The notes under the pieces: model-generated
Database searches by the model: none
Told to the model about the DNA's origin: nothing
Seen by the model: the letters and a program-made list of their open reading frames with translations, nothing else
Assembly: GCA_016712345.1 (NCBI GenBank)
Contig: JADJRH010000002.1
Span: forward strand, 392,466-456,465
Direction of reading: 5' to 3'
DNA: 64,000 nucleotides
DNA from: Polyangiaceae bacterium
GTDB taxonomy: Bacteria; Myxococcota_A; Polyangia; Polyangiales; Polyangiaceae
Translations under genes and position numbers: made by a program
Shown here: positions 1 through 64,000 of the stretch, in pieces
Layout: every line of letters starts with the position of its first letter
Numbering within the stretch: position 1 is the stretch's first letter

Positions 1-2
1 TT

Positions 3-1979
<1,977 letters not shown>

Positions 1980-2186
1980 GGCCGATGCCCTGCTTTCTCC
2001 GTCAGGCGCCCGTTAAGCAAGCTTTCGATGGGCGCAGACGTTTCAGGATACCGGAGCTTCCGAGGGTCGAGAAGGGCCAGTTCGCACCGCGTGAGCCGGC
2101 GCCGCCGTTTTTGCGCCATTTGTGTACCCTTTTCAGGCTGTGTACACAACGCGTTTTCCGGCAGAAATCAGGCCAAAAAAGCGTGA

Positions 2187-2663
2187 TCAGTGAAATGGCC
2201 CCGGGTGCGGCGGCGGATCACCACCGCGAAAGCGGCCTTTTCTCCCAGGGCCCTCGTCGTACCTTTTTTGCTGCTCTTCATCCAAGATCGCGCGCAGCTT
2301 TGCGTCCGTCCGTTGCCGAAGCTCATCCAGCTGCGGTCCACAACTCGCCATCAACTGATCGCGCTCGGTGTCGGCCTCAGCCAACACGGCCCGCACGCGC
2401 TCCACTTGATCGTCGCGCAGTTTCAGGTGCCTTCGCATTGCTTCCAGCCGAAAGCGCGCTCGGGCCTCGGGCGGCGGCCCCTCCATCATCTTTCCCATTT
2501 CTCGCAGTGCCGTGATGCGGCCCACCGCCGCGCCCGCAACGCCGCCGAAAACGAACACCGCCGCGAGAACCGCCAACGCTTTCCAACGCGAGCCGTTGCG
2601 CTTCGTTTCAGCGCTGCCCGCTTCCACCGGTGTTTCGCCGGGTGCGTTCACTTCGCCGCTCAC
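2187..2663 (-). CDS. Periplasmic LTXXQ-motif protein (Spy/CpxP/ZraP-like) with an N-terminal transmembrane anchor.
   Basis: A hydrophobic helix is followed by repeated L(K/D)LRDDQ / LDELRQ motifs. It is the last gene of the sigma/anti-sigma operon. Confidence 0.55.
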   Translation of the reverse strand: MSGEVNAPGETPVEAGSAETKRNGSRWKALAVLAAVFVFGGVAGAAVGRITALREMGKMMEGPPPEARARFRLEAMRRHLKLRDDQVERVRAVLAEADTERDQLMASCGPQLDELRQRTDAKLRAILDEEQQKRYDEGPGRKGRFRGGDPPPHPGPFH

Positions 2664-3058
2664 TCAAACACCTCCACCGTGTCGATGGACGCTGCGAGCG
2701 ACCGATCCACATCCGTTTGGCTTGCCAAAAAAAGCGCCACACTTGCCGCAGCCGCGGCCGCAGCAAATCCAACGGCCCAAGGGCCCGAACGCACCACCGA
2801 TTCTGTCCAAGAACGTTTGCGCTGGGCCACTCTTGTTCTCGCCGCGCGCTCCATCACCGCGTCGGTAAAGCGCTCGTCCACAGCAAGAGTGTTCGTTTCA
2901 CGCCGCACCTCTTCGAGCGGATCAATGTGTACACTTTGCTCGCCGGCCCTTTTGATCAATGCTTCTGTAAACGCGTCGGCGGGCGAAAGATCGCTTGTTT
3001 TTTGAGCCAGAGCCGCGAGCCGTCGCTCAATCTCCAGGTCCAACTCGTCACTTGCCAT
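2660..3058 (-). CDS. Anti-sigma factor (membrane-spanning), partner of the upstream ECF sigma. The start is probably MASDEL at about 3058.
   Basis: It lies immediately downstream of the ECF sigma gene and overlaps it. An acidic N-terminal domain is followed by a hydrophobic segment (GPWAVGFAAAAAAASVALFLA). Confidence 0.5.
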   Translation of the reverse strand: MASDELDLEIERRLAALAQKTSDLSPADAFTEALIKRAGEQSVHIDPLEEVRRETNTLAVDERFTDAVMERAARTRVAQRKRSWTESVVRSGPWAVGFAAAAAAASVALFLASQTDVDRSLAASIDTVEVFE

Positions 3059-3614
3059 GATGTTTCGCCTCCGCGCGCGAGTGCCGCTGTCGCAGTGCCG
3101 CCCGAGCGCGCACGAGTCTCTGTTCCACAGCGCCTTCCGATGTACCCAACACTTCCGCCGCGTCTTTGGCACTCAACCCTTCCACCGAGGTGAGTACGAG
3201 CGCCGCTCGATCTTCCGGGGGCAACTCCGCCAGCATCCCATCGAGTTCTCGCAGAGCCACACGCGCTTCCGCCGCCACCAAACCATCATATTGCGGTTCG
3301 CGCTGTTCGCGTTCGTCGCGTCGCCCTTCGCGCCGTCGCCGAAGCGCATCCAATCCGGCGTTCGTCACAATGCGGTAGAGCCACGTTTCAACTTTGGCCC
3401 GACCGTCGTAACGCCCTTCGCGCATCGCGCGGTATGCATCCACATAGGCTTCTTGAAGAACGTCTTCCGCCTCGCCGAGGTCACCCGTTAAACGAGCCGA
3501 AAGCCGATAAAGGCCGGCGCGCGTGTGGTCCACGATCCCGCGAAACGCCGCAAGATCTCCCTTTTCCACGCGCGCCGCCAAAAACCGCAGGTCAATAGCA
3601 GATTCGGGCCTCAC
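3048..3614 (-). CDS. ECF-type RNA polymerase sigma-70 family factor.
   Basis: Sigma region 2 (AYVDAYRAMREGRY...WLYRIVTNAGLDALRRR) and region 4 HTH (LPPEDRAALVLTSVEGLSAKDAAEVLGTSEGAVEQRLVRAR). Confidence 0.85.
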   Translation of the reverse strand: MRPESAIDLRFLAARVEKGDLAAFRGIVDHTRAGLYRLSARLTGDLGEAEDVLQEAYVDAYRAMREGRYDGRAKVETWLYRIVTNAGLDALRRRREGRRDEREQREPQYDGLVAAEARVALRELDGMLAELPPEDRAALVLTSVEGLSAKDAAEVLGTSEGAVEQRLVRARAALRQRHSRAEAKHHGK

Positions 3615-3661
3615 GTCCTTCTTCGCTTCTTGCCTGGTGTGTACACATTCGTCCGAGCTGT

Positions 3662-4654
3662 TCAGCGGTGGCCGCGCGGCCCACCGTGGCCCTCTTCAAT
3701 GCGCTTCGCAAGTTCTGTGCGTTGCGCTTCGGTCAGAATCGGCACCACCGCGGCGAGCGATTCAACCATGTGACCGAACATTTTGTCGGGCCCGTGTTTT
3801 CCACCTTCAGGCGGCGTAACGAACGCGTTCGCATCAAACGAAGCCGTCGCAAACGTCGCGAGACGCTCTTTCATCTTCGCTTGAAACGCTTCGTGCTGCG
3901 CTTTCATCGCTTCGCGGTCCGCGTCCGTCGGCGCGAGCTTTGAGAGCGCTTCTTTCACCTTTTCACGCTGCACATCCGACAGATCCAAATCCTTCAGCAT
4001 GTGACCCATCGGACCAAACGCACCGCGACCACCTTTCTTAAACTCCTTGTGATGCGCCTTGGCTTCGCCGTCGGAACCACCTTCACGATCCCCGGGCGGG
4101 CCTTCATGATCCCCGGGCGGGCCTTTTGGACCCTTCTCCATGCGATCCGAGATCGCGGCCACCAACTGCTCGCGCTGCGCCTGTGTCAGCGTGTCATGGA
4201 GTACACCAATCGCCTTTGCCAAGCGCGATGTGTCTGGAGCTTTCGGCGCAACCTGCGCTTTCAATGCCGTCACATCCACATTGCCGCTGCGCACCGCCTC
4301 CGCGAGCGCCGTGCGGTGAGCGTCCATGTCGGGCTTGCCCGCGCCGTCACGAAGCGCATCCATTTCAGCCTGGATCGTGGTCTTTTGCGCATCCGTTAAG
4401 TCCAACTCGTGGAGCGCCGCGCCCAGCAACATTGCGGGACCGCCCGGGCGACCATGATGACCGCGCCCCGCGTGATCGCCGCGCATCCCTTTTTCACCTT
4501 GTTTTGCAGGAGCCGCGGGCTTTTCGTTCAGCTCGGACACAGCCGTTTCAGTGGCTTCATCGTCGTCCACGGCGGGCCGGTCACATCCGGCAAAACCCGC
4601 GAGCGCAACAATCGACAGAGCACCGAGAACCAAAAACGAACGAGAGCGAATCAT
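3662..4654 (-). CDS. LTXXQ-motif periplasmic lipoprotein (Spy/CpxP family).
   Basis: Signal peptide plus lipobox (LAGFAGC). Multiple LTDAQ / LSDVQ / LTEAQ motifs. His-rich C-terminus. Confidence 0.6.
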   Translation of the reverse strand: MIRSRSFLVLGALSIVALAGFAGCDRPAVDDDEATETAVSELNEKPAAPAKQGEKGMRGDHAGRGHHGRPGGPAMLLGAALHELDLTDAQKTTIQAEMDALRDGAGKPDMDAHRTALAEAVRSGNVDVTALKAQVAPKAPDTSRLAKAIGVLHDTLTQAQREQLVAAISDRMEKGPKGPPGDHEGPPGDREGGSDGEAKAHHKEFKKGGRGAFGPMGHMLKDLDLSDVQREKVKEALSKLAPTDADREAMKAQHEAFQAKMKERLATFATASFDANAFVTPPEGGKHGPDKMFGHMVESLAAVVPILTEAQRTELAKRIEEGHGGPRGHR

Positions 4655-5060
4655 GACGGGCCTCTTATTTTTGAGAACGACTTGCTTCTGTTTTTCAAGC
4701 GCGTCGTTGGTTGTTTGGTGGTGAGACGCCGCCCAACGGGGGTGCCCTACGAGATTTTTTTCGCCGGCTCTTTTTTTTCAAAAAATCCCCCGCCTGCCCG
4801 CATTCACTCGTTCTGAATGAAGCGACAGGAAACTGGCCACGCTGATGCGTGATGGCTCACGCAGCAGGTTGGTGCGGATGTCGTTTTTTGTCCCCCCGAC
4901 GCTTCGCCCAACGTGCCGGTCGTGGGTCCACAAGACGCTTTAACCAATGAATATTTCACCCTGTATCAGGCTTCAGAAAAAAGTTTTGAATGCGAGTAGT
5001 ATAGAACGCAACACAGGGTCTATTCTAACAGCAGCAATCTGACGGGTGGGTTAATATTTA

Positions 5061-5083
5061 CCGCAAAACATGGGGTTTTGCGG
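5061..5083 (+). promoter_or_regulatory. Perfect 9-bp-stem hairpin (CCGCAAAAC / GTTTTGCGG) followed by a T-rich tract, in the leader 37 bp upstream of the 5120 start. Candidate attenuator or leader structure.
   Basis: The inverted repeat is read directly from the sequence. TTGTGATACCTTTGTTTGTTTTT follows it. Confidence 0.3.
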
Positions 5084-5119
5084 TTGTGATACCTTTGTTT
5101 GTTTTTGGAGAGTTGCTTT

Positions 5120-5995
5120 ATGACAATCCGTAGAACGTCTTTCAATTCCGCGCTTGTGAGCACTTTGTGCGCATGTGCCGCATTGGCCATTCCCGGTTCT
5201 GCCCTTGCCCTCAACGAGGGTGGCCTCTTCTACGTAAATGATCACGACGGCGCGGGCGCCTGCGGCGGTGACGACGTGGCAGAGGGGTTCAATCAAACCG
5301 ATTACCTCCGCGACGCAATGGTCACTTGGGGCTGGGATCGAGCCAGTCTCTATGGCAACACCGGAGTTGATTTTCAAGACATTGCCGATGTCAATGTGGA
5401 TGCCAATGGCGACGATGCCGCAGACCCTTCGGGTATCGACTCAGCCGACGTGGGCATGATCTACACCCACGGCAACTACGACGGTTGCACTTCCGACACT
5501 TCGCGCAGCACCATTTCTATGGGCTCCAACGCGGGCGCGTGCACTGTCAGCAACGGCACAACATCAAGTTCCAATGACGTGGATTGGGGCGATACAGACC
5601 TCAATGTCATGATCATCACCACGTGCAACTCTCTTCAACTCTGCGTATTCGAAGACGGCGGCTATTTCACCAACTCCGATTCTCTTGGCATTGTCCTCGG
5701 CTTTCACGGCACCGCCTACGACAGTGGCACTCACACCAACAACTTTGAAAACTTTGTCGATTCTTCCCGCTACGACGGTGTGGGTGACAATTGGGTCGAC
5801 AAGTTGACCCGCCGTCCCATCGGCGCCGACAACGATGAATGTGGGGTTGCCGTTGTGTACGGCGCCACCACTGCCGATCGCGACAACATCTACAACAATG
5901 GTGGTCTCCAAGACTGGAAAACGGTCACCGCAACCGGCACCGCAGCCATGTACTTCATCGGCGGTTGCGACCCCGACACAGGCAACGAACTCTGA
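5120..5995 (+). CDS. Secreted hypothetical protein, Asp/Gly/Thr-rich, with a conserved Cys...His pair (possible cysteine-peptidase-like fold).
   Basis: Signal peptide (MTIRRTSFNSALVSTLCACAALAIPGSALA). The start is the internal ATG at 5120 with GGAGAG just upstream. It follows a lower-GC intergenic region. Confidence 0.55.
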   Translation: MTIRRTSFNSALVSTLCACAALAIPGSALALNEGGLFYVNDHDGAGACGGDDVAEGFNQTDYLRDAMVTWGWDRASLYGNTGVDFQDIADVNVDANGDDAADPSGIDSADVGMIYTHGNYDGCTSDTSRSTISMGSNAGACTVSNGTTSSSNDVDWGDTDLNVMIITTCNSLQLCVFEDGGYFTNSDSLGIVLGFHGTAYDSGTHTNNFENFVDSSRYDGVGDNWVDKLTRRPIGADNDECGVAVVYGATTADRDNIYNNGGLQDWKTVTATGTAAMYFIGGCDPDTGNEL

Positions 5996-6048
5996 TCGCA
6001 CCAAAACGCGAAACCTCAGAAATGTTCAAAAAATCTCGGAGAAAACAA

Positions 6049-7025
6049 TGAAAACGAACCGTCAGATCCGTCGCGTTTTGTTTGGCAGCCTCTTTCTGAG
6101 CAGCACCCTGCTTTTTGGGTGTGCAACCGGCAACACCGATGAACCGGTTGGAGCCAACGAAGAACCCGCTCAAAACCCCGCTGTTTCGCAGGAAATGGTG
6201 CGTCCGTCGGGCGCTTATCGACCTCGCCAAGTGGATGTTGACAACCCCGTCGAGACGCCGATTACAGTGAGCATTCCAAAACTCACAGCGGCCCTTGCCG
6301 AAAAACGCGTTCTTGAAACACTCAACGCTCCAAACGGCGAACAATACTCGCACCCCGGTGTGGCCGCGATGACGGTGAACACCGTTGAAAGCTTCATGGG
6401 CGAAGAAACCCGAACGCGCACCAAAGACGAAAAAGGCGTTCTCGTCGGCACCACCGACAACTATGAATATCGACTCGACAACGCCCTTCAAACGCTCGAA
6501 GTTCGCAGCCACGAGCAGCTGTTCGACTCCCACCCTGAAGACCCGAATGTCACGCTCGAAACCATTCGGTCAACTGCGCTTCGCGATCTTGAAACACTCG
6601 GTGTATCCAACACGCCGGGGCTCAATCTTCGCGTCACTCACCTGATGCGTCGCACCTACGGCGAAAACGTGAATGAAAAAGTCGCCTACAAAGTGATTGT
6701 TTCACTCAGCGTCGGCGGTATTGAGGTTGAAGGCCCGCGCGCCGTCCTGAGCTATTTTATGGATGGCAGTTTGCACAAGGCCTCTCTGCGCTGGCCCACA
6801 ATGTCCTTCTCCGGCCATGTCACTCAACTCGACTCCAACAAGGTGCTTTCACGCATTCACGATGAAATTAAAACCCACCCGCTGAGTGGCATTCAGGGCC
6901 CGCTTTCGGCGGTGCCCACCCTTGTTGTCGACAATGGCACTCTGCGCCAAGCCGTCATTGTTCGAGGCCGGTTGCACGGCGCAACCGGCGACAGCTTTAT
7001 CAGCGAACTGATTGTTGCTCTGTAA
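6049..7025 (+). CDS. Hypothetical lipoprotein.
   Basis: MKTNRQIRRVLFGSLFLSSTLLFGC lipobox signal. The reading frame begins at 6049 rather than at the 5835 start listed in the ORF track, because the listed N-terminal extension is low-complexity and lies upstream of the signal peptide. Confidence 0.55.
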
Positions 7026-7139
7026 TTGAGAGGCGCTTCAGATTTTCTGTACAGGTGAGGTTGGGCTTTGTGTATCGAAGCCCAACTCCCACCTTTGTGG
7101 CACACGCCTTCAACGTTGTCGCTCAGTCTGCTCCGGCCA

Positions 7140-9737
7140 TCAGCTCTTGATCTCCCGAAGCGTCAAGACAACCTTCCCTTCGCGGGCGCAGCGGTCCAAA
7201 TCCACGTCCGCGAGGCCTACCCAATCATTGTTGTCTTCGGGATCTGTAAAGATCTGTTGCGTTCGCCACACAGCGCCGTCGGCCGTTTTTTCAACCATTG
7301 TCTTTTTGGGGTCACGCGCTTTGGGATCGGTGCGAAGAGCCCCGTGCTCCGCCCAATAGGGTGCCATTGCCTTTTCAATTCTGTCGGCGCTCCACACATC
7401 ATTCGGGTCGCCCGAAGCAATTGTCGCGGCAACTTCGTAGTCCTTTGATGCCAGCGCCCTAAGAAGCCTGAACCACTCGTTTCGCAACAGCACCAAAAAG
7501 GACTTTTCGTCCGCCGTAATATCGTGCCTGAGAGCGCTCGGGTCGGCCTTCGCGGCTTCGGTTTTTTCCCACGTGGGGTCGCGCAACTTCTCCCACTCAT
7601 CCACAAGGCTTGAGTCAACAGCCCGGATCAAAACGCCGAAATAGGCGATCATCTCCACCGTTTCGGGCGTTTTTGCGTAGATCGGAACAGTCTGCGTGAG
7701 GGTTTTGTACACATCCGAAAGGTACCTGAGCAACAGCCCTTCACTGCGCTCAATACCGTAGTCGCGCACGTACTCATTAAACGACTGAAACGTCTCAAAC
7801 ATCTCGCGCGCCACCGATTTGGGCCGAATATTTTCAGCTTTCATCCAAGGGCGCGGCGCCGCAAACTGATTAAACGTGCCGTAGATAAACTCTCGATGCG
7901 GCTTGGGGTAGTCAAGCTTTTCAAGCTCGTTCATCCGCTCTTCGTATTCAACCCCCTGCGCTTTCATTTCTGCCAGCTTTTCGCGCTTGATCTTGTCGAG
8001 TTGCTTTTGAAGGATGATCTCGGGATCTTCGAGAATGGACTCCACAAGCGACAAGAGCTGAAGGGCGTATTCAGGATCTTCCCGGTCGAGTTGACCAATA
8101 ACGTCCAACAGGTAAAGAGCCAACGTGTGATGGATTGAAAAGTTCTCTTGAAGGTCGGTGTGTACACGAACTCCCGACCCTTTGGCCCGTCCTGTTTCCC
8201 AATCCAACTCCCGCTCTCGAAACGGCACAAACTCGATGATTTTGGCTTCGTAGAGTGACCTGAAAAGGCTCAATGCGTGTTTTTGCTGAATGCGCCTCTC
8301 CGCCGGGCGCAAATGGCACTCTCGCAGCAGCTTTTTCATGGCGGGACAGCCATCTTGAGGGCGCGACAGTACGTTTAACAGCATTCCATGAGTGACAGAA
8401 AACCTTGAAATCAGCGGCTCCGGCAGAGCTGTTTGCAATTTGTCAAACGTGGCCTGATCCCAATGCACATACCCTTTTTCGGGCGCTTTTTTGCGCACAA
8501 TGCGCTTGAGTTTTACCGGATCTCCGCCCGCTTTCGCTTCCAAACGCCTGTTTTCGATCACGTGTTCAGGGGCCAACGCCACGACGGTACCGCGGTCGTC
8601 AAACCCTTTGCGGCCCGCTCGTCCGCTGATTTGATGAAAGTCGCGCGCACTCAGAATGGCTGTTTTTTCGCCGTCAAACTTGCACAGCTTGGTAAAAAGC
8701 ACCGTTCGAATGGGGATATTCACGCCCACACCCAACGTGTCTGTTCCACTCACCACCTTGAGCAGGCCTTTTTGGGCCAGCTTTTCTACCATCAATCGGT
8801 ATTTGGGCAATAGACCCGCGTGGTGCAGGCCAATTCCATGCCTCAAAAACCGCGACATCTCTTTGCCATAGGTGGAGTCAAACTTGGAGCCATACAAAGA
8901 CTCCGCGATCTGCCGCTTTTCGTCTTTGGTACAATAGTCTTGGCTCATCAGGTTTTGAGCCTCTTCCGCCGCGCCCCGCTGCGTAAAGTTCACCACATAA
9001 ATCGGCGCCCGGTCTTTTTTCACAAGGTCTGCCACCGCTTCAAATAGCGGCACTTCGCGGTATTCAAAGTCGAGAGGAACAGGCCTGTGTGTACTCTTTA
9101 CAACCGCAGTTTCTTTGCCCGTTCGCTGTGTCAGATATTTTTCAAACTGCTCGGTTGGGCCAAAAGTGGCACTCATCAACAGAAACGTGGCTTTTGAAAG
9201 GGTCAGGAGCGGAATTTGCCATGCCGCACCTCGTTCTCGATCGGAGTAGTAATGAAATTCATCCATCACCACGTAGTCAAAAGGAGTGTTTTCACCTTCT
9301 CGAAGCGCCCAGTTTGAAAGGATTTCAGCTGTACAACACATGATCGGAGCATCGCGATTCACCGCGGCGTCACCCGTCATGAGTCCCACCCACTCGGCAC
9401 CAAACTTGTTGCACAGGTCAAAGAACTTTTCGTTCACGAGCGCTTTAATGGGGCTCGTGTATACAGCTCTCTTGTCCTCCGCCATGGCAAAGAAGTGAAC
9501 GCCCTCGGCCACAAGCGATTTCCCGGAACCAGTGGGCGTATTCAGGATAACGTTTTTGCCCGCCGCAATCTCCAACAGCGCTTCTTCCTGAGCTGGATAA
9601 AGCTGGAGATTTCGAGCGGTCACCCCGTCGAGAAACGCCATCAGAATCTCGTCGGGTGAAGCTCCCCGCGGTGGCAGGCAATTGGCCCATGTGGTTTGCG
9701 TTTTGGGCGCTTGTTGTTCGACGCTGATTTCAGTCAT
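7140..9737 (-). CDS. Ski2/HelY-like DEAD/DEAH-box superfamily-2 helicase with a C-terminal extension (DUF3516-like).
   Basis: Walker [14 protein letters not shown] box (VVMDEFHY), SAT, and a helicase C domain (HAGLLP...[10 protein letters not shown]). Confidence 0.8.
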
Positions 9738-9881
9738 GGGGAGTGGGCGAGCAAAGTGGGAGTTTACGATTGTGCCGGAGCATCCGCCAATGACTGCCCC
9801 GAAGCTCGGTGTCGTCCGGTCATTTTCTATCGGTATGAATCGGCGATTTGTGTTGCCGCTGCCCTTCGGGCCGGTTCTTGA

Positions 9882-10220
9882 TCAACCGGGTGGCCAAGCC
9901 ATGGGCCTGCCGCCGAGAACATGCACGTGGATATGGAATACGCTCTGTCCCGCGTTAGGGCCGGTGTTGATGACCGTTCGAAATCCTTCGAGCGCACGCC
10001 CTTCTTGAGCGGCAACTCGCTGGGCAACAGCAATGAGTTTGCCAAGCAGTGCCTGATCGGCCTCCGTAGCGTCATTGAGTGACGTGATGTGTTTTTTCGG
10101 AATCACGAGCACGTGAGTTGGTGCCACCGGATTGATGTCATGAAACGCGATCGTGTCGTCGTCTTCGGCGGCAATCTTGGCCGGAATCTCTTTGTTTGCG
10201 ATCTTGCAAAAGAGGCACAT
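9882..10220 (-). CDS. HIT-family (histidine triad) nucleotide hydrolase.
   Basis: MCLFCKI N-terminus and the HIHVHVLGG histidine-triad motif. Confidence 0.85.
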   Translation of the reverse strand: MCLFCKIANKEIPAKIAAEDDDTIAFHDINPVAPTHVLVIPKKHITSLNDATEADQALLGKLIAVAQRVAAQEGRALEGFRTVINTGPNAGQSVFHIHVHVLGGRPMAWPPG

Positions 10221-10251
10221 ACGTTCGTTCGTAAACGAACCGTCGCCGAAA

Positions 10252-10758
10252 CTAAACAGTTTCGTTGGAGGGGGCGACCGACGGCACCGGCGACAAGCGG
10301 TGAAGAGCCCGCGTGATCACATCGATGTCGTGTGGCAAGGGCGCAAACTCCGTCGGCACCTTTTCGCCCAATGCCTTGCCAACGCAATAGCGCACAAGCG
10401 CCGTTTCAATGCGGGTGAGCACAACCGATCGGCGCAACCCCAACCGCGGCACGCAGTAAACCAATTGTGAGCCGCCGTCGGTGGAGGCAACCACCGATTC
10501 AAGCGTCCCGCGTGAAGGCGCCCCAACTTCAGATACGAAGGCCGTAACAATGCTTCGAAGGTGTCCCGCTCGGCGCCGCACGTGTTGAACGTTGGGCGAA
10601 CGGTACATTTCAAAAAATCGATTTCGCGAATAGGTGGCGGGCGAAAGCGTCAGCGCAACGAGCAACGCTTCTGCATCCACTTCCAGGCCGGTGTGCGCGC
10701 TGAGAGGCTTTCCCGGCGCCTCCTCAGCCGCCTCAACGTGGGCGGTGTTTTGCTTCAT
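10252..10758 (-). CDS. Hypothetical protein. Its start overlaps the prfA stop by 4 bp (ATGA), so it is probably co-transcribed with prfA.
   Basis: A 168-aa ORF with no recognised motifs. Confidence 0.4.
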   Translation of the reverse strand: MKQNTAHVEAAEEAPGKPLSAHTGLEVDAEALLVALTLSPATYSRNRFFEMYRSPNVQHVRRRAGHLRSIVTAFVSEVGAPSRGTLESVVASTDGGSQLVYCVPRLGLRRSVVLTRIETALVRYCVGKALGEKVPTEFAPLPHDIDVITRALHRLSPVPSVAPSNETV

Positions 10759-11837
10759 GACCGCGCCTCGGCCATGCCTCCCTGCTTGAGCAGTTCGGCC
10801 TGGCGATGCGTACGAAGCGCCGACACGAGTTCGTTGAGATCTCCCTCAATGATCTTGTCGAGCTTGTGAAGCGTGAGCCCGATCCGATGGTCGGTGACGC
10901 GATTTTGCGGGTAGTTGTACGTTCGAATTTTGGCGGAACGTTCGGCCGAGCCGGCCATCATAAAACGCTCTTCGCGGCGGGCTGCGTCGGCCTTTTGTTG
11001 CTCGATTTCGAGCAAGCGGCTGCGAAGCACTTTCATCGCTTTCGCCTTGTTTTTCAGCTGCGATCGCTCGTCTTGGCACTTGACGATGAGGCCCGTTGGA
11101 ATGTGGCGAATTTGCACAGCGCTGTTGGTGGTGTTCACGCCCTGACCGCCGGGGCCGCCGCTCGCCGCAATTGAGATCTCAAGGTCTTTCTCGTCAACGT
11201 GAATGTCCACATCGTCGGCCTCGGGCAGCACAGCCACCGTTGCCGTGGAGGTATGGATGCGCCCCTGAGCTTCTGTTGCCGGCACGCGTTGAACGCGGTG
11301 TACACCTCCCTCATACCGAAGGTGTGAGTACACACTCTTGCCGGTGATGAGCATGATCACTTCTTTGTAGCCGCCGGCCGACGCTTCGCTCGTGCTCATG
11401 ATCTCGACTTTCCAGCCGTGAGCATCCGCGTATCGCGTTAACATTCGAAACAGATCGGCTGCAAAAAGCGCCGCTTCTTCACCGCCTTCACCGCTCCTGA
11501 TCTCAACGATTGTGTTTTTCTCGTCGTTTGGATCGCGAGGCAAAAGGAGCAATTCAAGCTCGGCGGCGAGCTTCTGCGACTCGGCCTCCAGTTCGGGCAA
11601 CTCGGCGCGCGCAAGCTCGGAGAGATCGGGATCGCTCAGCGCTTCTTTGTCTTCAGCGATTCGCTTTTCGACACCGCGCCATTTGGTAAACGAATTGACG
11701 ACCGGCTCCAGCTCGGTGCGCTCTTTGTTGAGCTTCTGAAGGCGGTCCGGCTCCCTCAGCACCTCGGGGCTGCAAAGCAGATGATCCAGCTCTTCGAAAC
11801 GTCGAGCGACGGCTTCAAGTTTTTCAATGGGCAGCAT
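10755..11837 (-). CDS. prfA: Peptide chain release factor 1.
   Basis: GGQ motif (SGGPGGQGVNTT) and the RF1-specific PAT tripeptide (RVPATEAQGRIHTS). Confidence 0.95.
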   Translation of the reverse strand: MLPIEKLEAVARRFEELDHLLCSPEVLREPDRLQKLNKERTELEPVVNSFTKWRGVEKRIAEDKEALSDPDLSELARAELPELEAESQKLAAELELLLLPRDPNDEKNTIVEIRSGEGGEEAALFAADLFRMLTRYADAHGWKVEIMSTSEASAGGYKEVIMLITGKSVYSHLRYEGGVHRVQRVPATEAQGRIHTSTATVAVLPEADDVDIHVDEKDLEISIAASGGPGGQGVNTTNSAVQIRHIPTGLIVKCQDERSQLKNKAKAMKVLRSRLLEIEQQKADAARREERFMMAGSAERSAKIRTYNYPQNRVTDHRIGLTLHKLDKIIEGDLNELVSALRTHRQAELLKQGGMAEARS

Positions 11838-11839
11838 GA

Positions 11840-12989
11840 TCAGGCGTAACCGGGGTCACTCGCGAGCGCGGGATAACTCTCAAAAATGCGATCGTCGCGC
11901 ACGGGTGCGTTTGCAGCCTGTTCGCGCCACAACGTCGCTCGGAGCGATGCGAGCGCCACTTCAAGCTGAGCGTCGTCGGGCTCGGCGGTGGTGATTTTCT
12001 GAACGAGGAAGCCGGGCCACAGGAGTACACGCAGTGGTCCGGTGGTGCAGTACTTGGCAAAAAAGCGCTGCAACTCAAACGTGATTGCGGCAACAACCGG
12101 CAAGAACGGCAGCTTGAATGCCAGGAAAATCAGATTTTCGAGATACCGATTTTCGATTTTCGGGAGCACCTGTGCGGCCTGCAAAAATGCGCCGGCCACT
12201 GTGAAAATCACCACCGAAACAAGCGCAACCATCACGAGAAAAGTGGTGCCGCAGCGCGGATGCGCCGTTGTCTTGGCGCGCGCATTGTCGACAACGAGTT
12301 CTTCGTGCGCCTCGTATGTTGAAATCGTTTTGTGTTCGGCGCCGTGATACTGAAACACGCGACGCACATCGCGAAGCTGCCGGATCGCGAGCAGATAGCT
12401 CACCACGATCAGCAATTTGGCGCCGCCGGTGATCGCCTGAAAAGCCGGCGAAGTAACCTCAAGGCCGAGCTTGAAAACGCGGTTGATTCCTTCTGCGCCG
12501 GCTTGCGGGAGCAAAACGAACAAGCCCACGGCAAAAAGGATCGGGATCAACGCGCCCAAGCCGCCGCCCTTTTTCTTCTGGAAACGAAGGCGATCCCGAG
12601 CCGTCGCTTGATGCGAGCGCCGCCATGGAGATTGAAAGCGCGGTGAGCGTGTTTGCCGCTCCGCTGCCGGCGCTTGGCTTGCCCGAGTTTTTCGCCGCCG
12701 AGGCGGCGTTGGCCTCAGCTTCTTCTTCATTGAGGCCCTGTTCGTAGATTTCCGCCGACCATTTCAGCGCGCGCGAGCCGAGCCGCAGCGATTCAACAAC
12801 CGAGGCGACGCCGCGAAGGAAGGGCCACGTTTTCCATCCCGTCACCGTGGCAGCCATAGGCTTTTCGCGGACAACGAGTTCACCGGAGCGTTTTCGACAC
12901 ACAATCGCAAATGAACCCGGCGATCGCATCATCACGCCCTCGATTACGGCCTGGCCACCGATATAAGGGCGAGCGGGACTGTCACTCAT
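11840..12989 (-). pseudogene. DUF1385 (YqhQ-like) membrane protein gene split into two overlapping frames by a 1-bp indel in an A5 homopolymer (plus-strand T-run at about 12570-12574).
   Basis: The N-terminal part (YIGGQAVIEGVMMRSPG, ORF 12459..12989) and the C-terminal part (RVFQYHGAEHKTISTYE, ORF 11840..12730) are in different frames. Removing one A restores PEEKGGGLGALIPILF, which is continuous with YqhQ-like proteins. Confidence 0.65.
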
Positions 12990-13173
12990 AGAGGCCTCAA
13001 TCTAGCGTGACGCTCAAACGCGCGCCGCTTACAAAATGGGCTTTGAGCGGGCGCCGTCCGATTCTGAACGTGTCAGACGACTGCGCGCCGCAGATCGAAA
13101 CGCGGAACATGGAAACGCAGACGCCCCGGCCGGTGAATTCCACCAGCCAGGGCGTGAGCGTTCGTGACAAATC

Positions 13174-13377
13174 TCAGGTTTTTTGAGCGTACTTCTTGCG
13201 GAACTTGTCAACGCGGCCCGCTACGTCCATGACCTTGTGTTTGCCGGTGTAAAACGGGTGACATGCCGCGCAGACATCAACTGTGAAGCTCCCGCGAGTG
13301 GAGCGTGTCGTGTAGCTCGTGCCACACGCACAGGTAATGAGGGCGGCTTTGTAATCGGGGTGAATGCCTTGCTTCAT
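13174..13377 (-). CDS. rpmE: 50S ribosomal protein L31.
   Basis: MKQGIHPDY start, the Cys motifs and a 67-aa length. Confidence 0.9.
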
Positions 13378-13752
13378 AGGTGGCGCTCCTCGTGGGGCCG
13401 TCGCTGACCGACCGAAGGGGTCGGCTGACTTAACTCACCTCGTTCGGTTGTGCAAGCGTTTGGATCGAAGCTGGGCCGGCGGCCAAGCAATCTTTTTGCC
13501 ACGGCTTTGCAGACGCGTGTTGACCTGGGCGCGCAGGTGGTTAGTTTCGCCTCCGGTTCGGTCGCTCAGACCAGTTAAAAACGCCACCGAACCAATCGAA
13601 ACTGCGGCGGTTTTGGCCGATACGGCCATGGCGGCCGGGCCGGCGAACCGGGTTCGAACGGGCGTTTCCCGTCCCAGGTCGCGGCAGCCGAACGCCACCG
13701 CCCAACAATCAAAAACTCACAGTCCGCACGCATTCTCAGAGGAGATACCTGT

Positions 13753-15661
13753 CATGGGCAAGATCATCGGCATCGACTTGGGCACGACCAACAGCGTGGT
13801 CGCGGTGATGGAGGGCAAAGAGCCCAAGGTCATCGTGAACGAAGAAGGGGCACGGCTCACCCCGTCGGTGGTTGCGTGGGACGAAAAAGGTGAAGTTTTG
13901 GTTGGCCAAATCGCCAAACGCCAAGCTGTCACCAACCCCACCAACACCGTTTACTCGTCGAAGCGGTTCATCGGCAGGCGCTTTGAAGAAGCTCAAGAAG
14001 AGTCAAAGCGCGTTCCTTACAAAGTAAAAAAGGGCAAGGCCGGCGAACCTGTTTTTGAAGTGCGCGGAAAAGATCTCTCAGCGCCCGAAGTCAGCGCCCG
14101 CGTCCTGATGAAGCTCAAAAAAGCGGCTGAAGACTACCTCGGTGAAAAGGTCACCGACGCCGTGATCACCGTCCCCGCCTACTTCAACGACTCGCAGCGC
14201 CAAGCCACCAAAGACGCCGGTCGCATCGCCGGTCTCGAAGTAAAACGCATTGTGAACGAGCCCACCGCGGCGGCGCTCGCGTACGGCCTCGACAAAAAGA
14301 GTGACGAAGTGATCGCCGTGTACGACTTCGGCGGCGGCACATTCGATATCTCGATCCTCGAAGTGGGCGACAACGTCGTGCAAGTGATCTCGACCAACGG
14401 CGACACCCACCTCGGCGGCGACGACGTTGACCACCTGATCATGGATTGGCTGATTGCCGAGTTCAAAAAAGACACCGGCATGGACGTGTCCAACGACAAG
14501 ATGGTTGTGCAGCGCCTCAAAGACGCTTCTGAACAAGCCAAGATTGAACTTTCAAACGTGCAGGAAACAACCATCAACCTGCCGTTCCTCACCGCCGACG
14601 CTTCCGGTCCCAAACACCTGCAAAAGCAGCTCACACGCGCGCGCCTCGAACAGATGATTCGCCCGCTCGTTGAGCGCTCCATGGAGCCCGTTCAAAAGGC
14701 GCTGCGCGACGCAAAGAAGAGCCCACAACAGATCGATGAAGTGGTGCTCGTCGGCGGCTCCACACGCATTCCGCTCGTTCAAGAAACGGTTAAAAAGTTC
14801 TTTGGCAAAGAGCTGCACAAGGGCGTTAACCCCGACGAGGTTGTCGCGGTCGGCGCCGCGGTTCAGGCCGGCGTTCTCGCGGGCGACGTGAAAGATCTCG
14901 TTCTCCTCGACGTGACGCCTCTGTCGCTCGGTGTTGAAACGCTCGGCGGCGTGACCACTGTCATGATTCAGCGCAACACCACCATTCCCACGCAAAAGAA
15001 AGAGATCTTCTCCACCGCGAGTGACAGCCAACCGTCGGTTGAAATTCACGTCCTTCAAGGTGAACGAACCGAGGCTCGCTATAACCGCACTTTGGGCAAG
15101 TTCCACTTGGAAGGAATCATGCCCGCGCCGCGTGGTGTACCCAAAATTGAAGTCACGTTCGACATCGACGCAAACGGCATCTTGAGTGTACACGCGAAAG
15201 ATACCGCCACCGGCAAAGACCAAAAGATCACCATCACCGCCACCTCGGGGTTGAGTGAGTCCGAAATTCAAAAGATGGTGAAAGAAGCGGCCGATCACGA
15301 AGCGGAAGACAAGCAACGCCGCGACGAGATCGAGAAGCGCAACAAGCTCGACAACCTCTGTTACACAATCGAAAAAGCCATCTCCGAGAACAAAGAAAAG
15401 CTCCCCGCGGGTGATGTGACTTCGCTTGAGGGCATGATCAAAGAAGCTCGCAGCGCGATCGAAAAGCAGGACGCGGCGGCCGTTGAGGAAAACCTCAACA
15501 AGCTCGAAAAAGAAATGCACCGCATCGCGAGTGCCGTGTACGGAGCCGGTGGTCCGGGCGCTCCGGGTGGTCCCGGCGCAGGCCCCGCCGCGGGCGGCGA
15601 GCCCCCCAAGGGCAAGGGCAAGGACGGCGTGATCGACGCCGAGTTCGAAGAGAGCAACTGA
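13753..15661 (+). CDS. dnaK: Molecular chaperone DnaK (Hsp70).
   Basis: [18 protein letters not shown] start, Hsp70 signatures ([18 protein letters not shown]) and an acidic EEVD-like C-terminus. The start at 13753 is chosen over the track ORF 13364. Confidence 0.97.
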
Positions 15662-15699
15662 AGCGCGCGGCGTCCCGCGAGCGTCGACAAACAACAAAG

Positions 15700-15740
15700 C
15701 CCCCGCACCCTTACGGCGGGGGTTTTGCTTTTTTGTGCAA
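15700..15740. terminator. GC hairpin (GCCCCCGC...GCGGGGG) followed by TTTTGCTTTTTT in the convergent gap between dnaK and speA. Probable bidirectional intrinsic terminator.
   Basis: Inverted repeat and T-run seen directly in the sequence. Confidence 0.55.
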
Positions 15741-15780
15741 ACGATTGTTCGGAAAATCGATCCAATCGCTCAGCGATTAT

Positions 15781-17714
15781 TCAGCCAAAACTCAAATACG
15801 TTTGCGCCTTCAATCCGCGCTCGTAATCGGCCAGCAGGCGCATGCCTTCGGTGGGCTTGAGTTTGTCCTGCTTAATGGCTGAATCAACCTGCGCCTTCAC
15901 CTTGGAGATGAGATCGCGCGCATCGTACTGCGTCATCCCGAGCACTTCTTGAATGGTGTGCCCGGCGATCGTCTCTTCGATGTAGTAACCGCTCTCTTCG
16001 TCGTCATCGAGGAACACGTGCACCTCGTTTACGCGACCGAAGAGATTGTGCAGATCGCCCATGATGTCTTGGTAGGCGCCGGTTAAGAAAATGCCCAAAT
16101 AATAAGGCTCGTCGACCTTGATTGTGTGGAGCGGCAACGTGTCGCGCACATCGTTCAGATCGATAAACTTGCTCACCTTGCCGTCGGAATCGCACGTGAT
16201 GTCCACGAGCGTGCTCGCCATGTTCGGTTGCTCATGCAGCCGATGCACAGGCACGATCGGAAAGAGCGCGCCGAGCGCCCAGTGATCAAGCAGCGACTGA
16301 AACACCGAAAAGTTGCAGATGTGTTGATCTGCGAGCTGATTTTTCAGCTCCACAATGTCTTCGGGAACCTCGCTCGGATCGATGTCTTTGGTCAGCCTTT
16401 GCAGCTTCTCCGCGATCTCCCAAAACATCGTTTCAACGCGCGCCTTCACATTCAGATCGAGCACGCCCACGTCAAACATCTTCTGCGCTTCTTCTTTGAT
16501 CTGAAGAAGGTCGTGCCACGTTTCGCTCAGGTTCTGCGTCGTCACGTGGTCGTGAATGTGCTCCAGATCGCGCGTGAGTTTGTGCTGCTCTGTGTGTACC
16601 GGCGCGGGCATGCTCGGCGTTTTTTCAATTGAGCCAAACGCCTCCACAACAAGCACCGAGTGATGCGCCACGATTGCGCGGCCCGACTCGCTCACAATAT
16701 CCGGGTGCGGCACGCGCTCGTCGTCGCAAACGTCGGTGATGTTGTACACAACGTCCCGTGCGTACTCATCGACGGTGTAGTTCATCGACGAGTGAAACGT
16801 GGACCGTGAGCCGTCGTAATCGATCGCAAGGCCGCCGCCCACGTCGAGGTACTCCACCGGATGCCCCATTTTTCGGAGCTTCGCGTAATACCGCGCAGCC
16901 TCCCTCACGGCGCGTTTCACAATGAGAATGTCGGGCACCTGCGAGCCGATGTGAAAGTGAATGAGCTTAAACGCCTGGCTCATCCCCGCATCACGCATGA
17001 TGTCGGTGGCCGTTAAAATTTCCGACGTTGAAAGCCCAAATTTCGCGTGCTCACCGCCGCTCGTGGCCCACTTACCGGCGCCCTTCGTCACGAGCCGAAC
17101 GCGCAGACCGATGTACGGCTCCACGTTCATTTCTTTCGCGATGCGCGTGATCGCCCGCACTTCAGAAAGTTTCTCGGCGATCAAAATCACCTTTTTCCAA
17201 GCTTGCGGCCGATCATCGCGGTGCGAATGAACGTGTCGTCTTTGTAGCCGTTGCACACAATCAAACTTTCGTTGTCAGTGTGTACGCTCAGTCCGGCAAA
17301 GATCTCCGGCTTGGATCCAACCTCCACGCCGAAGTGGTACGGACGCCCCGCATCCAAAATTTCTTCGACCACCTCACGCAGTTGGTTGACCTTGATCGGA
17401 AAGACGCCGCGGTACACACCGCGGTATTTGTTTTCCGAGATCGCGCGATTGAACGCATCGTTCAACGCCCGCACGCGATGGTGCAAAATGTCTTGAAAGC
17501 GAATGAGGAGCGGGTTTCCCAAGCCTCGCTCACGCGCTTCCGCAATCACGTCCATGATGGCGATTCGCTTGCCGCGTTCTTGCAGCGGCGCGATCGTCAT
17601 GTTGCCTTTGTCGTCGACGTCGAAGTATCCGCTCCCCCATCGATCGATGAGGTAAAGCTCCTTCGAATCTTCGGTCGTCCAGCTTTCTTTGTTGGCCACA
17701 CTCGCGTCGTTCAA
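15781..17714 (-). pseudogene. speA: Biosynthetic arginine decarboxylase (SpeA) interrupted by a -1 frameshift in an A5 run (plus-strand T-run 17192-17196). This is either an assembly error or a genuine disruption.
   Basis: The N-terminal 175-aa ORF (17187..17714) ends ...IGRKLGKR*. The C-terminal 491-aa ORF (15781..17256) resumes VILIAEKLSEV... An A6 run would read IGRKLGKKVILIAEKL, which is colinear with E. coli SpeA (IGEKMGHKVYLVIEKM). Confidence 0.85.
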
Positions 17715-17844
17715 TTCAGCGCTCCGTGAAGTCTTTTGTGGAGGTGAAAAACCAATACCCCACGAAAGCTCCGCACCACAATGGCTTGGCGGGCTATAAA
17801 GCCCCCCCGTGAAAGCTCACCGACTGCCCGGTTGGGGCAGCCAA

Positions 17845-18504
17845 ATGCTCACCATCTTTCGCAAAGATCTTGCGATTGAATACGCGACCAAAGAAATTGT
17901 CACAACAAGCGGCTTTTTTGCCGTTCTTGTCGCAACAATCGCTTCCATCGCGTTCACGGGCGGGTCAGACGTAAGGCAGCGCGTTGCGCCGGGGGTGATT
18001 TGGGTGGCTGTTGCGTTTGCCGCAGTATTGGCGCTTTCGCGCGCTTGGCAACGTGAACGCGACGACGGCGCCCTCAACGGCCTATTGGTGAGCCCCATTT
18101 CACGAAGTGCTATTTTTGCCGGCAAAGCCCTTGGATTGAGCGTTTTTCTGCTTGTGATTGAGGCGATTGTCATCCCCGTTGCAGCGGTTTTTTTTGGCAT
18201 TGACCTCATTCAAATGGGGCCCGGACTAATTGTATTCTGCCTGCTTGTAACTCCCGGTCTCGCCGCAAGTGGCACTCTTTTCGGCGCCATGACAGTGCGC
18301 ACGCGGGCCAGGGATCTCGTGCTCGCCGCTGTCATGTTTCCCCTGCTCACTCCCGCTCTCCTCGCCGGTGTCGCTGGAACGCGTGAGTTGTTTTACGGGG
18401 CAACCGTGGCTGAAGTGGGGGACTATTATCAGCTGATAGCGCTGTTTGATTTTCTGTTTTTGGCGGGCGGACTTGGCATGTTTGAGCTGTTAATCGAAGG
18501 ATAA
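17845..18504 (+). CDS. ccmB: Heme exporter protein B (CcmB-family ABC permease). No ccmA or ccmC is adjacent.
   Basis: VAPGVIWVAVAFAAVLALSRAWQRERDDGALNGLLVSP is colinear with the CcmB consensus. Six predicted TM helices. Internal start at MLTIFRKDL. Confidence 0.7.
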   Translation: MLTIFRKDLAIEYATKEIVTTSGFFAVLVATIASIAFTGGSDVRQRVAPGVIWVAVAFAAVLALSRAWQRERDDGALNGLLVSPISRSAIFAGKALGLSVFLLVIEAIVIPVAAVFFGIDLIQMGPGLIVFCLLVTPGLAASGTLFGAMTVRTRARDLVLAAVMFPLLTPALLAGVAGTRELFYGATVAEVGDYYQLIALFDFLFLAGGLGMFELLIEG

Positions 18505-18513
18505 CACCTTTTC

Positions 18514-18565
18514 CAAGGTCTCTTTTTGGGGGCGGGGGCAAGCCCCCGCAACGCCCCCGCGCTAT
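18514..18565. terminator. G/C-rich hairpins (GGGGGCGGGGGC...GCCCCCGC...GCCCCCGCG) in the convergent gap. Possible bidirectional terminator.
   Basis: Inverted GC repeats flanked by T-rich tracts. Confidence 0.3.
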
Positions 18566-18774
18566 TTCTTTCGAGTCTTTTTGGGATTGGATGGTTCATC
18601 GCTGTTCGCCTCGGGAGGCGGCGACTTGGGCATTCGACCGGCATCCATCAACGCCCTGCGCAGCAAAAACTCAAGCTGACCGTTGAGGCTGCGCAGGTCG
18701 TCGTCGGCCCACCGCTGAAGAGCGGCTAGCAGCGCCGGATCGAGGCGGAGGAGAAAAGGTTTCCGCTCAGCCAT
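18562..18774 (-). CDS. Small ribbon-helix-helix (Arc/CopG-like) DNA-binding protein.
   Basis: A 70-aa ORF with FLLRLDPALLAALQRWADDDLRSLNGQLEFLLRRAL (beta-strand plus two helices) and a basic tail. It is immediately downstream of the SPFH gene. Confidence 0.45.
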   Translation of the reverse strand: MAERKPFLLRLDPALLAALQRWADDDLRSLNGQLEFLLRRALMDAGRMPKSPPPEANSDEPSNPKKTRKK

Positions 18775-18811
18775 AAAGCACCTGAAACATGAGAGTTGGC
18801 TCGGAAACCAA

Positions 18812-19771
18812 TTATGAGTAAATGGTGCCAGTGTTGACTACGGGCTGTGCGTTACGTTCGCCGCAAAGCACAACAAGCAGGTTGCTGACCATTTGGGCCT
18901 TTCGCTCTTCATCGAGTTGCACAATTTCGTGTTTGGACAACATCTGAAGAGCCATTTCAACCATGCCTACCGCGCCTTCAACAATGCGTTGACGAGCGGC
19001 GATAATGGCACCGGCTTGTTGCCGTTGAAGCATGGCGTGGGCGATTTCAGGGGCGTACGCCAGATGGCTAATCTGGGCATCTACCACTTCAACACCCGCG
19101 GCGCCGAGAGCGCGATTCAACTCCGCGCACAACTCCTCCACAATGTGATCGGTATGCCCGCGCAACGACGGTTTTGAGTCATCATGGGCGTCATAAGCAT
19201 ACCGCGTCGCCAAATTTCGAAGCGCAGACTCGGCCTGTACAGCAACGTACTTTTCGTAGTTGTCGACTCGAAAACAAGCTTCTGCCGTATCCACAACGCG
19301 CCAAACGACAATGGCGGCAATCTCAATGGGGTTACCCTCAATGTCGTTTACTTTGAGTCTGGCGCTCTCAAAACTCCTCATTTTGAGGGAGATTTTGCGC
19401 TTTGCGAAAAAGGGGTTTGCCCAACGGAGCCCCTCATCGCGGGTTGTGCCTACGTATTTTCCAAAGAGCTGAAGCACCATCCCTTCATTGGGGCCGACAA
19501 CGAAAAAGCCGCCGAGCGCCACAAGAACTCCAATGAACACAAGCACAACGATGACCGCAATGGGCCCTTCTTTAATTGCCTTTGTTGCCACCGCAAATGC
19601 TGGAACGCCGGCGAGCAATGCGAGAAGCATGACCAACATCGCACCACCCGAAGCCGTGGAGTGCCTTTTTTCAATCAGCTCCACCGCCTTGGGGGGGTTA
19701 TTTTTGGCGCGCGCTTCATTGCCGCGTTGGCGGTAAACATCGCGAGACTGGGGACCTGTTGTTTGGCTCAT
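18812..19771 (-). CDS. SPFH / band-7 (stomatin-prohibitin-flotillin) family membrane protein.
   Basis: An N-terminal TM segment is followed by a PHB domain ([22 protein letters not shown]...[13 protein letters not shown]...) and a coiled-coil C-terminus. Confidence 0.8.
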
Positions 19772-19776
19772 GCTTG

Positions 19777-19794
19777 CAAAGTGATATCACTTTG
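19777..19794. promoter_or_regulatory. Perfect 18-bp palindrome CAAAGTGATATCACTTTG in the divergent promoter region between the SPFH gene and the radical-SAM pair. Candidate operator.
   Basis: The dyad symmetry is exact and is read directly from the sequence. Confidence 0.4.
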
Positions 19795-19887
19795 ATGTCT
19801 TGTCAATATCAATTCGGCCGAAACCTCCGCGGCGTCTCCCTTCGCCCATGACGGACCTCTGCGTGTGGTGCTATTCTGCCCGCTTCG

Positions 19888-21687
19888 ATGAAGGCGCTCA
19901 TCAAAGTGGGTTATGCGTGCAATGAAAATTGCACGTTTTGCCACACTCTCGATCTGCGCGAACAAAACGACGATAGCGATCGAGTCGTGTGGAAAATTCG
20001 CCGCGCAAAAGCGCTCGGCTATTCAATGGTGGTGCTTTCCGGCGGCGAACCCACCATTCGCCCTGAGCTGCTCACATGGGCAAAACTGGTGGCGTCCCTC
20101 GGGTTGGACTTTGGCCTTGTCACCAATGGACTGCTGCTTTCTTACCCGCATGTCACAAGCGAATTAATTGAAAACTGCCGCCTTCGTTATGTGTACATGT
20201 CCATTCACGGCGGTGACGCCAAAGTTCATCGCAGCGTTGTCAGGGCAGATACGTTTGACCAGGCGTATCGAGCGCTTGAATTGCTCGCCGGCCGAGTTCC
20301 CGACTTAACGGCCAATTGTGTTGTTACAAATGCCAATTTGCCGCACCTCCGCGCCGTTGTAGAAAAGCTCCTGCCGCTCAAACAACTGGCAATCAAGTTT
20401 TCAATGACGCAGCCCAAAGGGGGCGGAAAACACGCGTTTGACGTGATTGTCCCCGATGTTGAAGAGTGTGCCGCCGCGGTGAAACAAGCCATCTCCCATG
20501 GAGAGATGTTGCGCGGTTCGGAGGAATGGCCCCGATTTGTGCACGACGGCATTCCATTCTGCCTGCTGCCCGGTCTGCATGAAAACTACGACGATCTGAA
20601 AACCCATCAATTTGCCACCATGATCGAAAGTGATGAAGACGACTTCGTCCCGGTCGACGACGTGGCAAAAACCCACCCACCTGAATGTGACGGCTGTTCG
20701 CTGAAAGGCCCCTGTCCCGGCCTCTTTAGAGGCTATTTAGAAAGCCGCGGCGCCTCCGCTCTCAGGCCCGTGCGCCAAAAGCCGCGCTCCAGTTCATTCA
20801 ACTACGTGCCTGAACGCGATATCGCCAGACCCAAAGGAGCGCCGTGCCCCATTAAAACCGACGGCGTTTCTCCCTACGATCGGGCTAGAACACTGTTTGT
20901 GCGCATGTCTGATAGAATGCGGCTCTTTCGCACTTTTTCGCGCGACTTTTCAGACGAAGAAATGCTGCACATTAAAGAGGGAGTGGGTCAGGTCTACCTT
21001 GATATCTCCACAAAAGTGTCCATTGACGACTTTTCAAAAGACCTGCGAAAACTGGTGCTCTCGTCGGAGTGCCGCCGTTGTGAAAAAAGGCCACAATGCA
21101 CCGGTTCTTGGGAGCCTTTAAAAGAAGACCTTTTTACGCGGGACGACCACGCTCTCCGCACGCTTGTTGGTTCACTCACCGGCAGAATCTTGGATCTCGG
21201 GGCGGGGGAGGGGCCTTATCTCGACATTCTTGCCCCCAAAATCGCCTCCGGTGAAGTTGACTATGTGGCGGTTGAGCCCGATGCCGGTCGACTGGAGTTG
21301 ATTTTGGCGCGAGCGCCTAAAGCGCGGGTTTTAAACACAACGGCGGAGCGTTTACCCCCGGACATTGGCACGTTCGACAACGTGCTTTGTCTCCGAGCGT
21401 ACAACCACTTTGCCGATCCACAAAAAGCCCTTGAGCCGGCCATTTTACTCCTGCGCAACAAGGGCTCGCTGATTGTGGCCGACAACATTGCGTTTGGCCT
21501 TTTGAGAACCAAAACACAGGCCAATCGGGCCGAAAACGCGCCCAACAACGTGTTTGAACACTACCGCAACGACGGTGCCGTTGAAGCCGAAAAGGCCCTC
21601 TCCGGTTTTCCACTCAAACTGCGACAAAAAATGGAGACAGGCCCTTTCAGCTCCAATCAATGGCTGCTCTGCTACGACCGAGTGTAA
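19888..21687 (+). CDS. Radical SAM enzyme with a SPASM/twitch-like Cys cluster, fused to a C-terminal class I SAM-dependent methyltransferase domain.
   Basis: CNENCTFC (Cx3Cx2C) at residues 11-18. Glycine-rich SAM site VVLSGGEPT. Later Cys cluster PECDGCSLKGPCPG. The C-terminal part has methyltransferase motif I (ILDLGAGEGPYLD) followed by VAVEPD. Confidence 0.75.
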   Translation: MKALIKVGYACNENCTFCHTLDLREQNDDSDRVVWKIRRAKALGYSMVVLSGGEPTIRPELLTWAKLVASLGLDFGLVTNGLLLSYPHVTSELIENCRLRYVYMSIHGGDAKVHRSVVRADTFDQAYRALELLAGRVPDLTANCVVTNANLPHLRAVVEKLLPLKQLAIKFSMTQPKGGGKHAFDVIVPDVEECAAAVKQAISHGEMLRGSEEWPRFVHDGIPFCLLPGLHENYDDLKTHQFATMIESDEDDFVPVDDVAKTHPPECDGCSLKGPCPGLFRGYLESRGASALRPVRQKPRSSSFNYVPERDIARPKGAPCPIKTDGVSPYDRARTLFVRMSDRMRLFRTFSRDFSDEEMLHIKEGVGQVYLDISTKVSIDDFSKDLRKLVLSSECRRCEKRPQCTGSWEPLKEDLFTRDDHALRTLVGSLTGRILDLGAGEGPYLDILAPKIASGEVDYVAVEPDAGRLELILARAPKARVLNTTAERLPPDIGTFDNVLCLRAYNHFADPQKALEPAILLLRNKGSLIVADNIAFGLLRTKTQANRAENAPNNVFEHYRNDGAVEAEKALSGFPLKLRQKMETGPFSSNQWLLCYDRV

Positions 21688-21703
21688 TGAGGAACCTCCC
21701 CGC

Positions 21704-23443
21704 ATGAATCTACCCATGAAGCCCCAAATCGAAAGCGGACTTGAAACAGGTTTCGCCGACTTTCAAAACGACGCGCTCATGGAGCGCGAGGGGCGAAAAG
21801 ACGAGTCACACGAAGAGGCCGCCCACGAAAAGCGCAATTGGGTACGCCTTTCTTATGACTGCAATAACCACTGCACCTTTTGTCTCGACTCAGATGCTCA
21901 CAACGGGACAATGCGCTCCACACTCGATATCAAAGTTCAAATTATCGAGGGGCGAAAACGCGGTGCGGAAAGGCTTATTTTGTCGGGTGGGGAGCCCACA
22001 ATGCACCCCAACTTTCTCGACTTTGTAAAGCTCGGAAACCGGGCCGGCTACCGCAAAGTTCAAACGGTCACCAATGGCCGCATGTTTAAATATCCCGAGT
22101 TTTTAAACCGCGCCGCCGACAACGGCCTCAACGAAATCACGTTTAGTTTGCATGGCCACACTGCCAAGCTTCACGACGCGCTTGTGGGTACACCGGGCGC
22201 TTTTGTCGAAGAGACAGCCGGCCTAAAAGCCGCGCTCGCGTCGGGTAGGTTTATCGTCAACGTTGATATTGTCATCAACAAACAAAACGTAAAACACCTG
22301 CCTGAAATGCTCGAAACGTTTATCGGCTGGGGCGTCAAAGAGTTTGATTTGTTGCACGTCATCCCATTTGGAAACGCGTGGACACAAGCGCGCGATCATC
22401 TCTTTTATGACTTGGACGGCAACCTTGAATACCTGCAAAAAGCCTTTTCGTACGCGCGGCGCCCCGATATCCACATTTGGCTCAATCGGTTTCCACCCGC
22501 GTACGCAGAAGGTTTTGAAGACCTCATTCAGGATCCCTACAAACTCAACGATGAAGTTCGCGGCCGACGTGAAGAGTTTGATCGCTACTTGGCGTTTGGC
22601 CAAAAGCTCCAGTGTCGCGAGCCTGACAGGTGCAAACGTTGTTATTTGCAGCCTCTCTGTGATGGACTTGATGTGGCGCTGGAGGCGCGTCGCGCGTCGT
22701 CGGTGGATGCACTTCGCGTGACTCAAGTGTTGCCGGCGGCGGTGACATTGCCTGCCGCACCCGTCGCAGAGTTGATTGCGGAGCATTTGTCAGGTGCCGA
22801 GGAGTTGGCGAAATACATCACAACACCTGCGTTGGCCCTTGAACTCCGCTCGTACAAAGGCCTTTCAGAAGCGCTTGGGCCGAGTACAAACCTTTTTGGG
22901 AAACCCCTCTCGTATTGCATTGCCCAAGATTTGAATGCGGCCAGAGCGCTACTCGCTGTCAATGGCACGTTTGACATTCACCTCATGCTGACCAAAGAAA
23001 CGGCGCCGTTTATTGAGGCTCATCCTGAGCTGTCAAATCGCGTCGTGCTTGTTCAACCCAACTACGATCGCGTTACCGACGCTCTCGCGAACGACGTGGA
23101 TCTTCCAACGTTCCTTGCCCAATTGAGCACGTCATTCAGGCTTCAAAACGTGCCCGCCTGTTTGGCCAAACACCACACCGCATTGCCCGACCTCCGCGTT
23201 CTCGACGTGGCCATGCTTGGGCCCGACGGGCGCGTGGACATGAAAGGGTACACTCGCCGCTTCGTGGAAGACGGCTTCTACTCAAAAGCTCTTCGATGTG
23301 GGGGATGTTCTCAAAACGCGAGTTGCCGTGGTGTACACGTCAACTGGGTGCGCGCGCACTCGTTTGCACCTCTAGTACCGCGATTCAATCAACCCGATGG
23401 GTTGATTGCCGCTGCTTCGCAGCGCTTGAAATCGCGGTACTAG
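21704..23443 (+). CDS. Second radical SAM / SPASM-like enzyme, paralogous to the upstream gene, with a C-terminal domain of unknown function that carries an extra CGGCSQNASC cluster.
   Basis: CNNHCTFC motif, LILSGGEPT, and CREPDRCKRCYLQPLCDG. The start at MNLPMKPQ has a GAGGAA RBS. It is 16 bp downstream of the preceding stop. Confidence 0.7.
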   Translation: MNLPMKPQIESGLETGFADFQNDALMEREGRKDESHEEAAHEKRNWVRLSYDCNNHCTFCLDSDAHNGTMRSTLDIKVQIIEGRKRGAERLILSGGEPTMHPNFLDFVKLGNRAGYRKVQTVTNGRMFKYPEFLNRAADNGLNEITFSLHGHTAKLHDALVGTPGAFVEETAGLKAALASGRFIVNVDIVINKQNVKHLPEMLETFIGWGVKEFDLLHVIPFGNAWTQARDHLFYDLDGNLEYLQKAFSYARRPDIHIWLNRFPPAYAEGFEDLIQDPYKLNDEVRGRREEFDRYLAFGQKLQCREPDRCKRCYLQPLCDGLDVALEARRASSVDALRVTQVLPAAVTLPAAPVAELIAEHLSGAEELAKYITTPALALELRSYKGLSEALGPSTNLFGKPLSYCIAQDLNAARALLAVNGTFDIHLMLTKETAPFIEAHPELSNRVVLVQPNYDRVTDALANDVDLPTFLAQLSTSFRLQNVPACLAKHHTALPDLRVLDVAMLGPDGRVDMKGYTRRFVEDGFYSKALRCGGCSQNASCRGVHVNWVRAHSFAPLVPRFNQPDGLIAAASQRLKSRY

Positions 23444-23579
23444 TTTTGTTTCCGTGGGGCATTCGCCCCACACCCCGGCCGCGCAGGCGCGGCCCCAGTG
23501 CACCGCGTGGATAAGGCAACGAAGCGTTGCTGTGATTCATCAGGACACATCAGTTCTACGGAATCGGTGCACTGCCACC

Positions 23580-24264
23580 CTATTGAACAGTGCCGATCTT
23601 GCAGTCTGAAACAGCGCCTGCGTACCAGTCGGTCACGTTATTCCAGCCTTCACCTTCATGCCATCGGACATCGGCGCGCGGCATTTTTCCTTCGACCGCG
23701 AATTTACACTTCACTGAAAAACGACTGCCCGGAAGTTTGTCGGCGGCGAGGGCTGGTTCTGCCCAAACACCGGCCGCAAAGAAGTTGATGTTGTTTGTTG
23801 TGGAGTAAGGCCTGAGCGTTTTCTTGTCGTCGGCCGGGTCACCCTTTGACCATCGCTTGCCCTGCGACTCAAAACCGCAGTGAAGCCCTTTGATCTCGGT
23901 TCCCGACGCGCATGCGAGATCTTGCCGATCGGTGGAGACGAGCGTGATTTCAACGTCCACCGTTTGCCCCTCGTTCCACTTGGGAGCCGCGGGACCGCCG
24001 CCGCCGCGTTCAGCACCGAGAAGCAACATGGCGAGCGACAAACCACCAACCACAGTGATGAACAAAGCCACCGCTTTGCCAAGGCCGGCCGTGGGAGGCG
24101 GGGGCACTTTTGCGGCTTGTTTTGCAGCGACGGGCGCAGGTTTTGTCTCTTTTGCGGGTGCGGCGTCTTCATCGGACTTCGAAGCTTCCGGTTCGTCGGA
24201 TTCGCCTTCGCCTTCGCCGCCGTTTTCGTCAAGGTCGCGATCTTTGTCGTTGTCTTCAGAAGCC
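23580..24264 (-). CDS. Hypothetical membrane-anchored protein with an acidic disordered N-terminus and a Cys-containing extracytoplasmic domain.
   Basis: MASEDNDKDRD... acidic N-terminus, then a TM segment (LFITVVGGLSLAMLLLGA), then a domain with 4 Cys. Confidence 0.4.
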
Positions 24265-24368
24265 ATGTTGCGGCGACCATACCCGAGAGTTTGCCCGCCG
24301 CCAAACAAGCTTTAACGCCTTGTTTTACCCGTGTGTGAAAGCGCTCCGGTGATAAGCTGCGCGGTCTT

Positions 24369-25370
24369 ATGTACCGGATGGTCATCGAACCTCGCACGCG
24401 GATCTTGGGCACCGGCCACTATGTGCCAGCCCATATTGTTGAAAACGCCGAGTTGGAAAGGGAGCTTTCAACAACGGGTGAGTGGATCGAAAAGCACACA
24501 GGTATCCGTCGAAGGCGCATTGCAGCCGAGGGCGAAGTCACAAGTGACATGGCAACGGCGGCGAGTCGGCTCGCGATTGAAGCGGCCGGACTCACGGTGG
24601 CCGACCTCGACATGATCATCGTGGCCACAGTGAGCGGTGACAGTCCCATGCCCGCCACCGCAGTCCATTTGCAGCAAAAGCTCGGGGCCGACCTCATTCC
24701 GTCGTTTGATTTAAATGCGAGCTTTGCAGGCTTTCTCTACGCAATGACCGTCGCCGACCAATTCATCGCGGCCGGAACATACAAGACCATTTTGGTTGTC
24801 GGTGCCGATCTGATGTCTCGCCGGATCGACCCACTCGACAGAACAACGAGGCCCTTTTTTGGTGACGGCGCCGGCGCTGTGGTGCTCGGACCGGCGCAGG
24901 GCGATGGGCGCGGCATTCTCTCGTCAAAAATTCACGCCGACGGCACTCTCGCGCACTTAATCGGAATCCCCGGCGGCGGATCTGCCGAGCCAATGACGGC
25001 CGAGCGTTTTGCGAACAAACGTCACGCGCTCAAAATGGATGGGCACGAACTGCTTCAGATCACGGTGAAACATCTCACCAGCTATTCAATGCAGGCGCTC
25101 AAAGCGGCGGGCCTCACAAGCGCCGAGTTGGACTGGGTTGTTCCCCACCAAGCCAACGCAAACATCGTTGAAAAAATCTCCGCACGCCTCGGGTTTTCGC
25201 GCTCAAAATTCGTGGAAAATATAGCTGAATACGGCAACACCTCCGCTGCATCAATCCCGATCGCTCTCGACGAAGCGGTTCGCGACGGCCGCATCAAACC
25301 TCATCAAACGGTACTCTTGTGTGCACTCGGCGCAGGCCTCACATGGGGCGCGTCTATCGTGCGCATGTAG
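24369..25370 (+). CDS. fabH: 3-oxoacyl-ACP synthase III (KAS III).
   Basis: ILGTGHYVP N-terminus, an active-site Cys in an AGFLYAM context, HQANANI, and GNTSAASIP. Confidence 0.9.
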   Translation: MYRMVIEPRTRILGTGHYVPAHIVENAELERELSTTGEWIEKHTGIRRRRIAAEGEVTSDMATAASRLAIEAAGLTVADLDMIIVATVSGDSPMPATAVHLQQKLGADLIPSFDLNASFAGFLYAMTVADQFIAAGTYKTILVVGADLMSRRIDPLDRTTRPFFGDGAGAVVLGPAQGDGRGILSSKIHADGTLAHLIGIPGGGSAEPMTAERFANKRHALKMDGHELLQITVKHLTSYSMQALKAAGLTSAELDWVVPHQANANIVEKISARLGFSRSKFVENIAEYGNTSAASIPIALDEAVRDGRIKPHQTVLLCALGAGLTWGASIVRM

Positions 25371-25437
25371 CTCGGCAAACGAGCGCGCTCGATTGCCTGC
25401 TTGGGCCGACAACCTTTCACGATCTCTTGGCGACACG

Positions 25438-25962
25438 ATGACATCGTCTGAACGCATCGAGTTGGTGAGCCCTTCGCTGAGGTTCAAACACATGTTTTCG
25501 GAGGAGCGTTTGGCGATCGCCATCGCTCTCGGAAGCCGCGCTCAGGCGATCGAACACATTGGAAGCACCGCGATCGAGGGCATCGTGGCCAAGCCGATTG
25601 TCGATATTTTGGTGGGAATGCGCGACGCGCTGAACACCGCGATCGAACCGCTGACGAGCAGCGGCTATGTGTACTCATTCGATCCCGAACAGCAGGATCG
25701 CCTGGTGTTTTGGAAAGGTGTACCCCGAACCTTCCACGTCCATGTCACGCAGTTCGACGGGCCCGAATGGCGTCGTCACATCGTGTTTCGCGACTGGCTC
25801 AATCTGCATTCCGACGTGGCAAAAGAATACGAAGCTCTCAAGCAGGATCTCGCGCGCCGTTTCGAAGGCGACCGCGCAGCGTACACAAACGGCAAAACGG
25901 AGTTCTGCCACCGCATTGAACGCGAAGCCGCAAAGTTCCCAGCGCTGCGACTGCTCCGCTGA
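25438..25962 (+). CDS. GrpB-family (UPF0157) protein.
   Basis: HIGSTAIEGIVAKPIVDIL and FHVHV motifs typical of GrpB. Confidence 0.7.
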   Translation: MTSSERIELVSPSLRFKHMFSEERLAIAIALGSRAQAIEHIGSTAIEGIVAKPIVDILVGMRDALNTAIEPLTSSGYVYSFDPEQQDRLVFWKGVPRTFHVHVTQFDGPEWRRHIVFRDWLNLHSDVAKEYEALKQDLARRFEGDRAAYTNGKTEFCHRIEREAAKFPALRLLR

Positions 25963-25995
25963 GCCCACGGCCGCGGCGTTACGCTTGTGTACACA

Positions 25996-26766
25996 TTACT
26001 GCAAAACGATGCGACGGCTCGCTTGGTAAGCGCGTTCAGCGGGCAGACCATACCCTTCAAGTGCGGGAACGATCACTTCGCGAACGGTTGCAAAAAACAA
26101 CTTCCTCGCCTCGCCGCCGTCGCAGACGCCCACATCTTCAGCACCTTCGGGAAGCGGCCCCAACACCGGCAGGTGCGCCAACTCGTGAGCTTCAAGATGA
26201 GCAAATGCCAGGGCAAGATACTTGCCGAGGCGCTCTTTGGCGGCCGCATCCCACGACCCCGCGTGTTGCGCGACCAGCGCCCAACCAAACCGGCTGTGCC
26301 CCACTTCATCTGAATAAATTCGGGTGAGCAGTGCTCGCAGCTCGCCCTCCGGCATCCGCAGCCGCTCCGCTCCAATGAGTGCCACCGCCACCGATTCACT
26401 CAAACACGAGATCGAAAGTACGTTGCGCATCACGGCTTCGATCCGGCTCACGTCTTCGTGTTCGGGCAGATCATGTTCCACTCGCGGCGGTGCCACAGCT
26501 TCACCGCCGAACGCTTCCACAACCGCGCCGCACAAAACGCCGTGATGTTTTTCTTCGGCCGCAAACTCCGACGCCTGCTGCACGAGACTGCTCTCAAACC
26601 CGGCCAAAGCCATTTGTCTTGCGAGCTGGTCAAACACCCGCGACGAGCCGTGTTCGTTGATCATGCGCCCGCGCCACGTTGCGATCGCGCGGGCCCGCAC
26701 GGGTTCACTCACATTCACGTGAGGCATGACGGCACGCGCATCCGCCCTTAGATCCAAGAGGTTCAT
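25996..26766 (-). CDS. Ferritin-like-domain protein (putative di-iron four-helix bundle) of unknown function.
   Basis: Paired E...H helices (EEKHHG...; SDEVGHSRFGW; EAHELAH). Its start is coupled to the upstream gene by an ATGA overlap. Confidence 0.45.
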   Translation of the reverse strand: MNLLDLRADARAVMPHVNVSEPVRARAIATWRGRMINEHGSSRVFDQLARQMALAGFESSLVQQASEFAAEEKHHGVLCGAVVEAFGGEAVAPPRVEHDLPEHEDVSRIEAVMRNVLSISCLSESVAVALIGAERLRMPEGELRALLTRIYSDEVGHSRFGWALVAQHAGSWDAAAKERLGKYLALAFAHLEAHELAHLPVLGPLPEGAEDVGVCDGGEARKLFFATVREVIVPALEGYGLPAERAYQASRRIVLQ

Positions 26767-27278
26767 GCGATCCCCCATGTTTCGTCGTTGAACATCGGCG
26801 CCATGGCGGGAGGCATGGGCGGACCCCAAGGTGTACACGCTGGGTGTACACTGAAGTCGTTGACGACAAGCCCGGTGCCACAGCAAGCGTTCACACTCTC
26901 AAACGTGAACGGAGGCTCCGTCGTTCCGTCGCCCATCCAGTTATCCATGGTGCCCACCGCCATTTCGCAACACCCCTTTTGATCTGCGGTGGCGAGGGCC
27001 GGATTGTTCCACAGCGCGTTCGTTGCGAACGCTTCGTCGAGCACTGCCGAGCAGCACGCGGCGTCGTTGCCTTCACCGTCGAAACACGCCGTGTCGGGTG
27101 TTGGATTGTCGACCGTTACGTCGGGGGTGTCCGCGGGGTCGACCTCGCCCGGCTCGGGAACGTTTTCAGTGTCGTCGGCCTCGATGATGACCTGACCGGT
27201 GCAGCCCGCGGCACTCGCGATCATTGTCAATCGGGCAACCGCGGCCATGGCCCGCCGTGAGAGTTCGTTGGCACGCAT
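26763..27278 (-). CDS. Small Cys-rich lipoprotein of unknown function.
   Basis: Lipobox (IASAAGC) and 12 Cys including CC pairs (AACCSA, GCCEMA, ACCGTG). Confidence 0.45.
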   Translation of the reverse strand: MRANELSRRAMAAVARLTMIASAAGCTGQVIIEADDTENVPEPGEVDPADTPDVTVDNPTPDTACFDGEGNDAACCSAVLDEAFATNALWNNPALATADQKGCCEMAVGTMDNWMGDGTTEPPFTFESVNACCGTGLVVNDFSVHPACTPWGPPMPPAMAPMFNDETWGIA

Positions 27279-27412
27279 TGAGAACCTCCTTGTTCACGAA
27301 CAATGCGGCCGAACAATGGTGAAGACAATCGATATGATCTCAACAATATTGTATCGATTTTCAGAATAATAACGTCGCATCCATGTTGCTCCTTCAAAGC
27401 CGCGTTCCGCCC

Positions 27413-28297
27413 TTAACGCAAAGGCTCCTTCGAAAAGAAGGCCGCCAGTTCTTCGTAAATTCGACGGCGAGGATCGTCGCCTCGAAAGATCAAACGAAAG
27501 TGATCGTGCATCGGCGTCATGTCTTTGAGAGCGCGCACGAGCTTCTTTTTTTCGAGATCCTGCTTTACGAAATAGCGCGGCAACACCGCTACGCCCGCGC
27601 CGGAAAGCGCTCGCGCTCGAATCGCGGCGATCGTTCCGAGCCTCACCACGCGCGCAAAACGCAGGTCGGCGCCGGTGTCACGCACGTATCGAAAAAGCGG
27701 CAGTTCGGCGCTGATATCGAGGAGCGTGTGCGATGCGGCGTCTGTGTTTTTTCGCAGCGGTTTTGAGCAAAGAAGCGCCGGCGACCCCACCAACACGTAG
27801 TCCTCTCGGCAAAGAACGATCTCCTGAAGTTTTGGATCCGTGAATCGCGTGGACGTCACGGCGCAGTCGATCTCCATTGTGCGTACACGCAGAATGAGAT
27901 CGGGGCCGGAGCCGAAGTACAGGTGTACACCCAGCGTGGGGTACTTTTTTTCGAGGGCGTCGAGCTGCGGAACAATCCACGAAATGCCCAGCTCGTGACG
28001 CGTGCCAAGCGTAATTTCAGCATCGGGAAGGCCGGTTCCACCTCGCGCCGCACGAGCACAATCGGCCGCCGCCGCGAGCGCTTTTTCGGCCGCCGGCAGC
28101 AGGCGCAGCCCCGAGTCGGTGAGCGTCACCTTGCGTGTGGTTCTGTCGAAGAGCGGAGAGCCAAACGCATCTTCGAGTTGTTTGATTCGCTGCCCAAACG
28201 CGGCGGGGGTGAGCGCCAAACTTTTTGCCGCGGCACGAAAGCGCAGTAGTCGCGCAGCTGCCACAAAGCACCGAAGGCTGTCGAGAGAAGGGAGCAT
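27413..28297 (-). CDS. LysR-family transcriptional regulator.
   Basis: An N-terminal HTH (LDSLRCFVAAARLLRFRAAAKSLALTPAAFGQRIKQLE) and a LysR substrate-binding domain. Confidence 0.85.
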   Translation of the reverse strand: MLPSLDSLRCFVAAARLLRFRAAAKSLALTPAAFGQRIKQLEDAFGSPLFDRTTRKVTLTDSGLRLLPAAEKALAAAADCARAARGGTGLPDAEITLGTRHELGISWIVPQLDALEKKYPTLGVHLYFGSGPDLILRVRTMEIDCAVTSTRFTDPKLQEIVLCREDYVLVGSPALLCSKPLRKNTDAASHTLLDISAELPLFRYVRDTGADLRFARVVRLGTIAAIRARALSGAGVAVLPRYFVKQDLEKKKLVRALKDMTPMHDHFRLIFRGDDPRRRIYEELAAFFSKEPLR

Positions 28298-28327
28298 GGT
28301 GCTAGGCTGCCGCGCGCCATGAGAAAG

Positions 28328-29452
28328 ATGCGAAAAATCGCCATCAATACCGGCGGTGGAGATGCACCCGGCCTCAACGCGGTGATCCGCGCGGCCACAT
28401 TGGCGGCCATCGAAAACGGCTTTGAAGTGTGGGGAATACGGCACGGCTATCGCGGCCTTCTCGACCACGAACCCGGCGGCCTTGTGCACCTCGACCGCGA
28501 TCGCGTCCGCGGCATTGGTCACCTCGGCGGAACGATCTTAGGCACCGTGAATCGAGGTGACCCCTTTCACTATCCCACTCGAATTGAAGGGCAGACCGAG
28601 CTTCAACCTGTGGATCGGTCCGCAGAGCTTGTGGCCCGTTTCAAAGAACTCGGGTTTGAAGCGCTCATCGCTGTCGGCGGTGACGGATCGCAAAAAATCG
28701 CTCATCGACTCATGAAGGCCGGTTTGCCGCGCGTCATCGGTGTACCCAAAACCATCGACAACGACGTCATCGGCACCGAGGTCACATTTGGCTTCGATAC
28801 AGCTGTTTCCATCGCAACCGAGGCGATCGATCGGCTGCACACAACGGCGGAGTCACACGATCGGGTTCTCGTTGTTGAAGTGATGGGTCGTCACGCGGGC
28901 TGGATCGCGCTGCGATCCGGTTTGGCGGGCGGTGCCGATGCGATCTTGATCCCCGAGATCCCATTTCGATACGAAGCGATCGCAGCCAAGATCGCGCAGC
29001 GTGAAGCCCGAGGTCGCAAGTTTGCGATCGTTGTTGTTGCGGAGGGCGCGGCACCCGCGGGAGGCAGCATCGCCGTTAAAGACAAGGGCGATGTGTTTCG
29101 AGGCACCGCCGTTTTGGGCGGTATCGCGCAGCAGGTTGAAAAAGAACTCGCGCGCCGAACAAACAAAGAGTGCCGTTCGATCTCGCTTGGACATCTCCTC
29201 CGAGGCGGCGGCCCCACTACCTTCGATCGTCAGCTGGCACTGCGCTTCGGCGCTGCGGCGGTTCGATTTTTAACCGACACCACCGACAGCGGCGTTGTGG
29301 CCATCAGCGGCGACACCATCAATCTGTGCAGCTTTGAAATCGTCACGAGCGGCACAAAGTTCGTTCCGGCCGACTGCGATACTGTCAAAACAGCTCGTTT
29401 GATGGGCATTTGCTTCGGCGATGAGAGGCCCGAACACTACTTTGCCGCGTGA
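28328..29452 (+). CDS. pfkA: ATP-dependent 6-phosphofructokinase.
   Basis: KIAINTGGGDAPGLNAVIRA and GGDGS motifs. An alternative start lies at 28319. Confidence 0.9.
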   Translation: MRKIAINTGGGDAPGLNAVIRAATLAAIENGFEVWGIRHGYRGLLDHEPGGLVHLDRDRVRGIGHLGGTILGTVNRGDPFHYPTRIEGQTELQPVDRSAELVARFKELGFEALIAVGGDGSQKIAHRLMKAGLPRVIGVPKTIDNDVIGTEVTFGFDTAVSIATEAIDRLHTTAESHDRVLVVEVMGRHAGWIALRSGLAGGADAILIPEIPFRYEAIAAKIAQREARGRKFAIVVVAEGAAPAGGSIAVKDKGDVFRGTAVLGGIAQQVEKELARRTNKECRSISLGHLLRGGGPTTFDRQLALRFGAAAVRFLTDTTDSGVVAISGDTINLCSFEIVTSGTKFVPADCDTVKTARLMGICFGDERPEHYFAA

Positions 29453-29556
29453 AGTCGCGTTGGATCCAGCCGGCAATTTGACAAGGTTTTGTTGAGGTCG
29501 ATATCGTTTTGCACCTCCCCAAGGCCTCCGCTCAAAAAGCCGCGATCTCGCACGCC

Positions 29557-31980
29557 ATGACAAAAGTCCTCGTTTTCGAAAGCGATCCCGATCTCGCTTC
29601 AGAACTAAAGACCGAGCTGACCCGGCTCGACTGTACGGTCACCGTCGTCGAAGACGGCAACATCGGTCTGAACGTTGCGGCGAGCGAACGCCCCGATCTG
29701 ATTTTGCTCTCCATCGAGTTGCCCCGCATGAACGGCTTCTCGGTGTGCAACAAGCTCAAGAAGGACACCTCGCTCAAGGACATTCCGCTCATCATCATGT
29801 CGAGCGAATCGAGCGATGAAACGTTTGAGCAACACAAGAAGCTTCGAACGCGCGCTGAGGATTATGTACACAAGCCCATCGCGTTCGGAGAGCTGCTGGA
29901 GCACATTCGAAAATTCGTTCCACTCGAAGCGCCCGCCGTCGACTCTTCCGATGGAATTGTGATTGACGACGCTGCGCTCGTTCTCGATGAACCGGGCGAG
30001 GGATTGGCTGCGCCCGCGACAGCGCCCGAGCCGATTGCAGCTCCGTCGCCGCCGATCCCTACCGCCCCGCCGGCGCCGTTACCGCCGAGCGCCAAACCGT
30101 CGCAGCCTAAAGACTCCGAAATCGACGATCTCATCGGCGGCGCTTTTGATCGACTTCTCGGCGAAGACGACGAGCGAACCGTGGTGAAGCCGCTTCACCA
30201 AATCCATCCCGATCTCGTGAGTACACCTTCGTCGCCGCCCGGTGCGCCGACGCAACCCGCGCCTCCCGTCTCGCCGCTCAAACCTGCTGCCCCAGCGGCG
30301 CCGGCGGCCAAGTTGCCGTCCCTCGCCAAGCCGGCGGCTCCGGTTCCCGCTCCGAGACCAACCCCTACCGGAAGTCGCCCCATGCCGGCTCCCGCCGCGC
30401 GCCCAGTCGCCGCGACACCGCCCGCGGCGGCGGCGCCTGCCGTGCCCCCGGCACGGGGAAGCGACGGTGAAACCAACCGTCTGCGGGCCGAACTTGAGCG
30501 CCTCAAAACTGAATCCGAAAAAGCGAAAAGCGACGCAGATGCCGCTCGCGCCGAAGCGGATCGAGCAAAGAACGAATTGGTGCGCCTCGAAAAAGAGGTC
30601 GGTGCCGCCCAGGCGGATGTTCGCCGCCTCGAAGGGGAGGTGCTCGCAAGAGCCGCCGATTCAGCCGAGATCCAGCGGCTCAAACGTGAAGTTGAAGATT
30701 TGCGTTCCAAAGCGGCGTCGGGTCAATCCGGTGCGGCGGCGCCAAAACCCGGCGCCACAAGTCGTGAATTTTTAGATCTTCGCGAGGCGCTTAATAAGAA
30801 AGACAAAGAGCTTTTTGCGCTGCGCGGAGAGATCACGCAGAAGGACAAAGAGCTTATCGATCTGCGCGATCAGCAACTGTCGCTGGAGCGTGAAAAAGCC
30901 GACTACGCTGATCAAATCGCTGCCGTTGAGCGCGACAAAGAAACGCTTAACGAGACACTTGCAAAGTCGACAGCCGACCGAGAAGCGGTTGAACGCAAAC
31001 TCACAGAAGCTCAGAGTCGCGTTGCCGATTTGGAGAGTCGGCTCGCTGAACTGGACAAGACCCTTGAGTCTGAAAAAGCGGCCCACGCGACGGCTCTTGC
31101 GGCCGCGCAGACAACGCACACTGCCGCTCTGACAACTATCAAAGCGGAGTCCGCGGCGAAACTGTCCGCGGCTGAAAGTGCGGCAGAAGAGCGGCAAAAA
31201 GCCCGCGAAGAAGAACTTGTCGCCCAACGTGAAGCCGCACTCAAGTCGCTCGCCGAGGAGCACAGCGCCGCGCTCGCATCCCTTAAAAACGAGCACGAAA
31301 CAGCCCTCACCGCCTCCGCCTCCGCGCATCAAAAGGCCTTGTCAGACTTGCAGTCTGAACACGACAACGCTTTGGCTGCGCGCGAAAAGGCTCACGCCGC
31401 CGCACTTGCTGAAGCCGAGTCTGCGCACGAGGCCACTCTCGGTGCTGCCAATGCCTCCTTGGCAAAAGCCGAAAAGCAGCTTCTGGATACACAAAGTCAA
31501 CTCCAGTCAACTCAATCAAAATTGGCCGAAACCGAGGCCCTGCTGGAGCAAAATCAAAAGAAGGCCACCCAAGACCTTGAAGCTGCCGAAGCTCGCCTCG
31601 CCAAAGCCGAAGCAGAAATGGCAGAGCGTCAAGATGAGTTGATTGCCGGTCACAACACGGCCGTTGAAACCCTCAAGTCAGAACATGCCTCCGCTCTCGG
31701 CCGCGTCGCAGACGAGTTGAGTCAAACAAAAGAAGCACTCCAGGCCGCCTCAGCGTTGGGTGTTGACCTCCAATCGAAACTCAGCGACCGCGACGGGCGA
31801 ATCGGCACATTGGACACCGAGGTTTCAGAACTGAAGGCCAGTTTGGCGGCCGAAAAAGATCGCCTGGAGAAGGCGCGTCGACGCTCGGAAGCCGATCGCG
31901 CGGCCCTGACAAAAGCCCGCGCCGCCATGATCGAGTTGTCAAAACAAATTGAAGAGGCATCGGCGGATCCCGCCGAGTGA
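29557..31980 (+). CDS. FrzS/AglZ-like protein: N-terminal (pseudo-)receiver domain, a Pro/Ala-rich linker and a C-terminal coiled coil of about 500 aa.
   Basis: REC fold (KVLVFESDPDL...LILLSIELPRMNGF...IIMSS...KP) with Ser at the expected phospho-Asp position. Heptad-like Ala/Glu/Lys-rich repeats run from about 30480 to 31980. Confidence 0.65.
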   Translation: MTKVLVFESDPDLASELKTELTRLDCTVTVVEDGNIGLNVAASERPDLILLSIELPRMNGFSVCNKLKKDTSLKDIPLIIMSSESSDETFEQHKKLRTRAEDYVHKPIAFGELLEHIRKFVPLEAPAVDSSDGIVIDDAALVLDEPGEGLAAPATAPEPIAAPSPPIPTAPPAPLPPSAKPSQPKDSEIDDLIGGAFDRLLGEDDERTVVKPLHQIHPDLVSTPSSPPGAPTQPAPPVSPLKPAAPAAPAAKLPSLAKPAAPVPAPRPTPTGSRPMPAPAARPVAATPPAAAAPAVPPARGSDGETNRLRAELERLKTESEKAKSDADAARAEADRAKNELVRLEKEVGAAQADVRRLEGEVLARAADSAEIQRLKREVEDLRSKAASGQSGAAAPKPGATSREFLDLREALNKKDKELFALRGEITQKDKELIDLRDQQLSLEREKADYADQIAAVERDKETLNETLAKSTADREAVERKLTEAQSRVADLESRLAELDKTLESEKAAHATALAAAQTTHTAALTTIKAESAAKLSAAESAAEERQKAREEELVAQREAALKSLAEEHSAALASLKNEHETALTASASAHQKALSDLQSEHDNALAAREKAHAAALAEAESAHEATLGAANASLAKAEKQLLDTQSQLQSTQSKLAETEALLEQNQKKATQDLEAAEARLAKAEAEMAERQDELIAGHNTAVETLKSEHASALGRVADELSQTKEALQAASALGVDLQSKLSDRDGRIGTLDTEVSELKASLAAEKDRLEKARRRSEADRAALTKARAAMIELSKQIEEASADPAE

Positions 31981-32157
31981 CGCCCGGGCATTTTCGTTCG
32001 CTCGGCACACAATCCCACATTAGCGCCGGCTGCCCCTCGAAAAAAAGCGCCGGCTGCTCCTCAAAACGAGCCCTACAAAACAAGCCCTTTTTGCCCTTTT
32101 TGTCTTTTTGCTCTCAATTCGCAAACCGAAATCGCAAACAGGCGTAGAAACGTTTTG

Positions 32158-34304
32158 TGGGATTCGAAAACAGCGGCATTGCCCCCGGAACAGTCTTTGG
32201 TCGCGACTTTCGCATCGTCAGCGCGCTCAAGACGGGCGGAATGGGGGCAGTATACATCGCTCAACAACTCAGCACCGGAAAACACCGCGCGCTCAAAATA
32301 ATGAATGCGGATATCGCGCAGGATCCGGCAACGCGCGAACGATTTGTGTTGGAAGCGCGCGCCGCCTCGCAAATTGACAGCGATCATGTTGTCGAGGTTG
32401 TGACCGCCGGAATTGATGACGCCACCGGAACTCTCTACCTCGTCATGGAGCTGTTGCGCGGTGAAGAACTCGAGGACGCTCTGACGCGACTCGGCCCTTT
32501 GCCCGTTGGGGACGTTGGCGAAGTGCTTCTTCAGGTGGGGCACGCGCTCGAAAGGGCGCACGCCATGGGCATTGTTCACCGCGATCTAAAGCCTCAAAAC
32601 ATTTTTCTCGCCGCGTCGCGCCGCAAAGACTCTGCGTTTACCGCCAAAATACTCGACTTCGGTGTTGCCAAGCTCGTCGCCGAAAACCAAAACAAAACCA
32701 CACAAGCTCTCGGCAGTCCTCTGTTCATGTCGCCTGAACAGACCGATTCCAAAGGTCGAATCACACCCGCCAGCGATATTTGGGCCCTCGGCTTAATCAC
32801 GTTCAGGCTGCTCACGGGGCACGACTTCTGGCGCGAAACAGCCAGTTTGCCAATGTTGCTTCGCGAGATCGTTGTGGACTCCATTCCGTTTGCGTCCGAA
32901 CGCGCGCGCGAACTTGGTATGCCGGGCGCCCTGCCAGTTGGGTTTGACGCGTGGTTTGCCCGATGTGTCAATCGCAATATCGATGCTCGGTTTCCCGAGG
33001 CGGGCGCCTGTGTCCGAGCCTTTGTTGAACTTTTAGAACCCAATGCGCCTTCGGGCAAACTGACAGTTTCGGTTCCAACAGGAACCGGCCAGTCATGGAG
33101 CGCTTCAATCCCGGCGTCGGCCCTTGTTGGGTCGGATGTTTACAAACATCCTTTTACAACCGCACCGGCATCTCAGGTGATCAGTGGTCAATCGCTGGCG
33201 CCTGAAGAAAAGGCATCTCTCGAAAATTCAAAAACGGCGGGGATCACTGACCAAGCCATGGTCAGCACCGACTCTCAAGCCAAAGAAAAACCTGCGAGCA
33301 CACCTTTTCCAAAAGCCGTCTTGTTGGGCGTTCCGGTCGTTTTGGGTGCCATTGTCGCCGCTGCCGTGTTTTTGCAATCCAAACCCCCGGCGTCTTCCGG
33401 GAGCGGGTTCGCGCAAACAGCACAGCCTGTATCCCAAACGGCGGCTCCAACAGGCACCGCTTCTTCCGGCGCACCGGTTGAAACGGCGTGCCCCGCCGGC
33501 ATGGTGTCCATTCCGGGTGGAGCGATGTTTATGGGGGCGCGTGACCTCATTGCCGCCGCCGACGCCAAGCCACCCCACCGCGTCATTGTCTCCGACTATT
33601 GCCTCGACAAGACCGAAGTGACCGCCGCAGACTACCAACGTTGTGTGGATGGCGGGACGTGTGAGCGCGCCCTCGACCACGTGAGTTGGCCCAAGGTGAC
33701 AGAAGCCCAGAAAAAGAAGTATTCGGGATATTGCAACGCCGCCGCGCCCGACAGATCAAACCATCCCATCAACTGTGTTGCCTGGGCAATGGCCGACACG
33801 TATTGCAAACAGAAGGGGTATCGCCTCCCCACAGAAGCTGAGTGGGAGTATGCGGCTCGCGGTTCAAGCCAAAAGAAATACCCTTGGGGAGATGAACCGG
33901 TGGGCCCCAAGTTCTTAAATGCCTGTGGCTCCGAATGTGCGGATCATTGGAAAAAAGCCGAAAACGAAACACGAAAAACCATGTTCGAGGGGGACGACAG
34001 GCACGTTGGAACAGCGCCCGTGGGGAGCTACCCGGCCGGTGCGTCAGCGCAAGGTGTACTCGATCTGGCGGGCAACGTGTGGGAGTGGACGGCGGACTAC
34101 TACGCTCCTTATTCCGAAACCGATGTTCAAAACCCTCCCAAAGACCCGAATGGCCCGGCCACGGGAGACAAGCGCGTTGTTCGCGGAGGGGACTATCTGG
34201 GGGCCGAACCCGACTGGTCACGGCCTTCGTATCGATGGAAGACCGACCCCGACACCTACAACCACGCGATCGGTTTTCGCTGCGCCAAAAACCTCAAACC
34301 ATAA
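32158..34304 (+). CDS. Ser/Thr protein kinase fused to a C-terminal formylglycine-generating-enzyme (FGE-sulfatase) domain. GTG start.
   Basis: Kinase motifs (GGMGAVYIA, ALKIM, HRDLKPQNIFL, DFGVAK, SPE). FGE motifs (MVSIPGGAMFMG, RLPTEAEWEYAARG, GNVWEWTADYY, RGGDY). Confidence 0.85.
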
Positions 34305-34368
34305 ATCGGTCCACCGATACGCCACATTTGTCTATTGAAGCGGCCGCAAATAAGGCGAGCATGGCGGC

Positions 34369-35691
34369 ATGACAGCCGGCGACCCGCTGTTCGAAGCATT
34401 TTCGATAGGCAATCTCCGAATCAAAAATCGAATCATTCGGTCGAGCATTTCAGGCCGAATTGACAACTACGACGGTTCGGGAACGCCGGCACGCATCGCA
34501 TGGGAAGAGAAGTTTGCGAAAGGCGGGGCCGGCGCAATCATCACGGCTCACGTTCCCATCTGTGTTGAAGGGCGGATCTTGCCCAACTACGCCACTCTCG
34601 ACTGCGACGAGCGCATTCCTTTTTGGTCAAAAGTGGTTGAGCGCGTCGAAAAATACGACTGTCCAATCATCCTTCAGCTTTCACATTCGGGGCGACAACA
34701 AGACATTGCCGGGTTTGAAAATGGCGACAGGTTGCCACCGGCCGCGAGTGATCGAATTGACAATTTTCACGGCCTGCGCGGCCGAGAAATGACCATTGCT
34801 GAGATCGACAACACGGTGGAGTTGTTCGCCCTCGCAGCGGAGCGTGCCGTACGCGCGGGCGCACACGGAATCGAACTGCACTCTGCGAACGGCTACCTTT
34901 TCACTCAGTTTTTGAGCGGCCCCATCAACGATCGCGCCGATGAATATGGCGGTTCGCTCAAAAATCGCGCCCGCTTTCTGTTGCGTGTCATTGATGCCAT
35001 TCGCAAACGCGTGGGCCCGCTCTTTCCGCTCATCGTCAAGATTGCGGCAGCCGATCATCACACGGCGGTCACTCCATGGCTTTTCTGGCAGGGGGAAGGC
35101 AACACACTCGAAGATGCGTTGCTCGTTTCAAAATGGGCTGAAGAACACGGGGCCAGCGCGCTTCACGTATCGGTTGGAAATATCTTCCCGCACCCCCGCA
35201 ATCCCGCCGGCGGATTGCCTTTGCCCGAGGCCGCGCGCCTCTACGACGTCATGCTTTCGTCGGGCGAACATACCATTCGAAACTACCTGATCTTTCGCTT
35301 CGCGCCCTCGCTTGGAAAGTTCATTTGGGATCGGACGACCGATGGCATTCAAACCGAGGGCATTAATTTGGATGCCTCAGAAGCGATCAGAAAGGCCGTA
35401 AAAATCCCTGTTTTGTGCACCGGCGGATTTCAAACGGGGAGCTTTATGCGCAAGGCTCTCAAAGATCAAAAGTGCGACGCGTTCACCATTGCGCGACCCC
35501 TCATTGCCAACCCCGATCTGCCTCAAATTCTAGAACGCGGCGATGAAGTTACACAGAAGCGGCGTTGCACCTACTGCAACAAATGCCTTGTTCACGTGCT
35601 TGAAGATCCGCTCGGCTGCTACGAGCTGTCGCGTTACGAGAGCTACGAAGAAATGGTGAGCAGCGTGCTCGATTTTTACAAAAACGCCTAG
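34369..35691 (+). CDS. Old-yellow-enzyme-family NADH:flavin oxidoreductase (2,4-dienoyl-CoA-reductase-like TIM barrel) with a C-terminal Cys motif.
   Basis: OYE signatures (ILQLSHSGRQ, HSANGYLFTQFLS) and CTYCNKC near the C-terminus. Confidence 0.8.
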   Translation: MTAGDPLFEAFSIGNLRIKNRIIRSSISGRIDNYDGSGTPARIAWEEKFAKGGAGAIITAHVPICVEGRILPNYATLDCDERIPFWSKVVERVEKYDCPIILQLSHSGRQQDIAGFENGDRLPPAASDRIDNFHGLRGREMTIAEIDNTVELFALAAERAVRAGAHGIELHSANGYLFTQFLSGPINDRADEYGGSLKNRARFLLRVIDAIRKRVGPLFPLIVKIAAADHHTAVTPWLFWQGEGNTLEDALLVSKWAEEHGASALHVSVGNIFPHPRNPAGGLPLPEAARLYDVMLSSGEHTIRNYLIFRFAPSLGKFIWDRTTDGIQTEGINLDASEAIRKAVKIPVLCTGGFQTGSFMRKALKDQKCDAFTIARPLIANPDLPQILERGDEVTQKRRCTYCNKCLVHVLEDPLGCYELSRYESYEEMVSSVLDFYKNA

Positions 35692-35728
35692 CTTGCACAG
35701 TTTGCCTCTCGACCACGCGCGATCGCGG

Positions 35729-35815
35729 ATATGTGCACAAATGAGTACACGCATGTGTACGCATAAGAGTGCGAGAATGAGTACGCGAATGAGTACGCGA
35801 ATGAGTACACAAATG
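35729..35815. repeat. About 7 tandem copies of a 12-bp unit AATGAGTAC(G/A)C(G/A), intergenic and upstream of tRNA-Ala.
   Basis: AATGAGTACACGC / ATGTGTACGCAT / AAGAGTGCGAG / AATGAGTACGCG x2 / AATGAGTACACA / AATGAGTACGCA, read directly. Confidence 0.6.
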
Positions 35816-35921
35816 AGTACGCACACGCCTCCCGCAGAAGCCCAAAACGGCCTTATCTCCAGGCTGAAAAAAAGTTCTCGACAAGGTGCACATCGAGCTG
35901 TATAACGCCGTTCCTTCTTTT

Positions 35922-35997
35922 GGGCGTGTAGCTCAGTTGGGAGAGCGCCTGACTGGCAGTCAGGAGGTCGCGGGTTCGATTCCCTTCACGTCCACCA
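35922..35997 (+). tRNA. tRNA-Ala (anticodon GGC) with encoded CCA.
   Basis: Cloverleaf: acceptor GGGCGTG/CACGTCC with G3:U70, D-arm GCTCAGTTGGGAGAGC, anticodon stem CCTGA / TCAGG with loop CTGGCAG, and T-arm GCGGGTTCGATTCCCGC. Confidence 0.9.
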
Positions 35998-36000
35998 ATA

Positions 36001-36036
36001 GCCGACTGGCCCCAAGCCAGTCGGCTTTTTGGTTTT
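36001..36036 (+). terminator. Rho-independent terminator after the tRNA: GCCGACTGG-CCCCAA-GCCAGTCGGC followed by TTTTTGGTTTTT.
   Basis: A perfect 9-10-bp stem plus a T-run. Confidence 0.6.
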
Positions 36037-36168
36037 TGCGCTTGGCAACGCCTCACCTCCTGACTCGTCAGTTTCAATACGGAGTTGTCCGGGAGCGCGC
36101 TTCGCGGCCCTATTCAACCTGAGGGTAACTTCAGCCGCCTCGCAATGATCTGAAATGTCTCGATGCCT

Positions 36169-36390
36169 GACACGTCGTAATCAACACGGAGGCACGGAGA
36201 TCACGGAGTTCCACGGAGTTTTTTGTATTTTGGCTGCAATAGGCTTGCATCAGCTAGACAAAAAACTTGTCAGGTTTGGGATCGCGGATGATGTGTACCC
36301 ATAGCAGCCAAAGAAACAAAACCCTCCGTGTCCCTCCGTGACCTCTGTGATTCCGTGGTGAAGAGACGTTCCTGATGGCGCGACGTGTCC
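36169..36390. repeat. Nested inverted-repeat element (about 220 bp). Outer 9-bp inverted repeat GACACGTCG / CGACGTGTC. Inner arms of 4x CACGGAG versus CTCCGTG-type repeats. Innermost TTGGCTGC / GCAGCCAA around a lower-GC core. Candidate MITE or structured RNA.
   Basis: All three inverted-repeat tiers are read directly. No ORF lies inside. Confidence 0.5.
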
Positions 36391-36444
36391 GGTCGTTGCG
36401 TGATGGCAGCCCGGGGGCGAAGCGTGACCGGTGCTGCGTGGTGG

Positions 36445-37908
36445 CTAAAGCGACTTTACGTAGTCGAGATAAGCGCCGACCTTAAATTTCTTGGCTGTGT
36501 TGTCACTCGACATATACCGAATGTTGCCAAACACCGGCCTTTCAGGTGGCCAAGGCCTGTCAAATAGGCCGAAACACCACAAGATGCCTGTGTATGAATT
36601 GGGGTCTCGCCCGTCGAGAGCATATTTGTTGTTGAGGTGAACAAGCACCTGATAAGCCTCTTCCGGCGTTCCAGACCATTCAAGCACCTTTTTCCCCCAC
36701 AACATGCGCAGATAGTTGTGGATAGTGCCTGTTTTTACCAACTCGGTTTGGGCCGCGTTCCACAATGGATCATGCGTTTTTGCGGTTTCGAGTTGCTCGG
36801 CTGAATAAACGTATTTCCGCTCGTCTTGGGTGTGTTTTTCGAGCGTGGAAAAGGCCCACGTGGGCAATGCTGTTTTTAACGTTTGCTCGTCGCCAAGCCT
36901 ATGAAAAAGCCAATGATGGCCCACGTCACGCCACGTCAGCGCCTCGTCCAAAAAAGAGTTCACATTTGGGTTTGAGCCGTAAAACCCCTCGCGTCGGCCG
37001 CTTTTCCCCATTTCAAACTCACATGTGCCATACGCCGACTGGAGCACTTCAAAGGCCACTTGCTCTATCGACAAGTGCCCATAGTGCAAATAGGGCGACA
37101 AGCCACTTGCGGCGCCATTTTCGGGGGGCACCGGATTGGAGCGCTCTTCAGCGTAGCGTGACAGCCTTTTCTCCACGAACGAACGCAGTTGTTTTTGCGC
37201 AGCCGCCGGGCCGCCGACAACACCTTTCACCGGCGGAACAACGTCTCTGAATACAATTGACCTGAGTGTTGATTCAACATCCCCGTCCCACGTTGGAAAG
37301 GGCGCTGAAAGTCCTGTATTGCCGACGGTGCCAAACTCAGGCAAAGCTCTGGACCGGTGCTTGAAGGCCTCACCAAATGCCTTTTGAATACGCGGTCGCA
37401 AATGGGCCGCAGCCGCGACCGCGGCGCCGAGATTGGCGAGCGGAACAACGCTGTTTGAATCAACAGCAACAACTCTCCGCGAAGTTCTCCCAGCGAGCGC
37501 CTTGGTTTGCGCCGGCACAACAAAACATGGCCAATCATCTGTGACGACCAAACAGGCATTTTCTGCCAAGCGGTGGACAAGCCCCTTTCCACTGTCGTGC
37601 GGAGTTTGCACGAAAGGCCAATAAACAAGGCCCCGCTCTCGCGCAACAGTCAGGTTGTCGCGCATCCCCTCCAGAATAAAGCGATGGTGGCGCGCGCTCG
37701 CCCACGGATAATCAAGCCTCAACCCTTCGTAAATGACGAGCGGCTTTTTCAACTCGCGCGCGCAGGTACACGCGTAATCGAGTGCATGATTGTGACTCAA
37801 ACGCCGATACGCCTGCATCCAATAAAGGACGTAGTGACCGCCCCGCCAAATGGGATGTTCGGCAACAATTCTGCGTCGCTCGTTGTTATAACTTGGTGCG
37901 GCTTTCAC
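36445..37908 (-). CDS. phr: Class II CPD deoxyribodipyrimidine photolyase.
   Basis: The C-terminal FAD-binding region (MHNYLRMLWGKKVLEWS...LDGRDPNSYTGILWCFGLFDRPW...IRYMS) is characteristic of class II photolyases. Confidence 0.8.
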   Translation of the reverse strand: MKAAPSYNNERRRIVAEHPIWRGGHYVLYWMQAYRRLSHNHALDYACTCARELKKPLVIYEGLRLDYPWASARHHRFILEGMRDNLTVARERGLVYWPFVQTPHDSGKGLVHRLAENACLVVTDDWPCFVVPAQTKALAGRTSRRVVAVDSNSVVPLANLGAAVAAAAHLRPRIQKAFGEAFKHRSRALPEFGTVGNTGLSAPFPTWDGDVESTLRSIVFRDVVPPVKGVVGGPAAAQKQLRSFVEKRLSRYAEERSNPVPPENGAASGLSPYLHYGHLSIEQVAFEVLQSAYGTCEFEMGKSGRREGFYGSNPNVNSFLDEALTWRDVGHHWLFHRLGDEQTLKTALPTWAFSTLEKHTQDERKYVYSAEQLETAKTHDPLWNAAQTELVKTGTIHNYLRMLWGKKVLEWSGTPEEAYQVLVHLNNKYALDGRDPNSYTGILWCFGLFDRPWPPERPVFGNIRYMSSDNTAKKFKVGAYLDYVKSL

Positions 37909-38348
37909 GTTGTTTCGACTTTTGGATGTTTGGGGATCTTCACGGCGTACACGCCTTTTCCAGTGGCAATGGGCTCTCCATCACCGCCGGGATGAAACAT
38001 CTTCATGTCTGTGACTGCCAGTCTCCCTCCCAGGCGCACCACCGATGATTCTGCAATGATGGCGTGTGCCCGGCCTGGCCGGAGATAGTCAATTCGCAAA
38101 TCCACCGTTGAAACCCGGGCCATCGGGTCTTCAATGGCACTCCACGCCGCGGCGCCGCCGGCCACATCGGCCAATGTGGAGAGCACTCCACCGTGAATGG
38201 CGCGTTTGAGCGGGTCACCGATCAGTTCGTCGCGGAAAGGCAGCGCCAGGCGCACGTTTCCGCGCTCCATGCGCTCCACAATGATCCCCAGAAACTTGTT
38301 GAATGGGATCATCTCTTCCATGACCTGCTTCAGCAGCGAAAGCTCCAT
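37905..38348 (-). CDS. PaaI/hotdog-fold thioesterase.
   Basis: A hotdog signature (GGVLSTLADVAGGAA...VDLRIDYLRP) from the internal start MELSLLKQ. Its end overlaps the phr start by 4 bp. Confidence 0.7.
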   Translation of the reverse strand: MELSLLKQVMEEMIPFNKFLGIIVERMERGNVRLALPFRDELIGDPLKRAIHGGVLSTLADVAGGAAAWSAIEDPMARVSTVDLRIDYLRPGRAHAIIAESSVVRLGGRLAVTDMKMFHPGGDGEPIATGKGVYAVKIPKHPKVETT

Positions 38349-38386
38349 TTGGGTAGATCCTTTCGAAAAACAAGAAGGCCGCACGC

Positions 38387-38788
38387 TCACGGCCAATGAA
38401 AGTAAGCTCGACTCAATTGGCCAATGCCCGCCGACAGCGCGTTTGCCACGAAAGACCAAAAAAAGGCTCTTCGCAGTGAAAACGTATCCAGCATGCTGAA
38501 ATAAACAGCCTCCACAACGAAGGCGAACAACTCCGCTCGAACCAGGTATTCAAGCCAGGAGTGATAAGGGTTGTTAAACGAGCTTGGAAGGAGCGGTATC
38601 AAATACCACACAGCGGGGTGGGTAATCGCGCTTGCTCCGAACGCGGCCGCGATTTGCATACGTATTGTGCGCGGACCGGTCGCGTGGCCGGTTTTCACCG
38701 CGTGGCGAATGGCCAATGTGTACACAGGGATCTCAATGACCTGTGTAAAAACGAAAGCCGCAAACCAGGAGCGAAGCGGGTACGCCAA
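38387..38788 (-). CDS. Small hypothetical integral membrane protein (3-4 TM helices).
   Basis: Hydrophobic segments and no recognisable motif. Confidence 0.35.
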   Translation of the reverse strand: MAYPLRSWFAAFVFTQVIEIPVYTLAIRHAVKTGHATGPRTIRMQIAAAFGASAITHPAVWYLIPLLPSSFNNPYHSWLEYLVRAELFAFVVEAVYFSMLDTFSLRRAFFWSFVANALSAGIGQLSRAYFHWP

Positions 38789-38823
38789 AACGTGTTGGGC
38801 GGGGTGAGATTGGGAGGACGAGG

Positions 38824-39099
38824 TTAGCGCCGGCCGCGTTGACGCCGTTTGCGAACCGGCACCAACACGAGCAGCCCCAGGCCGACAACAAGCGCCGCCG
38901 AGCCTGTCACAGCGCCGGGCGATGCCGCTGAGCAGCCCCCGCTGTCTTTTTTGGTATCCGAGCCGCCGCTGCCGCCGCCGCCCGCGTCACCGCCCGCACC
39001 GCCGCCTCCGGGCGGAGCACCCGCGAGATCCGCTGCGGCCGCCGCAGAAAAAAGTGTGAGTGCCGTTGCCAAACCCAAACTTGAGAGCTTTTTCACCAT
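38824..39099 (-). CDS. Minimal MYXO-CTERM protein: signal peptide, a Gly-rich spacer and a MYXO-CTERM sorting tag only.
   Basis: MVKKLSSLGLATALTLFSAAAAA signal. C-terminal GGCSAASPG...LVVGLGLLVLVPVRKRRQRGRR (Cys plus a hydrophobic helix plus a basic tail). Confidence 0.55.
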   Translation of the reverse strand: MVKKLSSLGLATALTLFSAAAAADLAGAPPGGGGAGGDAGGGGSGGSDTKKDSGGCSAASPGAVTGSAALVVGLGLLVLVPVRKRRQRGRR

Positions 39100-39202
39100 G
39101 GAGCTACTTCCTCCGAAGTGCTTCTCAGGCCACCGGACTACGCCGAATCTGTCAAGCATGCTCGCTTGCCGGCGGAACGCGTGCTAAGGCGCCGCGGCTT
39201 TT

Positions 39203-41035
39203 ATGCCGGCTCTTCGCAACATCGCCATTGTGGCTCACGTCGACCACGGAAAAACCACCCTCGTTGATCACATGCTTCGCCAAACAGGCGCGTTACGCGA
39301 CAACGAGGTGGTCGCCGAACGTGTCATGGACTCCAACGATCTCGAGCGCGAGCGCGGGATCACCATTTTGGCCAAAAATACGAGCATTCGTTACAAACAA
39401 AACAAGATCAACATCGTCGACACACCCGGCCACGCCGACTTCGGCGGCGAAGTGGAGCGCACCCTGATGATGGCCGACGGCGCGCTTCTCCTTGTGGACG
39501 CTGCCGAAGGGCCTCTTCCTCAAACGCGCTTCGTTCTCTCCAAATGCCTCGATCGCGGCTTTCCTGTCATCGTTGTGATCAACAAGATCGACCGCTCCGA
39601 CGCACGTCCGCATGAGGTTCTTTCGGAGGCATTCGATCTCTTCTGCGACCTCGGAGCTTCCGACGAACAAACCGATTTTCCGCATGTGTACGCAATTGGA
39701 AAACTCGGCCAATCCCGGCGCGAACTCGACGATCCGCCCTCCAACCTAGTGCCGCTGCTCGATATGATTTTAGAGCGCGTTCCCGAGCCGAAGGGCGATC
39801 CAAACGAGCCGCTCCAAGTGATCATCTGCAACACCACGCACGACGACTACGTGGGCAAACTTGCAGTCGGTCGCGTGGTTCGCGGCACCATTCGCCAAGG
39901 CGCTGAAGTCGCCGTCCTCGGCGAAGGCGCGGTGACAAAGGCCAACGTAAAAATGCTCTACACGTTTGAAGGCCTGCGTCGCGCCTCGTGTGACGCTGCC
40001 GTCGCCGGTGAAATCGTGGCGATCGCGGGCATGGACTCGGTCACCATCGGCGACACCATCAGCGATCCCGAAAAGCAGGAAGCGCTGCCGCGGATCGTTG
40101 TTGAAGAGCCGACAATCAAAATGCGCATCGGCGTCAACACGTCGCCGTTCGCCGGCAAGTCAAAATCGTCCAAGTTTTTAACGAGCCGCCACCTCAAAGA
40201 ACGCCTTGAAAAAGAGGCTCAAAAGAACCTCGCCATTCGCGTTGAACCCACCGAAACACCCGACACGTTTTTGGTGCTCGGCCGCGGTGAACTTCAGCTC
40301 GCGATCCTCGTGGAGACAATGCGCCGCGAGGGATACGAAATGCAGCTTTCAAACCCCGAAGTTGTGACGCGCGTCATCGACGGCGAAACCATGGAGCCGA
40401 TGGAACTCGTGGTTGTCGACGTGCCCGACGCATACGTCGGCATCGTGACCGAGCGGCTTTCTTCGCGGCGTGGACGCATGGTCAAAATGCTCAACCCGGG
40501 CTTTGGCCGAGCGCGTTTGGAGTTCCGTGTACCCTCGCGCGGCCTGATCGGCTTCCGCGGCGAGTTCCTCACTTCAACGCGTGGCACCGGCCTCCTCAAC
40601 ACGCTTTTCGACGGCTGGGCAACGTGGGGTGGTCCCATGATGCGAAGGCCAATGGGAGCTATTGTTGCGGACCGCGGCGGTGTCGCCACGCCCTACGCGC
40701 TCCATCACCTTCAACCGCGCGGCCAGTTCTTTGTTGTGCCGGGCGTGGATGTTTACGAAGGCATGATCATCGGCGAACACAACCGTCCGAACGACACCGA
40801 CGTGAACGTCATCCGCGAGAAGAAGCTCTCGAACATCCGCAACCACGGCAAAGACGAAAACGTGATGCTGGCGAGCCCACGCCTTCTCACCATCGAAACC
40901 GCCATGGAGTGGATCGATCGCGACGAGCTTGTGGAGGTCACTCCCGACGCCGTGCGTGTTCGCAAAAAAGAGCTTTTGATCAATCGCCGCGATCGCCGCC
41001 AAGACGCGATCGAAGAGGCGCAGGCGGTCGAGTGA
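39203..41035 (+). CDS. typA: Translational GTPase TypA/BipA.
   Basis: [15 protein letters not shown]1, DTPGHADF G3 and NKIDR G4 motifs, plus a TypA-like C-terminal domain. Confidence 0.95.
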
Positions 41036-42927
41036 TGGAGGTACCGTCGCCGGCCGCACACTATGAACAGCGGCGGGCCGAACTCGGCCGAGCGGCGAAC
41101 GATCTCGACGCTCGCGAGCGACGCATGTCGGCGCTTCGAGGTATCGCTTTTTTGGCTGCCATTGCCATGGGGATCGCCGCCGGCTTCAAGGGCGGCGTTC
41201 TTCTATGGGCTCTCACCGCCGCGCTCGTTGTTCTTTTTGCGGCGGCGGTGATTTTTCACGCCGTCCTGATCACCAAAAAGGTGGAGATCGAGCAGCGCCT
41301 CTCGCTTGTTTCGCGCGCCGAAGCCCGCCTGAAAGACGCTTTTGAAAATTTCGCTGAAAAGGGGGATAGCTTTCGGCCGGAACAACATCCGTATTCAGGC
41401 GATCTCGATATCTTTGGACATCGCTCTCTTTTTCAACTTCTTGTCACGGCGGAAACCCACGCAGGCCAATCGACACTTGCCCAGTGGTTATTGGCCCCCG
41501 CGTCTGAAAAAACAGTTTTGGAGCGACAAGCGGCGGTGCGCGAATTGGCCGAAAGACCGCAGTTTCGTGAAGACTTGGCTGTTCTTGCCAAACTCGCCCG
41601 CGCGAAAATGGCCCCCGACAGCCTCTTCGCGTGGGGTGAAGCAAAACCCGTATTCGAAGAAGGGCCCAATCCGCTTGCCGGGTGGCTGCTGTCGCTGCGT
41701 TTTTTTGCGCCGCTCACAATCACATTGGCTGTTCTCGCCTGGACAGTGCCGTGGGATCTTCCCGCGCTCAAATACGCATGGATGGCCGCGCTGACAGCCC
41801 AACTGCTTGTTGTTCTCCGCACCGGAGAGCGCACCGAACGCGCGCTTGCACAAGCCTCTTCGCGAGAAGAACCGCTCGGCCGATACGCCCCTGTGTTCCT
41901 CCGCATTGAGACAGAGAGATTTGAGTCGCCGCTTCTGCGAAAATGCCAGTCGGTGCTCACCGCCAATCCCGCCGCCGGCAGCGAATCTGGAAAGAATACT
42001 AATAGTCAATACTCGGGCCGCGACAGCGCTTCCATCGCCATGGGGCGCCTACAGACCATTCTCAGTTTTGCCGATCTTCGCCACGGTGGAATCTTCCATC
42101 TCATCTTCCACCTCGTCACGCTCTGGGATATCTGGTGCGCCGTTTCCCTCGAAAAATGGCGGGCGCAACACGGCAAACGCATTCGCGGTTGGGTTGAAGC
42201 TCTCGCAACCGTCGAGGCCCTCTCCAGCCTTGCTGCATTTGCCCACGAACATCCAAACTACGTGTATCCCGAAGTGAACGACGGGCCCTGTCACTTGGAT
42301 GCCCGTGACCTTGGACATCCTCTTTTGCCGGCCGCACGCCGAGTTACAAGCAGTGTGGCTTTTGGCAAACTGGATGATTTGCCCCAAGCCCTTTTGATCA
42401 CCGGATCAAACATGTCCGGCAAAAGCACCCTTCTCCGCTCCATGGGCATTAACTCGGTGTTGGCCCTCGCGGGCGCACCTGTGTGCGCCACCCGCCTGAC
42501 AATGAGTCTCCTCGACGTTCGCACGAGCATGCGTATTACCGACTCGCTCGAACAGGGGGTTTCCCATTTTTACGCCGAACTTACCCGCCTCAAAGAAATT
42601 ACCCACGCCGCCGATGCAGGGCAAAATGTGCTGTTTTTGTTAGATGAAGTCTTACACGGCACCAATTCTCGCGAACGCCAAATCGGGGCCAAAGCGGTGA
42701 TCAAACACCTTCTCAAACAAGGCACCATCGGCGCGGTTTCTTCGCACGATCTCGGGCTCGGTTCACTCGAAGAGGAAACTTCGGGCAAAGTGAAAAATGT
42801 ACACTTTGAAGAACACGTCGAAGACGGCAAAATGGCATTTGATTACAAACTCAAGCCCGGAGTTGTTTCCACAACCAATGCTCTCCGGCTCATGTTTCAA
42901 GTGGGGCTGCCCGTTTCAGAAGAATAA
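41035..42927 (+). CDS. MutS-related ATPase (MutS domain V ABC-ATPase) with N-terminal transmembrane helices. It has no mismatch-binding domain.
   Basis: Walker A GSNMSGKST, MutS signature and Walker B (LLDEVLHGTNSRER). The start overlaps the typA stop by 1 nt. Confidence 0.75.
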   Translation: MEVPSPAAHYEQRRAELGRAANDLDARERRMSALRGIAFLAAIAMGIAAGFKGGVLLWALTAALVVLFAAAVIFHAVLITKKVEIEQRLSLVSRAEARLKDAFENFAEKGDSFRPEQHPYSGDLDIFGHRSLFQLLVTAETHAGQSTLAQWLLAPASEKTVLERQAAVRELAERPQFREDLAVLAKLARAKMAPDSLFAWGEAKPVFEEGPNPLAGWLLSLRFFAPLTITLAVLAWTVPWDLPALKYAWMAALTAQLLVVLRTGERTERALAQASSREEPLGRYAPVFLRIETERFESPLLRKCQSVLTANPAAGSESGKNTNSQYSGRDSASIAMGRLQTILSFADLRHGGIFHLIFHLVTLWDIWCAVSLEKWRAQHGKRIRGWVEALATVEALSSLAAFAHEHPNYVYPEVNDGPCHLDARDLGHPLLPAARRVTSSVAFGKLDDLPQALLITGSNMSGKSTLLRSMGINSVLALAGAPVCATRLTMSLLDVRTSMRITDSLEQGVSHFYAELTRLKEITHAADAGQNVLFLLDEVLHGTNSRERQIGAKAVIKHLLKQGTIGAVSSHDLGLGSLEEETSGKVKNVHFEEHVEDGKMAFDYKLKPGVVSTTNALRLMFQVGLPVSEE

Positions 42928-42951
42928 CGGCGCAACGCGAGCGCCTCTGGT

Positions 42952-44274
42952 ATGGTCGGTTTCGTGGAGACGACCGTCGAGATCATTGCCAAAAAACGCA
43001 ACTGACACGCGCTTTCGAAAGAGCAGATCCAAAGGGTAATTACAGAACTTGGGGCCGGAACGCTCGCCGACTACCAAATGAGCGCGCTGCTCATGGCGGT
43101 GTACTTCCGGGGCATGACCGACGACGAAACCGTCGCCCTCACCCACGCCATGCTTCACTCGGGCGACGTGATTGACTTGTCCGACGTTCCGGGCACCAAA
43201 GTGGATAAACACTCCACAGGCGGCGTCGGCGACAAAGTATCCATCTGCCTCGCTCCCCTTGTGGCCGCGTGCGGTGTTCCCGTGCCCATGGTTTCAGGCC
43301 GTGGACTGGGTCACACCGGCGGCACTCTCGACAAGCTTGAAGCCATTCCAGGATTCAACGTTTCGCTCGATGTGGACACATTCCGCCGCATTGTTCGCGA
43401 CGTGGGTTGTTCCATGATCGGCCAAACGGCGCGCATCGCACCCGCCGACAAAAAAATCTATGCGCTTCGCGATGTCACCGCCACGGTTGAGTCCATTCCA
43501 CTCATCGTTGCCAGCATCCTTTCCAAAAAACTCGCCGAGGGCATTGATGCGCTTGTTCTCGACGTAAAAGTGGGTCGCGGCGCGTTCATGAAAACCGAGG
43601 CCGATGCCCGCGCCCTCGCTGAAGCGCTGGTTCGAGTTGGAACCGCCGCCGGCAAAAAAGTGAGCGCCCTTCTCACCGACATGGAAGCGCCGCTTGGCCG
43701 CGCGATCGGAAATGCCAACGAAACGCGGGAAGCCATTGAGTTGCTTCACGGCAGAGCGCCCGGTGATCTCATGGAGTGTACACTTGCTCTCGGCGCTCAA
43801 ATGCTTCGTTTGGGCGGCGTTGCAAAAAGTGACGAAGAGGCTCAATCGCTTATGGACAGCGCCATCACCAGCGGTCGCGCCGCAGGTGTCATGGAGAGAA
43901 TGATTGAAGCCCAGGGGGGTGACCCAAGCGTTGTGATGCACCCAAGTCGCCTGGCATTGGCTCCCAGCGTCACCGAGATATTGGCCCCCACCGACGGTTA
44001 CGTGCACTCGATTGATGCGCTTGAAATGGGCCTCTGCGCGGTCGCCCTCGGTGCGGGTAGAACACGCGCCGATCAAGCGGTAGATCCCGCGGTAGGTATT
44101 GAACTTACCACCTCGCGCGGTGAACGGGTTTCTCTCGGTCAACCACTCGCAAAAATCTACACTCGAACTCCCGACGCCGCCGCCAAAGTGTACACCCGAA
44201 TCGCAAAGGCTTTCTCTGTTGGTGAGACCCCGCCTGAATCAACGCCCCTGATCTTGTCGCGCGTAGGCGCGTAA
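42952..44274 (+). pseudogene. deoA: Thymidine/pyrimidine-nucleoside phosphorylase interrupted by an in-frame TGA (43003-43005) at the position of a conserved Gly. An ATG at 43078 could re-initiate translation and yield a 398-aa product.
   Basis: MVGFVETTVEIIAKKRN-[TGA]-HALSKEQIQ... versus E. coli DeoA EIIRKKRDGHALSDEEI. The downstream region has SICLAPLVAACGV...GRGLGHTGGTLDKLE. Confidence 0.8.
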
Positions 44275-44277
44275 GTC

Positions 44278-45321
44278 ATGACAACCGCCTTACCCTCCAC
44301 ATCAACGGATGCTTCCAAAAAAGAGGCTTCCACCTGGGTACGTGTCATGACCGCCCGGGCCGAAGCGCACGCTCAGGAACGCGGTTATCAGCGCATTATT
44401 CGGCTCCTACTTTGGCTTGTGATCCTCCCCGCCCTGCTTTTGTCGGCGCTGGGTGTGGCCATGTTGCTGCGTGGGGAGGCCGGCAACATTCTCATTGGCA
44501 TTCTGGTGATCATCTTTTGCGTCACACTCGCCACCGGAACCATCCTTGTGTGGGTGTTTGTTCGCCAGCAAAAAAACCTGTCAGAACTCCAAATAGACTT
44601 CGTTTCCAAGGTTTCTCACGAGCTTCGCACCCCGCTCACATCCATTCGCATGTTTACAGAAACGCTCGAACTGCGGCGTGACGACCCTGAAGCCGTGCGC
44701 GTTTGTATCGACGCGTTGGGTAGAGAAAGCACCCGTCTTCAGGGTTTGATTGACCGACTCCTCGACTGGGGGCGAATGGAAAGCGGGCGCCGCGTTTATG
44801 ACATGCGACCTGAATCACTCGGTGAAATTCTGGATGAAGCTGTGGACGCGTTTGAACCCAGTCGGGCCGGTCGACTTGTCGTCAACAAACTCATTCAACC
44901 CAATTTACCCAAGCTCTGGTGTGACCGCGGTGCAGTGGTAGACGTGCTTGTAAACCTTCTATCCAACGCTTACAAATACGGGTCTAAAGAGCGGGTAGAC
45001 ATCACTATAGAACCGCGTGAAAAAAAGATCGCCGTTGTCGTAAAAGACTACGGGGTTGGAATTGCGCGACACGAACACAAGCGCATCTTTGAGCGATTCT
45101 ACCGCGTGGACGATCTGCTCGCCAGGCAGCAGGAAGGTTCGGGGTTGGGCCTCGCCATCGTTCATCACGTAGTGCGCGCTCACAAAGGGAAGGTCACCGT
45201 GGATAGCGAACCGGGTAAGGGCAGCGCCTTCACCCTTCTTTTTCCAACCGGCGCACCAAAACATGCCAAGGGAGCGGTTCTGGTGTCCGACCGAGCGGTC
45301 CAATCTGCGGAGCAACAATGA
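44278..45321 (+). CDS. Sensor histidine kinase (HisKA + HATPase_c), PhoR-like, with 2 TM helices.
   Basis: H-box VSHELRTPLTSI, N-box LLSNAYKYG, G-boxes DYGVGI and GSGLGLAIV. Confidence 0.85.
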   Translation: MTTALPSTSTDASKKEASTWVRVMTARAEAHAQERGYQRIIRLLLWLVILPALLLSALGVAMLLRGEAGNILIGILVIIFCVTLATGTILVWVFVRQQKNLSELQIDFVSKVSHELRTPLTSIRMFTETLELRRDDPEAVRVCIDALGRESTRLQGLIDRLLDWGRMESGRRVYDMRPESLGEILDEAVDAFEPSRAGRLVVNKLIQPNLPKLWCDRGAVVDVLVNLLSNAYKYGSKERVDITIEPREKKIAVVVKDYGVGIARHEHKRIFERFYRVDDLLARQQEGSGLGLAIVHHVVRAHKGKVTVDSEPGKGSAFTLLFPTGAPKHAKGAVLVSDRAVQSAEQQ

Positions 45322-46052
45322 TGACGCAAACTCGGGCGGACGGGCCGGGGCCGGAAGGAAAAGTCAACGGCCGCCGAACCATTGTGCTTGTGGAGGATGA
45401 TCCTTCCATCGCCATGGGTCTGGAACTAAACCTTCGAGCTGAAGGGTATGAGGTGGTTGTCGCCAACGATGGTGAAGCCGGCCTCAGTCACGCACGTGAA
45501 CCCGGTGTCGACCTGTTGATACTCGACATCATGTTACCCAAGTTAAACGGGTTTGAAGTTGTCAGGCTCCTGCGCGCCGAGCGGCGAACCATGCCGATTA
45601 TACTCCTCTCCGCGCGCGGCGCAGAAACCGACAAGGTCATGGGGTTGGATCTTGGAGCTGAAGACTATGTGACAAAGCCGTTTGGCTTGGCAGAACTGCT
45701 CGCCCGCATTAAAGCGGTTCTCCGACGCGACGCCATTGCGCGGCCTGAAGAAGTGCTTCGTGCCGGGGATATTGTTATTGACAGGTCAAGGCGTGCAGTC
45801 AGAAGAAACGGTCAACCGGTAGAACTGACCGCGACAGAAATGGACATATTGCTCTGCCTTGTAGAGGCCAATGGTAGAGTTTTGTCACGCGAACAAATTC
45901 AGGCCAAAGTGTGGGGTGTTGGACATCACGGAACACCGCGCACAATTGATAACTTTATTCTTCAGCTTCGAAACAAGCTTGAAGACGATTCTGCCGCTCC
46001 CAAACGCATTATCACTGTCAGGGGTGTTGGATACCGCTTCGTGGGTGATTGA
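45318..46052 (+). CDS. OmpR/PhoB-family response regulator. ATGA-coupled to the kinase.
   Basis: A REC domain (IVLVEDDPSI...LLILDIMLPKLNGFEV) and a winged-helix domain (LTATEMDILLCLVEANGRVLSREQI...VRGVGYRF). Confidence 0.9.
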   Translation: MMTQTRADGPGPEGKVNGRRTIVLVEDDPSIAMGLELNLRAEGYEVVVANDGEAGLSHAREPGVDLLILDIMLPKLNGFEVVRLLRAERRTMPIILLSARGAETDKVMGLDLGAEDYVTKPFGLAELLARIKAVLRRDAIARPEEVLRAGDIVIDRSRRAVRRNGQPVELTATEMDILLCLVEANGRVLSREQIQAKVWGVGHHGTPRTIDNFILQLRNKLEDDSAAPKRIITVRGVGYRFVGD

Positions 46053-46148
46053 ACAAACCGGCGCTCCAATACCGGCGTGACGGATACACATCACGCCGAC
46101 GAGGGACGGCGCGCGTTGCGTAGGGCGCACATGTGTACGCACGCTGCC

Positions 46149-48113
46149 TTACTCAATGACAAAAATCGGTTGACTGATGGTTGAACCGTCGCGCATGTAG
46201 GCCGAAAGCCACGCTCGCGAGCGAAGCACAAGATTGGGGTCAACCAACGTTAGGGTGACGGTCGTGGCGGAAGCAAACGCCGTTGGTGGAAGCGGTTTGG
46301 TGACAACCACCTGACCATTTTCATCTTCCAAAACAAACGCTGCGCCCGAAATGTCGTTCACGTTGATCGACGGATTGCCGTCAAGCCACAACTCTGGATC
46401 GCGCACCCCGGGAGTTGGGTCGACAAACACCCCGCACTTGACACATAGAGGATCGATCGGTTGCGGCCAAACACCGTTGGAGGCCGCACGCGACTCAACA
46501 ACACAATGTGGAATCTCCGATGTACAGACGGTTTCCCCAGGCGGATTGGCCGCGACGTTGTCCTGTCTGGCACTTCGCAGCTCCCTTACCGCGTTGGATG
46601 GCGCAGGGTTTTGACCCGCAATAGAAGTTGACGGCTGCCACAGCCATGGGATGTTCTGAGGACAAGTGTACGCTTCGGCGCCGTCACATTGGGCGGCACG
46701 CGAAAAGGGAACAGTATTGGATTCTGCCAAAAGGTCTTGCACGAGATCGGTCGCCACTTGATTTCCACTCGCATGCCAACGCACGGCCAAACGAGCGCCC
46801 ACCAAAGCCGCACTCACGGATGTACCGTTTAGAAATGGCGGAACGTCCTTGTCATCTACCCACCCGATACCGCCAAATCCGATGGCCACCGCTTCGGCAC
46901 AGGCCGATGGTCGAGACAAAGCGAGTGGCGCCCCATGGAAGTCTACTCCAGCTACACTCAACAGATGATCGGGGGGTTGTTCTGCGCTTTCGGGCGTGAA
47001 GAGCGCGGCCCCCGGGTGTTTCATATTCGAAAAGGCGAGAAAATCCTGCTTTATCAAATTCCACTCAGCGTTTCCCCACAATGCGGCGCACGTGACTTCA
47101 CTGGGGACCACGGCATGATCCCATCGCGCTGGACAAAGAAGGCCCTGACCCTGCTGGGGGCCTCCTGGGCTGTTGCCCGCGGCACTGATATGAACACCGC
47201 CCAAACATCCGGCGGCATGATAAGCGTCGGCGAGAGCTTGGACCGCTAGGCTCGAAGTAGACGGATCGTCCGAACACGGGCTATCAACATCGTTGTTGTC
47301 GAATCCAAAAGCCGACACCAGCACCCATCGGAGCGGTGTTGTCTTTGCGAGGTCGGGGTTTTGCGCCACCGCGCTCAACTCGGAACGACGCGCTCTCACC
47401 TCGTTCCAAAGAGCTTCGGTCACATCACTCAACAATCCGAAACTGCCACCCGTGACGTTCACCACGGGCCTACCCATCGTGTCCAGTTGGCGAGGTAGAG
47501 CCAACACCGATCGCACCTGAATAGGGCAGTTGCTCCTATCTTCACATGCGAGATCCGTTGCCATGGCAGCGAGGGTGCGCCCGTGTTGTGCGCCGGCGGG
47601 CAAGACGTTTGGAGACTTTTCTCCAACAGTATCGAGGAATGTTACCCGCACTGAAGTCCCACTTTTGGACGATGGCAATCGTGCCCCCACCGAGGCGCGC
47701 AGCTCATCGCGAGCCCAAAAAGTCAACGCGTCCGCATTGGCCTGCGGCGTTGTGAACGTGCAATCGGATTCGGCTCCTTCCGGTAAGGATGCGATGTCCG
47801 CGGCTGAAGGGGACGTGGAAGGATCGCTCCATGTGTACCTACACAAAACCGCGGAATCGGCATCGGGGCCAGCCAACGGCGCATCGTCAAACCCGGTAAG
47901 CTGCGCGGCACAGGCGCCGCTCGCTTGGGTGGGAGCTACCCAGAATGGACAGGTTCCGATGGGTACTCCGTTTTCTTCAGGCGCTTCAGGCATGCCTTCA
48001 CACGCGTCGGATACCGGTGGGGAGGTGGTGCCATCGCAGGCTCCCCAATGAAAAACGCTCAAGACCGAAAGAACAAGGGTAGAAGTCAGCCTCAGGTTGG
48101 ATAGACGTGTCAC
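46149..48113 (-). CDS. Secreted, highly divergent subtilase-like (S8-like) protein.
   Basis: Signal peptide. Candidate catalytic motifs FLDTVG (Asp), YHAAGCLGG (His), ISAAGNSPGG (oxyanion Asn) and NGTSVSAA (Ser) in the canonical order. The assignment is tentative. Confidence 0.45.
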   Translation of the reverse strand: MTRLSNLRLTSTLVLSVLSVFHWGACDGTTSPPVSDACEGMPEAPEENGVPIGTCPFWVAPTQASGACAAQLTGFDDAPLAGPDADSAVLCRYTWSDPSTSPSAADIASLPEGAESDCTFTTPQANADALTFWARDELRASVGARLPSSKSGTSVRVTFLDTVGEKSPNVLPAGAQHGRTLAAMATDLACEDRSNCPIQVRSVLALPRQLDTMGRPVVNVTGGSFGLLSDVTEALWNEVRARRSELSAVAQNPDLAKTTPLRWVLVSAFGFDNNDVDSPCSDDPSTSSLAVQALADAYHAAGCLGGVHISAAGNSPGGPQQGQGLLCPARWDHAVVPSEVTCAALWGNAEWNLIKQDFLAFSNMKHPGAALFTPESAEQPPDHLLSVAGVDFHGAPLALSRPSACAEAVAIGFGGIGWVDDKDVPPFLNGTSVSAALVGARLAVRWHASGNQVATDLVQDLLAESNTVPFSRAAQCDGAEAYTCPQNIPWLWQPSTSIAGQNPAPSNAVRELRSARQDNVAANPPGETVCTSEIPHCVVESRAASNGVWPQPIDPLCVKCGVFVDPTPGVRDPELWLDGNPSINVNDISGAAFVLEDENGQVVVTKPLPPTAFASATTVTLTLVDPNLVLRSRAWLSAYMRDGSTISQPIFVIE

Positions 48114-48402
48114 GGTTGTTTCCTCTTTTTACAACGAGCCCAAAGGTCCAACGCCGCGTCGGCGCCGCTTTGCCACCACCCAGCCGAAAGTGTTCCGGGG
48201 GCTGCTGAGGATCAACTATGCGGCCGCACCTCTCGATTTGGACAAGCCGGCTGACACATTGCTACAAGATTTGACGCTGCCTGCGTTCAGTTGGGCGAAG
48301 CAACAAAAATTCGAAATACCCACCATTTTTCAGATGTCCGTTTGTCTCGATTGGGCGCGTTTCGAATAGAGCGCACCCCACCGGACAATCCACGCGTCAG
48401 GT

Positions 48403-50724
48403 CTAAGTCGAGTAGATCAACCCCGGGGCAGCGGGTAGGTAGAGGGCCGCAGCCACCCGCTCTGACAAAGTGTCGTCCACAACGTCAATGGCGGCCAACA
48501 CTTCTCCAGCGCCCGCCGCCAAAAACGCATGCGCGAGCCCCATACCGTCGTCTTTGGCAGTTTCGCAACCCAGAAGGCTCACGTATTTGGGCACATGTTG
48601 CAGGCCGAGAATATCCACCACTCGCAGGCGACCACCCCACAGTTCCAACGCGGCTTCAACTCCGTCGCGGCCCAAAAAAGCGGCGTGGCCATCGTAGTGG
48701 AAAATGTGTGTACACGGGTTTTCGAGCTGCGCCAACACGGCTTCGCGTGTGGCTTCGGATCCCGTCAGCTGGACCCATTCGTATCCTCGCCCCGAAATAG
48801 CATCGCGCACCGCAGGGGTCGAGCGTTCAGCCCCGGGTAGATTCTGACTCGGATCAAACACCCCGACGGCGCGCGGCATTTGTGTACACTTACCCGTCTC
48901 CTTCCCCAGCGCCGGAAACCGGTAGCTCACTTGAATTTGATCTGAAAGAACTGTGTTGTTCCATGGCAAAGCCTCAAAAGGTACGTTGCGCAGAGGCCCC
49001 AAGGCGGGCACACGAACGCGCTGGGCGTTTTTGAGGATGTCAGCAAACGGATCGAGCAACAAACTCGCCGCCTCTACCGACAAGGTGGTGGGATTGGCCA
49101 GCACCTGATGGATGGGCCCGGAAGGAATGTGGATCACCGACGTCGCTTCTGAAGAAAGTGCCACACCCACCCAACCATCCAGTTTTGGATGGTAAAACAG
49201 GTCTACCGTGCCCGGTGGCGGTGTGGTGATGCGGGTAACCCGTTTGGAAGCGTTGGCGGGGGATCGCGAGCCACCGCGCCTGTAGTCGCTGATACTTGAC
49301 AGGGAGACTTGTTCTGACTGTGCGAGAGTATAAAAGGCACGGCCTATGTTGTGTTCGATTTCCTCCGCTACGGCCTTTGCAGCCGAGTTGCCGAGGGAAG
49401 AACCACCCGCTGCGGTTTCGGCCAACTGCACGGCGAAATCAACCGACTCCGCGGCCCACCTTTCATGCAGTTCAAAAAAAGTTTCCCGCCCTTCACCCAG
49501 AGGTACAAGCGCGCTCCACTGGTCAAGTGCTTCATGCGCCGTTGTGTACGCATCACGCGCGGACGCCAGTTGGGCCGTGCGACGCAGTGCCCGCGCTCGT
49601 CCTGACAAAGCGCGAAATCCAATCTCCGGTGAGGTCACCTGGCCGTCCACAGTCGGGCTTACGCGCCTAAGCAATTGAGCTGGATCGTCGCGCAGAGCCA
49701 CCTCAACCTGAAGCGGTTGGAGCCAGGAAGTCATTCGAACATCCCCCTTTTCCAGATACTTTTGAGCCTCGGCGAGCAGGGCTTTTGCTTTGGGTAACTC
49801 TCCGAGTTCCACTTCGATAAATGCCGCATTCACAAGTGCGGTCACCATCCCAGTGGGGCATTCGGCGCGGGCTCGCTCAACGGCTTGGTGGGCAGAATGG
49901 AGCGTCTGTGAGACACGATCTTCCCTCCCCACGCCGCGGGTGAGGGCCCAAGCCGCGCTCGTTTGCAGCTTCACTACGGCGCACGGATCCTCCAGATGTG
50001 GAGCCTCAGTCAACAGCCCGTTGGCGATTGCAACGGCCTCGCGGGTTCTACCCAACGTTGCCAATACTTCCATCCGTTGGTTTTCTGCCGCCCTTCGCCG
50101 ATCTGCAAGGCCGAGTCGCGCGCTTTTGCGAAGCACTTTTTCAAGTTGGTAGAGCGCCTCTTTGTAACGGCCCGTTTCAACGGCCCAAATCGACTTGTAA
50201 TAAGCCGCGTCAAGTTGGCATTCCGGGCACCTCGACAAATCATCTTCCTCCCCCCAAAGCAGCGCGCGCGCCGCCTCAAAGTCAAAGTCGCGCGTCATCT
50301 GGATAAATGCCAGCAGGTGTTTGTCGTCTACCGCGTCCGACAGTCGACCTTGAGCGCGCCCATCTTGGACTGCCTTTCGCAACAGGTGTTTTGCTTCGTC
50401 CAAAGAACCGCACCTTCGGGCGTGGCGGGCCCTAAGCCGAACAATCGACAGCGCATCAACATGTTGCGACTCAGCCAAAACCAATTGCGCTTCAGCTTCG
50501 TTGCAAGCATTTTTTTGCAACGCTGCAAACGCCGCCGACAACACCGCCGGTTCATTCACCAGCCTTAATTTCAGCGTCAGCTCTGCCTCGCTGCCGACCA
50601 CGCGCAGCGCTCCGTCGACGGAGCCGGGTGTCACCACCAGGCCTGTCCCCCCCTCTAGATTTTTTTTATTATCGCGCTGCCCATGCCACCTGAAACCGGT
50701 TGGACATTGTGGAACGGAACCCAC
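48403..50724 (-). CDS. CHAT-domain (caspase-like His/Cys dyad) protein with N-terminal TPR-like repeats.
   Basis: The C-terminal region contains IFHYDGHAAF...SLLGCETA (His...Cys dyad). The N-terminal 450 aa is helical with repeats. The 5' end overlaps the anti-sigma gene, so the true start is probably downstream of 50724. Confidence 0.7.
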   Translation of the reverse strand: MGSVPQCPTGFRWHGQRDNKKNLEGGTGLVVTPGSVDGALRVVGSEAELTLKLRLVNEPAVLSAAFAALQKNACNEAEAQLVLAESQHVDALSIVRLRARHARRCGSLDEAKHLLRKAVQDGRAQGRLSDAVDDKHLLAFIQMTRDFDFEAARALLWGEEDDLSRCPECQLDAAYYKSIWAVETGRYKEALYQLEKVLRKSARLGLADRRRAAENQRMEVLATLGRTREAVAIANGLLTEAPHLEDPCAVVKLQTSAAWALTRGVGREDRVSQTLHSAHQAVERARAECPTGMVTALVNAAFIEVELGELPKAKALLAEAQKYLEKGDVRMTSWLQPLQVEVALRDDPAQLLRRVSPTVDGQVTSPEIGFRALSGRARALRRTAQLASARDAYTTAHEALDQWSALVPLGEGRETFFELHERWAAESVDFAVQLAETAAGGSSLGNSAAKAVAEEIEHNIGRAFYTLAQSEQVSLSSISDYRRGGSRSPANASKRVTRITTPPPGTVDLFYHPKLDGWVGVALSSEATSVIHIPSGPIHQVLANPTTLSVEAASLLLDPFADILKNAQRVRVPALGPLRNVPFEALPWNNTVLSDQIQVSYRFPALGKETGKCTQMPRAVGVFDPSQNLPGAERSTPAVRDAISGRGYEWVQLTGSEATREAVLAQLENPCTHIFHYDGHAAFLGRDGVEAALELWGGRLRVVDILGLQHVPKYVSLLGCETAKDDGMGLAHAFLAAGAGEVLAAIDVVDDTLSERVAAALYLPAAPGLIYST

Positions 50725-51524
50725 AAGTTTAACGTGGTTTGAGGTGTGATCTCACATGTACCATTGGTCAGAATGCGAATGCATCCAGCAAGCTCAATAT
50801 CGGGTAGATCCAACGATCGAGACGCCGTTTCCCACCCTTCTAGAACCACCTCGCTGTGCAGGATCGCAACACCGGCCGCCCCCGTGTTGCTCGGTTGGGT
50901 GGCCAGCACTGTCAGATCCGTGTCAGGCGGAAGAGTTGGTCCCACCACAAATACCAAACGTGCGGGGCCGTTGGCTTGATTTCCAAGAACTTCTTTAGCA
51001 AGACCATCAACTATGAGAACTCCACCCGATTCTACCCGGTAGGCCACGGGGACAACCGCAGCCTTCCCGTCGCGAACCAAAAGCATTCTCAACGCCGCCG
51101 GCTGCCCTACCATTTCAGGCTTCAGACGAGCTACGAAACGGGTGGACGGCCGCAGATGGATGGGGCCATTCTGGGGGGTATTTACCGATCGAACAGCCAC
51201 ATCCCCCGTCACTTCAAGCGCATAGTGCGGGTAAGAATCCGACGGGTTTCGAACAGCGATGTAAAGTAAAATGCCCGCTGCCAGCGCGAAGGTCGATGCA
51301 GCGACGGGCCATTTTCGGCGCCAAAAAGCGACGTTGGGGCGCACGACGGCGGCACCGGATGTTCGCGAGCGAGCGCGCTCAATGACCCTGTTTTTTTGCG
51401 CCTCATCCATGGGTAGAAGCAGGGTGGGCAATGCGCCTTTGCCGCTCTGTAACTGCTTCGCAAAGGCGTCGATTTCAGGGTCGTTTGATTGGCCGGGGGG
51501 CTCGGATTCGGTGGGCGACGTCAT
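50655..51524 (-). CDS. Putative anti-sigma factor: cytoplasmic N-terminal domain, a single TM helix and an extracytoplasmic domain.
   Basis: ATGA-coupled to the upstream ECF sigma gene. TM segment WPVAASTFALAAGILLYIAV. Confidence 0.5.
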   Translation of the reverse strand: MTSPTESEPPGQSNDPEIDAFAKQLQSGKGALPTLLLPMDEAQKNRVIERARSRTSGAAVVRPNVAFWRRKWPVAASTFALAAGILLYIAVRNPSDSYPHYALEVTGDVAVRSVNTPQNGPIHLRPSTRFVARLKPEMVGQPAALRMLLVRDGKAAVVPVAYRVESGGVLIVDGLAKEVLGNQANGPARLVFVVGPTLPPDTDLTVLATQPSNTGAAGVAILHSEVVLEGWETASRSLDLPDIELAGCIRILTNGTCEITPQTTLNLWVPFHNVQPVSGGMGSAIIKKI

Positions 51525-52198
51525 AACGGCTCTCCGGTGGTGGGTGAAACACCACGCGATGGACGCGGCGCCGCGGTACGCCTGTCCGCCCCTGCGGCCG
51601 CTGAGTCTACTCCAGCCTCCGGGGCGGAAAGCGCTCGCTTTACTTTGGCCTCCATGCGTTGAATTCGTTTGTAGGTGGCGTCCATCGACAGATGAGTTCG
51701 TGCTGCAATTTCCGCCCGCTCTACCCTTTCAAGGTAGAGCCACCGGAACAGCATCACCTCTTCAGCGTCGAGCGAATTCAGCACAGCCGCCACGGTCCTT
51801 GAGAACCCGAGCGCCGCTTCGGGTCCGCTGTCAGGTACCGCGTGCTCATCCAATTCAGAATCGGGAGTTGGGGGAGGTGTCTTTCGGCTGTGATCCCGAA
51901 TCCAACTGCGCGCCACTTCAAACACAAAGGCCTCAAGTGTACCGCGGTTTGGATCAAACAGTCGAAGCTTGTGCCAATGATCCCTGTACAGATATTCAAA
52001 CACTTCCTGTACCAAATCTTCTCGTTCAAAAAAACGCTTGGCACGACCGAAAAGGTATTTGGAAACCGCGGCGTCAATGGTGGGTAAGAGCAGCGATTCA
52101 GACAGCGAGCGTTCGGCCGCCACGTCCCCCGCGAGGGTTCGCTCCAACAAACCGAGCACCGTACTGTCGGCGGTTGGACGAGGGGCAACAGTCATCAC
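51521..52198 (-). CDS. ECF-type sigma-70 family factor.
   Basis: Region 2 (LVQEVFEYLYRDHWHKLRLFDPNRGTLEAFVFEVARSWIRD) and a region 4 HTH (FRWLYLERVERAEIAARTHLSMDATYKRIQRMEAKVKRAL). Confidence 0.85.
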   Translation of the reverse strand: MMTVAPRPTADSTVLGLLERTLAGDVAAERSLSESLLLPTIDAAVSKYLFGRAKRFFEREDLVQEVFEYLYRDHWHKLRLFDPNRGTLEAFVFEVARSWIRDHSRKTPPPTPDSELDEHAVPDSGPEAALGFSRTVAAVLNSLDAEEVMLFRWLYLERVERAEIAARTHLSMDATYKRIQRMEAKVKRALSAPEAGVDSAAAGADRRTAAPRPSRGVSPTTGEPL

Positions 52199-52267
52199 TG
52201 TGAGCGTTACAGCCCGAGGAGCATTTCTGTCAACTGCTCTTTTCTACCCACCTCACGCATGCCCCAA

Positions 52268-52292
52268 AACGGGTAGAGTGTTTCCTCGTTCC
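52268..52292 (-). promoter_or_regulatory. ECF-type promoter GGAAC-N16-CGTT about 60 nt upstream of the ECF sigma start. Candidate autoregulated promoter.
   Basis: On the minus strand, GGAAC is at 52292-52288, then 16 nt, then CGTT at 52271-52268. Confidence 0.35.
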
Positions 52293-52319
52293 AACACTCA
52301 AACCATGGGGTACGCAGTG

Positions 52320-52910
52320 CTACTTACCATCGGCACGCAATGTGTACTCAAGCTTGCGCCCCAGCCCTTTGGGCGTAAGACGCACTGTAATCACGCTTCC
52401 CCTGACCGCGCTGAGTGAAAATGTCTTCTTGTACGCGCCGTCACCTGCCGGGACCGTTTCGGTCACCAGATCAGTACAGTTGCCTTGGGCATCCAATTTG
52501 GAGATCTGAATACCGGTTTCGGCCTTGCCTCCCGTCTTTGTAATCGTCACGGTCATGTTGTCATAGTCAATCACCGGAACCGCGTTGATAAACCTGCGTT
52601 CACCCGGGTTGACCACTGTGCCCTTGAGGTCTTTGCCCAACTCAAGGTCACGCGGCCCAAGGGTGGCCCACGAATTGCCGGCCATACTGTTCCAAAACGT
52701 CTTTGCGTTTTCCACAATTTCGTTTCGTTTCGCGATGCAATCTGCGTCTTTCTTACAACCCAGTGCTTTCAGTTTGTCCTGATGGTTTTTCAGGATCTGA
52801 GCAGCCATGCTCTGACCCCCACACTCCGCTGCGGTGACCGGGGCCGGTGCGGTGGCTGTGGCAAAACCCAAAAGAGCGGCACAAACAAGAACCTTGAGCG
52901 AGCGATTCAT
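52320..52910 (-). CDS. Secreted hypothetical protein.
   Basis: Signal peptide (MNRSLKVLVCAALLGFATATA) and 4 Cys. No recognised motif. Confidence 0.5.
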   Translation of the reverse strand: MNRSLKVLVCAALLGFATATAPAPVTAAECGGQSMAAQILKNHQDKLKALGCKKDADCIAKRNEIVENAKTFWNSMAGNSWATLGPRDLELGKDLKGTVVNPGERRFINAVPVIDYDNMTVTITKTGGKAETGIQISKLDAQGNCTDLVTETVPAGDGAYKKTFSLSAVRGSVITVRLTPKGLGRKLEYTLRADGK

Positions 52911-53179
52911 GATCCTTCTCTCCTCGCACGCGCTCGGCTCACCCCTATTGTGGCCGTCTTCAGCGAGTGCGTTCTAACAATTGCTATGCACCGGCGTTGG
53001 CGGTTTGGACACGGAAGAAAAAAAAGATCTGCTTGACGGTTGTTTCGGGACCGTGGCGTCGGGCAACATTTCACGGCATTTCACGGCGCATGTTCCTAAT
53101 GCGAAGGTGATCAAGCCTCTGGTATAACGCTTTTGAAGCGGTGAAAAACACCACCGCATGCGTGTGCCGGGGCCAAGCA

Positions 53180-55576
53180 ATGAAGACATTTCTGGCGTAC
53201 GGAGCCGATGCTCGTGAGCATGCCGATCTTGCGAAGCGCGTTGCCGTCGACCTCCAAACTGCGGGTATCTGGACTGAAGTCGATCTCCTTGGAACCGCCC
53301 CGCTTGAAGGGTGGCGCGTTTGGAATGACGAACGCCTTGTCGCCGCCGATGTGGTGCTTGTTCTTGCCACCGCCCCGTTTGCGAAGCGAATTGAAGTGGC
53401 CGAAGAAAAAAACGCCGGTCGGTATGACGCCAAGCTCGCACTGCGCGCGCTGCGGGAAAAAAAGCGGGTGGTGCTTGTTGTCCCCGACGACCCTGAACTG
53501 CATCCGGCTCCGGGCTTTCTTGAAGGAAGAGTACACTTCACTTTTCCAACTCAAATGCCGGAGCTAACGGCCCACCTCCAGGAACTCGCGGGTGACCTGC
53601 CGGGTGGAGAAGCCACCGACGGTGCGCCCCTCGTTACAATGCCCGCCGCGGGGGCGCGCCGACCCACTCCCGACACCCCGTCCACAACGCGGGCTCGACG
53701 TTCACCCACGCCGCGTTCCTCCGCTGGCAAAAAGAGTACGGGTACAACCAAAACGTCGTCACCCCGTGTCGACACCTCCAACGTGGTGCGGCGTTACCTG
53801 GAAAAGGTCTGCGAAAGCTACGAAAAAGCCGAACTCGACAAAATGTTTGTCCGACCTTCGGGTGAATCGGCGGGTCGAGTGATTGTTGACTTGGTAGGTC
53901 ACACCAAATCGCTTTTGGAAACCGATCGCCGCGCTCGCGTACTTCTCCTCGGCGACTATGGAACGGGCAAATCGTGGTTCGCGCAGCGCCTCACCTACGA
54001 GTTGGCCAAGTCGGCGCTCGCGGGTGAATTGGATGCTCCACTGCCGGTATTCTTGAGTTTGTCATTTGCCCGCGGCAAACCTTCCCTTGCCAAGGCCATT
54101 GCCATGTTTTTGGCCAGGGTTGATGTTCGCGTTTCAGAACAAGACCTAATTGCGTTTCTCAAAAATTCACCCAAAGTGGTACTCATTCTCGACGGGCTCG
54201 ACGAGCTTGGCGAGCGCATCAAACGCGACGCGGCACCCAAGTTTGTAACCGCACTCAACGAGCTTTCCGCGGCCACGGGGGTCCGATCTGTAATCACCTG
54301 TAGAACAACCTTTTTCAAAGACAGCGTTGATGAAGATCAGGTGGCTGCGACTGAAAAGCTCAACCTCCGCGTTTTCGATGATCGTCAGATTGATGAATAC
54401 CTCCATCGAATGCCCAAGAGCGTCCGTGAGCCAATGGTGGACGTGCTTGATAAAACACCTCGCCTTCGCGAACTCTGCCGCACGCCTATTCACATGTTGC
54501 TCGCCCGTGAACACGTGGCCGAACGAGCCGAGTTGGGTGCCGACTTTCGACTGATTGATCTCTACGACACGTTTGTAAAGAAAAACCTCGCCGCCCACGC
54601 AACCACAAATCCGGGCTGGTCCCAAAAGGCGCGGCGCGATTTTGTGCGCAGCATCGCCTATCAAATGTTCGATGAAGGCCTTTTTGAAATGAGCACAGAA
54701 GCTCTCGAAAAGCTGCTTGCCACCGAGCTGCCCGCGGCGCCGGATGCGGAGAGAGCGCAGGCTTCTACCCAAATCGTCAACGCCAGTTTTTTCGTGCGCG
54801 CGGGAGGTGCATTCAGACCACTCCACTTCTCCTTTTTGGAGTATTTCGCCGCCGAAACGCTTGTAGAAGATCTGTATCAAGGCAAAGTGGACCGGTGGAA
54901 TCGCCGGCCCCTTTACGCTGAAGTGTTTGACTTCATGATTCAAATGATTCAGCGCCGCGGTGTCGACAAACTTCCCGTCGACGCCATTGTCCAAAGTGAA
55001 CGGGAAGAAGCCCCGTCAAACTTCCTCGCGACCATGTACCGCTGGCCCGTTCCTGAAGTGCGCCCCTACTTTGAAAAGCTGCTTCTGAACGGCAAATGGC
55101 CACTTGTTCGCGCCGTTGCATGTCAGGGAGCCGGCCTATATGACGGCGACCGCGTGATTCCATCCCTCCTTTCAGCGTTTGACAACGAGCCAAATACTGT
55201 GATTCGGGCCACGTTGCAGCGCCTTCTTGACAGAGTGCGGCCCTCGGTAACCGAGTCAGAACTGCTTTCCGGTATCAACGATCGCACAAAAATCCCTGTG
55301 AATCTGGTTGCCGATCATGCCGAAGAAATTCTTCGAACCAAACAAAACGGGTTTGCGCTGACCGCCTACAGAAAAGCCTTAATGCTCGGCGACAAGCGAC
55401 CAAGCTCCACTATTGCGGCGATTTACCTGCTGGCCGGAGTTGCCGATTCAGAATCGTATTCATCCATCCAAACGATCGCTCAAAATAGTCAACTTCCGGT
55501 TGTGCGGTTTGCCTATGAGCACGCCTCCACAATTGCACCTCTACCCCCCATCCAACAAGTGGAATCTCCTTCATGA
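53180..55576 (+). CDS. STAND NTPase: N-terminal TIR-like domain, NACHT P-loop NTPase and C-terminal HEAT/ARM-like repeats.
   Basis: TIR-like N-terminus (KTFLAY...VVLVLATAPFAKRIEVAEE). NACHT Walker A VLLLGDYGTGKSW, Walker B VVLILDGLDELG, sensor-1 ITCRTTFF. Helical repeats follow. Confidence 0.65.
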   Translation: MKTFLAYGADAREHADLAKRVAVDLQTAGIWTEVDLLGTAPLEGWRVWNDERLVAADVVLVLATAPFAKRIEVAEEKNAGRYDAKLALRALREKKRVVLVVPDDPELHPAPGFLEGRVHFTFPTQMPELTAHLQELAGDLPGGEATDGAPLVTMPAAGARRPTPDTPSTTRARRSPTPRSSAGKKSTGTTKTSSPRVDTSNVVRRYLEKVCESYEKAELDKMFVRPSGESAGRVIVDLVGHTKSLLETDRRARVLLLGDYGTGKSWFAQRLTYELAKSALAGELDAPLPVFLSLSFARGKPSLAKAIAMFLARVDVRVSEQDLIAFLKNSPKVVLILDGLDELGERIKRDAAPKFVTALNELSAATGVRSVITCRTTFFKDSVDEDQVAATEKLNLRVFDDRQIDEYLHRMPKSVREPMVDVLDKTPRLRELCRTPIHMLLAREHVAERAELGADFRLIDLYDTFVKKNLAAHATTNPGWSQKARRDFVRSIAYQMFDEGLFEMSTEALEKLLATELPAAPDAERAQASTQIVNASFFVRAGGAFRPLHFSFLEYFAAETLVEDLYQGKVDRWNRRPLYAEVFDFMIQMIQRRGVDKLPVDAIVQSEREEAPSNFLATMYRWPVPEVRPYFEKLLLNGKWPLVRAVACQGAGLYDGDRVIPSLLSAFDNEPNTVIRATLQRLLDRVRPSVTESELLSGINDRTKIPVNLVADHAEEILRTKQNGFALTAYRKALMLGDKRPSSTIAAIYLLAGVADSESYSSIQTIAQNSQLPVVRFAYEHASTIAPLPPIQQVESPS

Positions 55577-57711
55577 AATCCTCGCGCGAAGACCTGAAGT
55601 GTCGATGGAAAGCGGCTGAACAGGCGCTTGCCCAGGCCATTTCGCTCTGCGCTGCCGGAGAAAATTGGGTAGAGGCTCTGTCAGAAGTGCCCTTTGTTTC
55701 CGAGGTTCCGGGGGGTAGAGATTTTCGATTTGCGCCGCTCGGCGGGGTCACGTTTGCGGGATGTGAGCTTCACGAGGTTGACTTTACAGGTGCCGATCTG
55801 CGCGGGGCAGACTTTTCAGAAGCGATTCTAACCGCCTCCAAGTTTAATGAAATTCGCGGCGGAACAGCCGTATTCTGGCGTGCAGAAGCCCCGGGAGCGT
55901 CGTTTGCAAAGGCTGAACTGGGGGCCGCAAACCTGTATCAAGCAAACCTGAAAGGCGCCGATATGTCAGGTGCCGATCTGCGCGACGCTTATCTCGAACA
56001 AACCAATCTCCACCGCGCGGATCTTCGCAACGCCGATCTGACAGGTGCTCGTCTACCCAAAGCCAATGCGTCCAACGGTCAGCTCGACGGTGTACGTGCC
56101 GACGGAGCCGACCTAACAGAGGTCGACCTGCAACATGCTTATTTGCCCGGCAGCTCCTTTACGGGAGCCGTGCTCGCAAAAATATCGGCCATGGGCGCCG
56201 ACCTTCAAAGCGCCGACATGTGCAGCGCCGACCTGCGCGGGGCCGACTTTACGGGTGCCCGGTTCGGCGCCGCAAACCTTGATGAAGTCCAGGCGGAAGG
56301 GGCCCGTTTCGGAGGGGCGTGGCTTGCCGCTGTGAGCGCTCGGGGCGCCGATTTGCGACGCTCTGATATGTCAGGTACCGATCTTGAAGCGGCTGTTTTG
56401 GAGCACGCAAAGCTCGTTGGAGCCCGCCTTTCAGGTGCCAAACTTACCGCTGCTGTTTTGTCGGGTGCCGACTTGTCCGAGGCCGACTGCCGCAATTCGT
56501 CATGGGCAGATGCGGTGCTCGACGGCGCCAAGATGAACCGCGCGGCTCTGTATGGCAGCAGCATCTTTTTGGCGAAAGGCCTCCGCTCCGTCACCGCCAG
56601 TGAGGCCGACTTGGGCCCCACTCCAGACAGGCCGCTCTATCGATCGTGGACCGAGTTTGTGGGTAGATTGCAGGGCCTCTACGATGAAGATCAAAGCCAA
56701 AAAGGCGCTCCAAGTGAACCGCGTGCCCAAGGCAAACGCATTGAGCTGTCTCGTGGAGCAGCGCTTGGGCGATACCAGGTAGAAGATTTTTTGGGTGAAG
56801 GGGGCATGGGTAGAATTTATAGAGCGCTCGATACTCGCCTGGGTAGACGTGTGGCGCTCAAAGTTTTACTTACCACCGAACCCGGTCAAACAGGCGGAAC
56901 ACGAACCGCTCGGCTTGAACGCGAGGCGCGCGCTGCGGCGTTGATTGAGTCACCTTTTGCCGTGTCTGTATTTGACGTGGGAGAAGTGGACGGGTTGTCG
57001 TTTATCGCCATGGAACTTGTAACCGGCAAAACCCTTTCCAACTATGTGGGGGCGCTTCAACCGGGCTGGCCCATGCGCGTTCGTTGGCTCTCCCAAGTGG
57101 CAAGTGCGCTTGCGGCGGCTCATCGCGTGGGGATCATCCATCGCGATATCAAACCCGAAAACATTATGATTCGCGACGACGGAACCGCCAAAGTGCTCGA
57201 CTTTGGCATTGCGCGCAGAGCCGTTGGTACAGGTGAAACGCGCAGCGGTCCACTTGAATTTGTCGCCACAATCACCGTTGAAGGTTCACCCGTTGGAACG
57301 CCTCTCTACATGGCGCCTGAACAGCTCCGGGGAGACACTCTCGACGGGCGCACAGACCAGTTTGCCTGGGCGGTCACCGCGTATGAATTGTTGACGGGTA
57401 GACAGGCGTGGAAAGGGTCGGCATTTGCCGCCCTTGCGCGCATTCTGACCGACGAGCCGTTACAGGTTCGAGCGCTCCAGCCGCGCATTCCCGAAGGTGT
57501 GGCTCAAGTCATTCATCGAGCGCTCGCGAAACAGCCGTCGGCGCGTTTTCCAAATATGGAAGCTATCGTGGCAGAACTCGCACCGTTTGCCGCCCTACCC
57601 GATGAGCCCAACCTCCCACATTACCGTTTGGGGGACGAAATGTCACCCGCCGCAGACTTGCAACCTACCATTGGTGCTCAGGATCCCATTGCGCCGGCGG
57701 AACGCCGGTAA
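55573..57711 (+). CDS. Pentapeptide-repeat protein fused to a C-terminal Ser/Thr protein kinase. ATGA-coupled to the upstream NACHT gene.
   Basis: Over 20 A(D/N)LxxA pentapeptide units (GADLRGADFSEA, ANLKGADMSGADLRDAYLEQTNL...). Kinase motifs GEGGMGRIY, ALKVL, HRDIKPENIMI, DFGIAR and APE. Confidence 0.8.
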   Translation: MKSSREDLKCRWKAAEQALAQAISLCAAGENWVEALSEVPFVSEVPGGRDFRFAPLGGVTFAGCELHEVDFTGADLRGADFSEAILTASKFNEIRGGTAVFWRAEAPGASFAKAELGAANLYQANLKGADMSGADLRDAYLEQTNLHRADLRNADLTGARLPKANASNGQLDGVRADGADLTEVDLQHAYLPGSSFTGAVLAKISAMGADLQSADMCSADLRGADFTGARFGAANLDEVQAEGARFGGAWLAAVSARGADLRRSDMSGTDLEAAVLEHAKLVGARLSGAKLTAAVLSGADLSEADCRNSSWADAVLDGAKMNRAALYGSSIFLAKGLRSVTASEADLGPTPDRPLYRSWTEFVGRLQGLYDEDQSQKGAPSEPRAQGKRIELSRGAALGRYQVEDFLGEGGMGRIYRALDTRLGRRVALKVLLTTEPGQTGGTRTARLEREARAAALIESPFAVSVFDVGEVDGLSFIAMELVTGKTLSNYVGALQPGWPMRVRWLSQVASALAAAHRVGIIHRDIKPENIMIRDDGTAKVLDFGIARRAVGTGETRSGPLEFVATITVEGSPVGTPLYMAPEQLRGDTLDGRTDQFAWAVTAYELLTGRQAWKGSAFAALARILTDEPLQVRALQPRIPEGVAQVIHRALAKQPSARFPNMEAIVAELAPFAALPDEPNLPHYRLGDEMSPAADLQPTIGAQDPIAPAERR

Positions 57712-57723
57712 GGAGGGAAAAAC

Positions 57724-58173
57724 GTGCAAATTAACGGAATTGCGCACATTCAACTGTCTGTCACCAACTTGCAAGTTAGCCGAGCGTTTTATAAAAAACT
57801 GTTTGACCTGTTTGAAATGAAGGTCATCTTTGACGATGACACGGCATTCTACGGCGTTGGAGGTAGAACGGGTGTTGCGCTTTCACCGGTGGATGAAGCG
57901 CACAAAGAAGACCGATTTGTTCAGCGACGGGTAGGTTTGCATCACCTCTGCTTTCGCCTGCGTGCCCGTGAAGATGTAGACACTCTTTATACTTACCTTC
58001 TGGAAATGGGTGCCAAAATCATCCATGCGCCCGAAAACGGCCCCTGGGCCGAAGGGTATTATTCTGTGCTTTTTGAGGATCCCGACGGCATTCGCCTGGA
58101 AGCCAATTTCGTTCCGGGCAAAGGCAATCTCGATCCGGCTGTCCAACTTCCAAAGCCTGTTCCGCAGGTATAA
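57724..58173 (+). CDS. VOC / glyoxalase-bleomycin-resistance-family protein. GTG start.
   Basis: A paired beta-alpha-beta-beta-beta module (IAHIQLSVTNLQVSRAFY...GLHHLCFRL...). Confidence 0.75.
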   Translation: MQINGIAHIQLSVTNLQVSRAFYKKLFDLFEMKVIFDDDTAFYGVGGRTGVALSPVDEAHKEDRFVQRRVGLHHLCFRLRAREDVDTLYTYLLEMGAKIIHAPENGPWAEGYYSVLFEDPDGIRLEANFVPGKGNLDPAVQLPKPVPQV

Positions 58174-58224
58174 CAAAATTCGGGGCAAAGCTCGCGCGAG
58201 CTTGCATCTCGGAGGGGTACAATC

Positions 58225-59790
58225 ATGACACGTCTCGCATTGGTCGATCTCGATCCAGTATTACCCAATTTAACGTCTCAACTGCTGCTCCCACGCCATG
58301 ACATTCTCGCCGTTGGCACCGCGGCCTTTGCCGCGGGCAAACACGTGGATGTGTTCGTAGAAGCGTGGAACGGCGTCCCGTTCAACGACCTTGCCAACTA
58401 CAACGTTGTGGGAGCATCCGTCACCGGTTCAAGCATGAGCCGTGTGATCAAAATGTTCGCCGATATCCGTCGAAAAAGCCCCAAAACTGTGCTCATTGCC
58501 GGCGGTCCTCATGCCACCCTCATTCCGAGCGATGTGTCTGCTTTTGCCGATATCGTTATTCGAGATGAGGGGGAAGACACGCTTGTAGAAGTGTTGAACG
58601 CGATCGAAAAGGGAACCGATCCGCTGGCAATTCCAGGTGTCAGCATTCGAAAAGAAGGGCGCACCTACCATGCTCCGCGCCGCCCATTTCGAAAGGGAAA
58701 CGCTCCAAGCAATCTCTCTCTGCTGCGCGGATTTCGACGAAAGTCGCTCCTTGGTCAACTGCGTCAGGGCGGCGTTTATACAGGGTATGCAACCGCCTCG
58801 CGCGGCTGTCCTTTCCCCTGCACATTCTGCTATGAAAACATGATCGGCGGCACCGGATTCAGAAAACAGGGCATTGACGCCTTTATCGAAGACGTTCGCA
58901 ACAAGCGCGATCTCCTTGGAACCAAGAGTTTTTGGCTCGCCGACTCAAACTTTACAACCCATCCTGAACACTGCCGTCAGGTTCTCCAGGCGATTATCGA
59001 CGCCAAGCTCGGCGTCAGCTTTTCTGCCCTGTGCCGTACCGACATGGGAGATCGGCCCGAGTTACTCGATCTCATGCGTCGCGCCGGCTTTGAAAGCGCC
59101 ATTTTGGGCATTGAAGCCGTGGATGATGACACGTTGGTGCGCATCAAGAAAAAACAAACGGTGCTCGACTCAAGCCGAGCGGTGCGAGCCATTCAAAACG
59201 CGGGAATTGGTGTGTATGGGCTGTTTATGCTCGGGTTTGATCATGACACCCGCCACTCGCCCCGAGCTGTCACCGCTTTTGCCGAGGAACACAACCTGAA
59301 GGGCGTGAGCATTTACTTGCTTTGCGAATATGAGAGCCTGCCCGGCCGCACCTTACCTCGCTACCGGATTTGTGAGCGCAACTTGGACTATTATAATGGC
59401 CACTTCGTGACCACATTCCCCATGCGCGTGCGTCCGAGTCAACTGGAGCGCGCGTCGTTTGAGGCGCTTCTCGCCTACCATCCCAAAAAAGTGCTCGCCA
59501 GTCTAAAGGACCGCGACGCTGAAATGGCCGTGTTTCACGCAGCGCACTACGTTCAACTTCTGCGCATGTGGCGTGTTTCGTTGGAGCACCAAAAAACGCT
59601 CCAGCAAATTGAAGCGCCTTTTTACTCCAGAGACCATGTGCTCAACGTCGAGGCGCTGCGAAAGGCTCCCGTGGTGCCTTTGCAGCTGTCACCTGACATT
59701 ACTTCAGACTGGGAAGATCCCGATGAACTCGTTGCGCCGGCCAAACTGGTGCAGTTGAGCAAAAAGCCGCAGCCGTCTGTGGCAGCGTAA
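58225..59790 (+). CDS. B12-binding-domain radical SAM protein (class B).
   Basis: An N-terminal cobalamin-binding fold (LIAGGPHATL) and CPFPCTFC (Cx3Cx2C). Confidence 0.8.
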   Translation: MTRLALVDLDPVLPNLTSQLLLPRHDILAVGTAAFAAGKHVDVFVEAWNGVPFNDLANYNVVGASVTGSSMSRVIKMFADIRRKSPKTVLIAGGPHATLIPSDVSAFADIVIRDEGEDTLVEVLNAIEKGTDPLAIPGVSIRKEGRTYHAPRRPFRKGNAPSNLSLLRGFRRKSLLGQLRQGGVYTGYATASRGCPFPCTFCYENMIGGTGFRKQGIDAFIEDVRNKRDLLGTKSFWLADSNFTTHPEHCRQVLQAIIDAKLGVSFSALCRTDMGDRPELLDLMRRAGFESAILGIEAVDDDTLVRIKKKQTVLDSSRAVRAIQNAGIGVYGLFMLGFDHDTRHSPRAVTAFAEEHNLKGVSIYLLCEYESLPGRTLPRYRICERNLDYYNGHFVTTFPMRVRPSQLERASFEALLAYHPKKVLASLKDRDAEMAVFHAAHYVQLLRMWRVSLEHQKTLQQIEAPFYSRDHVLNVEALRKAPVVPLQLSPDITSDWEDPDELVAPAKLVQLSKKPQPSVAA

Positions 59791-59838
59791 TCTTTCCGAT
59801 CGCCCCGAGTCTTGGCGTGACGCGTCAGCCGTCGCTCT

Positions 59839-60507
59839 CTATCGGGGGGGCATGCCGCCGGGGGGACCGTAGCCCTGGGGAGGTTGGCCGTACCCTTGTT
59901 GGGGGTTCTGACCATACCCTTGTTGAGGTGCTTGGCCGTAACCTTGTTGAGGCGCCTGACCATACCCTTGTTGAGGGTTTTGACCATACCCCTGCTGGGG
60001 TGCTCCCTGTTGCATTTGACCGGGGGCCGCGTACGCCGCGTGCATGGGTTGACCCTGGTGGGGTGCACCGTACGGGTTGAGTTGACCTGCCGGGTATTGT
60101 CCACCGCCCATTTGACCCCGAAGGAAGGGGCTTTGCTCCAGGTAAGATCGAAACTCGCCGAGAAGCGGTTTCCACGCGTTATAGTAGGCAATCAAGAGAG
60201 GAATAAGCCCCATGGCCATGAGCCGCACAAGGACAGACGGGGCGAACGGGTTAAACCGGATCACCGTTGACTGCGGGGAGTGGAGGATCTTGATAGCAAT
60301 GCCTGTCCATGCGCTCTTCTTGAGAACCAGATCGGCGCCGATGAGGGCTGTTTTATACACCTCAAAACCGCGGGGCCCCCAGGCGGCCTGAAGGTCTTGC
60401 AGCAGTGTGTCAGGGGTGATGTGTGGGCTGGGCGGCAATGTGCATGTGCCGCGCGACCAGAATCCGGCGTCATTGATTTGCATGGTGCACAAGCCCTTAC
60501 GCACCAA
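59839..60507 (-). CDS. Hypothetical protein with a Q/G/Y-rich low-complexity C-terminus (about 6x PQQGYGQA). The N-terminal domain contains a TM segment.
   Basis: Tandem 24-bp DNA repeats at about 59880-60010 encode GYGQ(A/N)PQQ units. The start is possibly MQIND at about 60483. Confidence 0.5.
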
Positions 60508-60572
60508 CCGAGCGCGGGCGCAAGAACCTTTTTAGGGCCGAGTGCTTTTTTAGTTTTCTTGAACGCTCTTTT

Positions 60573-61268
60573 TTAGGTCTTGGGCTTTAGGTTAAGCCGA
60601 AACGACGAATAACGCTGAAGCTGTGTACCCGTATCTTCCCATTCATACGCGTAGCGGCCGATGTGTTTGAGTCGCACAGTCGTGTCCGCGAAAATCTGAA
60701 AGTGGGATTGCCGGGCCCGCTCGCAAAAAGCGTAGTCTTCGCCCAAGTACCAATGGCCGGTTCCGTGCGGAATCACCATGGGTAGAAAATAGGGAACAAC
60801 CCCTTCGCCGAAGGCGACGTTGCACGTGGGAAGGTTTCCATCCGTTTTGATTTTTGTGTACACTTCACACCGCGTGAGCAAAAAACCCGTGCCCGCGTAC
60901 AAGATTTCTACAAGGCCGCCCTTTTTCCCAAACACAATTTCATGAGTACCCGGCACCACATGGCAGGCAACGGCGCGCTCGCCTTTTTTGGGGTACAGGC
61001 CGCACACCATGGGAAGGTTGTGGGCGCGGAGTTTTTCTACGTCGTCGGGGCTAAATCCGATGTCCGAGTCAATCCAAAACAACTCTTTATAACCTCGGTC
61101 AAGAGCGCGGGTTGCCATGAGATTTCGAGCCTGATCAACAGCGGCGTTTCCCCTCAGATATTGCACGGCATACCCACGCTCTCGAAGGACGGAAAGTGCC
61201 TCTTCACACTCCGGTTCTACCATGCCTGAAACCGGAACCAAAATGGCGCACTCTTGGGGTTTCACCAC
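60573..61268 (-). CDS. Putative GT-A-fold glycosyltransferase (family-2-like).
   Basis: AILVPV N-terminus, a DXD-like WIDSDIGF motif and a GEDYAFCERA motif. The assignment is tentative. Confidence 0.45.
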   Translation of the reverse strand: MVKPQECAILVPVSGMVEPECEEALSVLRERGYAVQYLRGNAAVDQARNLMATRALDRGYKELFWIDSDIGFSPDDVEKLRAHNLPMVCGLYPKKGERAVACHVVPGTHEIVFGKKGGLVEILYAGTGFLLTRCEVYTKIKTDGNLPTCNVAFGEGVVPYFLPMVIPHGTGHWYLGEDYAFCERARQSHFQIFADTTVRLKHIGRYAYEWEDTGTQLQRYSSFRLNLKPKT

Positions 61269-61565
61269 AGAGTTGTACTCCGATCTGTTGAAAGGGCGGC
61301 GGCTTCACCGCGGAGGTGAGCATCGCACAAGAAATCGCGTAAAAAAAGCCCAAAACGCGCCCCGCGATGGGCGCTGTCAAAAAATGTCCGAGCCCGACAC
61401 GTGGGCAACACTTTGGCGCTTCCATCGGGGTTGATTCTGACGGATGCTTCCATGATCGCGCGTTCACTTGCGCGAGGTGGCGGAGTTCAGCCGTGATGGA
61501 GCTTTGCCGCTTGGGGAGGTTGCGCGTTTGCGCAGCCTCCCTTGTTTTTGTCAAGGAGGCACAGA

Positions 61566-64000
61566 ATGCGAACGTCGCACAATTGGATTTGGCTTTTCTT
61601 GTTGGCTCCAGCCCTCACCGCATCGTGTGTGGACACTCCACCTGTTGATGACGAAGACGAAGAGATCGGGCAGGGGTTTGGAGCGTCAAGCTCGTGCAAT
61701 TATACTCCCGGGCCGGATGTGTTAGACGGCGTAGTGACCGGTGCGGGAACGGGATCGTCGGCCGGCTCGGGTTCAGGCTCGGGCTCCGGCTCGGGTTCAG
61801 GCTCCGGTTCCGGTTCCGGCACCGCCTACAAAGCCGACGCGTACGTGAACCGGATGATTGCCACATCCAGCGGCAACCGTCAGACAGTGGCCAATTCACA
61901 TCTGCTTGTCACTCGCAACTGCGCCGACATGTTGGCTGAAGTGACTTCTGTAAATGGGTACCTTGGCGCGGCGCAATCAGCGGTTTCGGCAGCGGGTGGA
62001 ACAGTCACGGACGTGATCGCGGCCGAAAACAAGTTCAACGCGTGGATTCCTTACGGCTCGCTCGCAACGGTGCGCAACAACTCCTCGGTGGCGCGAGTGG
62101 GTAGACCCGTCACCGTCACACTCCACAACAGCACGGTTCTTACCGGCACTGCCACCCAAGATTGGCACAATGTCAATGCGCGAGGTGCAGGCGCGCGCGT
62201 TGGGATTATCGATGGTGGGTTTCAAGGTCTGGCGGCCGCGTTTGGCGGAACCGTGCCGGCCACCATTACCGGGTCGAGTTTTGTGGACAACGACACAGCA
62301 TGGCAAGCTTCTACCACCCATGGAACCGCGTGTACTCAAATTGTCAATTACATGGCCCCAGATGCCAACTACTTTTTGGCGCGGGTCAACACAGTGGCCG
62401 ATGCACTTCAGGCAATGGACTGGTTTGTCCAACAAGATGTGGACGTGGTAAGTTCATCCATCGGCTTTTCCGGCGCGGCGCCGCTCGATGGCACGGGTAG
62501 ATTGGCAACCCGCATTCAAGAGTTAAGAAATGCCGGCATTTTGTGGGTGAACGCCGCCGGAAATCAACGGCAAGCCCACGTGAGTGGCAACTTCGCCGAC
62601 GGTGACAGCAACCGCTATGTTGATATCAACGGGGCCGACGGTTTTGGTGTGAGCGGTAATGGTACACAACTGGCGGTGGTAAGGTCAGGTCAAGTGTTTG
62701 ACGCCGTGTTGCAGTGGAACCAGTGGACCAGCCCCAACCGCGATTTTCGGCTGGTGCTCCAGGCATTGCCCGTAGCGCAGAATCAACAGGGGCAGTGGGT
62801 GGCCACAGGATCATGGTCAGACGTGACCGATCTGAACGATCCTCAGTCAGGTCAGGCAACCCATCGTCCCGTGGAGCGAATTACCTTTACGGCAACGTTG
62901 GATGCCGCGGCTTATCGATTTCTAATCCAATCCCCTGAAAATGTGGCTGCGACCGACCTGGCAAATTTCCACTTTGACCTCACCATGTTGCGGCCCAATG
63001 CCCGCCTGCTCAACGGCAACACCAATCAAACCATTCCATACCCCGGCGACGCCGATGCAGCGTTTACCGTGGGTGCTGTGCGATTTGATACAAACAACCT
63101 TGAAGATTACAGCGGTGAGGGGCCCACCAAAGGTGCGGGAGGAATCGCCGCCGGAGGAATCAACAAACCGGACATTTCGGGGTATGCGGGTATTCCGCTC
63201 AGCCCCCACTACACAACTGCCTTCAGCGGAACTTCGGCCGCTACTCCCCATGTGGCTGCCGCGGTCGCGTTGATGAGGGCCGAACGGCCAAACCTGACAG
63301 TGGATGAAATTGAAACGCGCCTCCGAGCGAGAGCGGTTGACGTGGGCGCCGTCGGCAGCGACCTGCGCTCGGGAGCCGGTCGTTTACACATGGGTATTCC
63401 CGTCAACTCGGCGGCGCTCACAACCCTGCCAACGTATGGCAACGTGGACGGTGTATACTCCCTCACCGCGTCCATTGGACCAAGCAACGCGCGACCCAAC
63501 TTTTTATACACGTGGACGGCCACAGATCTGACGGTCACCTCCGTCAGCAACAATCAACTGTCCAACGCCCAGTCGTTTTTCTGGTCTTCGACCGGAACAA
63601 AATCGGTGACCGTGGCGGTGGATAACTTAGAACCTCAACCGCGCGTCGCTACACGCAGCATTCAGATTCAGTCCTTGAATGCCGCTGCACCGGTCATTAC
63701 AGAATTGGACTGTGATCCATCCCGCCCCGGCCTTGAAAAACAGGTGTCGATCACGGTTACCGGCACCGCGGCGCAGAGTAAATACATGATTCGGTGGTCA
63801 ACCGATTTGGTCAAGTGGCATGTGGCCAAACAAGGTATTGTGGGGCAAGATCAACAAATCACGTGGACGGAGTGCGGAGGTGGGCCCGGACACAACTACA
63901 TGCTCAACCCGTACATGTACTTTAGTGTTCGATTGGACGACGATCCTGACAACGACGGTTTGGGCACCGGGTTTGAACGCAACTACCTCAACTCCAATCC
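61566..64000 (+). CDS. S8-family subtilisin-like serine peptidase with a lipoprotein signal and a Gly-Ser linker, 5'-partial at the window edge. It is not in the ORF track because it has no in-window stop.
   Basis: I translated frame 0 from the ATG at 61566 to 63990 and found no stop. Signal LFLLAPALTASC. An (SG)n repeat. Catalytic motifs VGIIDGGF (Asp), HGTACTQIV (His) and GTSAATPHVAAAVALM (Ser). Confidence 0.85.
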   Translation, partial: MRTSHNWIWLFLLAPALTASCVDTPPVDDEDEEIGQGFGASSSCNYTPGPDVLDGVVTGAGTGSSAGSGSGSGSGSGSGSGSGSGTAYKADAYVNRMIATSSGNRQTVANSHLLVTRNCADMLAEVTSVNGYLGAAQSAVSAAGGTVTDVIAAENKFNAWIPYGSLATVRNNSSVARVGRPVTVTLHNSTVLTGTATQDWHNVNARGAGARVGIIDGGFQGLAAAFGGTVPATITGSSFVDNDTAWQASTTHGTACTQIVNYMAPDANYFLARVNTVADALQAMDWFVQQDVDVVSSSIGFSGAAPLDGTGRLATRIQELRNAGILWVNAAGNQRQAHVSGNFADGDSNRYVDINGADGFGVSGNGTQLAVVRSGQVFDAVLQWNQWTSPNRDFRLVLQALPVAQNQQGQWVATGSWSDVTDLNDPQSGQATHRPVERITFTATLDAAAYRFLIQSPENVAATDLANFHFDLTMLRPNARLLNGNTNQTIPYPGDADAAFTVGAVRFDTNNLEDYSGEGPTKGAGGIAAGGINKPDISGYAGIPLSPHYTTAFSGTSAATPHVAAAVALMRAERPNLTVDEIETRLRARAVDVGAVGSDLRSGAGRLHMGIPVNSAALTTLPTYGNVDGVYSLTASIGPSNARPNFLYTWTATDLTVTSVSNNQLSNAQSFFWSSTGTKSVTVAVDNLEPQPRVATRSIQIQSLNAAAPVITELDCDPSRPGLEKQVSITVTGTAAQSKYMIRWSTDLVKWHVAKQGIVGQDQQITWTECGGGPGHNYMLNPYMYFSVRLDDDPDNDGLGTGFERNYLNSN

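Follow-up and report, generated by a model that had tools for sequence, protein, structure and literature searches.

Two HxsC4-like radical SAM paralogs, one fused to a methyltransferase, form a predicted operon in a Polyangiaceae bacterium and may tailor a distally encoded HxsA4-type peptide

The locus was analyzed within a stretch of 64,000 nucleotides (64 kb) of Polyangiaceae DNA, hereafter referred to as the window. Two genes lie in tandem on the plus strand: gene A (positions 19888–21687; 599 amino acids), which encodes a radical SAM–methyltransferase fusion, and gene B (positions 21704–23443; 579 amino acids), located inside an open reading frame that spans positions 21554–23443. The start of B was placed at the ATG at 21704, which yields the 579-residue product, because orthologs share the N-terminus ETGFADFQNDALMER and because a GAGGA Shine-Dalgarno sequence can be read at 21689–21693 (plus strand), within the 16-nt gap behind the stop codon of A. 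The two genes are predicted to form a two-gene operon; in Polyangium aurulentum they overlap by 4 nt. Since no more than 16 nt separate A from B, and the intergenic regions on either side of the pair measure 116 and 136 nt, there is no room for a small precursor ORF. On the minus strand lie a gene for an SPFH/Band 7 membrane protein (18812–19771; Pfam Band_7, 89.6 bits), also recognized in the alignment with the loci of the two closest genomes (L001 and L002), and, downstream of it and probably co-transcribed, a gene for a 70-residue ribbon-helix-helix (RHH)-like protein (18562–18774; RHH_5 E-value 0.0015, below the cutoff). An exact 18-bp palindrome at 19777–19794 (no strand assigned) separates the divergent genes and is a probable operator of the SPFH–RHH operon, not of A and B.

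Three modules were delimited in A: an HxsC4-like radical SAM part (residues 1 to ~295), an insert domain (~296–410) and a class I SAM methyltransferase (~425–599). The Radical_SAM domain (PF04055) covers residues 6–146 and scored 69.9 bits against a Pfam cutoff of 29.5. The fusion to a class I methyltransferase, already seen by the first-pass annotation of this DNA, was borne out by a Methyltransf_11 match at residues 430–548 (38.2 bits vs. a cutoff of 21.2) and, in keeping with the Methyltransf_11/25 families, by motif I, (D/E)xGxGxG, and a Rossmann-like fold. Orthologs of A were collected from 80 loci, at 49–76% identity and over the full length, including the methyltransferase.

B comprises a conserved N-terminal peptide (residues 1–44), an HxsC4-like radical SAM part (~45–325; PF04055, 62.7 bits vs. 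29.5) and a C-terminal domain for which no Pfam or NCBIfam family was found. This domain had previously been described as lacking a family and carrying its own cysteine cluster, both of which hold, but it spans about 255 residues rather than 280; its cysteines are C486 and the group C532-x2-C535-x5-C541. Neither this domain nor the middle domain of A qualified as HxsD-like or RRE-like, with hhalign returning a probability of 0.1% against an alignment of 18 HxsD members.

A and B are paralogs, as had been proposed: BLASTP aligned them at 25% identity over 308 residues (E-value 1e-16), and a comparison of their ortholog alignments by hhalign gave a probability of 99.6% from residue 3 to ~290 of A. 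Both are radical SAM proteins by the CX3CX2C motif, the PF04055 score and a partial TIM-barrel core. The cluster motif reads C11-N-E-N-C15-T-F-C18 in A and CNNHCTFC (C53/C57/C60, in the numbering of the 579-residue protein) in B. It had been called unusual, but is in fact a canonical CX3CX2C motif containing an aromatic residue, and it is also seen in HxsC4, as CNNNCTFC or CVFC. The further invariant cysteines are C225, C267, C270, C276, C320, C395, C398 and C404 in A (30 orthologs) and C304, C310, C313, C319, C486, C532, C535 and C541 in B (26 orthologs, same numbering). Each protein thus holds 11 invariant cysteines in a 3+4+4 pattern, which suggests up to three Fe-S clusters per protein, the eight cysteines outside the radical SAM motif being compatible with two auxiliary clusters.

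The best NCBIfam matches of both proteins were HxsC4 (NF038332) and HxsC (TIGR03977). A scored 104.3 bits against the HxsC4 cutoff of 500 and 57.6 against the HxsC cutoff of 267.9, and B scored 113.8 and 92.9, respectively, so that by score neither belongs to HxsC or HxsC4; the bona fide HxsC4 used for alignment reached 593.9 bits against the same cutoff of 500. That both cutoffs are missed widely also speaks against the Hxs-linked role proposed below. A and B each align along the whole length of HxsC4 at ~25% identity, including the terminal ECKQCKYDPVCEG motif, and have three motifs in common with it: CNxxC(T/V)FC at the cluster, GGEPT, and CX2CX5C at the end. They differ from HxsC4 in being 240–250 residues longer, in an extra domain with a duplicated cysteine motif and, in the case of A, in the fused methyltransferase. 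Further, unlike HxsC and HxsC4, they adjoin no Hxs gene in the window or in most Polyangiaceae. In line with the earlier expectation that the pair would not fall cleanly into a characterized family, A and B are HxsC4-like paralogs in unnamed, orphan families.

The label SPASM/twitch-like, also given previously, holds only in part. Like the peptide maturases of that group (PqqE, anSME and SkfB), A and B combine a radical SAM core with additional conserved cysteines and the CX2CX5C motif, which occurs twice in each protein, in A with the second copy inside the insert domain; as in those enzymes, a peptide substrate would be expected, and the auxiliary Fe-S clusters are putative. However, the SPASM profile TIGR04085 gave 19.7 bits for A and 11.7 for B against a cutoff of 27, matching profile positions 45–72 only, and Pfam SPASM (PF13186) matched neither protein. 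There is no CX3C, and the seven-cysteine pattern CX9-15GX4C...CX2CX5CX3C...C is not present. In contrast to SPASM/twitch enzymes, the cysteine motifs are split by a domain of 120–210 residues and no compact SPASM domain is found. Membership in SPASM/twitch was thus rejected.

No HxsA, HxsB or HxsD was detected in the window by tblastn, nor any (H.S)x4 repeat in six frames or a corresponding period-9 tandem array. The earlier statement that no precursor peptide is apparent is therefore true of the window, but not of many relatives, where A orthologs adjoin an HxsA4 gene with an (HGS)n sequence, which provides a concrete candidate substrate. In 33 of the 80 orthologous Polyangia loci, across several families, A has Hxs genes no more than 8 kb away; these belong to a "type 4" His-Xaa-Ser system composed of HxsD, HxsB, HxsC4 and the precursor HxsA4. 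These neighbors pass the curated cutoffs (HxsB, 576.8 vs. 370; HxsD, 67.9 vs. 50; HxsD_rel, 76.1 vs. 41; HxsA4, 69 vs. 55). In 18 loci, HxsD lies behind A in the same orientation; the distance is at most 340 nt in 13 of these (median 177 nt). B adjoins A in 34 of the 80 loci, and A, B and Hxs occur together in five rearranged loci (L023, L056, L068, L079 and L080). As a link by neighborhood, the association with Hxs is correlative.

A different arrangement is found in Polyangiaceae, where A–B is unlinked from Hxs, as in the window, and has its own synteny with a 240-residue membrane protein and FabH. In P. aurulentum, A–B lies at 11.02 Mb, 7.4 Mb away from HxsD-HxsB-HxsA4 (3.59 Mb); in C. crocatus, which also has an A ortholog (P0032), the Hxs core is located at 0.39 Mb. 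No neighbor of the Hxs core reached the HxsC or HxsC4 cutoff in either genome. The presence of FabH could hint at a lipid role, but this was discarded, since FabH synteny is confined to 9 of the 80 loci.

In these relatives, the HxsA4 precursor consists of a leader followed by AQHCS(HGS)nW, with n ranging from 7 to ~60, and has no peptidoglycan-binding domain. Type-4 clusters also encode an aKG-HExxH hydroxylase and further proteins, and their radical SAM enzymes fall into as many as six or seven families. A literature search on HGS repeats returned no match. [quoted passage not shown] Because it adds one carbon, this modification would need a one-carbon unit, which fits a methyltransferase-fused paralog such as A. 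Both systems have radical SAM enzymes and a small HxsD for the maturation of a His-Xaa-Ser-repeat protein; unlike the E. coli system, the predicted myxobacterial type 4 has a leader-(HGS)n precursor, an expanded enzyme set and a core-genome location.

Taking these results together, we consider it reasonably probable (about 0.6) that A and B form an operon of diverged HxsC4-type paralogs that tailor an HxsA4-type precursor encoded elsewhere in the genome, and that the palindrome is a separate element of the SPFH–RHH operon. Each protein would contain a complete HxsC4-like module, with the radical SAM cluster and a C-terminal CX2CX5C motif for an auxiliary cluster, followed by an inserted or appended domain that ends in the second copy of the cysteine motif. 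The proximity of A to type-4 Hxs genes in 33 of the 80 loci makes the HxsA4 peptide the likely substrate, which would be encoded at a distance, as in P. aurulentum. A and B would then act beside HxsB and HxsD in radical cross-linking or oxidation, with A adding the transfer of a methyl (C1) group.

Alternatively, the pair could be independent of Hxs and act on a small molecule, a lipid, a cofactor or another protein in a core function of Polyangia, the adjacency to Hxs reflecting descent from HxsC4. In line with this possibility are the location of A–B in Polyangiaceae, megabases away from the Hxs core, its stable gene order with FabH and the membrane protein, and the conservation of A and B (50–78%). 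So is the similarity to small-molecule enzymes: among solved structures, B is best matched by BlsE, a decarboxylase of small molecules, and the methyltransferase domain of A resembles small-molecule methyltransferases. However, the similarity to BlsE and PqqE is restricted to the generic radical SAM core and the FabH synteny to few loci, whereas A stands beside Hxs genes in several families, often as the first gene ahead of HxsD, and A, B and Hxs stay together in the five rearranged loci. We therefore regard an Hxs-independent function as rather unlikely. The high conservation of A and B, with identities of up to 78%, would equally fit a housekeeping role without Hxs.

A further proposal, which we put forward tentatively and hold to be doubtful in its full extent, is that A and B are previously undescribed parts of a vertically inherited type 4 Hxs pathway rich in radical SAM enzymes, which would convert poly-(His-Gly-Ser) into a heavily cross-linked, C1-decorated product. 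The methyltransferase of A would supply the carbon of the +C/−4H change, and the product would have a core physiological role, for example in metal binding or at the envelope, rather than in phage defence.

That A–B and the type-4 Hxs core serve as an anti-phage defence working like the E. coli system appears improbable. In its favor, HXS is an experimentally proven defence whose radical SAM enzymes mature an HxS-repeat effector (PMC13128918). However, 99.7% of HXS systems are reported from Pseudomonadota, with the four-gene layout (PMC13128918), all four genes are absent from the window, and relatives carry the variant HxsA4, a short leader with HGS repeats in place of a precursor with a peptidoglycan-binding domain. 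Two Polyangiaceae genomes have the Hxs core in a shared chromosomal setting (grx-clpB ... rplU-rpmA), with HxsB 70–79% identical, so that it looks vertically inherited and not like a mobile defence island. PADLOC reported generic viperin-like radical SAM matches only.

The palindrome, CAAAGTGATATCACTTTG, does exist as described in the first-pass annotation, as a single exact copy in the whole window, where none is expected from shuffled sequences. It lies within the 116-bp divergent region, 93 nt 5' of the ATG of A and 5 nt from the ATG of the SPFH gene, which begins downstream of it. A TTGACA box (19801–19806, minus strand), resembling a −35 element and possibly part of the SPFH promoter, precedes the palindrome by 6 nt when read along the SPFH strand, and the layout TTGAC-N6-10-palindrome recurs in L001, L002 and metagenome contigs. 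The copy in L001 is exact and that in L002 has a single mismatch; each stands directly 5' of SPFH, at a distance of 1.4 kb upstream of A. No palindrome was found 5' of A in the other 77 orthologous loci, the best match having at least seven mismatches, and alignment with L001 and L002 revealed no conserved promoter directly 5' of A, that region not being conserved. Among 80 palindrome-bearing metagenome contigs, an SPFH gene adjoins the palindrome in 34, an RHH gene is also present in 26 of these, and A or B in none of the 80; the palindrome is 5' of SPFH in 28 of the 34 SPFH-bearing contigs, and in other contigs a gene for a ~100-residue membrane protein takes the place of SPFH–RHH.

A terminator scan listed the palindrome as a terminator-like hairpin, yet it is positioned at the 5' end of SPFH. 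Sigma-70 and terminator scans around the genes gave chance-level results only, and Rfam had no matches in window positions 15000–27000 or in eight palindrome-bearing contigs.

Most likely, then, the palindrome is an operator or promoter element of the SPFH–RHH operon, separate from A–B, and it probably marks a widely conserved SPFH–RHH regulatory module outside the radical SAM story. The RHH protein, as the first-pass annotation had guessed, is a probable candidate for binding it, which is reasonable given its co-transcription with SPFH and its co-occurrence with the palindrome in the 26 contigs. As in autoregulated RHH operons of the Arc/CopG type, a small RHH-like gene stands behind a perfect palindrome between a TTGACA box and a start codon; unlike in those operons, the RHH assignment here is a sub-threshold Pfam match with putative binding, and the partner is an SPFH/Band 7 protein or, elsewhere, the ~100-residue membrane protein. 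The idea of a stand-alone radical SAM pair with a cryptic substrate and a dedicated dimeric regulator on the palindrome draws on the short distance to A, on SPFH–RHH adjoining A in all three closest genomes and on conceivable read-through into A–B where the two are co-oriented (L001 and L002), but it is very improbable and already largely refuted by the comparative data, namely the lack of conservation upstream of A that the first-pass annotation had itself named as decisive, the position right before SPFH in L001 and L002, and the metagenome palindromes that never accompany A or B.

Of the chemistry that Hxs radical SAM enzymes install on His-Xaa-Ser repeats, only the +8 Da shift is known even for the E. 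coli defence system. The Polyangia variant offers a much simpler, highly repetitive (HGS)n substrate together with an expanded enzyme set, which includes a natural HxsC-like radical SAM–methyltransferase fusion (A) and a paralog with a family-less domain (B). Through the proposed link to HxsA4, two orphan families of "generic radical SAM protein" acquire a substrate that can be tested, and the core Hxs clusters of Polyangiaceae may rely on distal paralogs.

The two adjacent radical SAM (rSAM) genes and the palindrome reported in the first-pass annotation were confirmed by sequence, domain and paralogy results. Gene A (19888-21687, + strand) encodes a 599-aa protein whose Radical_SAM (aa 6-146) and class I methyltransferase (aa 430-548) domains both exceed the Pfam gathering scores, and is followed in the same orientation by gene B (21704-23443, + strand), inside an ORF at 21554-23443. 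Since the B orthologs have the N-terminal peptide ETGFADFQNDALMER in common, the start of B was assigned to the ATG at 21704, which is located 16 nt past the stop codon of A and preceded by a GAGGA site; the deposited B annotation (P0121) begins 25 codons further 3'. The database record identical to A is a Polyangiaceae MAG protein annotated merely as 'radical SAM protein'.

A and B are 25% identical across 308 residues (E 1e-16), and profile-profile comparison of their ortholog alignments gave a probability of 99.6% over A residues 3 to ~290. Further, A and B resemble to an equal degree a bona fide Enhygromyxa HxsC4 (25-26% identical; E-values 6e-23 and 1e-28), a component of the type 4 His-Xaa-Ser (Hxs) peptide-maturation system of Polyangia. 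These alignments reach the terminal ECKQCKYDPVCEG motif of HxsC4, and the same region of A is matched by the HxsC and HxsC4 profiles at their C-terminal ends. Past the HxsC4-like part, an extra domain (~115 aa in A, ~210 aa in B) is closed in both proteins by a second CX2CX5C copy, after which the methyltransferase of A is found. Eleven invariant cysteines in a 3+4+4 arrangement were observed in A (30 orthologs) and in B (26 orthologs), which would fit one radical SAM cluster and two auxiliary ones. With regard to the SPASM/twitch-like segments proposed previously, the conserved extra Cys motifs (CX2CX5C twice per protein) were borne out, but TIGR04085 scores of 19.7 bits (A) and 11.7 bits (B) stayed under the cutoff of 27, and Pfam returned no SPASM match for either protein.

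In a genome scan, full-length orthologs of A (49-76% identity) were retrieved from 80 loci, all of them in Myxococcota and mostly in the class Polyangia (Polyangiaceae, Nannocystaceae, Enhygromyxa, Paraliomyxa and Sandaracinaceae). B adjoins A in 34 of them; the two form a tandem in Polyangiaceae, and in other groups B is convergent to A or upstream of it. Neighbourhood genes were predicted by GC-frame-aware ORF calling and then clustered, and Hxs components were identified with NCBIfam models whose curated cutoffs were exceeded: HxsB (576.8 vs. 370), HxsD (67.9 vs. 50), HxsD-like (76.1 vs. 41), HxsA4 (69 vs. 55), HxsC4 (593.9 vs. 500) and an aKG-HExxH peptide hydroxylase (79.7 vs. 40). An Hxs system was present at most 8 kb from A in 33 of the 80 loci. 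HxsD lies 3' of A on the same strand in 18 loci, with a gap of no more than 340 nt in 13 of these, and therefore A heads the arrangement A-HxsD-(HxsD-like)-HxsB-HxsA4-HxsC4 in Enhygromyxa and Nannocystaceae. In the HxsA4 precursors (79-238 aa), a leader (...LPxF...ISDxA...) precedes AQHCS(HGS)nW, where n ranges between 7 and ~60; no mention of such HGS repeats was found in the literature searched. The earlier view that no precursor is apparent holds for the 64-kb window, where HxsA, HxsB and HxsD genes and HxS repeats were all absent, but HxsA4 is a concrete candidate near A orthologs in relatives.

Collectively, this comparative evidence suggests a functional link of A and B to Hxs. Both resemble HxsC-type peptide maturases in architecture and context but miss the family cutoffs, and they are most aptly classed as two new families related to HxsC4. 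The Hxs neighbourhoods also encode further HxsC-like rSAM families of ~343, 311, 535 and 770 aa, the last with two rSAM domains. Type 4 neighbourhoods were unusually rich in radical SAM genes (four Enhygromyxa loci, L047, L055, L064 and L067, and the core loci of C. crocatus, L201, and P. aurulentum, L203), and contained the aKG-HExxH hydroxylase, proteins bearing MopE-type metal-binding repeats, and a ~190-aa protein whose RRQAL sequence is an apparent twin-arginine signal motif.

The window's share of the putative pathway is limited to the two orphan genes A and B, and an Hxs core is nevertheless present in genomes whose A-B tandem is not linked to it. In P. aurulentum, A and B overlap by 4 nt at 11.02-11.04 Mb and are followed, as in the window, by a ~240-aa protein and FabH, while the core (rSAM gene, HxsD, 80-aa protein, HxsB, HxsA4) is found at 3.59-3.61 Mb. 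In C. crocatus the core is at 0.39 Mb, and we take the A ortholog, CMC5_060110, to be far from it, judged solely by its locus-tag number. Since grx-clpB and rplU-rpmA flank the core in both species and HxsB is 70-79% identical among the best 120 matches, the named ones all from Polyangiaceae, the Polyangiaceae core looks vertically inherited. No neighbour of these two cores reached the HxsC or HxsC4 cutoff, and the adjoining rSAM proteins scored 66-118 bits, about equal to A and B; the HxsC-type role may thus be shared among diverged paralogs, the distal A and B included. The ~240-aa protein (242 aa in the window, 23580-24308, - strand) has no family match; its N-terminus is acidic, a single membrane helix is predicted, and its C-terminal domain contains Cys. 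Fourteen Polyangiaceae loci as well as P. aurulentum retain it in convergent orientation to B, probably as plain synteny.

The earlier interpretation was upheld in part: the tandem paralogous pair and the methyltransferase fusion in A stand, but the regulatory link of the rSAM pair to the palindrome is refuted by the very observation that the first-pass annotation had named for this purpose, a lack of conservation in orthologous loci. CAAAGTGATATCACTTTG occurs as a single exact 18-mer at 19777-19794, with no second copy at up to two mismatches in the window and none expected by chance. To its left are an SPFH/Band 7 gene (18812-19771, - strand) and a 70-aa RHH-like gene (18562-18774, - strand), and a TTGACA is present on the SPFH strand at 19801-19806. 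When the 400 nt upstream of A were inspected in 79 orthologous loci, at least seven mismatches were found in all loci other than L001 and L002. These two closest genomes have the palindrome (exact in L001, one mismatch in L002) 1.4 kb upstream of A and right before SPFH, and their SPFH-RHH block has the same orientation as A (L001 6511-7808, L002 6618-7874), so that block and palindrome are inverted in the window (18562-19806). An exact-match metagenome scan returned at least 120 stretches; among the matches listed, 80 contigs (L081-L160) were examined and none contained A or B. Among these listed matches, an SPFH homolog (35-80% identity over aligned segments) was found in 34 contigs, with the palindrome 5' of it in 28, and the RHH gene was also present in 26. 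The common layout was TTGAC-N6-10-(CTAT)CAAAGTGATATCACTTTG(ATAG). Because this layout is conserved with SPFH-RHH and not with A or B, the palindrome is most plausibly the operator of a module under RHH control, with presumed RHH binding and a presumed promoter role. A local influence on A within the small clade of the window is conceivable, yet the palindrome is not a trait conserved with the rSAM genes.

Among the matches listed, the element was also located directly 3' of SPFH-RHH in six contigs, where a small gene encoding a ~100-aa membrane protein comes next, and this gene is likewise found behind the palindrome in most of the high-GC contigs without SPFH. These units (examples: L150 5350, L139 704, L153 810, L145 3766 and L090 3777) may form a small RHH regulon in many soil metagenome contigs; no Rfam match to the element was obtained. 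The protein (~95-110 aa) reads MNAPNDNTAPKGLRGWW...PWEYRHL..., and upstream of its gene is a conserved 5' leader that contains the hairpin CCGGAGTGGCCGG.

Elsewhere in the window, speA (arginine decarboxylase, 15781-17714, - strand) is split by a frameshift at ~17190-17196, beside a T5 run, with residues 1-175 in frame -3 and 174-643 in frame -2 relative to the intact L002 ortholog, reflecting either a MAG assembly error or a pseudogene. The DnaK/HSP70 ORF (13364-15661, + strand) as listed has 133 aa ahead of the HSP70 domain, probably due to a start codon set too early by the ORF rule. Tandem repeats were found at 35740-35822 (12 nt, 6.9 copies), 59884-59991 (24 nt, 4.5 copies) and 61762-61824 (6 nt, 10.5 copies).

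[quoted passage not shown] The Polyangia type 4 system differs from it in precursor, gene content and genomic setting. Since the only known Hxs modification includes a one-carbon addition, it is tempting to speculate that the methyltransferase fused to the HxsC-like module of A is mechanistically suggestive. The families of A and B are orphans, and the pathway to which they would belong is an unusual one.

Follow-up and report, generated by a model that had tools for sequence, protein, structure and literature searches.

The window (the whole stretch of 64,000 nucleotides analyzed, from a Polyangiaceae bacterium) contains four co-directional genes in a single, closely packed block, with intergenic gaps of -4, 12, and 51 nt. 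The genes, the upstream region, and the parts of the first protein are:

52911..53179, no strand: upstream intergenic region, presumed promoter, with the tandem 10-mer CATTTCACGG x2 at 53067-53086
53180..55576, + strand: gene 1, SEFIR/TIR-fold–disordered linker–NACHT–α-solenoid STAND NTPase, 798 aa, MBK8255315.1
53180..53599, + strand: SEFIR-type STIR (TIR/SEFIR) domain of gene 1, presumed effector or adaptor (aa 1-140)
53606..53767, + strand: disordered linker of gene 1, rich in Ser/Thr/Pro/Arg (aa 143-196; pLDDT 23-48)
53927..54421, + strand: NACHT nucleotide-binding core of gene 1 (aa about 250-414; PF05729 spans aa 256-414 of the Pfam query)
54917..55549, + strand: C-terminal α-solenoid of gene 1 (HEAT-like), presumed sensor (aa 580-790; all-helical repeats, pLDDT about 90)
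55573..55576, + strand: stop/start overlap of genes 1 and 2 (ATGA)
55573..57711, + strand: gene 2, pentapeptide-repeat β-helix and Hanks Ser/Thr kinase, 712 aa, MBK8255316.1
57724..58173, + strand: gene 3, VOC/glyoxalase-fold metalloenzyme, 149 aa
58225..59790, + strand: gene 4, class B (B12-binding) radical SAM enzyme, 521 aa

A preliminary description of this DNA gave two open reading frames, 53141..55576 and 55573..57711 (both on the + strand). Both are present, and the overlap of the NACHT stop with the ATG of the kinase gene is read directly at 55573-55576. The first frame stands but not its start at GTG 53141: the most likely start is ATG 53180, in agreement with the NCBI protein and with the N-termini of all orthologues. 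The VOC gene, which had been placed as a divergent neighbor, is on the same strand, 12 nt past the kinase stop, and the two-gene inventory had overlooked the B12-binding radical SAM gene, 51 nt beyond the VOC gene. The catalytic motifs are all intact. Promoter and terminator scans of the upstream region give no signal above chance. The tandem CATTTCACGG repeat is rejected as a conserved operator (it is missing from the other cassette loci), and so is a cobalamin riboswitch or other RNA, the only RNA found in the window being one tRNA.

The NACHT, HEAT, pentapeptide, and kinase domains named in the preliminary description all score above their Pfam thresholds. In gene 1, NACHT (PF05729) reaches 53 bits (cut-off 26.7) and HEAT_2 29.2 bits (cut-off 27.7). 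The Walker A (GDYGTGKS) and Walker B (VLILDGLDE) motifs are retained family-wide, with G258, G261, G263, K264, D338, G339, D341, and E342 invariant in the core; with a NACHT match above the gathering score and both Walker motifs, gene 1 belongs to the NACHT-clade STAND NTPases. The full-length model (pLDDT 78) has as top PDB matches NOD2, NLRC4, and NLRP3 (E 6e-14 to 1e-9), and the predicted folds resemble TIR/SEFIR and animal NLRs. The layout is tripartite (effector, NOD with helical and winged-helix parts, repeat sensor) and NLR-like in structure. A sequence search of solved structures yields no close relative of the NACHT protein, the VOC enzyme, or the radical SAM enzyme.

The N-terminal domain had been called TIR-like. 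It does belong to the TIR superfamily, with a flavodoxin-like STIR fold and a profile match, but by sequence profile it is SEFIR rather than TIR proper. The SEFIR profile matches 7/7 members of the NACHT family (best E 3.6e-17), as does TIR_2 (best E 1.7e-7); the window domain alone reaches 22.9 bits against the SEFIR cut-off of 23. A conserved acidic residue, E72 in helix 65-77, is a candidate catalytic residue. This putative catalytic Glu is absent in one locus (L003) and, in L003 and L004, the SEFIR and NACHT parts are in different frames. The linker varies in length and sequence among orthologues, with Ser+Thr at 26-43% versus 9-11% in the rest of the protein (7/7 orthologues), and could be a phosphorylation target. 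The best conserved region of the protein is the solenoid (54-62% identity among orthologues) together with the helical/winged-helix part (aa 416-575; 46-68%), compared with 40-53% for the NBD and 28-41% for SEFIR.

Gene 2 carries Pentapeptide repeats (PF00805, 179 bits, eight stretches over about aa 50-335) followed by Pkinase (PF00069, 124 bits, aa 401-663). The G-loop, K430, H523-R524-D525, N530, D543-F544-G545, and A581-P582-E583 are invariant in six orthologues. From the profile and these catalytic residues, gene 2 is predicted to be an active-type Hanks Ser/Thr kinase. Ordinary Myxococcota kinases are 50-59% identical to its kinase domain. The pentapeptide subfamilies stay below their cut-offs (HetL 129 vs. 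260, Qnr 71 vs. 240, MfpA 72 vs. 360).

Gene 3 matches Glyoxalase (PF00903) with 61 bits. Residues H8, H73/H74, E118, and E126 (His/Glu metal ligands) are conserved in five orthologues, and the Fos subfamilies are not reached (FosB 36.5 vs. 171, Fos_GSH 33 vs. 180, NCBIfam). The VOC gene always lies directly 3′ of the kinase gene or one small gene beyond. Gene 4 combines an N-terminal B12-binding domain (PF02310, 41 bits) with Radical_SAM (PF04055, 57 bits); the motif CPFPCTFC, with C195, C199, and C202 (CX3CX2C), is invariant in 20 orthologues. It is therefore a class B radical SAM enzyme, without a specific NCBIfam family (best about 90 bits vs. cut-offs of 360-600).

Related loci come from Polyangiaceae MAGs, Pendulispora albinea, and soil metagenomes. 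Wherever a related locus has enough flank, it contains all four families, arranged in one of three gene orders. The order NACHT>kinase>VOC>radical SAM is that of the window, L003, and L004. The order NACHT>radical SAM>kinase>VOC occurs in Pendulispora albinea (L001), L098, and two JGI contigs; two loci that are cut (L002 and L097) are consistent with it. In L005/L014, the order is radical SAM<>NACHT>228-aa gene>kinase. The domains of the two genes first described have profile support, and their homologues do co-occur: each full-length kinase orthologue with enough flank (5/5) is clustered with a NACHT orthologue, the sixth locus (L097) being cut before the NACHT position. In most loci, it is the radical SAM gene, not the kinase gene, that lies directly 3′ of the NACHT gene, in some cases sharing the 4-nt overlap. 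Such an overlap between the NACHT gene and the next gene, whichever that is, occurs in L004, L005, L014, and the P0006 contig. Overlaps of 4 nt (ATGA) are frequent in operons and unremarkable alone; the significant fact, and the one that carries the weight, is the conserved co-occurrence.

The families are very rare. Among 5.8 billion (5.8e9), about 10 clusters belong to the NACHT family and six to the kinase family, with a drop in kinase-family score from 641 to 340 bits after the sixth match. Among 98 loci, the NACHT and VOC family HMMs match cassette loci only. Pendulispora albinea has the cassette, and there is no Pendulispora brunnea orthologue among the matches.

In an exhaustive search, about 20 cluster representatives share the NACHT and solenoid parts (profile positions about 165-777) with other N-termini: trypsin, DUF676 esterase, kinase, EAD1/EAD8, and BTAD. 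The solenoid region is homologous in these effector-swapped relatives too. The radical SAM gene adjoins NACHT relatives bearing SEFIR, trypsin, or DUF676 N-termini. For the swapped relatives, the link is seen in at least two cases, from accession order and a shared contig: a trypsin-NACHT protein (MDX1964962.1) and a radical SAM enzyme (MDX1964963.1) have consecutive accessions in a Pirellulales MAG, and a DUF676-NACHT protein (P0202) is with a radical SAM enzyme (P0048) on one 4665-bp contig. Contig matching gives no further radical SAM link among 10 more distant NACHT-family matches (P0205-P0221). Swapping of this kind is typical of NLR-like conflict systems; the radical SAM enzyme recurs as a partner and appears to stay when the N-terminal effector changes. 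The effector swapping points to a conflict-type system.

The module types of genes 1 and 2 also occur in one chain elsewhere, as Pkinase–NACHT–solenoid (P0203, P0204), Pkinase–nSTAND1–pentapeptide (P0154, P0165, P0176), and DUF4062–NACHT–pentapeptide (P0011) fusions, which supports a functional link among kinase, STAND, and pentapeptide modules. The single-chain kinase–STAND–pentapeptide proteins, and the NACHT–pentapeptide proteins P0180 and P0011, use the cassette's three module types (Hanks kinase, STAND NTPase, pentapeptide β-helix). In them the modules are fused, the NTPase is of the nSTAND1 type, and the pentapeptide array occupies the C-terminal sensor position, whereas, in the cassette, the array is on a separate kinase protein and an α-solenoid holds the sensor position. 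A special kinship of the P0203/P0204 kinase domains with the cassette kinase is rejected, since their identity (37-41%) is below that of ordinary Myxococcota kinases.

Standalone orthologues of the radical SAM enzyme adjoin giant type I PKS, FAAL, and acyltransferase genes in Acidobacteriota-type loci. Other phyla have the family either by itself or with PKS genes as neighbors and, within the cassette clade, one member (L094) lacks partners within 8 kb. The enzyme thus has an independent existence.

The locus lies amid housekeeping genes (DnaK, release factor, PFK, FabH), with synteny conserved in related MAGs. A defence island is rejected, the rest of the window being housekeeping, as is a mobile origin, with no relatives among viral contigs or plasmids. 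A phosphonate or RiPP cluster is likewise rejected: the PhpK, Fos, and Qnr similarities are far under cut-offs, and the loci conserve neither a precursor nor a PEP mutase or transporter. In Pendulispora and L002, the cassettes are preceded by fatty-acid oxidation genes and an IclR regulator. The defence catalogues (PADLOC, NCBIfam) give no system-level match; for the NACHT/kinase pair, in which a possible defence cassette had been seen, PADLOC has no system. The bSEFIR profile (PDLC03957) reaches gene 1 with E 0.0043 and 14.9 bits over profile positions 40-198 of 412 only, the SEFIR part. There is no Avs/AVAST match (EruA E 0.023, 12.8 bits vs. a cut-off of 1000), and the PD-T4-6 models match the kinase domain only (E 1e-76), equally with PknB (E 9e-74) and many other kinase models.

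Descriptions of bacterial NLR-like proteins mostly concern single genes whose products bind phage proteins directly. With bNACHT (10.1101/2022.07.19.500537) and the STAND conflict systems (PMC7159879, PMC8195603), gene 1 shares the effector–NACHT–C-terminal repeat layout, the structural match to NOD2, NLRC4, and NLRP3, the occurrence in multicellular-type bacteria, and N-terminal swapping (including TIR-superfamily, trypsin, kinase, and EAD). It differs from them in its conserved four-gene operon, in which a B12-radical SAM enzyme, the recurring partner, is joined by a pentapeptide kinase and a VOC enzyme, in a sensor that is conserved rather than variable, and in a setting that is not a defence island. 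bSEFIR (10.1101/2022.05.11.491447) is alike in an N-terminal SEFIR scoring better than TIR, but it consists of a single gene and differs in its C-terminal part, and for it no NACHT, kinase, VOC, or radical SAM partners are described. A bacterial SEFIR defence protein depletes NAD+ through its SEFIR domain (10.1101/2024.02.11.579819). We found no published description of the NACHT, kinase, VOC, and B12-radical SAM combination in the literature.

Class B radical SAM enzymes acting on lipids or polyketides include HpnJ/HpnR, PhpK, and TokK. The archaeal GDGT-modifying class B (B12-binding) enzymes also act on lipids (PMC11214058). All of these have the B12-binding domain and the CX3CX2C core in common with gene 4, but for none of them is an NLR-like linkage described.

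The reading that we favor, although held at somewhat less than even confidence, is that the locus is a four-gene operon with an NLR-like STAND switch at its center, forming a conflict or cell-fate system with sensing tied to the radical SAM enzyme. The better conservation of the solenoid, compared with the effector or the NBD, supports it. What the conserved solenoid reads would be linked to the radical SAM enzyme of the operon: this enzyme as such, or a metabolite, lipid-like or other, modified by it. The solenoid would not track a fast-evolving invader protein. Ligand binding and ATP would lead to NACHT oligomerization and, through it, to SEFIR clustering, with NAD+ cleavage as in bSEFIR or SEFIR-SEFIR scaffolding as the possible output. 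The kinase, docked via its pentapeptide β-helix, may tune the switch by phosphorylating the NACHT protein in the Ser/Thr-rich linker or the NOD (compare AfsK on AfsR), and the VOC enzyme may remove or detoxify the radical SAM product; the roles given to these two proteins we purely infer. Biologically, the operon would most likely govern conflict or cell fate in soil bacteria of the multicellular type, through abortive infection or through growth arrest or death brought on by stress.

Alternatively, the operon could be a regulatory module for metabolism, with the enzymes of genes 3 and 4 modifying a lipid or secondary metabolite under the dedicated control of the NACHT protein and the kinase. 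This we regard as unlikely, yet it deserves serious weight. The documented precedent is AfsK/AfsR, in which a Hanks kinase is likewise encoded near a STAND NTPase: AfsK phosphorylates AfsR in the NOD and TPR domains, altering ATPase activity and oligomerization (PMC10936776). That unit regulates secondary metabolism and includes no enzymes; in AfsR the output is a DNA-binding SARP domain, the NOD is of the NB-ARC type, and the sensor consists of TPRs, and AfsK is without pentapeptide repeats (PMC10936776). The syntenic housekeeping setting, the fatty-acid oxidation genes and IclR regulator before two cassettes, the PKS, FAAL, and acyltransferase neighbors of radical SAM orthologues, and a sensor domain that is conserved and not diversifying all fit such a module, as does the BTAD/SARP transcription domain of one distant relative (P0213). 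That relative is, however, the sole one with BTAD; the window protein lacks a SARP/BTAD output and bears SEFIR, with no DNA-binding or other obvious regulatory output, and most of the remaining N-termini in the family are effectors or adaptors of the death type (trypsin, DUF676 esterase, EAD1, EAD8). Further, the cassettes have no conserved PKS or other core biosynthetic neighbor, and the families are extremely rare and patchy, as the two Pendulispora species illustrate.

A small biosynthetic and self-resistance cluster is improbable. The radical SAM enzyme would make or methylate a toxic compound or peptide, and the pentapeptide repeats (Qnr-, McbG-, or AlbG-like) and the VOC enzyme (Fos- or bleomycin-binding-like) would protect the producer. 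The NCBIfam similarities of the radical SAM enzyme to PhpK-type P-methyltransferases and RiPP C-methyltransferases, of the VOC enzyme to FosA/FosB, and of the repeats to Qnr/MfpA go in that direction, but weakly and far under the family cut-offs (e.g., 92 bits vs. 600; 36 vs. 171). Across the loci, neither a precursor peptide nor a PEP mutase, a transporter, or any further biosynthetic gene is conserved. The repeats share a chain with an intact kinase, and the reading leaves the NLR-like partner and its swapped effectors unexplained. Least probable by far, and contradicted by the related loci, is the self-contained NACHT/kinase module of the preliminary description, with the VOC and radical SAM genes as unrelated neighbors: the ATGA overlap does join only genes 1 and 2 in the window, but the conserved unit comprises four genes, the VOC and radical SAM orthologues accompanying every cassette with enough flank despite the three gene orders, the radical SAM gene most often following the NACHT gene directly, and the VOC family being confined to cassette loci among the 98.

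On a bolder reading, the locus would define a new class of multi-gene NLR-type systems (enzyme-coupled or "guarded-metabolite" NLRs), a speculative proposal that is rather more likely wrong than right. The conserved sensor of the NACHT protein would monitor a B12-radical SAM enzyme or its lipid-like metabolite, with interchangeable death or signaling outputs (SEFIR, protease, esterase, kinase, adaptor). In the SEFIR branch, regulation would be built in through the pentapeptide-repeat kinase and signal removal through the VOC enzyme. With Pendulispora albinea, a named species with a complete genome, the idea should be testable.

In these bacteria, a conserved operon ties an NLR-like switch to a kinase, a metalloenzyme, and a B12-radical SAM enzyme; the switch has a conserved sensor and a swapped effector. 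If the proposal is true, this would be an NLR that either guards an enzyme or responds to a signal made by one, nearer to the indirect sensing of plant and animal immunity, and it would give a first biological context to a radical SAM family of soil Myxococcota, Planctomycetota, and Acidobacteriota-type lineages.

Four genes form a conserved operon on one strand of the window:
53141..55576, + strand: gene 1, ORF of the NACHT protein
55573..57711, + strand: gene 2, ORF of the pentapeptide kinase
57724..58173, + strand: gene 3, VOC protein (149 aa), 12 nt past the kinase stop
58225..59790, + strand: gene 4, B12-binding radical SAM protein (rSAM, 521 aa), 51 nt past gene 3

The stop of gene 1 overlaps the start of gene 2 in an ATGA at 55573-55576, as first described, and the ORF after gene 4 is convergent. 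The VOC gene, which the preliminary description placed divergently, is on the same strand. The ORF of gene 1 from 53141 stands, with ATG 53180 as its likely start, since the resulting 798-aa product is identical to MBK8255315.1 (Polyangiaceae MAG) and is aligned with the N-termini of all orthologues. The cassette of four families recurs as follows.

Gene order in the cassette loci (locus, source, order)
L001, Pendulispora albinea CP089984: NACHT>rSAM>kinase>VOC
P0006 contig, JGI 3300047160: NACHT>rSAM>kinase>VOC
P0007 contig, JGI 3300047160: NACHT>rSAM>kinase>VOC, with two extra small genes
L098, JGI 3300086341: NACHT>rSAM>kinase>VOC
L002, ENA metagenome: NACHT>rSAM, then locus cut
L097, JGI 3300062841: rSAM (cut)>kinase>VOC
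Window, L003, L004/L006, Polyangiaceae MAGs: NACHT>kinase>VOC>rSAM
L005, L014, soil metagenomes: rSAM divergent from NACHT>228-aa gene>kinase, then cut

Each of the five full-length kinase orthologues whose flanks are long enough belongs to such a cluster, so that the expected co-occurrence of NACHT and kinase homologues holds. Among 98 loci, about 85 of them with other B12-radical SAM genes, the NACHT and VOC family profiles match only in cassette loci. Because the gene content persists through three gene orders, there is strong evidence that the four genes are a functional unit.

The 228-aa gene (L014 1525-2211, - strand; L005 3359-3760) overlaps the NACHT stop by 4 nt; its product presumably resembles DUF374/lysophospholipid-acyltransferase-like proteins. 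In the P0007 contig only, a PqqD–radical SAM–SPASM gene (RiPP-maturase type, 8901-10280) follows VOC directly on the opposite strand. An rSAM orthologue (P0033) and an 842-aa, more divergent pentapeptide kinase (P0095, 34% identity) are apparently on one ENA contig of 5747 bp, perhaps an additional, remoter form of the cassette.

The domains originally read in genes 1 and 2 are borne out by Pfam: NACHT (53 bits vs. cut-off 26.7) and HEAT_2 (29.2 vs. 27.7) in gene 1, and, in gene 2, a Hanks kinase at aa 401-663 (124 bits) preceded by a pentapeptide array at aa about 50-335 (179 bits). The N-terminus of gene 1, first called TIR-like, does fall in the TIR/SEFIR (STIR) superfamily, with SEFIR rather than TIR_2 as the closer profile. 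Both are sub-threshold in the full-length scan; with isolated domains, both match 7/7 orthologues (best E 3.6e-17 for SEFIR, 1.7e-7 for TIR_2), the gene 1 domain alone scoring 22.9 bits with SEFIR (cut-off 23). The full-length model (pLDDT 78) divides into four parts: the STIR domain; a linker at aa 143-196 that is disordered (pLDDT about 30); the nucleotide-binding oligomerisation region (NOD), with structural matches to NOD2, NLRC4, and NLRP3 (best E 6e-14); and, at aa 580-790, a solenoid that is all-helical (pLDDT about 90). In all orthologues, Ser and Thr account for 26-43% of the linker between SEFIR and NACHT, vs. about 10% of the rest of the protein; such a composition is frequent in disordered linkers in general. 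In two related Polyangiaceae MAGs (L003 7312-9890; L004 5755-9917), the SEFIR and NACHT parts are out of frame, and the otherwise conserved Glu72 is lost along with the frame break; in L004, another, partial copy of SEFIR lies upstream. The break may reflect a true split or decay of the gene, or a misassembly of the GC-rich linker.

Catalytic motifs are intact in all four cassette proteins. In gene 2, the kinase catalytic residues are invariant across the six full-length orthologues, and the next hits are ordinary kinases, with a score drop from 641 to 340 bits. Gene 3 has a VOC/glyoxalase fold (61 bits) with conserved His/Glu metal ligands. Gene 4 joins a B12-binding domain to a radical SAM core in which the motif CPFPCTFC is invariant. 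No specific NCBIfam family is reached: PhpK, HpnJ, "ladderane" lipid rSAM, and BchE come closest, at about 90 bits vs. cut-offs of 360-600.

Close NACHT protein clusters number only about 10 among 5.8 billion. In an exhaustive HMMER search with the NACHT alignment (1.84 billion representatives), only three bear SEFIR. About 20 proteins (P0199-P0218) match from the NOD through the solenoid end and not the SEFIR part; they retain the Walker A and B motifs and carry other N-termini:
DUF676/α-β-hydrolase: P0199, P0200, P0202
Trypsin-like peptidase: P0201, P0208
Hanks kinase: P0203, P0204
EAD1: P0207
EAD8: P0210
BTAD/SARP: P0213

The family thus keeps an NLR-like core and exchanges its N-terminal outputs. 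Identity to these relatives is up to 47% in the solenoid vs. 37% in the nucleotide-binding part (NBD); within the SEFIR branch, it is 54-62% in the solenoid, 40-53% in the NBD, and only 28-41% in SEFIR. Judged from these alignments, conservation of the solenoid equals or exceeds that of the NBD. Two effector-swapped relatives appear to adjoin the cassette rSAM family, as judged from accession order and a common contig: trypsin-NACHT MDX1964962.1 with rSAM orthologue MDX1964963.1 (one 328-kb contig of a Pirellulales MAG), and P0202 with rSAM P0048 (one 4665-bp contig).

Kinase and pentapeptide modules also occur fused to STAND proteins, as Pkinase–nSTAND1–pentapeptide (P0154, P0165, P0176), NACHT–pentapeptide (P0180), and DUF4062–NACHT–pentapeptide (P0011). 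The kinase domains of P0203 and P0204 share only 37-41% identity with that of the cassette and are thus independent acquisitions. A Hanks kinase fused to a formylglycine-generating-enzyme-like (FGE-sulfatase) domain is encoded at 32157-34304 (+); an FGE-type domain is also the C-terminal "receptor" of P0013, a distant SEFIR–NACHT–FGE protein.

The rSAM family counts about 50 orthologues (identity ≥46%). In a NJ tree, the cassette-linked members form two neighboring clades, including one partner-less member (L094). A separate clade comprises the members from Thermoanaerobaculia (Acidobacteriota), Gemmatimonadales, and unclassified metagenome contigs, and in it the gene adjoins giant, highly reducing type I PKS genes and a FAAL-ACP-acyltransferase gene (L008 1233-9986; L016 6575-15112; L017 704-9181, 10767-13574; L009 70-2133). 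The PKS reads KS-AT-DH-MT-ER-KR-ACP-TE in L008 and FAAL-ACP-KS-AT-DH-KR-ACP-TE in L016; the context is similar in L017, L009, and probably L007. The set is a candidate lipid-like biosynthetic cluster, and these neighbors make a long-chain, lipid-like product the likely substrate class of rSAM. In archaea, B12-radical SAM enzymes modify lipid tails (PMC11214058). The orthologues in L095 and L096 have no conserved neighbors. Four tandem paralogous B12-radical SAM genes (36-38% identity to the window rSAM) occur in Bryobacteraceae, Vicinamibacterales, and Thermoanaerobaculia MAGs (L011 9956-16385; L012 967-7309; L013 522-7653).

The window is ordinary chromosome (DnaK, release factor, PFK, FabH, arginine decarboxylase, pyrimidine nucleoside phosphorylase, a two-component pair), its housekeeping genes syntenic with L003/L004. 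Missing at the syntenic position there is a block at 46149-52910 (- strand), divergent from the cassette:
52320-52910, - strand: 196-aa protein, signal-peptide-like N-terminus
51521-52198, - strand: ECF sigma factor
50655-51524, - strand: 289-aa protein, no family, possibly an anti-sigma factor
48403-50724, - strand: TPR–CHAT protease-like protein
46149-48113, - strand: 654-aa protein, no family

Unrelated features of the window are:
21554-23443, + strand: second radical SAM protein, 629 aa
35922-35994, + strand: tRNA gene
40624-42927, + strand: MutS-like protein, domains III and V only

A perfect tandem repeat (CATTTCACGG x2, 53067-53086) lies about 95 nt 5′ of the NACHT start codon and is not found upstream of other cassettes. 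No cobalamin riboswitch was found, PADLOC matches no system, and no relative was found in viral contigs or plasmids. The full-text literature search gave no paper on a NACHT/STAND protein that is linked with a gene for a VOC protein, a pentapeptide kinase, or a B12-radical SAM enzyme. NACHT genes of bacteria seldom occur in operons, and those are poorly conserved (Kibby et al., 10.1101/2022.07.19.500537). Kinases and pentapeptide repeats are among known effector/scaffold domains, in surveys that do not list the cassette set (Kaur et al., PMC7159879, PMC8195603).

We tentatively read the cassette as a conflict or cell-fate system. The conserved solenoid would read something linked with the rSAM enzyme, and NACHT oligomerisation would lead to a SEFIR output, either scaffolding or NAD+ cleavage as in bSEFIR, which depletes NAD+ through its SEFIR domain (10.1101/2024.02.11.579819). 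The kinase might tune the NACHT switch and the VOC enzyme remove the rSAM product. The housekeeping context with no mobile-element link, the autonomy of the rSAM family, and the frame break with Glu72 loss in L003/L004 point against a conflict or cell-fate role. A purely regulatory, AfsK/AfsR-like cassette seems less likely; the STAND regulator AfsR is phosphorylated by AfsK in its NOD and TPR domains, which alters ATPase activity and oligomerisation (PMC10936776). Little speaks for a biosynthesis and resistance cluster, the likeness of gene 3 to Fos being weak and under cut-offs, and as little for the two-gene NACHT and kinase module first proposed, whose boundary was wrong, the VOC and rSAM genes being kept with it. 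The original observation is thus confirmed with corrections and its interpretation partly supported. The locus falls among bacterial NLR-like STAND systems and stands out by its conserved enzyme partners.
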